Shown one piece after another: positions 1 through 64,000 of a DNA stretch of 64,000 nucleotides. Each line of letters begins with the position of its first letter. Position 1 is the first letter of the stretch. A model generated the notes under the pieces. The model had not been told where the DNA came from and searched no databases. It saw nothing but the letters and a program-made list of their open reading frames with translations. The DNA is taken from the NCBI RefSeq assembly GCF_964355755.1, contig NC_092679.1, positions 9,965,432 through 10,029,431 of the forward strand, in the 5' to 3' direction. This stretch comes from Antedon mediterranea. Lineage: Eukaryota > Animalia > Echinodermata. Made by a program: the position numbers and the translations under genes.

Positions 1-3000
1 ATCAGCGAGAAAGATAGATAGATCAGAGAGAGAGAGAGATAGATCAGCGAGAGAGAGAGAGAGAGATAGATCAGCGAGAGAGAGATAGATCAGCGAGAGA
101 GAGAAAGATCAGCGAGAGAGAGAGATAGATCAGCGAGAGAGAAATAGATCAGCGAGAGAGATAGATCAGCGAGAGAGAGATAGATCAGCGAGAGAGAGAT
201 AGATCAGCGAGAGAGAGAGATGGATCAGCGAGAGAGAGAGATAGATCAGCGAGATAGAGAAAGATCTGCGAGAGAGAGATAGATCAGCGAGATAGAGATA
301 GTTCAGCGAGAGAGAGATAGATCAGCAAGAGAGAGATAGATCAGCGAGAGAGAGATAGATCAGCGAGAGAGAGAGAGAGAGATCAGCGAGAGAGAGATAG
401 ATCAGCGAGAGAGAGATAGATCAGCTAGAGAAAGAGATAGATCAGCGAGATAGAGAAAGATCAGCGAGAGAGAGATAGATCAGCGACAGAGAGATAGATC
501 AGTGAGAGAGAGATAGATCAGCGAGAGAGATATAGATCAGCGAGAGAGAGATAGATCAGCGAGAGATAGATAGATCAGCGAGAGAGAGAGAGATAGATCA
601 GCAAGAGAGAGATAGATCAGCAAGAGAGAGATAGATCAGCGAGAGAGAGAGATAGATCAGCGAGAGCCAGATAGATTAGCGAGAGAGAGATAGATCAGCG
701 AGAGAGAGAGATAGATCAGCGAGAAAGTGATAGATCAGCGAGAGAGATAGATAGATCAGCGAGAGAGAGAGATAGATCAGCGAGAGAGAGAGAGATAGAT
801 CAGCGAGAGAGAGAGATATAGATCAGCGAGAGAGAGATAGATCAGTAAGAGGGAGAGATAGATCAGCGAGAGAGAGATAGATCAGCGAGAGAGAGAGAGA
901 GATCAGCGAGAGAGAGAGATAGATAGGCGAGAGAGAGATAGATCAGCGAGAGAGAGAGATAGATCAGCGAAAGAGAGATAGATCAGCGAGAGAGAAAAAT
1001 ATCAGCGAGAGAGAGATAGATCAGCGACAGAGAGATAGATCAGTGAGAGAGAGATAGATCAGCGAGAGAGATATAGATCAGCAAGAGAGATAGATCAGCG
1101 AGAGAGAGATAGATCAGCGAGAGAGAGAAAGATCAGCGAGAGTGAGATAGATCAGCGAGAGAGAGATAGATCAGCGAGAGAGATAGATCAGCGAGAGAAA
1201 GAGATAGATCAGCGAGAGAGAGAGATAGACCAGCGAGAGAGATAGATCAGCGAGAGAGAGATAGATAAGCAAGAGAGAGATAGATTAGCGAGAGAGAGAT
1301 AGATCAGCGAGAGAGAGATAGATCAGCGAGAGAGAGAGAGGTCAGCGAGAGAGAGATAGATCAGCGAGAGAGAGAGAGAGATAGATCAGCGAGAAAGAGA
1401 GAGACAGATAGATCAGCGAGAGAGAGTGAGAGAGATAGATCAGCGAGAGAGAGAGAGAGAGATATAGATCAGCGAGAAAGAGAGATAGATCAGCGAGAGA
1501 GAGATTGATCAGCGAGAGAGAAAAAGATCAGCGAGAGAGAGATAGATCAGCGACAGAGAGATAGATCAGCGAGAGAGAGATAGATCAGCGAGAGAGATAT
1601 AGATCAGCGAGAGAGATAGATCAGCAAGAGAGAGATAGATCAGCGAAAGAGAGAAAGATCAGCGAGAGGGAGATAGATCAGCGAGAGAGAGATAGATCAG
1701 CGAGAGAGATAGATCAGCGAGAGAGAGAGATAGATCAGCGAGAGAGAGAGAGATAGATCAGCGAGAGAGATAGATCAGCGAGAGAGAGATAGATAAGCGA
1801 GAGAGAGATAGATTAGCGAGAGAGAGATAGATCAGCGAGAGAGAGATAGATCAGCAAGAGAGAGATAGATCAGCGAGAGAGAGATAGATCAGCGAGAGAG
1901 AGAGAGAGATCAGCGAGAGAGAGATAGATCAGCGAGAGAGAGATAGATCAGCTAGAGAGAGAGATAGATCAGCGAGATAGAGAAAGATCAGCGAGAGAGA
2001 GATAGATCAGCGACAGAGAGATAGATCAGCGAGAGAGAGATAGATAAGCGAGAGAGATATAGATCAGCGAGAGAGAGATAGATCAGCGAGAGATAGATAG
2101 ATCAGCGAGAGAGAGAGAGAGAGATAGATCAGCAAGAGAGAGATAGATCAGCAAGAGAGAGATAGATCAGCTAGAGAGAGAGATAGATCAGCGAGAGCGA
2201 GATAGATTAGCGAGAGAGAGATAGATCAGCGAGAGAGAGATAGATCAGCGAGAGAGAGAGATAGATCAGCGAGAAAGAGATAGATCAGCGAGAGAGATAG
2301 ATAGATCAGCGAGAGAGAGAGATAGATCAGCGAGAGAGAGAGAGAGAGATAGATCAGCGAGAGAGAGAGATATAGATCAGCGAGAGAGAGATAGCTCAGT
2401 GACAGGGAGAGATAGATCAGCGAGAGAGTGATAGATCAGCGAGAGAGAGAGAGAGATCAGCGAGAGAGAGAGATAGATAGGCGAGAGAGAGAGATAGATC
2501 AGCGAGAGAGAGATAGATCAGCGAGAGAGAAAAAGATCAGCGAGAGAGAGATAGATCAGCGAGAGAGAGATAGATCAGCGACAGAGAGATAGATCAGTGA
2601 GAGAGAGATAGATCAGCGAGAGAGATATAGATCAGCGAGAGAGATAGATCAGCGAGAGAGAGATAGATCAGCGAGAGAGAGAAAGATCAGCGAGAGTGAG
2701 ACAGATCAGCGAGAGAGAGAGAGATAGATCAGCGAGAGAGATAGATCAGCGAGAGAGAGATAGATAAGCAAGAGAGAGATAGATTAGCGAGAGAGAGATA
2801 GATCAGCGAGAGAGAGATAGATCAGCGAGAGAGAGAGAGGTCAGCGAGAGAGAGATAGATCAGCGAGAGAGAGAGAGAGAGAGATAGATCAGCGAGAGAG
2901 AGAGACAGATAGATCAGCGAGAGAGAGTGAGAGAGATAGATCAGCGAGAGAGAGAGAGAGAGAGATAGATCAGCGAGAAAGAGAGATAGACCAGCGAGAG

Positions 3001-6000
3001 AGAGATAGATCAGTGAGAGAGAAAAAGATCAGCGAGAGAGAGATAGATCAGCGACAGAGAGATAGATCAGCGAGAGAGAGATAGATCAGCGAGAGAGATA
3101 TAGATCAGCGAGAGAGATAGATCAGCGAGAGAGAGATAGATCAGCGAGAGAGAGAAAGATCAGCGAGAGAGAGATAGATCAGCGAGAGAGAGATAGATCA
3201 GCGAGAGAGATAGATCAGCGAGAGAGAGAGATAGATCAGCGAGAGAGAGAGAGATAGATCAGCGAGAGAGATAGATCAGCGAGAGAGAGATAGATAAGCG
3301 AGAGAGAGATAGATTAGCGAGAGAGAGATAGATCAGCGAGAGAGAGAGATAGATCAGCGAGAGAGAGAAAGATCAGCTAGAGAGAGATAGATCAGCGAGA
3401 GGGAGGTAGATCAGCGAGAGAGATAGATCAGCGAGAGAGAGAGATAGATCAGCGAGAGAGAGAGAGAGATAGATCAGTGAGAGAGATAGATCAGCGAGAG
3501 AGAGATAGATAAGCGAGAGAGATATAGATTAGCGAGAGAGAGATAGATCAGCGAGAAAGAGATAGATCAGCGAGAGAGAGATAGATCAGCGAGAGAGAGA
3601 GAGATAGATCAGCGAGAGAGAGACAGATAGATCAGCGAGAGAGAGTGAGAGAGATAGATCAGCGAGAGAGAGAGAGAGAGAGAGATAGATCAGCGAGAGA
3701 GAGACAGATAGATCAGCGAGAGAGAGTGAGAGAGATAGATCAGCGAGAGAAGGTAAGAGAGATAGATCAGCGAGAGAGAGATAGATAGATCAGCGAGAGA
3801 GAGATAGATCAGCGAGAGAGATATAGATCAGCGAGAGAGAGATAGATCAGCGAGAGATAGATAGATCAGCGAGAGAGAGAGAGAGAGATAGATCAGCAAG
3901 AGAGAGATAGATCAGCAAGAGAGAGATAGATCAGCGAGAGAGAGAGATAGATCAGCGAGAGCGAGATAGATTAGCGAGAGAGAGATAGATCAGCGAGAGA
4001 GAGATAGATCAGCGAGAGAGAGAGATAGATCAGCGAGAAAGAGATAGATCAGCGAGAGAGATAGATAGATAAGCGAGAGAGAGAGATAGATCAGCGAGAG
4101 AGAGAGAGATAGATCAGCGAGAGAGAGAGATATAGATCAGCGAGAGAGAGATAGATCAGTGAGAGGGAGAGATAGATCAGCGAGAGAGTGATAGATCAGC
4201 GAGAGAGAGAGAGAGAGAGATCAGCGAGAGAGAGAGATAGATAGGCGAGAGAGAGATAGATCAGCGAGAGAGAGAGATAGATCAGCGAGAGAGAGATAGA
4301 TCAGCAAGAGAGAAAAAGATCAGCGAGAGAGAGATAGATCAGCGACAGAGTGATAGATCAGTGAGAGAGAGAAAGATCAGCGAGAGAGATATAGATCAGC
4401 GAGAGAGAGAGAGGTCAGCGAGAGAGAGATAGATCAGCGAGAGAGAGAGAGAGAGATAGATCAGCGAGAGAGAGAGACAGATAGATCAGCGAGAGAGAGT
4501 GAGAGAGATAGATCAGCGAGAGAGAGAGAGAGAGAGAGAGATAGATCAGCGAGAAAGAGAGATAGACCAGCGAGAGAGAGATAGATCAGTGAGAGAGAAA
4601 AAGATCAGCGAGAGAGAGATAGATCAGCGACAGAGAGATAGATCAGCGAGAGAGAGATAGATCAGCGAGAGAGATATAGATCAGCGAGAGAGATAGATCA
4701 GCGAGAGAGAGATAGATCAGCGAGAGAGAGAAAGATCAGCGAGAGAGAGATAGATCAGCGAGAGAGAGATAGATCAGCGAGAGAGATAGATCAGCGAGAG
4801 AGAGATAGATCAGCGAGAGATAGATAGATCAGCAAGAGAGAGAGATAGATCAGCAAGAGAGATATATTAGCGAGAGAGAGAGATAGATCAGCGAGAGCGA
4901 GATAGATTAGCGAGAGAGAGATAGATCAGCGAGAGAGAGATAGATCAGCGAGAGAGAGAGATAGATCAGCGAGAAAGAGATAGATCAGCGAGAGAGATAG
5001 ATAGATCAGCGAGAGAGAGATAGATCAGCGAGAGAGAGAGAGAGAGAGAGAGATAGATCAGCGAGAGAGAGAGATAGATCAGCGAGAGAGAGATAGATCA
5101 GCGAGAGAGAGATAGTTCAGCGAGAGGGAGAGATAGATCAGTGAGAGAGATAAAGATCAGCGAGAGAGAGATAGATCAGCGAAAGAGAAATAGATCAGCG
5201 AGAGGGAGATAGATCAGCGAGAGAGAGAGATAGATCAGCGAGAGAGAGAGATAGATCAGCGAGAGAGAGAGAAAGATCAGCGAGAGAGAGATAGATCAGC
5301 GACAGAGAGATAGATCAGCGACAGAGAGATAGATCAGCGAGAGAGAGAGAGATCAGCGAGAGAGAGAGATAGATCAGCGAGAGAGAGATAGATAGATCGG
5401 CGAGAGAGAGATAGATAGATCAGCGAGAGAGAGATAGATAGATCAGCGAGAGAGAGATAGATCAGCGAAAGAGAGATAGATAGATCAGCGAGAGAGAGAT
5501 AGATCAGCGAGAGAGATAGATTAGCGAGAGAGAGATAGATAGATGAGCGAGAGAGAGATAGATCAGCGAGAGAGAGATAGATCAGCGAGAGAGAGATAGA
5601 TAGATCAGCGAGAGAGAGATAGATAGATCAGCGAGAGAGAGATAGATAGATCAGCGAGAGAGAGAGATAGCTGAGCGAGAGAGAGATAGATCAGCGAGAG
5701 AGATAGATAGATCAGCGAGAGAGAGAGAGAGAGAAAGAGAGAGAGATAGATAAGCGAGAGAGAGATAGATCAGCGAGAGAGAGATAGATCAGCGAGAGAG
5801 AGATAGATCAGCGAGAGGGAGAGATAGATCAGCGAGAGAGAGAGAGATAGATCAGAAAGAGAGAGATAGATCAGCGAGAAAGAGATAGATCAGCGAGAGA
5901 GAGATAGATTAGCAAGAGAGAGATAGATCAGCGAGAGAGAGGTAGATCAGCGAGAGAGAGAGAAATCAGCCAGAGAGAGATAGATCAGCGAGAGAGAGAT

Positions 6001-7675
6001 AGATCAGCGAGAGAGAGATAGATTAGTGAGAGAGAGATAGATCAGCGAGAGAGAGATAGATCAGCGAGAGAGAGAGATAGATCAGCGAGAGAGAGAGAAA
6101 GATCAGCGAGAGAGAGATAGATCAGCGACAGAGAGATAGATCAGCGAGAGAGAGAGAGATCAGCGAGAGAGAGAGATAGATCAGCGAGAGAGAGATAGAT
6201 AGATCAGCGAGAGAGAGATAGATAGATCAGCGAGAGAGAGATAGATAGATCAGCGAGAGAGAGATAGATCAGCGAAAGAGAGATAGATAGATCAGCGAGA
6301 GAGAGATAGATCAGCGAGAGAGATAGATTAGCGAGAGAGAGATAGATAGATGAGCGAGAGAGAGATAGATCAGCGAGAGAGAGATAGATCAGCGAGAGAG
6401 AGATAGATCAGCGAGAGAGAGATAGATAGATCATCGAGAGAGAGATAGATAGATCAGCGAGAGAGAGATAGATAGATCAGCGAGAGAGAGAGATAGATGA
6501 GCGAGAGAGAGATAGATCAGCGAGAGAGAGAGAGAGAGAAAGAGAGAGAGATAGATAAGCGAGAGAGAGATAGATCAGCGAGAGAGAGATAGATCAGCGA
6601 GAGGGAGAGATAGATCAGCGAGAGAGAGAGAGATAGATCAGAAAGAGAGAGATAGATCAGCGAGAAAGAGATAGATCAGCGAGAGAGAGATAGATTAGCA
6701 AGAGAGAGATAGATCAGCGAGAGAGAGGTAGATCAGCGAGAGAGAGAGAAATCAGCCAGAGAGAGATAGATCAGCGAGAGAGAGATAGATCAGCGAGAGA
6801 GAGATAGATCAGCGAGAGAGAGATAGATAGATCAGCGAGAGAGAGATAGATCAGCGAGAGAGATATAGATCAGCGAGAGAGAGATAGATCAGCGAGAGAT
6901 AGATAGATCAGCAAGAGAGAGAGATAGATCAGCAAGAGAGATATATTAGCGAGAGAGAGAGAGATAGATCAGCGAGAGAGAGATAGATCAGCGAGAGAGA
7001 TATACATCAGCGAGAGAGAGATAGATCAGCGAGAGATAGATAGATCAGCGAGAGAGAGAGAGAGAGAGTTAGATCAGCAAGAGAGAGATAGATCAGCGAG
7101 AGAGAGAGATAGATCAGCGAGAGAGAGATAGATCAGCGAGAGAGAGATAGATCAGCAAGAGAGAGATAGATCAGCGAGAGGTAGAGATAGATCAGCGAGA
7201 GAGAGATAGATCAGCGAGAGAGAGAGATAGATCAGCGAGAGAGAGATAGATCAGCGAGAGAGATAGATCAGCGAGAGGGAGAGATAGATCAGCGAGAGAG
7301 AGATAGATCAGCGAGAGAGAGATAGATCAGCGAGAGAGAGATAGACCAGCGAGAGAGAGATAGATCAGCGAGAGAGAGAGAGAGATAGATCAGCAAGAGA
7401 GAGAGAAAGATCAGCGAGAGAGAGAAAGATCAGCGAGAGAGAGATAGATCAGTGACAGAGAGATAGATAAGCGAGAGAGAGATAGATCAGCGAGAGAGAT
7501 AGATCAGCGAGAGAGAGATAGATAAGCGAGAGAGAAAGATCAGCGAGAGAGAGATAGATCAGCGAGAAAGAAATAGATCAGCGAGAGAGAGATAGATCAG
7601 CGAGAGGGAGAGAAAGATCAGCGAGAGAGAGATAGATCAGCGAGAGAGATAGATCAGCGAGAGAGAGAGAGATAG

Positions 7676-7715
<40 letters not shown>

Positions 7716-10068
7716 TAAGCGAGAGAGAGATAGATTAGCGAGAGAGAGATAGATCAGTGAGAGAGAGATAGATCAGCGAGAGAGAGAGAGATCAGCGAGA
7801 GAGAGATAGATCAACGAGAGAGAGAGAGATCAGCGAGAGAGAGAGATAGATCAACGAGAGAGAGATAGATCAGCGAGAGAGAGATAGATTAGCGGGGGAG
7901 AGATAGATCAGCGAAAGAGAGAGAGATAGATCAGAAAGAGAGAGATAGATCAGCGAGAGAGAGATAGATTAGCAAGAGAGAGATAGATCAGCGAGAGAGA
8001 GATAGATCAGCGAGAGAGAGAGAGATCAGCGAGAGAGAGATAGATCAGCAAGAGAGAGATAGATCAGCGAGAGAGAGATAGATCAGCGAGAGAGAGATAG
8101 ATAGATCAGCGAGAGAGAGATAGATCAGCGAGAGAGATATAGATCAGCGAGAGAGAGATAGATCAGCGAGAGATAGATAGATCAGCGAGAGAGAGAGATA
8201 GATCAGCAAGAGAGAGATAGATCAGCGAGAGAGAGAGATAGATCAGCGAGAGCGAGATAGATTAGCGAGAGAGAGATAGATCAGCGAGAGAGAGATAGAT
8301 CAGCGAGAGAGAGAGATAGATCAGCGAGAGAGAGAGAAAGATCAGCGAGAGAGAGATAGATCAGCGACAGAGAGATAGATCAGCGACAGAGAGATAGATC
8401 AGCGAGAGAGAGAGAGATCAGCGAGAGAGAGAGATAGATCAGCGAGAGAGAGATAGATAGATCAGCGAGAGAGAGATAGATAGATCAGCGAGAGAGAGAT
8501 AGATAGATCAGCGAGAGAGAGATAGATCAGCGAAAGAGAGATAGATAGATCAGCGAGAGAGAGATAGATCAGCGAGAGAGATAGATTAGCGAGAGAGAGA
8601 TAGATAGATGAGCGAGAGAGAGATAGATGAGCGAGAGAGAGATAGATCAGCGAGAGAGAGATAGATCAGCGAGAGAGAGATAGATAGATCAGCGAGAGAG
8701 AGAGATAGATAGATCAGCGAGAGAGAGATAGATAGATCAGCGAGAGAGAGAGATAGATGAGCGAGAGAGAGATAGATCAGCGAGAGAGATAGATAGATCA
8801 GCGAGAGAGAGAGAGAGAAAGAGAGAGAGATAGATAAGCGAGAGAGAGATAGATCAGCGAGAGAGAGATAGATCAGCGAGAGGGAGAGATAGATCAGCGA
8901 AAGAGAGAGAGATAGATCAGAAAGAGAGAGATAGATCAGCGAGAAAGAGATAGATCAGCGAGAGAGAGATAGATTAGCAAGAGAGAGATAGATCAGCGAG
9001 AGAGAGGTAGATCAGCGAGAGAGAGAGAAATCAGCCAGAGAGAGATAGATCAGCGAGAGAGAGATAGATCAGCGAGAGAGAGATAGATCAGCGAGAGAGA
9101 GATAGATAGATCAGCGAGAGAGAGATAGATCAGCGAGAGAGATTTAGATCAGCGAGAGAGAGATAGATCAGCGAGAGATAGATAGATCAGCAAGAGAGAG
9201 AGATAGATCAGCAAGAGAGATATATTAGCGAGAGAGAGAGATAGATCAGCGAGAGCGAGATAGATTAGCGAGAGAGAGATAGATCAGCGAGAGAGAGATA
9301 GATCAGCGAGAGAGAGAGATAGATCAGCGAGAAAGAGATAGATCAGCGAGAGAGATAGATAGATCAGCGAGATAGAGATAGATCAGCGAGAGAGAGAGAG
9401 AGAGAGATAGATCAGCGAGAGAGAGATAGATCAGCGAGAGAGAGATAGATCAGCGAGAGGGAGAGATAGATCAGTGAGAGAGATAAAGATCAGCGAGAGA
9501 GAGATAGATCAGCGAAAGAGAAATAGATCAGCGAGAGGAAGATAGATCAGCGAGAGAGAGAGATAGATCAGCGAGAGAGAGAGATAGATCAGCGAGAGAG
9601 AGAGAAAGATCAGCGAGAGAGAGATAGATCAGCGACAGAGAGATAGATCAGCGACAGAGAGATAGATCAGCGAGAGAGAGAGAGATCAGCGAGAGAGAGA
9701 GATAGATCAGCGAGAGAGAGATAGATAGATCAGCGAGAGAGAGATAGATAGATCAGCGAGAGAGAGATAGATAGATCAGCGAGAGAGAGATAGATCAGCG
9801 AAAGAGAGATAGATAGATCAGCGAGAGAGAGATAGATCAGCGAGAGAGATAGATTAGCGAGAGAGAGATAGATAGATGAGCGAGAGAGAGATAGATCAGC
9901 GAGAGAGAGATAGATCAGCGAGAGAGAGATAGATCAGCGATAGAGAGATAGATAGATCAGCGAGAGAGAGATAGATAGATCAGCGAGAGAGAGATAGATA
10001 GATCAGCGAGAAAGAGAGATAGATGAGCGAGAGAGAGATAGATCAGCGAGAGAGATAGATAGATCAGC

Positions 10069-10102
<34 letters not shown>

Positions 10103-12251
10103 TAGATAAGCGAGAGAGAGATAGATCAGCGAGAGAGAGATAGATCAGCGAGAGAGAGATAGATCAGCGAGAGGGAGAGATAGATCAGCGAGAGAGAGAG
10201 AGATAGATCAGAAAGAGAGAGATAGATCAGCGAGAAAGAGATAGATCAGCGAGAGAGAGATAGATTAGCAAGAGAGAGATAGATCAGCGAGAGAGAGGTA
10301 GATCAGCGAGAGAGAGAGAAATCAGCTAGAGAGAGATAGATCAGCGAGAGAGAGATAGATCAGCGAGAGAGAGATAGATTAGTGAGAGAGAGATAGATCA
10401 GCGAGAGAGAGATAGATCAGCGAGAGAGAGAGATAGATCAGCGAGAGAGAGAGAAAGATCAGCGAGAGAGAGATAGATCAGCGACAGAGAGATAGATCAG
10501 CGAGAGAGAGATAGATCAGCGAGAGAGAGAGAGATCAGCGAGAGAGAGAGAGATAGATCAGCGAGAGAGAGATAGATAGATCAGCGAGAGAGAGATAGAT
10601 AGATCAGCGAGAGAGAGATAGATAGATCAGCGAGAGAGAGATAGATCAGCGAAAGAGAGATAGATAGATCAGCGAGAGAGAGATAGATCAGCGAGAGAGA
10701 TAGATTAGCGAGAGAGAGATAGATAGATGAGCGAGAGAGAGATAGATCAGCGAGAGAGAGATAGATCAGCGAGAGAGAGAGATAGATCAGCGAGAGAGAG
10801 ATAGATAGATCAGCGAGAGAGAGATAGATAGATCAGCGAGAGAGAGATAGATAGATCAGCGAGAGAGAGATAGATAGATCAGCGAGAGAGAGAGATAGAT
10901 GAGCGAGAGAGAGATAGATCAGCGAGAGAGATAGATAGATCAGCGAGAGAGAGAGAGAGAAAGAGAGAGAGATAGATAAGCGAGAGAGAGATAGATCAGC
11001 GAGAGAGAGATAGATCAGCGAGAGGGAGAGATAGATCAGCGAGAGAGAGAGAGATAGATCAGAAAGAGAGAGATAGATCAGCGAGAAAGAGATAGATCAG
11101 CGAGAGAGAGATAGATTAGCAAGAGAGAGATAGATCAGCGAGAGAGAGGTAGATCAGCGAGAGAGAGAGAAATCAGCCAGAGAGAGATAGATCAGCGAGA
11201 GAGAGATAGATCAGCGAGAGAGAGATAGATCAGCGAGAGAGAGATAGATAGATCAGCGAGAGAGAGATAGATCAGCGAGAGAGATATAGATCAGCGAGAG
11301 AGAGATAGATCAGCGAGAGATAGATAGATCAGCAAGAGAGAGAGATAGATCAGCAAGAGAGATATATTAGCAAGAGAGAGAGAGATAGATCAGCGAGAGC
11401 GAGATAGATTAGCGAGAGAGAGATAGATCAGCGAGAGAGAGATAGATCAGCGAGAGAGAGAGATAGATCAGCGAGAAAGAGATAGATCAGCGAGAGAGAT
11501 AGATAGATCAGCGAGAGAGAGATAGATCAGCGAGAGAGAGAGAGAGAGATAGATCAGCGAGAGAGAGAGAGATAGATCAGCGAGAGAGATATAGATCAGC
11601 GAGAGAGAGATAGATCAGCGAGAGGGAGAGATAGATCAGCGAGAGAGATAAAGATCAGTAGATCAGCGAGAGAGATAAAGATCAGCGAGAGAGAGATAGA
11701 TCAGCGAAAGAGAAATAGATCAGCGAGAGGGAGATAGATCAGCGAGAGAGAGAGATAGATCAGCGAGAGAGAGAGATAGATCAGCGAGAGAGAGAGAAAG
11801 ATCAGCGAGAGAGAGATAGATCAGCGACAGAGAGATAGATCAGCGAGAGAGAGATAGATCAGCGAGAGAGAGAGAGATCAGCGAGAGAGAGAGATAGATC
11901 AGCGAGAGAGAGATAGATAGATCAGCGAGAGAGAGATAGATAGATCAGCGAGAGAGAGATAGATCAGCGAAAGAGAGATAGATAGATCAGCGAGAGAGAG
12001 ATAGATCAGCGAGAGAGATAGATTAGCGAGAGAGAGATAGATAGATGAGCGAGAGAGAGATAGATCAGCGAGAGAGAGATAGATCAGCGAGAGAGAGATA
12101 GGTCGGCGAGAGAGAGATAGATAGATCAGCGAGAGAGAGATAGATAGATCAGCGAGAGAGAGATAGATAGATCAGCGAGAGAGAGAGATAGATGAGCGAG
12201 AGAGAGATAGATCAGCGAGAGAGATAGATAGATCAGCGAGAAAGAGATAGA

Positions 12252-12294
<43 letters not shown>

Positions 12295-13065
12295 TAAGCG
12301 AGAGAGAGATAGATCAGCGAGAGAGAGATAGATCAGCGAGAGAGAGATAGATCAGCGAGAGGGAGAGATAGATCAGCGAGAGAGAGATAGATCAGCGAGA
12401 GAGAGATAGATCAGCGAGAGAGATATAGATCAGCGAGAGAGAGATAGATCAGCGAGAAAGAGATAGATCAGCGAGAGAGAGAAAGATCAGCGAGAGAGAG
12501 ATAGATCAGTGAGAGAGAGATAGATCAGCGAGAGAGAGATAGATTAGCGAGAGAGAGATAGATCAGCGAGAGAGAGAGAGAGATAGATCAGAGAGAGAGA
12601 GATAGATCATCGAGAGAGAGATAGATCAGCGAGAGAGAGATAGATTAGCAAGAGAGAGATAGATCAGCGAGAGAGAGAGAGATCAGCGAGAGAGAGATAG
12701 ATCAGCGAGAGAGAGATAGATCAGCGAGAGAGAGATAGATCAGCGAGAGAGAGATAGATAGATCAGCGAGAGAGAGATAGATAGATCAGCGAGAGAGATA
12801 TAGATCAGCGAGAGAGAGATAGATCAGCGAGAGATAGATAGATCAGCGAGAGAGAGAGAGATATATCAGCAAGAGAGAGATAGATCAGCGAGAGAGAGAG
12901 ATAGATCAGCGAGAGCGAGATAGATTAGCGAGAGAGAGATAGATCAGTGAGAGAGATAGATCAGCAAGAGAGAGAGAGATAGATCAGCGAGAAAGAGATA
13001 GATCAGCGAGAGAGATAGATAGATCCGCGAGAGAGAGATAGATCAGCGAGAGAGAGAGAGATAGA

Positions 13066-13096
<31 letters not shown>

Positions 13097-14649
13097 TAGA
13101 TCAGCGAGAGAGAGAGAGAGATAGATCAGCGAGAGAGAGATAAATCAGCGAGAGAGAGATAGATCAGCGAGAGGGAGAGATAGATCAGCGAGAGAGAGAT
13201 AGATCAGCGAGAGAGATAGATCAGCGAGAGAGAGATAGATCAGCGAGAGAGATAGATCAGCGAGAGAGAGAGATAGATCAGCGAGAGAGAGAGAGAGATA
13301 TAGATCAGCGAGAGAGAGAAAGATCAGCGAGAGAGAGATAGGTCAGCGACAGAGAGATAGATCAGCGAGAGAGAGATAGATCAGCGAGAGAGATATAGAT
13401 CAGCGAGAGAGAGAGATAGATCAGCGAGAGAGAGAGAGATAGATCAGCGAGAGAGAGAAAGATCAGCGAGAGAGAGATAGATCAGTGAGAGAGAGATAGA
13501 TCAGCGAGAGAGAGATAGATTAGCGGGGGAGATATAGATCAGCGAGAGAGAGAGATAGATCAGAAAGAGAGAGATAGATCAGCGAGAGAGAGATAGATCA
13601 GCGAGAGACAGATAGATTAGCAAGAGAGAGATAGATCAGCGAGAGAGAGATAGATCAGCGAGAGAGAGAGAGATCAGCGAGAGAGAGATAGATCAGCGAG
13701 AGAGAGATAGATCAGCGAGAGAGAGAGATAGATCAGCGAGAGAGAGATAGATAGATCAGCGAGAGAGAGATAGATCAGCGAGAGAGATATAGATCAGCGA
13801 GAGAGAGATAGATCAGCGAGAGATAGATAGATCAGCGAGAGAGAGAGATAGATCAGCAAGAGAGAGATAGATCAGCGAGAGAGAGAGATAGATCAGCGAG
13901 AGCGATATAGATTAGCGAGAGAGAGATAGATCAGCGAGAGAGAGATAGATCAGCGAGAAAGAGATAGATCAGCGAGAGAGATAGATAGATCAGCGAGAGA
14001 GATAGATAGATCAGCGAGAGAGAGAGAGAGAGAGATAGATCAGCGAGAGAGAGAGAGATAGATCAGCGAGAGAGAGAGAGATAGATCAGCGAGAGAGAGA
14101 TAGATCAGCGAGAGAGAGATAGATCAGCGAGAGGGAGAGATAGATCAGCGAGAAAGATATAGATCAGCGAGAGAGAGATAGATCAGCGAGAGAGAAATAG
14201 ATCAGCGAGAGAGAGATAGATCAGCGAGAGAGAGAGATAGATCAGCGAGAGAGAGAGAGATAGATCAGCGAGAGAGAGAAAGATCAGCGACAGAGAGATA
14301 GATCAGCGACAGAGAGATAGATCAACGAGAGAGAGATAGATCAGCGAGAGAGAGATAGATCAGCGAGAGAGATATAGATCAGCGAGAGAGAGATAGATCA
14401 GCGAGAGATAGATAGATCAGCGAGAGAGAGAGAGATAGATCAGCAAGAGAGAGATAGATCAGCGAGAGAGAGCGATAGATCAGCGAGAGCGAGATAGATT
14501 AGCGAGAGAGAGATAGATCAGCGAGAGAGAGATAGATCAGCGAGAGAGAGAGAGATAGATCAGCGAGAAAGAGATACATCAGCGAGAGAGATAGATAGAT
14601 CAGCGAGAGAGAGATAGATCAGCGAGAGAGAGAGAGAGAGAGAGATAGA

Positions 14650-14712
<63 letters not shown>

Positions 14713-17700
14713 TCAGCGAGAGAGAGAGATAGATCAGCGAGAGAGAGATAGATCAGCGAGAGAGAGATAGATCAGCGAGAGGGAGAGATAGATCAGCGAG
14801 AGAGAGATAGATCAGCGAGAGAGAGATAGATCAGCGAGAGAGAGATAGATCAGCGAGAGAGATAGATCAGCGAGAGAGAGAGATAGATCAGCGAGAGAGA
14901 GAGAGAGATAGATCAGCGAGAGAGAGAAAGATCAGCGAGAGAGAGATAGGTCAGCGACAGAGAGATAGATCAGCGAGAGAGAGATAGATCAGCGAGAGAG
15001 ATATAGATCAGCGAGAGAGAGAGATAGATCAGCGAGAGAGAGATAGATCAGCGAGAGAGAGAAAGATCAGCGAGAGAGAGATAGATCAGTGAGAGAGATA
15101 GATCAGCGAGAGAGAGATAGATTAGCGGGGGAGAGATAGATCAGCGAAAGAGAGATAGATAGATCAGAAAGAGAGAGATAGATCAGCGAGAGAGAGATAG
15201 ATTAGCAAGAGAGAGATAGATCAGCGAGAGAGAGATAGATCAGAGAGAGAGAGAGAGATCAGCGAGAGAGAGATAGATCAGCAAGAGAGAGATAGATCAG
15301 CGAGAGAGAGATAGATCAGCGAGAGAGAGATAGATAGATCAGCGAGAGAGAGATAGATCAGCGAGAGAGATATAGATCAGCGAGAGAGAGATAGACCAGC
15401 GAGAGATAGATAGATCAGCGAGAGAGAGAGATAGATCAGCAAGAGAGAGATAGATCAGCGAGAGAGAGAGATAGATCAGCGAGAGCGAGATAGATTAGCG
15501 AGAGAGAGATAGATCAGCGAGAGAGAGATAGATCAGAGAGAGAGAGAGAGAGATAGATCAGCGAGAAAGAGATAGATCAGCGAGAGAGATAGATAGATCA
15601 GCGAGAGAGAGAGAGAGAGATAGATCAGCGAGAGAGAGAAAGAGAGAGAGATCAGCGAGAGAGAGATAAATCAGCGAGAGAGAGATAGATCAGCGAGAAG
15701 GAGAAATAGATCAGCGAGAGAGATATAGATCAGCGAGAGAGAGATAGATCAGCGAGAAAGAAATAGATCAGCGAGAGAGAGATAGATCAGCGAGAGGGAG
15801 AGATAGATCAGCGAGAGAGAGATAGATCAGCGAGAGAGAGATAGATCAGCGAGAGGGAGAGATAGATCAGCGAGAGAGAGATAGATCAGCGAGAGAGAGA
15901 TAGATCAGCGAGAGAGAGATAGACCAGCGAGAGAGAGATAGGATCAGCGAGAGAGAGAGATAGATCAGCAACATAGATAGATCAGCGAGAAAGATAGATC
16001 AGCGAGAGGGAGAGATAGATCAGCGAGAGAGATATAGATCAGTGAGAGAGAGATAGATCAGCGAGAGAGATATAGATCAGCGAGAGAGAGATAGATCAGC
16101 GAGAGAGATAGATCAGCGAGAGAGAGAAAGATCAGCGAGAGAGAGATAGATCAGTGAGAGAGAGATAGATCAGCGAGAGAGAGATAGATTAGCGAGAGAG
16201 AGATAGATCAGCGAGAGAGAGAGAGAGATAGATCAGAGAGAGAGAGATAGATCAGCGAGAGAGAGATAGATCAGCGAGAGAGAGATAGATTAGCAAGAGA
16301 GAGATAGATCAGCGAGAGAGAGATAGATCAGCGAGAGAGAGATAGATCAGCGAGAGAGAGGTAGATTAGCGAGAGAGAGATATATCAGCGAGAGAGAGAT
16401 AGATAGATCAGCGAGAGAGAGATAGATCAGCGAGAGAGATATAGATCAGCGAGAGAGAGATAGATCAGCGAGAGATAGATAGATCAGCGAGAGAGAGAGA
16501 GATAGATCAGCAAGAGAGAGATAGATCAGCGAGAGAGAGAGATAGATCAGCGAGAGCGAGATAGATTAGCGAGAAATAGATAGATCAGCGAGAGAGAGAG
16601 AGATAGATCAGCGAGAAAGAGATAGATCAGCGAGAGAGAAATAGATCAGCGAGAGAGAGATAGATCAGCGAGAGGGAGAGATAGATCAGCGAGAGAGAGA
16701 TAGATCAGCGAGAGAGAGATAGATCAGCGAGAGAGAGAGAGATAGATCAGCGAGAGGGAGAGATAGATCAGCGAGAGAGAGATAGATCAGCGAGAGAGAG
16801 ATAGATCAGCTAGAGAGAGAGATAGATCAGCGAGATAGAGAAAGATCAGCGAGAGAGAGATAGATCAGCGACAGAGAGATAGATCAGCGAGAGGGAGAGA
16901 TAGATCAGCGAGAGAGAGATAGATCAGCGAGAGAGAGATAGATAGATCAGCGAGAGAGAGATAGATCAGCGAGAGAGAGATAGATCAGCGAGAGAGATAG
17001 ATCAGCGAGAGGGAGAGATAGATCAGCGAGAGAGAGAGAGAGATAGATCAGCGAGAGAGAGAAAGATCAGCGATAGAGAGATAGGTCAGCGACAGAGAGA
17101 TAGATCAGCGAAAGAGAGATAGATCAGCGAGAGAGATATAGATCAGCGAGAGAGAGATAGATCAGCGAGAGAGAGAGATAGATCAGCGAGAGAGAGAAAG
17201 ATCAGCGAGAGAGAGATAGATCAGTGAGAGAGAGATAGATCAGCGAGAGAGAGATAGATTAGAGGGGGAGAGATAGATCAGCGAGTGAGAGAGAGATAGA
17301 TCAGAAAGAGAGATAGATCAGCGAGAGAGAGATAGATCAGCGAGAGAGAGATAGATTAGCAAGAGAGAGATAGATCAGCGAGAGAGAGAGAGAGATCTGC
17401 GAGAGAGAGAGAGAGAGATCAGCGAGAGAGGGATAGATCAGCGAGAGAGAGAGATAGATCAGCGAGAGAGAGAAAGATCAGCGAGAGAGAGATAGATCAG
17501 CGACAGAGAGATAGATCAGCGAGAGAGAGATAGATCAGCGAGAGAGAGATAGATCAGCGAGAGAGAGAAAGATCAGTGAGAGAGAGATAGATCAGCGACA
17601 GAGAGATAGATCAGCGAGAGAGAGATAGATCAGCGAGAGAGAGAGAGAGGTCAGCGAGAGAGAGAGAGATAGATCAGCGAGAGAGAGATAGATCAGCGAG

Positions 17701-18981
17701 AGAGATAGATTAGCGAGAGAGAGATAGATAGATGAGCGAGAGAGAGATAGATCAGCGAGAGAGAGATAGATCAGCGAGAGAGAGATAGATCAGCGAGAGA
17801 GAGATAGATAGATCAGCGAGAGAGAGATAGATAGATCAGCGAGAGAGATAGATAGATCAGCGAGAGAGAGATAGATGAGCGAGAGAGAGATAGATCAGCG
17901 AGAGAGAGTTAGATCAGCGAGAGAGAGAGAGAGATAGATAAGCGAGAGAGAGATAGATCAGCGAGAGAGAGATAGATCAGCGAGAGGGAGAGATAGATCA
18001 GCGAGAGAGAGATAGATCAGCGAGAGAGATAGATCAGCGAGAGAGATAAATCAGCGAGAGAGAGATAGATCAGCAAGAGAGAGAGATAGATCAGCGAGAG
18101 AGAGATAGATCAGCGAGAGAGAGATAGATAGATCAGCGAGAGATAGAGATAGATAGATCAGCGAGAGAGAGATAGATAGATCAGCGAGAGAGAGATAGAT
18201 AGATCAGCGAGAGAGAGATAGATGAGCGAGAGAGAGATAGATCAGCGAGAGAGATAGATAGATCAGCGAGAGAGAGATAGATCAGCGAGAGATAGAGAGA
18301 GAGAGATAGATAAGCGAGAGAGAGAGATAGATCAATGAGAGAGAGATAGATCAGCGAGAGAGAGATAGATCAGCGAGAGGGAGAGATAGATCAGCGAGAG
18401 AGAGATAGATCAGCGAGAGAGAGATAGATCAGCGAGAGAGATAGATCAGCGAGAGAGAGATAGATCAGCGAGAGAGAGAGATGGATCAGCGAGAGAGAGA
18501 GATAGATCAGCGAGATAGAGAAAGATCTGCGAGAGAGAGATAAATCAGCGAGAGAGAGATAGATCAGCGAGAGAGAGATAGATCAGCGAGAGAGAGATAG
18601 ATCAGCGAGAGAGAGATAGATCAGCGAGAGAGAGATAGATCAGCGAGAGAGAGATAGATCAGCGAGAGAGAGATAGATAGATCAGCGAGAGAGAGATAGA
18701 TAGATCAGCGAGAGAGATAGATCAGCGAGAGAGATATAGATCAGCGAGAAGAGATATAGATCAGCGAGAGATAGATAGATCAGCGAGAGAGAGAGATAGA
18801 TCAGCAAGAGAGAGATAGATCAGCGAGAGAGAGAGATAGATCAGCGAGAGCGAGATAGATTAGCGAGAGAGAGATAGATCAGCGAGAGAGAGATAGATCA
18901 GCGAGAGAGAGAGAGAGATAGATCAGCGAGAAAGAGATAGATCAGCGAGAGAGATAGATAGATCAGCGAGAGAGAGATAGA

Positions 18982-19022
<41 letters not shown>

Positions 19023-21176
19023 TCAGCGAGAGAGAGAGAGATAGATCAGCGAGAGAGAGATAGATCAGCGAGAGAGAAATAGATCAGCGAGAGGGAGAGA
19101 TAGATCAGCGAGAGAGAGATAGATCAGCGAGAAAGAGATAGATCAGCGAGAGAGAGATAGATCAGCGAGAGAGATAGATCAGCGAGAGGGAGAGAGATAG
19201 ATCAGCGAGAGAGAGAGAGAGATAGATCAGCGAGAGAGAGAAAGATCAGCGATAGAGAGATAGGTCAGCGACAGAGAGATAGATCAGCGAAAGAGAGATA
19301 GATCAGCGAGAGAGATATAGATCAGCGAGAGAGAGATAGATCAGCGAGAGAGAGAGATAGATCAGCGAGAGAGAGAAAGATCAGCGAGAGAGAGATAGAT
19401 CAGTGAGAGAGAGATAGATCAGCGAGAGAGAGATAGATTAGAGGGGGAGAGATAGATCAGCGAGTGAGAGAGAGATAGATCAGAAAGAGAGATAGATCAG
19501 CGAGAGAGAGATAGATCAGCGAGAGAGAGATAGATTAGCAAGAGAGAGATAGATCAGCGAGAGAGAGAGAGAGATCAGCGAGAGAGAGAGAGAGATCAGC
19601 GAGAGAGGGATAGATCAGCGAGAGAGAGAGATAGATCAGCGAGAGAGAGAAAGATCAGCGAGAGAGAGATAGATCAGCGACAGAGAGATAGATCAGCGAG
19701 AGAGAGATAGATCAGCGAGAGAGAGATAGATCAGCGAGAGAGAGAAAGATCAGTGAGAGAGAGATAGATCAGCGACAGAGAGATAGATCAGCGAGAGAGA
19801 GATAGATCAGCGAGAGAGAGAGAGAGGTCAGCGAGAGAGAGAGAGATAGATCAGCGAGAGAGAGATAGATCAGCGAGAGAGATAGATTAGCGAGAGAGAG
19901 ATAGATAGATGAGCGAGAGAGAGATAGATCAGCGAGAGAGAGATAGATCAGCGAGAGAGAGATAGATCAGCGAGAGAGAGATAGATAGATCAGCGAGAGA
20001 GAGATAGATAGATCAGCGAGAGAGATAGATAGATCAGCGAGAGAGAGATAGATGAGCGAGAGAGAGATAGATCAGCGAGAGAGAGTTAGATCAGCGAGAG
20101 AGAGAGAGAGATAGATAAGCGAGAGAGAGATAGATCAGCGAGAGAGAGATAGATCAGCGAGAGGGAGAGATAGATCAGCGAGAGAGAGATAGATCAGCGA
20201 GAGAGATAGATCAGCGAGAGAGATAAATCAGCGAGAGAGAGATAGATCAGCAAGAGAGAGAGATAGATCAGCGAGAGAGAGATAGATCAGCGAGAGAGAG
20301 ATAGATAGATCAGCGAGAGATAGAGATAGATAGATCAGCGAGAGAGAGATAGATAGATCAGCGAGAGAGAGATAGATAGATCAGCGAGAGAGAGATAGAT
20401 GAGCGAGAGAGAGATAGATCAGCGAGAGAGATAGATAGATCAGCGAGAGAGAGATAGATCAGCGAGAGATAGAGAGAGAGAGATAGATAAGCGAGAGAGA
20501 GAGATAGATCAATGAGAGAGAGATAGATCAGCGAGAGAGAGATAGATCAGCGAGAGGGAGAGATAGATCAGCGAGAGAGAGATAGATCAGCGAGAGAGAG
20601 ATAGATCAGCGAGAGAGATAGATCAGCGAGAGAGAGATAGATCAGCGAGAGAGAGAGATGGATCAGCGAGAGAGAGAGATAGATCAGCGAGATAGAGAAA
20701 GATCTGCGAGAGAGAGATAAATCAGCGAGAGAGAGATAGATCAGCGAGAGAGAGATAGATCAGCGAGAGAGAGATAGATCAGCGAGAGAGAGATAGATCA
20801 GCGAGAGAGAGATAGATCAGCGAGAGAGAGATAGATCAGCGAGAGAGAGATAGATAGATCAGCGAGAGAGAGATAGATAGATCAGCGAGAGAGATAGATC
20901 AGCGAGAGAGATATAGATCAGCGAGAGAGATATAGATCAGCGAGAGATAGATAGATCAGCGAGAGAGAGAGATAGATCAGCAAGAGAGAGATAGATCAGC
21001 GAGAGAGAGAGATAGATCAGCGAGAGCGAGATAGATTAGCGAGAGAGAGATAGATCAGCGAGAGAGAGATAGATCAGCGAGAGAGAGATAGATCAGCGAG
21101 AGAGAGAGAGAGATAGATCAGCGAGAAAGAGATAGATCAGCGAGAGAGATAGATAGATCAGCGAGAGAGAGATAGA

Positions 21177-21219
<43 letters not shown>

Positions 21220-21558
21220 TCAGCGAGAGAGAGAGAGATAGATCAGCGAGAGAGAGATAGATCAGCGAGAGAGAAATAGATCAGCGAGAGGGAGAGATAG
21301 ATCAGCGAGAGAGAGATAGATCAGCGAGAAAGAGATAGATCAGCGAGAGAGATAGATCAGCGAGAGGGAGAGAGATAGATCAGCGAGAGAGAGAGAGAGA
21401 GAGATCAGCGAGAGAGAGAAAGATCAGCGATAGAGAGATAGGTCAGCGACAGAGAGATAGATCAGCGAAAGAGAGATAGATCAGCGAGAGAGATATAGAT
21501 CAGCGAGAGAGAGATAGATCAGCGAGAGAGATAGATAGATCAGCGAGAGAGAGATAGA

Positions 21559-21617
<59 letters not shown>

Positions 21618-24600
21618 AGCGAGAGAGAGAGAGATAGATCAGCGAGAGAGAGATAGATCAGCGAGAGAGAAATAGATCAGCGAGAGGGAGAGATAGATCA
21701 GCGAGAGAGAGATAGATCAGCGAGAAAGAGATAGATCAGCGAGAGAGAGATAGATCAGCGAGAGAGATAGATCAGCGAGAGGGAGAGAGATAGATCAGCG
21801 AGAGAGAGAGAGAGATAGATCAGCGAGAGAGAGAAAGATCAGCGATAGAGAGATAGGTCAGCGACAGAGAGATAGATCAGCGAAAGAGAGATAGATCAGC
21901 GAGAGAGATATAGATCAGCGAGAGAGAGGTAGATCAGCGAGAGAGAGAGATAGATCAGCGAGAGAGAGAAAGATCAGCGAGAGAGAGATAGATCAGTGAG
22001 AGAGAGATAGATCAGCGAGAGAGAGATAGATTAGAGGGGGAGAGATAGATCAGCGAGTGAGAGAGAGATAGATCAGAGAGAGATAGATCAGCGAGAGAGA
22101 GATAGATCAGCGAGAGAGAGATAGATTAGCAAGAGAGAGATAGATCAGCGAGAGAGAGAGAGATCAGCGAGAGAGAGAGAGAGAGATCAGCGAGAGAGAT
22201 AGATCAGCGAGAGAGAGATAGATCAGCGAGAGAGAGAGAGATCAGCGAGAGAGAGATAGATCAGCGAGAGAGAGATAGATCAGCGAGAGAGAGATAGATC
22301 AGCGAGAGAGAGATAGATAGATCAGCGAGAGAGAGATAGATCAGCGAGAGAGATATAGATCAGCGAGAGAGAGAAAGATCAGCGAGAGATAGATAGATCA
22401 GCGAGAGAGAGAGATAGATCAGCAAGAGAGAGATAGATCAGCGAGAGAGAGAGATAGATCAGCGAGAGCGAGATAGATTAGCGAGAGAGAGATAGATCAG
22501 CGAGAGAGAGATAGATCAGCGAGAGAGAGATAGATCAGCGAGAGAGATAGATCAGCGAGAGAGAGAGATAGATCAGCGAGAGAGAGAGAGAGAGATAGAT
22601 CTGCGAGAGAGAGAAAGATCAGCGAGAGAGAGATAGGTCAGCGACAGAGAGATAGATCAGCGAGAGAGAGATAGATCAGCGAGAGAGATATAGATCAGCG
22701 AGAGAGAGATAGATCAGCGAGAGAGAGATAGATCAGCGAGAGAGAGATAGATAGATCAGCGAGGGAGAGATAGATCAGCGAGAGAGATATAGATCAACGA
22801 GAGAGAGATAGATCAGCGAGAGATAGATAGATCAGCGAGAGAGAGATAGATCAGCGAGAGAGAGATAGATCAGCGAGAGAGAGAGATAGATCAGCGAGAG
22901 AGAGAAAGATCAGCGAGAGAGAGATAGATCAGCGACAGAGAGATAGATCAGCGAGAGAGAGATAGATCAGCGAGAGAGAGATAGATCAGCGAGAGAGAGA
23001 AAGATCAGTGAGAGAGAGATAGATCAGCGACAGAGAGATAGATCAGCGAGAGAGAGATAGATCAGCGAGAGAGAGAGATAGATCAGCGAGAGAGAGAGAG
23101 ATAGATCAGCGAGAGAGAGAGAGAGAGATAGATCAGCGAGAGAGAGAAAGATCAGCGAGAGAGAGATAGGTCAGCGACAGAGAGATAGATCAGCGAGAGA
23201 GAGATAGATCAGCGAGAGAGATATAGATCAGCGAGAGAGAGATAGATCAGCGAGAGAGAGATAGATCAGCGAGAGAGAGATAGATAGATCAGCGAGAGAG
23301 AGATAGATAGATCAGCGAGAGAGATAGATAGATCAGCGAGAGAGAGATAGATGAGCGAGAGAGAGATAGATCAGCGAGAGAGAGATAGATCAGCGAGAGA
23401 AAGAGAGAGATAGATAAGCGAGAGAGAGATAGATCAGCGAGAGAGAGATAGATCAGCGAGAGGGAGAGATAGATCAGCGAGAGAGAGATAGATCAGCGAG
23501 AGAGATAGATCAGCGAGAGAGATAAATCAGCGAGAGAGAGATAGATCAGCGAGAGAGAAATAGATCAGCGAGAGAGAGAGATGGATCAGCAAGAGAGAAA
23601 GATAGATCAGCGAGATAGAGAAAGATCTGCGAGAGAGAGATAGATCAGCGAGAGAGAGATAGATCAGCGAGAGCGAGATAGATTAGCGAGAGAGATAGAT
23701 CAGCGAGAGAGAGAGAGAGATAGATCAGCGAGAAAGAGATAGATCAGCGAGAGAGATAGATAGATCAGCGAGAGAGAGAGAGGGAGAGAGAGATAGATCA
23801 GCGAGAGAGAGAGAGAGAGAGAGATAGATCAGCGAGAGAGAGAGAGATAGATCAGCGAGAGAGAGATAGATCAGCGAGAGAGAGATAGATCAGCGAGAGG
23901 GAGAGATAGATCAGCGAGAGAAAGATAGATCAGCGAGAGAGAGATAGATCAGCGAGAGAGAGATAGATCAGCGAGAGAGATAGATCAGCGAGAGAGAGAG
24001 ATAGATCAGCGAGAGAGAGAGAGAGAGAGAGAGATAGATCAGCGAGAGAGAGAAAGATCAGCGAGAGAGAGATAGGTCAGCGACAGAGAGATAGATCAGC
24101 GAGAGAGAGATAGATCAGCGAGAGAGATATAGATCAGCGAGAGAGAGATAGATCAGCGAGAGAGAGATAGATAGATCAGCGAGAGGGAGAGATAGATCAG
24201 CGAGAGAGAGATAGATCAGCGAGAGAGATAGATCAGCGAGAGAGATAAATCAGCGAGAGAGAGATAGATCAGCGAGAGAGAGATAGATCAGCGAGAGAGA
24301 GAGATGGATCAGCGAGAGAGAGAGATAGATCAGCGAGATAGAGAAAGATCTGCGAGAGAGAGATAGATCAGCGAGAGAGAGATAGATCAGCGAGAGAGAG
24401 ATAGATCAGCGAGAGAGAGAGAGAGAAATAGATCAGCGAGATAGAGAAAGATCAGCGAGAGAGAGATAGATCAGCAACAGAGAGATAGATCAGCGAGAGA
24501 GATATAGATCAGCGAGAGAGATATAGATCAGCGAGAGAGAGATAGATCAGCGAGAGAGATAGATAGATCAGCGTGAGAGAGATAGATCAGCGAGAAAGAG

Positions 24601-27600
24601 AGAGATAGATCAGCGAGAGAGAGATAGATCAGCGAGAGAGAGATAGATAAGCGAGAGGGAGAGATAGATCAGCGAGAGAGATATAGATCAGCGAGAGAGA
24701 GATAGATCAGCGAGAGAGAGATAGATCAGCGAGAGAAAGATAGATCAGCGAGAGAGAGAGAGAGAGATAGATCAGCGAGAGAGAGAGATAGATCAGCGAG
24801 AGAGAGAAATAACAGCGAGAGAGAGATAGATCAGCGACAGAGAGATAGATCAGCGAGAGAGAGATAGATCAGCGAGAGAGAGAGAGATCAGCAACAGAGA
24901 GATAGATCAGCGAGAGAGATATAGATCAGCGAGAGAGATATAGATCAGCGAGAGAGAGATAGATCAGCGAGAGAGATAGATAGATCAGCGTGAGAGAGAT
25001 AGATCAGCGAGAGAGAGAGAGATAGATCAGCGAGAGAGAGATAGATCAGCGAGAGAGAGATAGATAAGCGAGAGGGAGAGATAGATCAGCGAGAGAGATA
25101 TAGATCAGCGAGAGAGAGATAGATCAGCGAGAGAGAGATAGATCAGCGAGAGAGAGATAGATCAGCGAGAGAGAGAGAGATAGATCAGCGAGAGAGAGAG
25201 ATAGATCAGCGAGAGAGAGAAATAACAGCGAGAGAGAGATAGATCAGCGACAGAGAGATAGATCAGCGAGAGAGAGATAGATCAGCGAGAGAGAGAGAGA
25301 TCAGCGAGAGAGAGAGATAGATCAGCGAGAGAGAGATAGATAGATCAGCGAGAGAGAGATAGATAGATCAGCGAGAGAGAGATAGATAGATGAGCGAGAG
25401 AGAGATAGATCAGCGAGAGAGAGATAGATCAGCGAGAGAGAGAGAGAGATAGATAAGCGAGAGAGAGAGATAGATCAGCGAGAGAGAGAAAGATCAGCGA
25501 GAGAGAGATAGATCAGCGACAGAAAGATAGATCAGCGAGAGAGAGATAGATCAGCGAGAGAGAGATAGATCAGCGAGAGAGAGATAGATAGATCAGCGAG
25601 AGAGAGATAGATAGATCAGCGAGAGAGAGATAGATCAGCGAGAGAGAGATAGATAGATCAGCGAGAGAGAGATAGGTCAGCGAGAGAGAGATAGATCAGC
25701 GAGAGAGAGATAGATCAGCGAGAGAGAGAGAGATAGATCAGCGAGAGAGAGATAGATCAGCGAGAGAGAGATAGATCAGCGAGAGAGAGAGAGATCAGCG
25801 AGAGAGAGATAGATCAGCGAGAAAGAGAGAGATAGATCAGCGAGAGAGAGATAGATCAGCGAGAGAGAGATAGATAGATCAGCGAGAGAGAGATAGATCA
25901 GCGAAAGAGAGATAGATAGATCAGCGAGAGAGAGATAGATCAGCGAGAGAGATAGATTAGCGAGAGAGTGAGATAGATAAGCGAGAGAGAGAAAGATCAG
26001 CGAGAGAGAGATAGATCAGCGAGAGAGAGATAGATCAGCGAGAGAGAGATTGATCAGCGAGAAAGAGATAGATCAGCGAGAGAGATAGAAAGATCAGCGA
26101 GAGAGAGATAGATCAGCGAGAGAGAGAGAGAGAGATAGATCAGCCAGAGAGAGAGAGATAGATCAGCGAGAGAGAGATAGATCAGCGAGAGAGAGATAGA
26201 TCAGCGAGAGGGAGAGATAGATCAGCGAGAGAGATATAGATCAGCGAGAGAGAGATAGATCAGCGAGAGAGAGATAGATCAGCGAGAGAGAGATAGATCA
26301 GCGAGAGAGAGAGATAGATCAGCGAGAGAGAGAGATAGATCAGCGAGAGAGAGAAAGATCAGCGAGAGAGAGATAAATCAGCGACAGAGAGATAGATCAG
26401 CGAGAGAGAGATAGATCAGCGAGAGAGAGAGGGGTCAGCGAGAGAGAGAGAGATAGATCAGCGAGAGAGAGATAGATCAGCGAGAGAGAGATAGAAAGAT
26501 CAGCGAGAGAGAGATAGATAGATCAGCGAGAGAGAGATAGATCAGCGAAAAAGAGATAGATAGATCAGCGAGAGAGAGATAGATCAGCGAGAGAGATAGA
26601 TTAGCGAGAGAGAGAGAGATAGATAAGCGAGAGAGAGAAAGATCAGCGAGAGAGAGATAGATCAGCGAGAGAGAGATAGATCAGCGAGAGAGATAGATCA
26701 GCGAGAGAGAGAAATAGATCAGCGAGAGAGAGAGAGATAGATCAGCGAGAGAGAGATAGATCAGCGAGAGAATGATAGATAAGCGAGAGAGAGATAGATT
26801 AGCGAGAGAGAGATAGATCAGCGAGAGAGAGATAGATCAGCGAGAGGGAGAGATAGATCAGCGAGAGAAAGATAGATCAGCGAGAGAGAGATAGATCAGC
26901 GAGAGAGAGATAGATCAGCGAGAGAGATAGATCAGCGAGAGAGAGAGATAGATCAGCGAGAGAGAGAGAGAGAGATAGATCAGCGAGAGAGAGAAAGATC
27001 AGCGAGAGAGAGATAGGTCAGCGACAGAGAGATAGATCAGCGAGAGAGAGATAGATCAGCGAGAGAGATATAGATCAGCGAGAGAGAGATAGATCAGCGA
27101 GAGAGAGATAGATAGATCAGCGAGGGAGAGATAGATAAGCGAGAGAGATATAGATCAGCGAGAGAGAGATAGATCAGCGAGAGATAGATAGATCAGCGAG
27201 AGAGAGATAGATCAGCGAGAGAGAGATAGATCAGCGAGAGAGAGAGATAGATCAGCGAGAGAGAGAAAGATCAGCGAGAGAGAGATAGATCAGCGACAGA
27301 GAGATAGATCAGCGAGAGAGCAAGATAGATCAGCGAGAGAGAGATAGATCAGCGAGAGAGAGAAAGATCAGTGAGAGAGAGATAGATCAGCGACAGAGAG
27401 ATAGATCAGCGACAGAGAGATAGATCAGCGAGAGAGAGAGAGAGGTCAGCGAGAGAGAGAGATATAGATCAGCGAGAGAGAGATAGATCAGCGAGAGAGA
27501 GATAGATAGATCAGCGAGAGAGATAGATTAGCGAGAGAGAGATAGATAGATGAGCGAGAGAGAGATAGATCAGCGAGAGAGAGATAGATCAGCGAGAGAG

Positions 27601-30600
27601 AGATAGATCAGCGACAGAGAGATAGATAGATCAGCGAGAGAGAGATAGATAGATCAGCGAGAGAGATAGATAGATCAGCGAGAGAGAGATAGACCAGCGA
27701 GAGAGAGATAGATCAGCGAGAGAGAGATAGATCAGCGAGAGAGAGAGAGATAGATAAGCGAGAGAGAGATAGATCAGCGAGAGAGAGATAGATCAGCGAG
27801 AGGGAGAGATAGATCAGCAAGAGAGAGATAGATCAGCGAGAGAGATAGATCAGCGAGAGAGATAAATCAGCGAGAGAGAGATAGATCAGCGAGAGAGAGA
27901 TAGATCAGCGAGAGAGAGAGATGGATCAGCGAGAGAGAGAGATAGATCAGCGAGATAGAGAAAGATCTGCGAGAGAGAGATAGATCAGCGAGAGAGAGAT
28001 AGATCAGCGAGAGAGAGATAGATCAGCGAGAGAGAGATAGATCAGCGAGAGAGAGAAATAGATCAGCGAGATAGAGAAAGATCAGCGAGAGAGAGATAGA
28101 TCAGCGACAGAGAGATAGATCAGCGACAGAGATATAGATCAGCGAGAGAGATATAGATCAGCGAGAGAGAGATAGATCAGCGAGAGAGATAGATAGATCA
28201 GCGTGAGAGAGATAGATCAGCGAGAGAGAGAGAGATAGATCAGCGAGAGAGAGATAGATCAGCGAGAGAGAGATAGATAAGCGAGAGGGAGAGATAGATC
28301 AGCGAGAGAGATATAGATCAGCGAGAGAGAGATAGATCAGCGAGAGAGAGATAGATCAGCGAGAGAGAGATAGATCAGCGAGAAAGAGAGAGATAGATCA
28401 GCGAGAGAGAGAGATAGATCAGCGAGAGAGAGAAATAACAGCGAGAGAGAGATAGATCAGCGACAGAGAGATAGATCAGCGAGAGAGAGATAGATCAGCG
28501 AGAGAGAGAGAGATCAGCGAGAGAGAGAGATAGATCAGCGAGAGAGAGATAGATCAGCGAGAGAGAGATAGATAGATCAGCGAGAGAGAGATAGATAGAT
28601 CAGCGAGAGAGAGATAGATAGATGAGCGAGAGAGAGATAGATCAGCGAGAGAGAGATAGATCAGCGAGAGAGAGAGAGAGATAGATAAGCGAGAGAGAGA
28701 GATAGATCAGCGAGAGAGAGAAAGATCAGCGAGAGAGAGATAGATCAGCGACAGAAAGATAGATCAGCGAGAGAGAGATAGATCAGCGAGAGAGAGATAG
28801 ATAGATCAGCGAGAGAGAGATAGATAGATCAGCGAGAGAGAGATAGATAGATCAGCGAGAGAGAGATAGATCAGCGAGAGAGAGATAGATAGATCAGCGA
28901 GAGAGAGATAGGTCAGCGAGAGAGAGATAGATCAGCGAGAGAGAGATAGATCAGCGAGAGAGAGATAGATCAGCGAGAGAGAGATAGATCAGCGAGAGAG
29001 AGATAGATCAGCGAGAGAGAGAGAGATCAGCGAGAGAGAGATAGATCAGCGAGAGAGAGAGAGATAGATCAGCGAGAGAGAGATAGATCAGCGAGAGAGA
29101 GATAGATAGATCAGCGAGAGAGAGATAGATCAGCGAAAGAGAGATAGATAGATCAGCGAGAGAGAGATAGATCAGCGAGAGAGATAGATTAGCGAGAGAG
29201 AGAGATTGATAAGCGAGAGAGAGAAAGATCAGCGAGAGAGAGATAGATCAGCGAGAGAGAGATAGATCAGCGAGAGAGAGATTGATCAGCGAGAAAGAGA
29301 TAGATCAGCGAGAGAGATAGAAAGATCAGCGAGAGAGAGATAGATCAGCGAGAGAGAGAGAGAGAGATAGATCAGCCAGAGAGAGAGAGATAGATCAGCG
29401 AGAGAGAGATAGATCAGCGAGAGAGAGATAGATCAGCGAGAGGGAGAGATAGATCAGCGAGAGAGATATAGATCAGCGAGAGAGAGATAGATCAGCGAGA
29501 GAGAGATAGATCAGCGAGAGAGAGATAGATCAGCGAGAGAGAGAGATAGATCAGCGAGAGAGAGAGATAGATCAGCGAGAGAGAGAAAGATCAGCGAGAG
29601 AGAGATAAATCAGCGACAGAGAGATAGATCAGCGAGAGAGAGATAGATCAGCGAGAGAGAGAGGGGTCAGCGAGAGAGAGAGAGATAGATCAGCGAGAGA
29701 GAGATAGATCAGCGAGAGAGAGATAGATAGATCAGCGAGAGAGAGATAGATAGATCAGCGAGAGAGAGATAGATCAGCGAAAAAGAGATAGATAGATCAG
29801 CGAGAGAGAGATAGATCAGCGAGAGAGATAGATTAGCGAGAGAGAGAGAGATAGATAAGCGAGAGAGAGAAAGATCAGCGAGAGAGAGATAGATCAGCGA
29901 GAGAGAGATAGATCAGCGAGAGAGATAGATCAGCGAGAGAGAGAAATAGATCAGCGAGAGAGAGAGAGATAGATCAGCGAGAGAGAGATAGATCAGCGAG
30001 AGAATGATAGATAAGCGAGAGAGAGATAGATTAGCGAGAGAGAGATAGATCAGCGAGAGAGAGATAGTTCAGCGAAAGAGAGAGATCAGCGAGAAAGAGA
30101 TAGATCAGCGACAGAGAGATAGATCAGCGACAGAGAGATAGATCAGCGAGAGAGATATAGATCAGCGAGAGAGATATAGATCAGCGAGAGAGAGATAGAT
30201 CAGCGAGAGAGATAGATAGATCAGCGTGAGAGAGATAGATCAGCGAGAGAGAGAGAGATAGATCAGCGAGAGAGAGATAGATCAGCGAGAGAGAGATAGA
30301 TAAGCGAGAGGGAGAGATAGATCAGCGAGAGAGATATAGATCAGCGAGAGAGAGATAGATCAGCGAGAGAGAGATAGATCAGCGAGAGAGAGATAGATCA
30401 GCGAGAGAGAGAGAGATAGATCAGCGAGAGAGAGAGATAGATCAGCGAGAGAGAGAAATAACAGCGAGAGAGAGATAGATCAGCGACAGAGAGATAGATC
30501 AGCGAGAGAGAGATAGATCAGCGAGAGAGAGAGAGATCAGCGAGAGAGAGAGATAGATCAGCGAGAGAGAGATAGATCAGCGAGAGAGAGATAGATAGAT

Positions 30601-32003
30601 CAGCGAGAGAGAGATAGATAGATCAGCGAGAGAGAGATAGATAGATGAGCGAGAGAGAGATAGATCAGCGAGAGAGAGATAGATCAGCGAGAGAGAGAGA
30701 GAGATAGATAAGCGAGAGAGAGAGATAGATCAGCGAGAGAGAGAAAGATCAGCGAGAGAGAGATAGATCAGCGACAGAAAGATAGGTCAGCGAGAGAGAG
30801 ATAGATCAGCGAGAGAGAGATAGATAGATCAGCGAGAGAGAGATAGATAGATCAGCGAGAGAGAGATAGATAGATCAGCGAGAGAGATAGATCAGCGAGA
30901 GAGAGATAGATAGATCAGCGAGAGAGAGATAGGTCAGCGAGAGAGAGATAGATCAGCGAGAGAGAGATAGATCAGCGAGAGAGAGAGAGATAGATCAGCG
31001 AGAGAGAGATAGATCAGCGAGAGAGAGATAGATCAGCGAGAGAGAGAGAGATCAGCGAGAGAGAGATAGATCAGCGAGAGAGAGAGAGATAGATCAGCGA
31101 GAGAGAGATAGATCAGCGAGAGAGAGATAGATAGATCAGCGAGAGAGAGATAGATCAGCGAAAGAGAGATAGATAGATCAGCGAGAGAGAGATAGATCAG
31201 CGAGAGAGATAGATTAGCGAGAGAGAGAGATAGATAAGCGAGAGAGAGAAAGATCAGCGAGAGGGAGAGATAGATCAGCGAGAGAGATATAGATCAGCGA
31301 GAGAGAGATAGATCAGCGAGAGAGAGATAGATCAGCGAGAGAGAGATAGATCAGCGAGAGAGAGAGATAGATCAGCGAGAGAGAGAGATAGATCAGCGAG
31401 AGAGAGAAAGATCAGCGAGAGAGAGATAAATCAGCGACAGAGAGATAGATCAGCGAGAGAGAGATAGATCAGCGAGAGAGAGAGGGGTCAGCGAGAGAGA
31501 GAGAGATAGATCAGCGAGAGAGAGATAGATCAGCGAGAGAGAGATAGATAGATCAGCGAGAGAGAGATAGATAGATCAGCGAGAGAGAGATAGATCAGCG
31601 AAAAAGAGATAGATAGATCAGCGAGAGAGAGATAGATCAGCGAGAGAGATAGATTAGCGAGAGAGAGAGAGATAGATAAGCGAGAGAGAGAAAGATCAGC
31701 GAGAGAGAGATAGATCAGCGAGAGAGAGATAGATCAGCGAGAGAGATAGATCAGCGAGAGAGAGAAATAGATCAGCGAGAGAGAGAGAGATAGATCAGCG
31801 AGAGAGAGATAGATCAGCGAGAGAATGATAGATAAGCGAGAGAGAGATAGATTAGCGAGAGAGAGATAGATCAGCGAGAGAGAGATAGTTCAGCGAAAGA
31901 GAGAGATCAGCGAGAAAGAGAGATAGATCAGCGAGACAGAGATAGATCAGCGAGAGAGAGATAGATCAGCGAGAGAGAGATATATCAGCGAGAGAGAGAT
32001 AGA

Positions 32004-32040
<37 letters not shown>

Positions 32041-32284
32041 AGCGAGAGAGAGAGAGATAGATCAGCGAGAGAGAGAGATAGATCAGTGAGAGAGAGAGAG
32101 ATAGATCAGCGAGAGAGAGTGAGAGAGATAGATCAGCGAGAGAGAGATAGATCAGCGAGAGAGAGATAGATCAGCGAAAGAGAGAGATCAGCGAGAAAGA
32201 AAGATAGGTCAGCGAGACAGAGATAGATCAGCGAGAGAGAGATAGATCAGCGAGAGAGAGATATATCAGCGAGAGAGAGATAGA

Positions 32285-32321
<37 letters not shown>

Positions 32322-35300
32322 AGCGAGAGAGAGAGAGAGATAGATCAGCGAGAGAGAGAGATAGATCAGTGAGAGAGAGAGAGATAGATCAGCGAGAGAG
32401 AGTGAGAGAGATAGATCAGCGAGAGAGAGATAGATCAGCGAGAGAGAGATAGATAGATCAGCGAGAGAGAGAGAGATAGATAGATCAGCGAGAAAGAGAT
32501 AGATAGATCAGCGAGAGAGAGATAGATCAGCGAGAGAGAGATAGATAGATCAGCGAGAGAGAGAGAGATAGGTCAGCGAGAGAGAGATAGATCAGCGAGA
32601 GAGATAGATAGATCAGCGAGAGGGAGATAGATCAGCGAGAGAGAGAGAGAGAGATAGATCAGCGAGAGAGAGTGAGATAGATCAGCGAGAGAGAGAGATA
32701 GATCAGCGAGAGAGAGATAGATCCGCGAAAGAGATAGACCAGCGAGAGAGAGATAGATCAGCGAGAGAGATAGATCAGCGAGAGAGAGAGATAGATCAGC
32801 GAGAGAGAGAGAGATAGATGAGCGAGAGAGAGAAAGATCAGCGAGAGAGAGATAGATCAGCGAGAGAGAGATAGATCAGCGAGAGAGAGATAGATAGATC
32901 AGCGAGAGAGAGATAGATAGATCAGCGAGAGAGATAGATAGATGAGCAAGAGAGAGATAGATGAGCGAGAGAGAGATAGATCAGCGAGAGAGAGATAGAT
33001 CAGCGAGAGAGAGAGAGAGAGATAGATAAGCGAGAGAGAGATAGATCAGCGAGAGAGAGGTAGATCAGCGAGAGGGAGAGATAGATCAGCGAGAGAGAGA
33101 TAGATCAGCGAGAGAGATAGATCAGCGAGAGAGATAAATCAGCGAGAGAGAGATAGATCAGCGAGAGAGAGATAGATCAGCGAGAGAGAGAGATGGATCA
33201 GCGAGAGAGAGAGATAGATCAGCGAGATAGAGAAAGATCTGCGAGAGAGAGATAGATCAGCGAGAGAGAGATAGATCAGCGAGAGAGAGATAGATCAGCG
33301 AGAGAGTGATAGATCAGCGAGAGAGAGAGAGAGAAATAGATCACCGAGATAGAGAAAGATCAGCGAGAGAGAGATAGATCAGCGACAGAGAGATAGATCA
33401 GCGAGAGAGATATAGATCAGCGAGAGAGATATAGATCAGCGAGAGAGAGATAGGTCAGCGAGAGATAGATAGATCAGCGAGAGAGAGATAGATCAGCGAG
33501 AGAGAGAGAGAGATAGATCAGCGAGAAAGAGATAGATCAGCGAGAGAGATAGATAGATCAGCGTGAGAGAGATAGATCAGCGAGAGAGAGAGAGATAGAT
33601 CAGCGAGAGAGAGAGAGATAGATCAGCGAGAGAGAGATAGATCAGCGAGAGGGAGAGATAGATCAGCGAGAGAGATATAGATCAGCGAGAGAGAGATAGA
33701 TCAGCGAGAGAAAGATAGATCAGCGAGAGAGAGATAGATCAGCGAGAGAGAGAGAGATAGATCAGCGAGAGAGAGAGATAGATCAGCGAGAGAGAGAAAG
33801 ATCAGCGAGAGAGAGATAGATCAGCGACAGAGAGATAGATCAGCGAGAGAGAGATAGATCAGCGAGAGAGAGAGAGATCAGCGAGAGAGAGAGATAGATC
33901 AGCGAGAGAGAGATAGATCAGCGAGAGAGAGATAGATAGATCAGCGAGAGAGAGATAGATAGATCAGCGAGAGAGAGATAGATAGATGAGCGAGAGAGAG
34001 ATAGATCAGCGAGAGAGAGAGAGAGATAGATAAGCGAGAGAGAGAGATAGATCAGCGAGAGAGAGAAAGATCAGCGAGAGAGAGATAGATCAGCGACAGA
34101 GAGATAGATCAGCGAGAGAGAGATAGATCAGCGAGAGAGAGATAGATAGATCAGTGAGAGAGAGATAGATAGATCAGCGAGAGAGAGATAGATAGATCAG
34201 CGAGAGAGAGATAGATCAGCGAGAGAGAGATAGATAGATCAGCGAGAGAGAGATAGATCAGCGAGAGAGAGATAGATCAGCGAGAGAGAGAGAGATAGAT
34301 CAGCGAGAGAGAGACAGATCAGCGAGAGAGAGATAGATCAGCGAGAGAGAGAGAGATCAGCGAGAGAGAGAGATAGATCAGCGAGAGAGAGAGAGATAGA
34401 TCACCGAGAGAGAGATAGATCAGCGAGAGAGAGATAGATAGATCAGCGAGAGAGAGATAGATAGATCAGCGAGAGAGAGATAGATCAGCGAAAGAGAGAT
34501 AGATAGATCAGCGAGAGAGAGATAGATCAGCGAGAGAGATAGATTAGCGAGAGAGAGAGAGATAGATAAGCGAGAGAGAGAAAGATCAGCGAGAGAGAGA
34601 TAGATCAGCGAGAGAGAGATTGATCAGCGAGAAAGAGATAGATCAGCGAGAGAGATAGATAGATCAGCGAGAGAGAGATAGATCAGCGAGAGAGAGAGAG
34701 AGATAGATCAGCCAGAGAGAGAGAGATAGATCAGCGAGAGAGAGATAGATCAGCGAGAGAGAGATAGATCAGCGAGAGGGAGAGATAGATCAGCGAGAGA
34801 GATATAGATCAGCGAGAGAGAGATAGATCAGCGAGAGAGAGATAGATCAGCGAGAGAGAGATAGATCAGCGAGAGAGAGAGATAGATCAGCGAGAGAGAG
34901 AGATAGATCAGCGAGAGAGAGAAAGATCAGCGAGAGAGAGATAAATCAGCGACAGAGAGATAGATCAGCGAGAGAGAGATAGATCAGCGAGAGAGAGAGG
35001 GGTCAGCGAGAGAGAGAGAGATAGATCAGCGAGAGAGAGATAGATCAGCGAGAGAGAGATAGATAGATCAGCGAGAGAGAGATAGATAGATCAGCGAGAG
35101 AGAGATAGATCAGCGAAAAAGAGATAGATAGATCAGCGAGAGAGAGATAGATCAGCGAGAGAGATAGATTAGCGAGAGAGAGAGATAGATAAGCGAGAGA
35201 GAGAAAGATCAGCGAGAGAGAGATAGATCAGCGAGAGAGAGATAGATCAGCGAGAGAGATAGATCAGCGAGAGAGAGAAATAGATCAGCGAGAGAGAGAG

Positions 35301-35516
35301 AGATAGATCAGCGAGAGAGAGATAGATCAGCGAGAGAATGATAGATAAGCGAGAGAGAGATAGATTAGCGAGAGAGAGATAGATCAGCGAGAGAGAGATA
35401 GATCAGCGAAAGAGAGAGATCAGCGAGAAAGAGAGATAGATCAGCGAGACAGAGATAGATCAGCGAGAGAGAGATAGATCAGCGAGAGAGAGATATATCA
35501 GCGAGAGAGAGATAGA

Positions 35517-35552
<36 letters not shown>

Positions 35553-38500
35553 GCGAGAGAGAGAGAGATAGATCAGCGAGAGAGAGAGATAGATCAGTGA
35601 GAGAGAGAGAGATAGATCAGCGAGAGAGAGTGAGAGAGATAGATCAGCGCGAGAGAGATAGATCAGCGAGAGAGAGATAGATCAGCGAAAGAGAGAGATC
35701 AGCGAGAAAGAGAGATAGGTCAGCGAGACAGAGATAGATCAGCGAGAGAGAGATAGATCAGCGAGAGAGAGATATATCAGCGAGAGAGAGATAGATCAGC
35801 GAGAGAGAGAGAGAGAGAGAGATCAGCGAGAGAGAGAGAGATAGATCAGCGAGAGAGAGAGATAGATCAGTGAGAGAGAGAGAGATAGATCAGCGAGAGA
35901 GAGTGAGAGAGATAGATCAGCGAGAGAGAGATAGATCAGCGAGAGAGAGATAGATAGATCAGCGAGAGAGAGAGAGATAGATAGATCAGCGAGAAAGAGA
36001 TAGATAGATCAGCGAGAGAGAGATAGATCAGCGAGAGAGAGATAGATAGATCAGCGAGAGAGAGATAGGTCAGCGAGAGAGAGATAGATCAGCGAGAGAG
36101 ATAGATAGATCAGCGAGAGGGAGATAGATCAGCGAGAGAGAGAGAGAGAGATAGATCAGCGAGAGAGAGAGAGATAGATCAGCGAGAGAGAGAGATAGAT
36201 CAGCGAGAGAGAGATAGATCAGCGAGAGGGAGAGATAGATCAGCTAGAGAGAGATAGATCCGCGAAAGAGATAGACCAGCGAGAGAGAGATAGATCAGCG
36301 AGAGAGATAGATCAGCGAGAGAGAGAGATAGATCAGCGAGAGAGAGAGAGATAGATCAGCGAGAGAGAGAAAGATCAGCGAGAGAGAGATAGGTCAGCGA
36401 CAGAGAGATAGATCAGCGAGAGAGAGAGATAGAACAGCGAGAGAGATATAGATCAGCGACAGAGAGATAGATCAGCGAGAGAGAGATAGATCAGCGAGAG
36501 AGAGAAAGATCAGCGAGAGAGAGATAGATCAGTGAGAGAGAGATAGATCAGCGAGAGAGAGATAGATTAGCGAGAGAGAGAGATAGATCAGCGAGAGAGA
36601 GAGAGAAAGATAGATCAGAGAGAGATAGATCAGCGAGAGAGAGATAGATCAGCGAGAGAGAGATAGATTAGCAAGAGAGAGATAGATCAGCGAGAGAGAG
36701 ATAGATCAGCGAGAGAGAGAGAGATCAGCGAGAGAGAGATAGATCACCGAGAGAGAGATAGATCTGCGAGAGAGAGATAGATCAGCGAGAGAGAGATAGA
36801 TAGATCAGCGAGAGAGATAGATCAGCGAGAGAGATATAGATCAGCGAGAGAGAGATAGATCAGCGAGAGATAGATAGATCAGCGAGAGAGAGAGATAGAT
36901 CAGCGAGAGCGAGATAGATTAGCGAGAGAGAGATAGATCAGCGAGAGAGAGATAGATCAGCGAGAGAGAGAGAGATAGATCAGCGAGAAAGAGATAGATC
37001 ACCGAGAGAGATAGATAGATCAGCGAGAGAGAGATAGATCAGCGAGAGAGAGAGAGATAGATCAGCGAGAGAGAGAGAGAGATAGATCAGCGAGAGAGAG
37101 ATAGATTAGCGAGAGAGAGATAGATCAGCGAGAGGGAGAGATAGATCAGCGAGAGAGAGATAGATCAGCGAGAGAGAGATAGATCAGCGAGAGAGAGATA
37201 GATCAGCGAGAGAGATAGATCAGCGAGAGAGAGATAGATCAGCGAGAGAGAGAGATAGATCAGCGAGAGAGAGAAAGATCAGCGAGAGAGAGATAGGTCA
37301 GCGACAGAGAGATAGATCAGCGAGAGAGAGAGATAGATCAGCGAGAGAGATATAGATCAGCGAGAGAGAGATAGATCAGCGAGAGAGAGATAGATCAGCG
37401 AGAGAGAGATAGGTCAGCGAGAGAGAGAAAGATCAGCGAGAGAGAGATAGATCAGTGAGAGAGAGATAGATCAGCGAGAGAGAGATAGATTAGCAAGAGA
37501 GAGATAGATCAGCGAGAGAGAGATAGATCAGCGAAAGAGAGAGATCAGCGAGAAAGAGAGATAGGTCAGCGAGACAGAGATAGATCAGCGAGAGAGAGAT
37601 AGATCAGCGAGAGAGAGATATATCAGCGAGAGAGAGATAGATCAGCGAGAGAGAGAGAGAGAGAGAGATCAGCGAGAGAGAGAGAGATAGATCAGCGAGA
37701 GAGAGAGATAGATCAGTGAGAGAGAGAGAGATAGATCAGCGAGAGAGAGTGAGAGAGATAGATCAGCGAGAGAGAGATAGATCAGCGAGAGAGAGATAGA
37801 TAGATCAGCGAGAGAGAGAGAGATAGATAGATCAGCGAGAAAGAGATAGATAGATCAGCGAGAGAGAGATAGATCAGCGAGAGAGAGATAGATAGATCAG
37901 CGAGAGAGAGATAGGTCAGCGAGAGAGAGATAGATCAGCGAGAGAGATAGATAGATCAGCGAGAGGGAGATAGATCAGCGAGAGAGAGAGAGAGAGATAG
38001 ATCAGCGAGAGAGAGAGAGATAGATCAGCGAGAGAGAGAGATAGATCAGCGAGAGAGAGATAGATCAGCGAGAGGGAGAGATAGATCAGCTAGAGAGAGA
38101 TAGATCCGCGAAAGAGATAGACCAGCGAGAGAGAGATAGATCAGCGAGAGAGATAGATCAGCGAGAGAGAGAGATAGATCAGCGAGAGAGAGAGAGATAG
38201 ATCAGCGAGAGAGAGAAAGATCAGCGAGAGAGAGATAGGTCAGCGACAGAGAGATAGATCAGCGAGAGAGAGAGATAGAACAGCGAGAGAGATATAGATC
38301 AGCGACAGAGAGATAGATCAGCGAGAGAGAGATAGATCAGCGAGAGAGAGAAAGATCAGCGAGAGAGAGATAGATCAGTGAGAGAGAGATAGATCAGCGA
38401 GAGAGAGATAGATTAGCGAGAGAGAGAGATAGATCAGCGAGAGAGAGAGAGAAAGATAGATCAGAGAGAGATAGATCAGCGAGAGAGAGATAGATCAGCG

Positions 38501-39739
38501 AGAGAGAGATAGATTAGCAAGAGAGAGATAGATCAGCGAGAGAGAGATAGATCAGCGAGAGAGAGAGAGATCAGCGAGAGAGAGATAGATCACCGAGAGA
38601 GAGATAGATCTGCGAGAGAGAGATAGATCAGCGAGAGAGAGATAGATAGATCAGCGAGAGAGATAGATCAGCGAGAGAGATATAGATCAGCGAGAGAGAG
38701 ATAGATCAGCGAGAGATAGATAGATCAGCGAGAGAGAGAGATAGATCAGCGAGAGCGAGATAGATTAGCGAGAGAGAGATAGATCAGCGAGAGAGAGATA
38801 GATCAGCGAGAGAGAGAGAGATAGATCAGCGAGAAAGAGATAGATCACCGAGAGAGATAGATAGATCAGCGAGAGAGAGATAGATCAGCGAGAGAGAGAG
38901 AGAGATAGATCAGCGAGAGAGAGAGAGAGATAGATCAGCGAGAGAGAGATAGATCAGCGAGAGAGAGATAGATCAGCGAGAGGGAGAGATAGATCAGCGA
39001 GAGAGAGATAGATCAGCGAGAGAGAGATAGATCAGCGAGAGAGAGATAGATCAGCGAGAGAGATAGATCAGCGAGAGAGAGATAGATCAGCGAGAGAGAG
39101 AGATAGATCAGCGAGAGAGAGAAAGATCAGCGAGAGAGAGATAGGTCAGCGACAGAGAGATAGATCAGCGAGAGAGAGAGATAGATCAGCGAGAGAGATA
39201 TAGATCAGCGAGAGAGAGATAGATCAGCGAGAGAGAGATAGATCAGCGAGAGAGAGATAGGTCAGCGAGAGAGAGAAAGATCAGCGAGAGAGAGATAGAT
39301 CAGTGAGAGAGAGATAGATCAGCGAGAGAGAGATAGATTAGCAAGAGAGAGATAGATCAGCGAGAGAGAGATAGATCAGCGAGAGAGAGATAGATCAGCG
39401 AGAGAGAGATAGATCAGCGAGAGAGAGATAGATCAGCGAGAGATAGATAGATCAGCGAGAGAGAGAGATAGATCAGCAAGAGAGAGATAGATCAGCGAGA
39501 GAGAGAGATAGATCAGCGAGAGCGAGATAGATTAGCGAGAAAGAGATAGATCAGTGAGAGAGAGATAGATCAGCGAGAGAGAGATAGATCAGCGAGAGAG
39601 AGATAGATCAGCGAGAGAGAGAGATAGATCAGCGAGAGAGAGGTAGATCAGCGAGAGAGAGATAGATCAGCGAGAGAAAGAGATAGATCAGTGAAAGAGA
39701 GATAGATCAGCGAGAGAGAGATAGATCAGCGAGAGAGAG
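1..39739 (+). repeat. 19-bp GA-rich satellite, consensus ATAGATCAGCGAGAGAGAG, with 17/21/23-bp variants and kb-scale higher-order duplications
   Basis: Uninterrupted tandem GATCAGC(GA)n(TA) units from base 1 to the junction gagagagag|tacatttt at 39739/39740. Confidence 0.98.
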
Positions 39740-41657
39740 TACATTTTCGCCATTTTTCGAAAAAAATCTTATGGTCCCCAGCAGGAAAATTTATCGAAAA
39801 ATGGCCAAATTTCGACCCTTTTACTTTTTGACATAACTAGTTACTATGGCTCTATAAGATGATGTTAACACAATATATGTCCATAAATGGCAAAATTATA
39901 GCATAATTATTTATTTTTAAAAAGTGTAACATTTTTGCCATTTTCGACCCTTTTATATTTTGACATAAGTAGTTGCTATGGCTCTATAAGATGATATCAG
40001 CACAATATATGTGCATAAATGGCAATATTATAGCATAATTTTTGAATTTTAAAAAGTGGAAATTTTAGTCATTTTTCGAAAAAATTCCTATGGTTCCCCC
40101 CAGGGAAATTTTCGCAAAAATGGCCAAATTTTAACCCTTTTATTTTTTGACATAACTAGTTACTATGGCTCTATAAGATGATGTTAGCACAATATATTTG
40201 CAAAAATGGCAATATTATAGCATAATTATTGAATTTTAAAAAGTGGGAATTTTGGCCATTTTTCGACCCTTTTATTTTTTTGACATAACTAGTTGCTATG
40301 TCTCTATACGATGATGTTAACACAATATATTTGCATAAATGCCAATATTATAGCATAATTATTGAATTTTAAAAAGTTGAAATTTTGGCCATTTTTCGAA
40401 AAAATTCCTATGGTCCCCAGCATGGAAATTTTCGAAAAATGGCCAAATTTTGTACATTTTATTTTTTGACATAACTAGTTACTATAGCTCTATAAGATGA
40501 TGTTAGCACAATATAATTATTTGCATAAATGGCAATATTATAGCATAATTTTTGAATTTTAAACAATGAAAATTTTGACCATTTTTCGAAAAAAAATCTT
40601 ACGGTTCTTCCCTGCAGGGAAATTTTCGCAAAAATGGCAAAATTTTGACCCTTTTATTTCTTGACATAACTAGTTACTATGGCTCTATAAGATGATGTTA
40701 AAACAATATATGCGCATAAATGGCAATATTATAGCCTAATTATAGAATTTTGAAAATTGGAAATTTTTGCCATTTTTCGAAAAAATTCCTATGGTCCTCC
40801 GCAGGGAAATTTTCGCAAAAATGGCCAAACATCAAACCTTTTATTAGTCGCGTGGACGCGACTCTAAAGTTCACTATGTCGGTCGGTCTGTCGGTCTGTC
40901 TGTCGGTCCGGTATCACTTTGCGTTTTATCGCTTTTCTGTACTTTTGAACTGTTTTGATGTACAGAAAAGTTTTAAAGTACATTACTTTTTGAAAGTTCA
41001 TTTATTTCTGAGAGCACGCAACTTATTGTTGTTGGCCTTGTTTTTTTACATAACGACTTACTATGGCTGTATAAGATGATGTTAACACAATATATGTGCA
41101 TAAATGGCAATATTATAGCCTAATTATAGAATTTAAAAAGGTGCACATTTTGGTCGTTTTCGAAAAAAATCGTGTGGTCCCCCGCAGGGAAATTGTCGCA
41201 AAAATTGCAATATTATAGCATAATTATTGAATTTTAAAAAGTGGGAATTTTGGCCATTTTTCGACCCTTTTATTTTTTTGACATAACTAGCTGCTATGTC
41301 TCTATACGATGATGTTAACACAATATATTTGCATAAATGCCAATATTATAGCATAATTATTGATTTTGAAAAAGTGGAAATTTTGGCGATTTTTTGAAAA
41401 AATTCCTATGGTCCCCAGCAGGGAAATTTTCGAAAAATGGCCAAATTTTGTACCTTTTATTTTTTGACATAACTAGTTACTATGGCTCTATAAGATGATG
41501 TTAGCACAATATATTTGGAAAAATGGCGATATTATAGCATAATTATTGAATTTTCGAATTTTTAAAAGTGTAAATTGTCGCCATTTTTCGAAAAAAAATC
41601 TTATGGTCCCCCTCGGGGAAATTTTCGAAAAATGGCCAAATTTAGACCCTTTTATTT
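39740..41657 (+). repeat. ~186-bp AT-rich satellite with ~133-bp deletion variants; monomer contains an inverted repeat
   Basis: Recurring gacataactagttactatggctctataagatgatgttaacacaatat and tttggccatttttcgaaaa...ttttcgaaaaatggccaaa. Spacings include 40061 to 40248 (187 bp) and 40248 to 40381 (133 bp). Confidence 0.93.
40844..41042 (+). mobile_element. Non-autonomous Helentron-type element (HINE/DINE-1-like), family 1
   Basis: Inserted into the T-run of the 186-bp monomer with no TSD. 5' palindrome AGTCGCGTggACGCGACT, then a (GTCG/GTCT)n microsatellite, 3' subTIR CACGCAACT and end ggccttgTT, matching DINE-1/HINE architecture. Confidence 0.75.
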
Positions 41658-43376
41658 TAATAGTCTATTTATATGAAATGAATGATCAATCAATGAAAAA
41701 TAATGCCATGCAACTTTGTTTCTGATTTTAAAAAAGGTCCACTTGTTTAGGCCTGACATTTACAACCCTCAAAATATCTCACTTTCAAAAACAATATTTA
41801 TTTTCAATTTAAAAATATCTCACTTTCAAAAACAATATTTATTTTCAATTAAAAAAAAGAAACAAAAATAATATTCGTAGAGATTCGAACCCACTACTGC
41901 GAGAACTCAAACCTGAGCACTACCGGTTACGCCACAAACCAGTAGATGAGTGAAGAGCTGATAATAGTCTATTTATATGAAATGAATGATCCATCAATGT
42001 AAAATGATGTTATGCAACTTTGTTTCTGATTTAAAAAAAGGTCAACTTGGTTAGGCTTGACATTTAAAACCATCAAAATATCTCACTTGCAAAAACAATA
42101 TTTATTTTCAAATAAAAAAAAAAATAAAAAAAATATTCCTAGAGGTTCGAACCCTCTACTGAGAAAACTCAAACCTGAGCATTACCGGTTACGCCACAAA
42201 CCAGTAGATTAGTGAAGAGCTGATAATAGTCTATTTATATGAAATAAATGATCCATCAATGTAAAATGATGTTATGCAACTTTGTTTCTGATTTTAAAAA
42301 AGGGCCACTTGGTTAGGCTTGACATTTACAACCATAAAAATATCTCACTTTCAAACAAAATATTTATTTTCAATTTAAAAAAAAGAAGAAAAGAAATATC
42401 CCTAGAGGTTCGAACCCACTACTGCGAGCACTCAAACTTGAGCATTACCCGTTACGCCTCAAACCAGTAGATGACTGAAGAGCTGATAATAGTCTATTTA
42501 AATGAAATGAATAATAAATCAATGAAAAATAATGCCATGCAACTTTGTTTCTGATTTTAAAAAAGGTTCACTTTTTTAGGCCTGACATTTACAACCCTCA
42601 AAATATCTCACTTTCAAAAACAATATTTATTTTCAATTTAAAAATATCTCACTTTCAAAAACAATATTTATTTTCAATTAAAAAAAAAAAGAAAACAAAT
42701 ATTCGTAGAGGTTCGAACCAACTACTGCGAGAACTCAAACCTGAGCACTATCGGTTACGCCACAAACCAGTAGATGAGTGAAGAGCTGATAATAGTCTAT
42801 TTATATGAAATGAATGATCCGTCAATGTAAAATGATGTTATGCCACTTTGTTTCTGATTTAAAAAAAGGTCCACTTGGTTAGGCTTGACATTTAAAACCA
42901 TAAAAATATCTCACTTTCAAAAACAATATTTATTTTCAAATAAAAAAAAAAGAAAACAAATATTCTTAGAGGTTCGAACCCACTACTGAGAGAACTCAAA
43001 CCTGAGAATTACCGGTAACGCCACAAACCAGTAGATGAGTGAAGAGCTGATAATAGTCCATTTATACGAAATTAATGATCAATCAATGAAAAATAATGCC
43101 ATGCAACTTTGTTTCTGATTTTAAAAAAGGTTCACTTGTTTAGGCCTGATATTTACAACCCTCAAAATATCTCACTTTCAAAAACAATATTTATTTTCAA
43201 TTTAAAAAAAAAAAAAATCCCTAGAAGTTCTCACCCACTGCTGAGAGCACTCAAACCTGAGCATTATCCGTTACGCCACAAACCAGTAGATGACTGAGGA
43301 GCTGATAATAGTCTATTTATATGAAATGAATGATCAATCAATGAAAAATAATGCCATGCAACTTTTTTTCTGATTT

Positions 43377-43723
43377 AACAAGCACGAATGTGCAATACTC
43401 GGGGTACAGCGAAAGAAGCTGCAATGACGTCATAAGACCGGATGTAACGTCACATACACATCAATAACCGCGCTACCAAATACGGCTATACGGTACCATC
43501 TTCGAGACGTGATATGGCTGCATCCGGTTTGAAATTAAAAAATCCGGCTTTATAGCTTTGAGGACATGTCCCTGTAGTATATTCATGTTAAATCCGAGCT
43601 CAATACTACAACGAATAAGGGAGGAGTAGTACTTTATAAATCGCACTTTTTTCTCAATAGTGTCCGGATGGAAGAAGAAGAGGAAAAGATGAGAGAGTCC
43701 TAGACTCAGGTACCCCGAGTAAA
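43377..43723 (-). mobile_element. Non-autonomous Helentron-type element, family 2, empty copy
   Basis: Minus strand: 5' TTTTACTCGGGGTACC(T/C)GAGT palindrome; 3' subTIR GTACCCCGAGTA plus hairpin GCAC-attc-GTGC and TTGTT end. Inserted in a T-run, no TSD. Confidence 0.78.
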
Positions 43724-43827
43724 AATAGAAATAAGTCACTGAATTGTAATATCTTTTCGTATTAAACGAGATATACTCTATATCATATTACGTATACAGT
43801 TATTTCACCATAAAGATAAAGAAAATA

Positions 43828-43898
43828 GGTTTCGCTAGGGCTCGAACCGGGACCTTCTGCGTGTTAAGCAGACTTGACAACCACTACACTACGAATCC
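43828..43898 (-). tRNA. tRNA-Val(AAC)-derived gene, type A (probably pseudogene)
   Basis: GGATTCGTAGTGTAGTGGTTGTCAAGTCTGCTTAACACGCAGAAGGTCCCGGTTCGAGCCCTAGCGAAACC. Anticodon arm TCTGC-TT-AAC-AC-GCAGA; mismatches in D and T stems. Confidence 0.8.
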
Positions 43899-44112
43899 AC
43901 TTACACTAAAAATGTTGGTTACAGAAAGTTTTTTAATCCATTTAAATTACAAATAAATATGGTAATAAGCACAAAGCAAAATAAACATGTGTAAAAGCGA
44001 TAATTACCGATTACACAAAATAAGTATTTAACAAAATAATAAAAATAACATATACTGTGTATAATTATCATATTGCGTATACAGTACTTTTCACCATAAA
44101 GTTTAAAAAAAA

Positions 44113-44184
44113 GGTTTCGCCCGGGCTCGAACCAGGTACCTTCTGCGTGTTGAGCAAACGTGATAACCACTACGCCAAAAAGCC
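44113..44184 (-). tRNA. tRNA-Val(AAC)-derived gene, type B (probably pseudogene)
   Basis: GGCTTTTTGGCGTAGTGGTTATCACGTTTGCTCAACACGCAGAAGGTACCTGGTTCGAGCCCGGGCGAAACC followed by T8; acceptor-stem mismatches. Confidence 0.8.
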
Positions 44185-44337
44185 GCATGTACCTACATAA
44201 CGCTGTGATGTGTGTCAAACATTGTGGCTTCTTAATCAAACAAATTAATTAACAAACAAGCACGAATGTGCAATACTCGGGGTACAGCGAAAGAAGCTGT
44301 ATACAGACGTATACAGTTAGAAAGTTAAAGAAAAATA

Positions 44338-44408
44338 GGTTTCGCTAGGGCTCGAACCGGGACCTTCTACGTGTTAAGCAGACTTGACAACCACCACACT
44401 ACGAAACC
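44338..44408 (-). tRNA. tRNA-Val(AAC)-derived, type A, inside HINE
   Basis: Near-identical to 43828-43898; anticodon AAC, one substitution in the anticodon stem. Confidence 0.75.
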
Positions 44409-44620
44409 TCTTACATTAAAAATGTGGGTTACAGAAAGTTTTTTAATCCTTTTAAATTACAAATAAATGGTAATAAGCACAAAGCAAAATAAACATGTGT
44501 AAAAGTGATAATTACCGATTGCACAAAATAAGTTATAAAAAAAATAATAAAAATAAGATATACTGTGTATAATTATCATATTGCGTATACAGTACTTTTC
44601 ACCATAAAGTTTAAAAAAAA

Positions 44621-44692
44621 GGTTTCGTCCGGGCTCGAAACAGGTACATTCTGCGTGTTAAGCAAATGTGATAACCACTACGCCAAGAATCC
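44621..44692 (-). tRNA. tRNA-Val(AAC)-derived, type B, inside HINE (degenerate)
   Basis: Homologous to 44113-44184; B box altered (GTTTCGAG). Confidence 0.7.
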
Positions 44693-44958
44693 GCATATAA
44701 CCATATAACTACATAACGCTGTGGTGTGTGTCACACATTGTGGCTTCTTAATTAAACAAATTAATTAACAAAAAATTAAATATCCGGCTCTATAGCTTTG
44801 AGGACATGTCCCTGTAGTATGTTCATGCCAAATCCCAGCTCAATACTACAACGAATAAGGGAGGAGTAGTACTTTAAAAATCGCACTTTTTACTCAATAG
44901 TGTCCAGTTGGAGGAAGAGGAGAAATGAGTAAGTCCTAGACTCGGGTACCCCGAGTAA

Positions 44959-45286
44959 AAAGCACGAATGTGCGATACTCGGGGTACAGCAAATGAAGCT
45001 GTAATGACGTCATAAGACAAGATGTGACGTCACATACACCTACCAAATACGGCTATATGGTACCAATTTCGAGACGTCATATGGCTGCATCCGGTCTGAA
45101 ATTAAAAAATCCGGCTCTATAGATTTTAGGACATGTCCCTGTAGTATATTCATGCCAAATCCCAGCTCAATACTACAACTCATAAGGGAGGAGTAGTACT
45201 TTAAAAATCGCACTTTTTACTCAATAGTGTCCAGATGGAAGAAGAGGAGAAAATGAGTAAGTCCTAGACTCGGGTACCCCGAGTAA
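44959..45286 (-). mobile_element. Helentron-type family 2 element, empty copy, head-to-tail with the loaded copy
   Basis: Direct junction ccccgagtaaaa|agcacgaatgtgc at ~44960; interior has the TGACGTCA segment as in 43377-43723. Confidence 0.78.
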
Positions 45287-45630
45287 AAAAAGATTCACTT
45301 GTTTAGGTCTGACAGTTGCAACCCTCAAAATATCTCACTTTCAAAAGCAATATTTATTTTCAATTAAAAAAAAAAAGAAAAAAAATACCCGTATAGGTTC
45401 GAACCCACTACTGAGAGCACTCAAACCTGAGCATTATCCGTTACGCCACAAACCAGTAGATGACTGAGGAGCTGATAATAGTCTATTTATATGAAATGAA
45501 TGATCAATCAATGAAAAATAATGCCATGCAACTTTGTTTCTGATTTTAACAAGCACGAATGTGCAATACTCGGGGTACAGCGAAAGAAGCTGTATACAGA
45601 CGTATACAGTTAGAAAGTTAAAGAAAAATA

Positions 45631-45701
45631 GGTTTCGCCAGGGCTCAAACCGGGACCTTCTGCGTGTTAAGCAGACTTGACAACCACTACACTACGAAAC
45701 C
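45631..45701 (-). tRNA. tRNA-Val(AAC)-derived, type A
   Basis: Acceptor stem GGTTTCG/CGAAACC intact, anticodon AAC, T-loop C>T change (GGTTTGAG). Confidence 0.75.
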
Positions 45702-45911
45702 TCTTACATTAAAATTGTGGGTTACAGAAAGTTTTTTAATCCATTTAAATTACAAATAAATGGTAATAAGCACAAAGCAAAATAAACATGTGTAAAAGTG
45801 ATAATTACCGATTACACAAAATAAGTATTTTAAAAAATAATAATAAGATATACTGTGTATAATTATCATATTGCGTATACAGTACTTTTCACCATAAAGT
45901 TTAAAAAAAAA

Positions 45912-45983
45912 GGTTTAGCCCGGGCTCGAACCAGGTACCTTCTGCGTATTGAGCAAACGTGATAACCACTACGCCAAGAAGCC
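45912..45983 (-). tRNA. tRNA-Val-derived, type B, anticodon changed to AAT
   Basis: Anticodon arm TTTGC-TC-AAT-AC-GCAGA; otherwise homologous to 44113-44184. Confidence 0.7.
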
Positions 45984-46145
45984 GCATATAACTACATAAC
46001 GCTGTGGTGTGTGTCACACATTGTGGCTTCTTAATTAAACAAATTATTTAACAAAAAAGCACGAATGTGCAATACTCGGGGTACAGCGAAAGAAGCTGTA
46101 TACAGACGTATACAGTTATTTCACCATAAAGTAAAAGAAACCCGA

Positions 46146-46216
46146 GGTTTCGCCAGGGCTCGAACCGGGACCTTCTGCGTGTTAAGCAGACTTGACAACC
46201 ACTACACTACGAAAAC
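46146..46216 (-). tRNA. tRNA-Val(AAC)-derived, type A
   Basis: ...TCGTAGTGTAGTGGTTGTCAAGTCTGCTTAACACGCAGAAGGTCCCGGTTCGAGCCCTGGCGAAACC. Confidence 0.78.
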
Positions 46217-46431
46217 CACTTACACTAAAAATGTGGGTTACAGAAAGTTTTTTAATCCATTTAAATTACAAATAAATATGGTAATAAGCACAAAGAAAAA
46301 TAAACATGTGTAAAAGTGATAATTACCGATTACACAAAATAAGTATTTAAAAAAATAATAAAAATAAGATATACTGTGTATAATTATCATATTGCGTATA
46401 GAGTACTTTTCACCATAACGTTTAAAAAAAA

Positions 46432-46503
46432 GGTTTCGTCCGGGCTCGAACCAGGTACCTTCTGCGTGTTAAGCAAACGTGATAACCACTACGCCAAGAA
46501 TCC
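46432..46503 (-). tRNA. tRNA-Val(AAC)-derived, type B
   Basis: GGATTCTTGGCGTAGTGGTTATCACGTTTGCTTAACACGCAGAAGGTACCTGGTTCGAGCCCGGACGAAACC followed by T8. Confidence 0.78.
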
Positions 46504-48176
46504 GCATATAACCATATAACTACATAACGCTGTTGTGTGTGTCACACATTGTGGATTCTTAATTAAACAAATTAATTAACAAAAAATTAAAAATCCGGCT
46601 CTATAGCTTTGAGGACATGTCCCTCTGTAGTATGTTCATGCCAAATCCCAGCTCAATACTACAACGAATAAGGGAGGAGTAGTACTTTAAAAATCGCACT
46701 TTTTACTCAATAGTGTCCAGATGGAGGAAGAAGAGGAAAAAATGAGTAAGTCCTAGACTCGGGTACCCCGAGTAAAAAAGGTTCACTTGTTTAGGCCTGA
46801 CAGTTGCAACCCTCAAAAAATCTCACTTTCAAAAACAATATTTATTTTCAATTAAAAAAAAAAGAAAAAAAATACCCGTATAGGTTCGAACCCACTACTG
46901 AGATCCCTCAAACCTGAGCATTACCCGTTACGCCACAAACCAGTAGATGACTGAGGATCTGATAATAGTCTATATACATGAAATGAATGATCAATCAATG
47001 AAAAATAATGCCATACAACTTTGTTTCTGATTTTAAAAAAGGTCCACTTGTTTAGGCCTGACATTTACAACCCACAAAATATCTCACTTTCAAAAATCAT
47101 ATTTATTTTCAATTTAAAAAAAAAAGAAAAAAAATATCCCTAGAGGTTCGACCCACTACTCAGAGCACTCAAACCTGAGCATTACCCGTTACGCCACAAA
47201 CCAGTAGATGACTGAAGAGCTGATAATAGTCTATTTATATGAAATGAATGATCAATCAATGAAAAATATTGCCATGCAACTTTGTTTCTGATTTAAAAAA
47301 AGATCCATTTGTTTAGGCCTGACTCGCACAACCCTAAAAAATATCTCATTTTAAAAAAAAATATTTATTTTAAATAAGAAAAAAAAAAGCAATATCCCTA
47401 GAGGTTGGAACGCGCTACTGAGAGCACTCAAACCTGGGTATTACCCGTTACGCCACAAACCAGTAGATAACTGAAGAGCTGATAATACTCTATTGTGACC
47501 CGTTCTGGCGAAACCCGCTGTTTGTCGGCATTTCAAATTTTGCGCTACTAGCAAACAACGTAAAAATTTGTCAAATCGGCCAAATCCGGATTTTTGCATT
47601 ATTATGAAAGAAGAAGTATTAAAGAACAATTGTACAAAATATGAATCTCCAAATCCAAATAAAAAGTGTAAAAAATACCATTTTAAAACACCCACCTAAT
47701 ATTCAGCCTGTTAACCTAACGATTTTAAGTCCCACGGGTAAGAAAACTTCGAATTATTGTTCATATTCTTTGAATCGTTATTCGAAAACGCCATGACAGT
47801 TTACAGAGTGCCATACACCAAATTAAAGCCAAGACAAAGCTTAATCCAAATATGGCAGTTATAGGCAGGGCTAAGCAAATTAACCAATAGTAAACCGAGT
47901 TTTCCATGACATCATTTTAAAATCTGTCACTCAACTCGTAAACTGAAACCGTCGTTGCTAACCACGTGACAACAACATTTCGTTTTGATTGGTCAATACT
48001 CATTGTGTTCTCGATTTACTGGAAAATCCAAAATGGAGGCTTACTCGGTGGGCATGGCCATGAGGCCGTTTTCGACATCAATGTTTATGGTAACGACGCT
48101 TTGGATTTCAATTTCTGCATTAGTTTATGTTTACAACGCTATTGAATCAGTCATTAATGTTATTTGCTTAATTAAA

Positions 48177-51100
48177 ATGTCGAGTTCGAATGATTTGGGA
48201 GAAAATGGGATAGCCGCGATGTTGAATGATGCCAGAGCCTGTGGAATGTATGTAGAAAACTTGGATGATGTTTTGACCGATTACTTTGCATTGCCCTCAG
48301 GGTATGATTCGGATAACGGTAAGTACTGTGATTAAAATAAGCATTAAAATCAAAATATACGTCAAATATACTTTTTATAGCCCATTATGCCTAGGCTAAG
48401 CTAACCTAACATTTTTATTTTTAACCCGATCGTTTCACTCAGTTAGTGAAAATAGGCCCGTCTTGGACCCGATCGTCTGTCACCCTAAGCTAGGCCTAGG
48501 TTAGGTAGGCCTAACTAAAATATTTTCGTGGGCATACCGTAGTCAACTATTACTACGGTTTATGCTAGGCCTAGGCTACCTACTACTACGTACGAATAAT
48601 AAAGCATGTTTATACTACTACTCTACTACTGTACTACTATAGGCTAGGCCTACTACTAGCTAGACCTAACCTCTAGCTACCTAGGCTAGGTTAGGCCTAC
48701 TACAGTACACTTCTACTAGGCCTATTTAATTTTTCTCAATAGCTGGCGCAGACTTTAAACTACTACAGTAAAAACAAACTAATTATTATAATTGTATATG
48801 CTTCTTTAAATAGATTCAGAAAATGTGAGTAGTGATGATGATTCTGTTGATCATGAAGATGAATCAGTTGTCACTGCAAGTAGCGATGATGATCAGATGT
48901 CGGATGTAGAAAGTGAAGAACAAATGGATATTGAGGAGGACATTCCACCCGAAATTGTTGATGATGCTGAAAATGAATTTGAAGCAGCAAATAACATTGC
49001 CCAGAATCTTGATATTGTAGTGCCACAACAGAAAGTGTGTAAATGTAACTGTATCATCTTCAATGGTCAAAAATGCAATAACCAGTTCACAGACGATGAG
49101 ATGAATGAAATAAGGTAAGTTTTTTTACATGACAGCAGAATAAATTAAAACTGAACTTGTGGGCATTAAAACATGTTATAATGATTATGAACCTCTATTA
49201 AATGCAATAATTCTTATTAAAATTACTTTTTTATTTCTTTATTTGCCACACAGAAAAAAGACTACATAAAAGTAATAATATACAAAATAAATTATTAAAA
49301 ATGGCAGGATTTTTATTTGCCAAAGTTACAGTTATTTTATTCTTATTTTCACATGTTAATTGTTTATTACATGGCTCCAACACCCACCCACCCAGATGCC
49401 CTGCTTTTCGAGAAGTTGTTATTTCAATTTCACATTGTTCGTAAACCAAGCATTGTTTTCATTGGGCTGGGATCTACAAAGCATTGTTTTCATTGGGCTG
49501 GGTTCTACAAAATTCTATTGATCATTGTAAAGTTTGTAACTTTCTTTTGAAATCACAAGATTCCATGTCTTTCCAGAAGTTATTTTAATTTCACATTGTT
49601 CCTCTGAACATTCTTTTCGTTGGGTTGGGCTCTCTCAATTTCTTTACCCTGTCTGCTTCTTCCATTGTTGTTTATGAGAAGGAAATTGATTGATTTAATT
49701 TTTATTTTTAGATACACAATTCAAGAGTTGAGTGAATTTGAAAAAGATTTAATGCTGTTGGGAATAATTTTTTCGTCCATTAACAACGGTGATATGACAG
49801 CCAGAAAAAAGAAAACACAAACACAAAGAAAGCAGAGCAGAATTAGAAGCTTTCACTATGGGCAGAAGAGAGTTTGTAGAGAGACGTTTTTCTTTCTGAT
49901 GGGAATTGGCCGTGACAAATTCAAAAACGTGAAGACATGGTATGAGACACATGGTCTTGTCTTTCGTAGAAAAAGATCAGGTAAACATAACTGACATTAT
50001 ACTAAGTTTTATTATTTGTCAATATTTTTTTTCATTTATTAATAATGTAAAAATTGTGAATAGTTTAAAGGAAAAATTGTTTTACCAACTGACAGCTCAA
50101 ATTTAAATCACATCTAAAAGCACCACGGTCGGTTATTATGATAATTATTAATCATTATTGTATTTTGATTATAGGTGGCAGAAGAGGAAAGCATCTATTG
50201 AAGATGGAAAATGTGGAGGGGGTGGTTCGATTTATCGTGAATTTTGCGGCAGCTAATTGCATATTGTTACCCGGAAGAATCCCTGGTGTAAAGTCTGCTG
50301 AGGTTAAGCTGCTACCCACATCCGTTACAAAGGCTGCTGTATGGCGTATGTTTAAAGATGCGGTTCTAAGAGAGCAGTGTGTTGCCCTGTCTACATTTCG
50401 TAAACTTTGGAAGGAACTTCTACCTTACATCATCGTAGCACAACCTGCAACAGATCTGTGCTGGATTTGCCAAAAAAACAACAGTTTGATAACAAAGCAG
50501 GTATGTTTATTTTGTTTAATTACTATTTTTTTTTAAAGATTTTTGTTTGTTTAGTTTTGTGTTGTCACATTAGCCATTAAACCATCATTATGCATGTCCA
50601 AATTGTGAAATATTCATTTGAAATGTAATGTATTCATTCATTATTATTTACAAAAAAAAAAGTCTAATACAAAAATAATTTTGGGGGACCCCTGTATTCA
50701 GCACAATTACATACTAAGTGTTTAACAATTATTTTGTTTTTGTAGGTTAATGTTCCAGAAGCACAAAAAACAGAAGCTCTGAGGATCCAGGAGACTCACT
50801 TGGAACAGGCAAGGATAGAAAGAGAGTTTTATAACCAGTGTTGTCGACAATCAAAACTTATAGCAAAGGAGATGGACATCAAACAGCTGGGTCAGAATGT
50901 TCCGAACTCAAAACCGATAACATTTCATTACAGCTTTGACTTCGCGCAACAGGTACACTATCCAGCAAATCCGCTACAACCTGGCCCAATTTATTTCAAG
51001 ACGCCAAGGAAATGCCACATCTTCGGTCTGACATCTGAAGGTTTGCCATCGCAAATTAATTATTTAATAGATGAGGGTGTGAGCTGTGGTAAAGGAGCAA

Positions 51101-51744
51101 ACGTGGTAATTAGTTATCTGCATCACTTTTTTGACCATTACGGTGTTGGTGAACAACATGCTCACCTTCATGCAGACAATTGTTCCGGCCAAAACAAAAA
51201 TAACGCATTCATACAGTACTTGGCATGGAGAGTTGAGAATGGCCTACATAAGACGATTAAGTATTCGTTTTTACCAGTTGGGCATACAAAATTTGGTCCC
51301 GATTGGTGCTTCGGACTTGTAAAGAGAACCTACAGAAGAACATTTGTCTCTTCCTTACAAGACATTGTTGACGTCGTTGACAAATCAACAACTACTTCAA
51401 TCAACCGAGCACAGCTTGTCGGAAATGAATCCGGTGATGTGTTTGTTAAAGTTTATGACTGGGTAAGTCATCTGTCCAGACATTACCGAAAGTTTCCTGG
51501 TATCAAGTCGTACCAACACTTTATGTTTGATGCTGAAACACCTGGTATTGTTTCGTACAAAGTATTATCTCACAGTGAAGAAAACACATACGATTTTTGC
51601 AGGTCAACACCACCATCTAGTCTCCCTCCAGTAATTAAGCCAGCAGGCCTCGACGATGCTCGAAAACAATATCTATTTCAGAGTATTCGGGAATTCTGTA
51701 GGGAAGACACAGTAGATATAGTATGCCCAAACCCAGATCTCTAA
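48177..51744 (+). CDS. Sola1-like DDD transposase, 5 exons, 678 aa: join(48177..48318,48814..49114,49712..49980,50175..50500,50746..51744)
   Basis: All four introns are GT-AG with pyrimidine-rich acceptors and compatible phases (1,2,1,0); total 2037 nt, no internal stops. Acidic N-terminus, CxCxC...C, DLCWIC, and catalytic-type motifs SFDF, ADNCSGQNKN, FLPVGHTKFGPDWCFG. Sola1 assignment is from recalled motifs, not a search. Confidence 0.85.
50746..51744 (+). CDS. Terminal exon of the transposase, containing the catalytic core
   Basis: ORF-track 314-aa frame extends upstream in frame to the acceptor ttttgtag|GTT at 50746. Confidence 0.9.
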   Translation, partial: VNVPEAQKTEALRIQETHLEQARIEREFYNQCCRQSKLIAKEMDIKQLGQNVPNSKPITFHYSFDFAQQVHYPANPLQPGPIYFKTPRKCHIFGLTSEGLPSQINYLIDEGVSCGKGANVVISYLHHFFDHYGVGEQHAHLHADNCSGQNKNNAFIQYLAWRVENGLHKTIKYSFLPVGHTKFGPDWCFGLVKRTYRRTFVSSLQDIVDVVDKSTTTSINRAQLVGNESGDVFVKVYDWVSHLSRHYRKFPGIKSYQHFMFDAETPGIVSYKVLSHSEENTYDFCRSTPPSSLPPVIKPAGLDDARKQYLFQSIREFCREDTVDIVCPNPDL

Positions 51745-52004
51745 ATACAACTTGTGTAGTAGTAATAGTGCAATTTAAAAAGAAAGAACATTTATTTATT
51801 ATACCATTTTCTAATTTATTTATGTGTAAAGTTTAATTTAAAAGCAATTACTGCATTTGTTTTTTCTAATCAAAGTAAATGATTGTTTATATCCATTATT
51901 CAGCTAACAATAGAATCTTTACTACTACCACTACATGTAAAGTACCAGTACATTTGAGTTCTAAATGTTGAAAAAGTGGGTTGTTTTCATTTGTTTATAA
52001 CTTG

Positions 52005-52010
52005 AATAAA
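52005..52010 (+). promoter_or_regulatory. Candidate polyadenylation signal of the transposase transcript
   Basis: AATAAA ~260 bp after the stop codon, a second one ~20 bp later, then a GT-rich tract (ggttcttgtgtggt). Confidence 0.35.
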
Positions 52011-52474
52011 AATTAATGAATTTTAATAAATTTTTCTGTACTTATTGGTTCTTGTGTGGTCTATGAGTGTGCCAAATTACAGCTGTATAGCTACATTTCT
52101 TAATATCGTTGCTAAGGAGTTAGTGTGAGCATGCTGTTTACTACTGGTGTACGCAACAGGAAGTCGATCATGAATCTTTAAAAGCTGTTTTCTCAAAACC
52201 TACTTGACTTATATGCAATCATTTAAATTCCAATAACTTGGCTAATACTTATCCAATTTTAACGAGATAAAAAATATTGTGAAGATTATTAAATGTAGAA
52301 TCTAAAAACACAAAATTTTTTTTTTTATTTTTTTTTATTTTTACGTCAAAGGTAGGGTTTTGCCAGAGTGGGTCATTTTCTATTCTAAGCCCTTTGGTGT
52401 TTTTTATGTTAACAAGTTTTTTCGAAAATCACAAAATGGTCTAAAACGTCTCCAAATGCGATTTGAAGCTATTG

Positions 52475-52936
52475 TATAGTACAGGGATTTCTCGAAAAAT
52501 CGCAAATTTTCGACATTTTCTTTTTTGCGATAAAACTGGTTACTATTGCACAATTAACATGCGCAGACCCATTATTCGACTCTGCGCATGTTTATTATGC
52601 AATAGTAACCATTTATGTCTACAAATAAAGGGGTCGAAAATTGCCCATTTTTGTAAAAAATCCCTGTACTATAAGTATGCACAGAACCCATTATTCGACT
52701 CTGTGCATGTTTATTATGCTATAGTAAGCCTTGATGTAAAAAGTGAAAGGTACGAAAATTAGCCATTTTGCGAAAAAATCCCTGTAATGGTACAGGGATT
52801 TTTTTCAAAAAATGTCCAATTTTGAACTTTTTTATTTTTTACATAAATGCTTACTATAGCATAATAAATAACAATTGACATGCGCAGAACGCATTATTCG
52901 ACATTGCGCATGTTTATTATGCTATAGTAACCATTT
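52475..52936. repeat. Foldback array: ~90-bp arm in alternating orientations, related to the 186-bp satellite
   Basis: tatagtacaggga (52475) pairs with tccctgtactata (ends 52673) around loop 52568-52580; further symmetry centres at ~52788 (atccctgta-atgg-tacagggat) and ~52896. Confidence 0.85.
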
Positions 52937-53760
52937 ATGCTATAATATTGCCATTTATGCAAATTTACTGGGCTAACATCATCTTACAGAGCCATAGTAA
53001 CTAGTTATGTCAAAAAATAAAAGGATCGAAATTTGGTCATTTTCCGAAAATTTCCCTGCGGGGGACAACGGGAATTTTCTCGAAAAACAACCAAAATGTC
53101 CACCTTTTAAAATTCAATAATTAGGCTATAATATATGCATTTATGCACATATATTGTGTTAACACCATCTTATAGAGCCATAGTAACTAGTTATGTTAAA
53201 AAATAAAAGGGTCGAAATTTTGCCATTTTCCGAAAATTTCACTGCGGGGGAACCATAGGAATTTTTTCGAAAAATGGCAAAAATTCCCAATTTTTAAAAT
53301 TCAATAATTATGCATTATGCTATAACGTTGCCATTTATACAGATATATTTTGCTAACATTAACCAAAATGTCCACCGTTTAAAATTCAATAATTAGGCTA
53401 TAATATTGCCATTTATAAACATATATTGTGTTAACATCATCTTATAAAGCCATAGTAACGAGTTATGTCAAAAAATAAAAGGGTCGAAATTTGGCCATTT
53501 TTCGAAAATTTCCCTACGGGAGATTATATGAATTTTTTCGAAAAATGGCAAAATTTTCCACTTTTAAAAATTAAATAATTATGCTATAATATTGCCATTT
53601 ATACAGATATATTTTGCTAACATCATCTTATAGAGCCATAGTAATGAATTATATCAAAAAATAAAAGGCTTGAAATTTGGCCATTTTTCGAAAATTTTCT
53701 GCGGGGGACCATAGGATTTTTTCGAAAAATTACTAAAATTTCCAATTTTTAAAATTCAAA
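52937..53760 (-). repeat. ~186-bp satellite in reverse orientation
   Basis: catcatcttatagagccatagtaactagttatgtcaaaaaataaaagggtcgaaatttggcc is the reverse complement of the 39740-41657 monomer. Confidence 0.92.
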
Positions 53761-55575
53761 GAGAGATAGATCAGTGAGAGAGAGATAGATCAGTGAGAGA
53801 GAGATAGATCAGCGAGAGACAGATAGATCAGCGAGAGAGAGATAGATCAGCGAGAGAGATAGATCAGCGAGAGAGAGATAGATCAGCGAGAGAGAGATAG
53901 AGCAGCGAGAGAAACAGATAGATCAGCGAGAGAGAGATAGATCAGCGAGAGAGAGATAGATCAGCGAGAGAGAGATAGATCAGCGAGAGAGAGATAGATC
54001 AGCGAGAGAGAGAGAGAGAGAGAGATAGATCAGCGAGAGAGAGATAGATCAGCGAGAGAGAGATAGATAAGCGAGAGAGAGAGAGATAGATCAGCGAGAG
54101 AGAGAGATAGATCAGCGTGAGAGAGATATATCAGCGAGAGAGAGATAGATCAGCGAGAGAGAGATAGATCAGCGAGAGAGAGATAGATCAGCGAGAGAGA
54201 GAGATAGATCAGCGAGAGAGACAGATAGATCAGCGAGAGAGAGATAGATCAGCGAGAGAGAGATAGATCAGCAAGAGAGAGATAGATCAGCGAGAGAGAG
54301 ATAGATCAGCGAGAGAGAGAGATAGATCAGCGAGAGAGAGATAGATCAGCGAGAGAGAGATAGATCAGCGACAGAGAGATAGATCAGCGAGAGAGAGAGA
54401 GATAGATCAGCGAGAGAGAGATATATCAGCGAGAGAGAGATAGATAGATCAGCGAGAGAGAGATAGATAAGCGAGAGAGACAGATAGATCAGCGAGAGAG
54501 AGATAGATCAGCGAGAGAGAGATAGATCAGCGAGAGAGAGATAGATCAGCGAGAGAGAGAGAGAGATAGATCAGCGAGAGAGAGATAGATCAGCGAGAGA
54601 GAGATAGATCAGCGAGAGAGAGAGATAGATCAGCGAGAGAGAGATAGATAAGCGAGAGTGAGATAGATCAGTGAGAGAGAGAGAGATAGATCAGCGAGAG
54701 ATAGATAGATCGGCGAGAGAGAGAGATAGATCAGCGAGAGAGAGAGATAGATCAGCGAGAGAGAGATAGATCAGCGAGAGAGATAGATCAGCGAGAGATA
54801 GATAGATCAGCGAGAGAGAGATAGATCAGCGAGAGAGAGATAGATCAGCGAGAGATATATAGATCAGCGAGAGAGAGATAGATAGATCAGCGAGAGAGAG
54901 ATAGATAGATCAGCGAAAGAGAGAGATAGATAGATCAGCGTGAGAGAGATAGATAGATCAGCGAGAGACAGATAGATAGATCAGCGAGAGACAGATAGAT
55001 AGATCAGCGAGAGAGAGAGAGAGAGATAGATCAGCGAGAGAGAGAGATAGATCAGCGAGAGAGAGATAGATCAGCGAGAGATAGATAGATCAGCGAGAGA
55101 GAGATAGATCAGCGAGAGAGATAGATCAGCGAGAGAGAGATAGATCAGCGAGAGAGAGTTAGATCAGCGAGAGAGAGATAGATCAGCGAGAGAGAGTTAG
55201 ATCAGCGAGAGAGAGATAGATCAGCGAGATAGAGAGATAGATAGATCAGCGAGAGAGAGATAGATAGATCAGCGAGAGAGAGATAGATAAATCAGCGAGA
55301 GAGAGATAGATCAGCGAGAGAGAGATAGATCAGCGAGAGAGAGATAGATCAGCGAGAGAGATATAGATCAGCGAGAGATAGATAGATCAGCGAGAGAGAT
55401 AGATCAGCGAGAGAGAGAGATTGATCAGCGAGAGAGAGATAGATCAGCGAGAGAGAGATAGATCAACGAGAGTTAAATAGATCAGCGAGAGAGAGAGATA
55501 GATAGATCAGCGAGAGAGAGATAGATAGATCAGCGAGAGAGAGATAGATAGATCAGCGAGAGAGAGATAGATAGA

Positions 55576-55614
<39 letters not shown>

Positions 55615-55763
55615 TCAGCGAGAGAGAGATAGATCAGCGAGAGAGAGAGATAGATCAGCGAGAGAGAGGTAGATCAGCGAGAGAGAGATAGATCAGCGAG
55701 AGAGAGATAGATCAGTGAAAGAGAGATAGATCAGCGAGAGAGAGATAGATCAGCGAGAGAGAG
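53761..55763 (+). repeat. 19-bp GA-rich satellite, 2-kb block
   Basis: Same unit as 1-39739; ends at the same gagagagag|tacatttt junction. Confidence 0.97.
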
Positions 55764-57540
55764 TACATTTTTGCCATTTTTCGAAAAAAATCTTATGGTC
55801 CCCAGCAGGAAAATTTATCGAAAAATGGCCAAATTTCGACCCTTTTACTTTTTGACATAACTAGTTACTATGGCTCTATAAGATGATGTTAACACAATAT
55901 ATGTCCATAAATGGCAAAATTATAGCATAATTGTTTATTTTTAAAAAGTGTAAAATTTTTGCCATTTTCGACCCTTTTATATTTTGACATAAGTAGTTGC
56001 TATGGCTCTATAAGATGATATCAGCACAATATATGTGCATAAATGGCAATATTATAGCATAATTTTTGAATTTTAAAAAGTGGAAATTTTAGTCATTTTT
56101 CGAAGAAATTCCTATGGTTCCCCCCAGGGAAATTTTCGCAAAAATGGCCAAATTTTAACCCTTTTATTTTTTGACATAACTAGTTACTATGGCTCTATAA
56201 GATGATGTTAGCACAATATATTTGCATAAATGCCAATATTATAGCATAATTATTGAATTTTAAAAAGTTGAAATTTTGGCCATTTTTCGAAAAAATTCCT
56301 ATGGTCCCCAGCATGGAAATTTTCGAAAAATGGCCAAATTTTGTACATTTTATTTTTTGACATAACTAGTTACTATAGCTCTATAAGATGATGTTAGCAC
56401 AATATAATTATTTGCATAAATGGCAATATTATAGCATAATTTTTGAATTTTTAACAATGAAAATTTTGACCATTTTTCGAAAAAAAATCCTATGGTTCTT
56501 CCCTGCAGGGAAATTTTCGCAAAAATGGCAAAATTTCGACCCTTTTATTTCTTGACATAACTAGTTACTATGGCTCTATAAGATGATGTTAAAACAATAT
56601 ATGCGCATAAATGGCAATATTATAGCCTAATTATAGAATTTTGAAAATTGGAAATTTTTGCCATTTTTCGAAAAAATTCCTATGGTCCTCCGCAGGGAAA
56701 TTTTCGCAAAAATGGCCAAACATCAAACCTTTTATTAGTCGCGTGGACGCGACTCTACAGTTCACTATGTCGGTCGGTCTGACTGTCGGTCCGGTATCAC
56801 TTTGCGTTTTATCGCTTTTCTGTACTTTTGAACTGTTTTGATGTACAGAAAAGTTTTAAAGTACATTACTTTTTGAAAGTTCATTTATTTCTGAGAGCAC
56901 GCAACTTATTGTTGTTGGCCTTGTTTTTTTACATAACGACTTACTATGGCTGTATAAGATGATGTTAAAACAATATATGTGCATAAATGGCAATATTATA
57001 GCCTAATTATAGAATTAAAAAAGGTGCACATTTTGGTCGTTTTCGAAAAAAATCGTGTGGTCCCCCGCAGGGAAATTGTCGCAAAAATGGCAATATTATA
57101 GCATAATTATTGAATTTTAAAAAGTGGGAATTTTGGCCATTTTTCGACCCTTTTATTTTTTTGACATAACTAGCTGCTATGTCTCTATACGATGATGTTA
57201 ACACAATATATTTGCATAAATGCCAATATTATAGCATAATTATTGAATTTGAAAAAGTGGAAATTTTGGCGATTTTTTGAAAAAATGCCTATGGTCCCCA
57301 GCAGGGAAATTTTCGAAAAATGGCCAAATTTTGTACCTTTTATTTTTTGACATAACTAGTTACTATGGCTCTATAAGATGATGTTAGCACAATATATTTG
57401 GAAAAATGGCGATATTATAGCATAATTATTGAATTTTCGAATTTTAAAAAGTGTAAATTGTCGCCATTTTTCGAAAAAAAAACTTATGGTCCCCCTCGGG
57501 GAAATTTTCGAAAAATGGCCAAATTTAGACCCTTTTATTT
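55764..57540 (+). repeat. ~186-bp satellite block, duplicate of 39740-41657
   Basis: Same monomer order and both junctions; 141 bp shorter, accounted for by one 133-bp unit plus 8 bp of HINE microsatellite. Confidence 0.93.
56735..56925 (+). mobile_element. HINE family 1, duplicate of 40844-41042
   Basis: Same termini and same insertion site; shorter GTCG/GTCT tract. Confidence 0.75.
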
Positions 57541-58068
57541 TAATAGTCTATTTATATGAAATGAATGATCAATCAATGAAAAATAATGCCATGCAACTTT
57601 GTTTCTGATTTTAAAAAAGGTCCACTTGTTTAGGCCTGACATTTACAACCCTCAAAATATCTCACTTTCAAAAACAATATTTATTTTCCATTAAAAAAAA
57701 AAGAAAAAAATATTCGTAGAGGTTCGAAGCCACTACTGCGAGAACTCAAACCTGAGCACTACCGGTCACGCCACAAACCAGTAGATAACAGAAGAGCTGA
57801 TAACAGTCTATTTGTATGAAATGAATGATCAATCAATGAAAAATAATGCCATGCAACTTTTTTTCTGATTGAAAAAAATGTCCACTTGTTTAGGCCTGAC
57901 ATTTACAACCCTCAAAATATCTCACTTTCAAAAACAATATTTATTTTCAAATAAAAAAAAAATATCCTTACAGGTTCGAACCCACTACTGGGAGCACTCA
58001 AAACTGAGCATTACCCGTTATGCCATAATGTAGTACACGACAGAACAGTTTATAATAGTCTATTTATA
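57541..58068 (-). repeat. ~260-bp tRNA-derived satellite, 2 units, the last one diverged
   Basis: ggttcgaa...ctgagca...gcca units at ~57712-57779 and ~57962-58026. Confidence 0.88.
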
Positions 58069-58130
58069 AGTGTATTACGTAATTCATCATTACGTCATAA
58101 ATATCATATTAACCTTTTTAAAACCAAAAT

Positions 58131-58378
58131 GGCCAGTTAGCTCAGACGACTGAGCGTCGTGTTGACAACACGTATGTCGTGGTTTCGATTCTCACGCTGG
58201 TCGGTGGAATAGAGTTAAAGGTATGCGACCAACTGTGTTTGTGGTTCACAGAATTTACGTCCTCCTTTCCACCACACATCTTGAGAAGGCACTAGAAATG
58301 CATCTGGTGATGATGTGGTGGAAACGACCCCAAGGCCGTGGCAGGGCCTTAGTGCTGAGGCAGGGAGAGCACATTTTT
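58131..58378 (+). ncRNA. tRNA-headed (Ile-like body) structured element: SINE or Pol III-type RNA
   Basis: 58131-58203 folds as a cloverleaf: GGCCAGT/GCTGGTC acceptor, GCTC/GAGC D stem, CGTG-TTGACAA-CACG, GTGGT-TTCGATT-CTCAC. Several hairpins follow, and the first T5 run is at 58374. Confidence 0.6.
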
Positions 58379-59557
58379 AAATTTTTTTGGGGGCTTTCGC
58401 TACATCTATTTGATCTCGTAAATTTTATGTTTAGCGCCCTCAATTTAATGTAAAAAGAAATTAATTTATATTCGTTACGTGTTTAGAAGAGAATGTATGT
58501 CTCACCGTTGTTTGGTATGCCGTTTGTTATTATGGAAATGAGTTTTTGCAGGTGTAGTGGGAAAGATGGTATTGTTAGTAATTCGCGGTCAACACGCCAC
58601 ACTGTTGGATTTTGATTTCGTTAATCAATGTTGCTACATTGGTAGCGAAATGTCCGATTCGTGCAAGATATTGTATTTTAATATGTTATGAATAAACATT
58701 TATGGATGGTAGTTGGTGTGTATGGCCGCACCGTCCCAGAATAAACCTGTTTTAAACAGATAATTTGTCTCCGATGATTTTTGTATGGAGTTAATGGAGA
58801 GTGAAATAGATCAAATATAGAACATTTGCAAAGATGCCGATTTCCAGACTGATTTCGAAACTTAGACTAATGCCGCCGCCGGTCTTGGCCTTAGGCATAT
58901 ACGAAGTCGAGTTTTTAAAGTAGAAAACTCTACCTAAACTTTTGAATTCGCATCTGGATAGTTGAATTTTTAACAAAATATCATAAATATCATAGGTGAT
59001 TAGCCTATGTATGGTAATAAGTATAAGTATAAGTGCAATTCTGGGCTCTATTTTCATTATTAGCTCTGCCCCAAACATGGTGGGCTAGTAGGCCTACTGG
59101 AGACCTAATATTTAATTTCATATTTCAATGAATAGGTGCACTTTCCGGGGACAAGCTCTATTGTCCTTGTTAGTCTTATATATTTTGCTTCATATAATTT
59201 CAAATCATGTAAAGTACCATTTTCAGGCGGGAGTCTGTGCAACTATATTTTTTTATTTTAAACAGTTTGGTATGCCGTCGTGGTTGTTATGCAAATGAGC
59301 TTGTGCACGTGTATTATGGGGAAGATAATATGGTAATCATTCGCGGTCAACACGCCACACTGTTAAATTTTGATGCTGTTAATATTTACATTAGAATATG
59401 GTTCAAATCATGTAAATAAAACATTTTCCAGGCGGGAACCCAGCAGCTCTCGAAAAGAACTCCAGGTGGAAAAGAAGTTCACCCATGAGCACTGAATATG
59501 AAGGAGCACATTGGCTTCTTTTGAAGGCTTTATGGCAGTCTTTTTACATGTATTTGA

Positions 59558-61787
59558 TTTCAAAAACAATATTTATTTTCAATTTAAAAAAAAAAAGAAA
59601 AAAATATTCCTAGAGGTTCGAACCCACTACTGAGAGAACTCAAACCTGAGCATTACCGGTGACGCCACAAACCAGTAGATGAGTGAAGAGCTGATAATAG
59701 TTTATTTATATGAAATGAATGATCCATCAATGTAAAATGATGTTATGCAACTTTGTTTCTGATTTAAAAAAAGGTCCACTTGGTTAGGCTTGACATTTAA
59801 AACCATAAAAATATCTCACTTTCAAAAACAATATTTATTTTCAAATAAAAAAAAAAGAAAAAAAATATCCCTAGAAGTTCGAACCCACTATTAAAATCAC
59901 TCAAACCTGAGCATTACCCGTTACGCCGCAAACCAGTATATGACTGAAGAGCTGATAAAAGTCTATTTATATGAAATGGATGATCAATCAATGAAAAATA
60001 ATGCCATGCAACTTTGTTTCTGATTTTAAAAAAGGTTCACTTGTTTAGGCCTGACAGTTGAAACCCTCAAAATATCTCACTTTCAAAAACAATATTTATT
60101 TCCAATTAAAAAAAAAAGAAAAAAATACCCGTATAGGTTCGAACCCACTACTGAGAGCACTCAAGCCTAAACATTACCCGTTACGCCCCAAACCAGTAGA
60201 TGACTGAGGAGCTGATAATAGTCTATATATATGAAATGAATGATCAATGAATGAAAAATAATGCCATGCAACTTTGTTTCTGATTTTAAAAAATGTCCAC
60301 TTGTTTAGGCCTGACATTTACAATCCTCAAAATATCTCACTTTTAAAAAACCATATTTATTTTCTATTTAAAAAAAAAAGATAGAAAAATATCCCTAGAG
60401 GTTCGACCCACTACTCAGAGAACTCAAACCTGAGCATTACCCGTTACGCCACAAACCAGTAGATGACTGAGGAGCTGATAATAGTCTATTTATATGAAAT
60501 GAATGATCAATCAATGAAAAATAATGCCAAGCAACTTTGTTTCTGATTTTAAAAAAGGTTCACTTGTTTAGGCCTGACATTCACAACCCTAAAAAATATC
60601 TCATTTTCACAAAAAATATTTATTTTCAATAAGAAAAAAAAAGCAATATCCCTAGAGGCTCGACCCACTACTCAGAGCACTCAACCCTGGGTATTACCTG
60701 TTACGCCACAAACCAGTAGATAACTGAACAGCTGATAATAGTCTATTTATATGAATTTAATGATCAATCAATGAAAAATAATGCCATGCCACTTTGTTTC
60801 TGATTTAAAAAAAAGGTTCATTTGTTTAGGCCTGACATTTACAACCCTCAAAATATCTCAATTTCAAAAAAAATATTTATTTTCAATTTAAAAAAAAAAG
60901 AAATGAAATATCCCTAGAGGTCCGAACCCACTACTGCGAGCACTCAAACTTGAGCATTACCCGTTACGCCTCAAACCATTAGATGACTGAAGAGCTGATA
61001 ATACTCTATTTATATGAAATGAATAATAAATCAATGAAAAATAATGCCATGCAACTTTGTTTCTGATTTTAAAAAAGGTTCACTTGTTTAGGCCTGACAT
61101 TTACAACCCTCAAAATATCTCACTTTCAAAAACAATATTTATTTTAAATAAAAAAAAAATAAAAAAACAAAATATCAGTAGAGGTTCGAACCCACTAGTG
61201 AGAGCACTCAAACTTGAGCATTACCCGTTACGCCACAAACCAGTAGATGACTGAAGAGCTGATAATACTCTATTTATATGAAATAAATAATAAATCAATG
61301 AAAAATAATGCCATGCAACTTTGTTTCTGATTTTAAAAAAGGTCCACTTGTTTAGGCCTGACATTTACAACCCTCAAAATATCTCACTTTCAAAAACAAT
61401 ATTTATTTTCAATTTAAAAATATCTCACTTTCAAAAACAATATTTATTTTCAGTTAAAAAAAAAGAAAGAAAAATAATATTCGTAGAGATTCGAACCCAC
61501 TACTGCGAGAACTCAAACCTGAGCACTACCGGTTACGCCACAAACCGGTAGATGAGTGAAGAGCTGATAATAGTCTATTTATATGAAATGAATGATCCAT
61601 CAATGTAAAATAATGTTATGCAACTTTGTTTCTGATTTTAAAAAAGGTCCACTTGGTTAGGCTTGACATTTAAAACCATAAAAATATCTCACTTTCAAAA
61701 ACAATATTTATTTTCAAATAAAAAAAAAAAGAAAAAAAATATTCCTAGAGGTTCGAACCCCATACTGAGATAACTCAAACCTGAGCA
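59558..61787 (-). repeat. ~260-bp tRNA-derived satellite, about 9 units, no insertions, last unit truncated
   Basis: Same monomer; variant order parallels 42960-47494; cut at ctgagca|tatctctc by the CT satellite. Confidence 0.92.
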
Positions 61788-64000
61788 TATCTCTCTCTCT
61801 CTCGCTGATCTATCTCTCTCTCGCTGATCTATCTATCTCTCTCGCTGATCTATCTCTTTCTCGCTGATCTATCTCTCTCTCTCTATCGCTGATCTATCTC
61901 TCTCTCGCTGATCTATCTATCTCTCGCTGACCTATCTCTCTCTCGCTGATCAATATCTCTCTCGCTGATCTATATCTCTCTCGCTGATCTATCTCTCTGT
62001 CGCTGATCTATCTCTCTCTCGCTGATCTTTCTCTATCTCGCTGATCTATCTCTCTCTCTCTCTCTCTCGCTGATCTATCTCTCTCTCGCTGATCTATCTC
62101 TCTCTCGCTGATCTATCTCTCTCTCGCTGATCTATCTCTCTCTCGCTGATCTATCTCTCTCTCGCTGATCTATCTCTCTCTCGCAGATCTTTCTCTATCT
62201 CGCTGATCTATCTCTCTCTCTCTCGCTGATCCATCTCTCTCTCTCGCTGATCCATCTCTCTCTCTCGCTGATCTATCTCTCTCTCGCTGATCTATCTCTC
62301 TCTCGCTGATCTATCTCTCTCGCTGATCTATCTCTCTCGCTGATCTATCTCTCTCTCGCTGATCTATCTCTCTCTCGCTGATCTATCTCTCCCTCTCGCT
62401 GATCTATCTCTCTCTCGCTGATCTATCTCTCTCTCGCTGATCTATCTCTCTCTCTCGCTTATCTATCTCTCTCTCTCGCTTATCTATCTCTCTCTCTCTC
62501 TCTCTCGCTGATCTATCTCTCTCTCGCTGATCTATCTCTCTCTCGCTCATCTATCTCTCTCTCGCTGATCTATCTATCTCTCTCTCGCTGATCTATCTAT
62601 CTCTCTCTCGCTGATCTATCTATCTCTCTCTCGCTGATCTATCTATCTCTCTCTCTCGCTGATCTATCTCTCTCTCGCTGATCTATCTCTCTCTCGCTCA
62701 TCTATCTATCTCTCTCTCGCTAATCTATCTCTCTCGCTGATCTATCTCTCTCTCGCTGATCTATCTATCTCTCTTTTGCTGATCTATCTCTCTCACGCTG
62801 ATCTATCTATCTCTCTCTCACTGATCTATCTATCTCTCTCTCGCTGATCTATCTATCTCTCTCTCGCTGATCTATCTCTCTCTCGCTGATCTATCTCTCT
62901 CTCTCGCTGACCTCTCTCTCTCTCGCTGATCTATCTCTCTCTCGCTGATCTATCTCTCTGTCGCTGATCTTTCTCTCTCTCGCTGATCTTTCTCTCTCTC
63001 GCTGATCTATCTCTCTCTCTCTCGCTGATCTATCTCTCTCTGTCGCTGATCTATCTCTCTCTCTCGCTGATCTATCTCTCTCTCGCTGATCTATCTCTCT
63101 CTCGCTGATCTATATCTCTCTCGCTGAACTATCTCTCCCTCTCGCTGATCTATCTCTCTCTCGCTGATCTATCTCTTTCTCGCTGATCTATCTCTCTCTC
63201 TCGCTGATCTATCTCTCTCTCTCTCTCGCTGATCTATCTCTCTCTCGCTGATGTATCTATCTCTCTCGCTGATCTATCTCTTTCTCGCTGATCTATCTCT
63301 CTCTCTCTCGCTGATCTATCTCTCTCTCGCTGATCTATCTCTCTCTCGCTAATCTATCTCGCTCTCGCTGATCTATCTCTCTCCTCAGAGCGATCTATCT
63401 CTCTCTTGCTGATCTATTTCTCTCTCTCTCTCGCTGATCTATCTATCTCTCGCTGATCTATCTCTCTCTCGCTGATTTATATCTCTCTCGCTGATCTATA
63501 TCTCTCTCGCTGATCTATCTATCTCTCTCTCGCTGATCTATCTCTCTCTCGCTGATCTAACTCTCTCTCGCTGATCTATCTCTCTCTCGCTGATCTATCT
63601 CTCTCTAGCTGATCTCTCTCTCTCCTCTCTCTCTCGCTGATCTATCTCTCTCTCGCTGATCTATCTCTCTCTCGCTGATCTCTCTCTCTCTCGCTGATCT
63701 ATCTCTCTCGCTGATCTATCTCTCTCTTGCTAATCTATCACTCTCTCGCTGATCTATCTCTCTCTCGCTGATCTATCTCTCTCTCTCTGATCTATCTCTC
63801 TCTCTCTCGCTGATCTATCTCTCTCTCGCTAATCTATCTCTCTCTCGCTGATCTATCTCTCTCTCACTGATCTATCTCTCTCTCGCTGATCTTTCTCTCT
63901 CTCGCTGATCTATCTCTCTCTCGCTGATCTATCTCTCTCTCGCTGATCTATATCTCTCTCGCTGATCTGTCTCTCTCTCTCGCTGATCTATCTCTCTCTC
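61788..64000 (-). repeat. 19-bp GA-rich satellite in reverse orientation (CTCTCTCTCGCTGATCTAT)
   Basis: Exact reverse complement of the unit at 1-39739; runs to the window end. Confidence 0.98.

What the first reader, a model, noticed from the sequence alone, without database searches (positions are those of the whole stretch)
43377..46775. Helentron-type element apparently capturing tRNA genes: empty, unloaded-cargo and loaded states side by side
Seen: empty ~340-bp elements (43377-43723, 44959-45286). Seen: a tRNA-Val pair with its own flank and no adjoining element end on the left (43726-44254). Seen: loaded elements (44255-44958, ~46056-46775) in which ~100 bp of interior is replaced by that ~470-bp pair. 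The junctions show a short templated duplication (gaagctg-TATACAG-acgTATACAGtta) and A-rich microhomology (aattaacaaaa/aattaaaaatccggc). Known: Helitrons and Helentrons capture host fragments and form head-to-tail arrays. Inference: a rolling-circle element mobilising and amplifying Pol III genes, giving 8 tRNA-Val-like copies in 2.7 kb. I do not know a described case of tRNA cargo in a HINE, but cannot search the literature.
Basis: partly seen in the sequence, partly recalled or inferred. Interest (0 to 1): 0.78.

Follow-up and report, generated by a model that had tools for sequence, protein, structure and literature searches.

The report
Rolling-circle transposon spreading tRNA pseudogenes
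A small non-coding jumping element in an animal genome carries two decayed valine tRNA genes between its own ends, and this loaded form is abundant in two samples and sits at another site too, likely because the element once read past its end and then multiplied; whether the passengers are transcribed is untested.

Summary
The anatomy is real. A 350-bp minus-strand HINE (non-autonomous Helentron/HLE2: 12-bp subTIRs, 5' inverted repeat, 3' hairpin, T-run target) sits twice at one T-run of a 261-bp satellite; 16 of 18 such sites are empty. Eight tRNA-Val-like copies (four A/B pairs, 'V') lie between HINE ends; all have 2-5 stem mismatches, so they are likely pseudogenes. One correction: the 'unloaded' pair is not a native gene. 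It lies between two HINE ends, abuts them directly in 4 of 4 runs, and ends in a HINE-like hairpin. Likely path: 3' read-through capture, deletion of the inner terminator, gain of a true 3' end, amplification (roughly hundreds of copies), local duplication. A rival is that V is a second HINE family. My searches found only one putative precedent (Arabidopsis tRNA-Cys). The scan had not noted this family before. New variant of a known kind; interest 0.5.

The parts
41658..43376 (.). 261-bp satellite array (left part) into which the element block is inserted; each unit holds a tRNA-like A box/B box stretch on the minus strand
43377..43725 (-). E1, empty HINE: 3' cap at left (hairpin, subTIR at 43396), 5' end at right (subTIR 43710-43721 with nested inverted repeat, T-run)
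43723..43763 (.). 41-bp filler that belongs to another repeat; skipped in the common joined form
   Evidence: joint 43722-43764 and loose ends at 43722/43762
43764..44254 (-). V1, full-length tRNA-Val pseudogene pair (A1 43827-43898, B1 44112-44184); its left end resembles a HINE 3' cap (shared CTGTA motif, 6-bp hairpin, TYGTT)
44255..44958 (-). L1, loaded HINE: cap 44255-44299, 7-bp templated insertion 44300-44306, V2 44307-44772 (A2 44337-44408, B2 44620-44692), HINE 5' half 44773-44958
44957..45286 (-). E2, empty HINE (87% identical to E1), head to tail with L1
45287..45545 (.). single satellite unit between the two blocks; chimeric (5' half like unit 46775, 3' half like unit 43124)
45548..46053 (-). 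cap + junction + V3 (A3 45630-45701, B3 45911-45983), running straight into the next cap
46054..46775 (-). L3, loaded HINE: cap 46054-46098, V4 46106-46583 (A4 46145-46216, B4 46431-46503), HINE 5' half 46584-46775
46775..47494 (.). 261-bp satellite array (right part), resuming at the A-run of the target site

Best explanation
This is a non-autonomous Helentron-type element (HINE) that carries a pair of decayed tRNA-Val genes, likely captured by reading past its own 3' end and then likely amplified by rolling-circle transposition. Shown: the termini, the T-run target with empty sites, dispersed ends, the pair following the HINE 3' cap and abutting the next HINE 5' end, and an abundant loaded junction with at least one copy outside the window. 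Inferred steps, in the element's own (minus) direction: (1) end bypass copied the downstream 490-bp pair V up to a cap-like hairpin, giving an E-V unit and E-V-E arrays; (2) deletions anchored at the inner cap and using AAA overlaps removed that terminator, giving E5'-V; (3) one templated-insertion join replaced V's last ~26 bp with a true HINE cap, giving a 700-bp element with both subTIRs, which multiplied; (4) one such array inserted in the satellite and was duplicated locally by unequal crossing-over. An autonomous partner is assumed, not seen.
For: Termini and target: (16 of 18 sites empty). V follows the cap, and the cap runs on into normal interior: X1 record 1 (depth 2,295) and the X17 contig, X9 record 31; V-to-cap join also in X6 (record 19, depth 1,957). 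V abuts a HINE 5' end in 4 of 4 runs (depth 5,146/184/313/18). V's right end joins HINE at the cap, at 43415 and at 44936 and at 44773 (window); two of these three inner joins fit deletion by an AAA overlap. V's left end matches a cap-like motif found at only 4 places in 39740-62000 (3 caps and V1) and in 3 of 1000 shuffles. Junction-only bin 44302-44306: summed depth 336,105 (X1) and 2,499 (X5), 0.29 and 0.21 of the cap peak. X1 record 5 is 945 bp, depth 281.6, with cap + junction behind 863 bp that do not lie on the stretch. Cap flanks are unrelated (34 contigs in X1, agreement 0.43-0.44). The chimeric satellite unit supports local duplication. End bypass and composite transposition are proposed for HINEs in PMC4067079 (section 15 read) and reported as confirmed for Helitrons in PMC5148889 (passage).
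Against: No donor tRNA locus and no autonomous Helentron could be looked for (no genome). Only one loaded copy outside the window is seen as a contig, its flank is not printed, and it has 19-26 letters beyond the junction, under the tool's 31-letter bridging rule; no listed piece meets that rule (25 of 773 pieces shown). Summed contig depth is not a copy number. The right junction was not measured separately, so some deep left junctions may belong to cap-V-cap tandem units such as 45548-46098 rather than whole loaded elements. The cap-like motif was designed after seeing the sequences. V's fixed right end joining HINE at several places also fits V being an element of its own. The four V copies are mosaics, so the local history is not a simple duplication. 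X1 may be the window's own sample.
Confidence: 0.6

Rival explanations
1. V is the remnant of a second, older HINE-like family with tRNA-derived interior. It nests at T-runs inside and beside the first family, and the loaded form is a chimera that swapped 3' ends between the two. No host gene was captured by this element.
For: V's left end has the architecture of a HINE 3' cap. V is high-copy in organisms A and B. Its right end is fixed while the HINE side varies (44960, 43415, 44773, 44936; and window), and it folds into an 8-bp hairpin behind a T-run. Earlier notes describe self-nesting HINEs in this genome (unchecked).
Against: V's right end has no inverted match to the motif at its left end, and no such partner occurs in the window. 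Every V right-end joint that was listed leads into HINE sequence (15 of 41 joints shown). A and B are diverged paralogues with shared 3' but unrelated 5' flanks, as in a gene cluster.
Confidence: 0.25
2. Filler-DNA capture: a break inside an empty HINE was repaired in one event from a tRNA-pair template, replacing about 100 bp of interior; that element then amplified.
For: Templated 7-bp insertion and AAA overlap at the two junctions. Filler capture is argued for insect Hel1 Helitrons (PMC6544945, passages). A 41-bp filler from another repeat shows such repair acts here.
Against: The right junction uses the same V boundary as the V-to-cap join, and each junction also occurs without the other (cap-V-cap at 45548-46098; V-to-inner-HINE joins), which points to separate steps from an E-V template.
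Confidence: 0.1
3. The loaded form is mostly a product of local or tandem recombination and satellite-like amplification in a few arrays, with little transposition.
For: The cluster lies in satellite-rich DNA; the two blocks look locally duplicated and the V copies are mosaics. Depth cannot tell tandem from dispersed copies.
Against: A 945-bp unbranched contig holds the loaded junction behind a flank that is not V, while repeat-derived X1 pieces were at most 160 bp. HINE caps have many unrelated flanks in three runs.
Confidence: 0.05

Closest known systems
HINE / DINE-1 non-autonomous Helentrons (Thomas et al. 2014, PMC4067079; passages and section 15 read); HLE2 of HELIANO (PMC11417382; passages)
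   Same: 12-bp subTIRs, inverted repeat nested in the 5' subTIR, 3' stem-loop, T-rich/TT target, no coding capacity, head-to-tail clusters; capture by end bypass or composite transposition is predicted there.
   Different: The cargo is a tRNA pseudogene pair ('tRNA' occurs 0 times in either main text). The 3' subTIR lies about 19 bp from the end, not 38-60 as in mite HINEs. No central tandem repeat. Autonomous partner not found.
Arabidopsis chromosome 5 tRNA-Cys cluster overlapping annotated Helitrons (Szymanski et al. 2023, PMC10701932; abstract and passages read)
   Same: [quoted passage not shown]
   Different: There three structure-based tools did not confirm a Helitron, the case is one locus, and most genes are expressed. 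Here the termini are clear, the element is HLE2-type and the loaded form is abundant, but the tRNAs are degenerate.
[quoted passage not shown]
   Same: Captured host DNA between termini, stepwise growth, multiple termini.
   Different: The passages read concern protein-coding fragments; PMC12001565 says it excluded non-coding genes.
Dada DNA transposons (PMC8869645; passages)
   Same: A DNA transposon tied to tRNA genes, including tRNA-Val.
   Different: Dada inserts inside tRNA genes with 6-7-bp duplications and encodes a transposase; here whole tRNA-like genes ride inside the element.
pearl / DTC84 Helitron-like elements of bivalves (PMC3879986; passages)
   Same: Subterminal inverted repeats, AA/TT target, non-autonomous.
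   Different: Complete Pol III A and B boxes were not found in those elements; here two near-complete tRNA-Val genes are present.

Membership tests
HINE / non-autonomous HLE2 | subterminal inverted repeats of 11 bp or more | tested here: met
   12-bp motif at 5 caps and, inverted, at 4 5' ends
HINE / non-autonomous HLE2 | short inverted repeat or palindrome at the 5' subTIR | tested here: met
   6-7-bp stem, -6.9 kcal/mol
HINE / non-autonomous HLE2 | stem-loop between 3' subTIR and 3' end | tested here: met
   4-bp stem with 4-nt loop, 5 bp from the end; weak
HINE / non-autonomous HLE2 | insertion in TT / T-rich target, shown by empty sites | tested here: met
   2 filled and 16 empty of 18 satellite sites; 107 X1 contigs show the empty form
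HINE / non-autonomous HLE2 | no target-site duplication | tested here: inconclusive
   the site is a homopolymer; 8-9 A in the filled sites against 6-7 in empty ones could be element T-tails or a short duplication
HINE / non-autonomous HLE2 | no coding capacity | tested here: met
   longest ATG frame 37 aa (E1) and 40 aa (L1)
HINE / non-autonomous HLE2 | interspersed copies with sharp boundaries | tested here: met
   unrelated flanks at the cap in X1 (34 contigs), X5 (10), X6 (11), agreement 0.43-0.57
HINE / non-autonomous HLE2 | autonomous Rep/Helicase partner with the same subTIRs | not testable with these tools
   no genome held; terminal motif absent from metagenome contigs
Canonical Helitron (HLE1) | 5' TC, 3' CTRR, insertion between A and T | tested here: not met
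   ends are T-run + subTIR and hairpin + TTGTT
tRNA-derived SINE | single tRNA head at the 5' end, 3' tail, target-site duplication | tested here: not met
   two whole tRNA-like genes lie internally, 60-70 bp from V's ends, between HINE termini
Functional tRNA-Val gene | intact cloverleaf | tested here: not met
   2-5 stem mismatches in 8 of 8 copies against 0 (50 of 60) or 1 (10 of 60) in natural genes with the same body; Rfam 22.7-44.8 bits
Functional tRNA-Val gene | internal Pol III A and B boxes and T-run terminator | tested here: met
   A-box-like stretch in 8 of 8, B-box pattern in 6 of 8, four or more T within 12 nt in 8 of 8; motif consensus recalled
Functional tRNA-Val gene | transcribed, processed and charged | not testable with these tools
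   needs small-RNA or tRNA sequencing
Dada | insertion inside a tRNA gene with 6-7-bp duplication | tested here: not met
   no tRNA copy is interrupted

The most novel reading that the evidence does not exclude
A rolling-circle element has turned a captured tRNA-Val pair into a mobile Pol III cassette and scattered hundreds of live A-box/B-box promoters through the genome: SINE-like Pol III units spread without reverse transcription, some transcribed or bound by TFIIIC, with every step of the capture (read-through, terminator loss, new end) still present as a living subfamily.
Probability: 0.2. Interest if true: 0.75.

Novelty: new variant of a known kind. Interest (0 to 1): 0.5.

Why it matters
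Rolling-circle capture is documented mainly for protein-coding fragments. A 2023 paper (PMC10701932) still called non-coding RNA capture by a Helitron unproven. This family would be a clear animal case, with a readable series of intermediates that shows how 3'-transduced DNA becomes internal cargo. It offers a DNA-only route to the large tRNA-pseudogene counts of some invertebrate genomes and warns that such 'tRNA genes' inflate annotations. If the A and B boxes are active it would spread Pol III promoters, as Helitrons carry heat-shock elements in C. elegans (PMC6765114, passages). If they are dead, it is a tidy but modest piece of transposon natural history.

Tried and rejected
No whole genome is held, so no genome-wide count was possible.

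The loaded junction was not seen in X6 (organism B; bins 44302-44316 empty, while 14 contigs run from the cap into normal interior) or in the single X17 contig, nor in X9. Contigs show presence, not absence, so I draw no lineage claim from this.

No RNA holder was listed; this says nothing on expression. X5 is only guessed to be RNA and its profile follows the DNA runs, so I treated it as DNA-like. X9 and X17 are small-share runs and may hold traces of another organism's DNA.

The terminal motif found 0 matches in metagenome contigs. The 61 tRNA loci share no flank with V or the HINE.

I first took U at position 73 as a mark of dead tRNA-Val. Rejected: 24 of 60 natural genes with this body also have it. 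I also considered an anticodon switch from UAC, since 45 of 61 natural matches read TAC; but 12 of 61 read AAC, so it is not shown.

Rejected: 'unloaded native gene' (bounded by HINE ends, absent from empty sites); SINE; Dada; canonical Helitron (see membership rows); assembly artefact (all three junction types tested recur in public contigs).

Earlier-finding look-ups by sequence, words and place found nothing on this family.

Paper searches found no demonstrated tRNA cargo in a HINE or Helitron; most hits were seen only as listings. Repbase, Dfam and subscription journals were not searchable, and no supplements were read; consensus libraries there may already hold such an element.
Full report
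Setting. The window is eukaryotic, repeat-rich DNA: about 40 kb of a 19-bp GA-rich satellite, then arrays of 132/187-bp and 261-bp repeats. Earlier notes on this genome call the animal a feather star; I did not test that. No whole genome was held, so genome-wide questions were put to public contigs laid on the stretch.

1. Observation. It holds. A 12-bp motif occurs at 43396, 44274, 44976, 45567 and 46073, and inverted at 43710, 44946, 45274 and 46763. On the plus strand the order is: satellite, E1 (empty), 41-bp filler, tRNA pair V1, cap, V2, HINE 5' half, E2 (empty), one satellite unit, cap, V3, cap, V4, HINE 5' half, satellite. In loaded copies 99-111 bp of interior is missing and about 473 bp stands in its place. 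The 7-bp insertion at the left junction is the same in 3 of 3 copies.

2. The element. Read on the minus strand it starts with a T-run and a subTIR holding a nested 6-7-bp stem, and ends with the inverted subTIR, a 4-bp hairpin and TTGTT. It codes for nothing longer than 40 aa. Both blocks sit at the same A-run (T-run on the element's strand) of the 261-bp satellite; 16 of 18 such sites in the window are empty. These are the features given for HINE/DINE-1 (PMC4067079, passages) and HLE2 (PMC11417382, passages). The ends are dispersed: contigs leave the cap into unrelated flanks in X1 (21+13 contigs, agreement 0.44 and 0.43), X5 (5+5) and X6 (5+6). The autonomous partner could not be sought.

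3. The cargo. ARAGORN finds 6 of 8 copies by default and 8 of 8 relaxed, two marked as pseudogenes. Rfam finds 7 of 8 at 22.7-44.8 bits, 4 above the gathering score of 29. A degenerate pattern fetched 61 natural genes with the same body. The window's copies match the best of them at 60-67 of 73 positions and have 2-5 stem mismatches each, against 0 in 50 of 60 and 1 in 10 of 60 natural genes (the pattern fixed part of the D and anticodon arms, and many loci come from one assembly). All A copies break the D stem and lack one base; all B copies break the acceptor stem; B3 reads AAT. They are likely pseudogenes. The B-box pattern survives in 6 of 8 and a T-run follows all 8. Related copies with the missing base present exist in the runs (18% of depth at 43848 in X1, 79% in X6) and may include the true genes.

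4. V is not a native neighbour. It is absent from every empty satellite site. It is deep in public contigs: summed depth over V bins is 70,000-590,000 in X1 against 240,000-960,000 over HINE bins, and 3,700-67,000 against 112,000-429,000 in X6. Its left end joins a HINE 5' end directly, without the 41-bp filler, in 4 of 4 runs (depth 5,146, 184, 313, 18); the filler continues on both sides as another repeat. Its right end runs into a HINE cap and on into normal interior in X1 and X17 and X9, and into a cap in X6. It also joins HINE at 43415 and 44936 in X1 (15 of 41 joints shown). V's left end looks like a HINE 3' end: shared CTGTA motif at the same distance, a 6-bp hairpin, then TYGTT. A motif written to that shape hits only three caps and V1 in 22 kb on both strands, and 3 of 1000 shuffles of V (designed after the fact).

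5. Is the loaded form a family? I laid contigs on 150 bp around the left junction so that one 5-bp bin (44302-44306) is covered only by the loaded form. Summed depth there is 336,105 in X1 and 2,499 in X5, two samples from two studies of organism A, or 0.29 and 0.21 of the cap peak. In X5 one 61-bp contig across the junction has depth 1,555 with no difference, while long flank-bearing contigs have 4.3-6.7; the ratio, 230-370, is a rough inference of copy number, not a measurement. X1 record 5 is 945 bp long, depth 281.6, and ends in cap + junction after 863 bp that do not lie on the stretch. In the window the junction follows only V or satellite, and repeat-derived X1 pieces were at most 160 bp, so this is another locus. 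Limits: it has 19-26 letters beyond the junction, below the 31-letter rule; its flank is not printed; X1 may be the window's own sample; the right junction was not measured alone.

6. Local history. The satellite unit between the blocks is closest to the unit right of block B in its first half (96.7%) and to the unit left of block A in its second (98.6%, one private shared base) among 13 others. That is the mark of an unequal crossover duplicating one insertion, with thin support in the second half. The four V copies are 93-96% alike and mosaic: left parts group V1+V4 against V2+V3, right parts V1+V3 against V2+V4, with one site against both. Right-part alleles follow the junction type, as expected of subfamilies that recombine.

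7. Mechanism. Best reading (0.6): end bypass captured the downstream pair up to a cap-like hairpin; deletions anchored at the inner cap, two of three with an AAA overlap, removed the terminator; a templated-insertion join put a true cap on V; this 700-bp element multiplied; one array landed in the satellite and was duplicated. The junctions and their abundance are shown; the order and the rolling-circle route are inferred from PMC4067079 (section 15) and PMC5148889 (passages). Rivals: V is a second HINE-like family that nests and swaps ends (0.25; for it the cap-like left end and fixed right end, against it no partner subTIR); one-step filler capture (0.1); mostly tandem amplification (0.05).

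8. Novelty. Capture by rolling-circle elements is known. Ten searches gave one near case, the Arabidopsis tRNA-Cys cluster, where Helitron tools did not confirm the element and the authors write that it would be the first non-coding RNA so captured (PMC10701932, abstract and passages). Dada targets tRNA genes rather than carrying them. Repeat libraries, subscription journals and supplements were not seen. I file the element as a HINE and the finding as a new variant of a known kind. The cargo is probably dead as tRNA, which caps the score at 0.5; live Pol III promoters spread by a DNA-only route would deserve 0.75 (probability 0.2).

Noticed in passing
window 41658-47494, 57541-58068, 59558-61788: The 261-bp satellite itself holds a tRNA-like stretch on the minus strand with A-box and B-box-like motifs; relaxed ARAGORN calls pseudo-tRNAs in three units. 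Its summed depth in X1 is 5.6 million, about seven times the HINE: a very large tRNA-like satellite.
   Followed up: partly
window 47495-52376: A 4.9-kb DNA transposon with imperfect ~22-bp terminal inverted repeats and a multi-exon gene; the last exon (50746-51744, 332 aa) matches Pfam DUF7869, E 2.7e-19. It interrupts the 261-bp satellite.
   Followed up: partly
window 58131-58203: A further degenerate tRNA-like sequence on the plus strand, not called by ARAGORN at default.
   Followed up: no
window 39740-42240 and 55764-58068: A 2.3-kb block (end of GA satellite, 132/187-bp repeats, start of 261-bp satellite) is duplicated at about 89% over the longest alignment.
   Followed up: no
window 1-39739, 53760-55763, 61789-64000: 19-bp GA-rich satellite, about 2,020 copies in the first array; the last array is on the opposite strand.
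   Followed up: no
window 43723-43763: The 41-bp filler is an internal piece of another high-copy repeat present in all four runs (loose ends at 43722 and 43762).
   Followed up: partly
L003-L006 and other loci of the same marine assembly: Tandem tRNA-Val genes about 1 kb apart, and 24 of 60 natural genes with U rather than A at position 73; A73 is recalled as a usual valine identity base.
   Followed up: no
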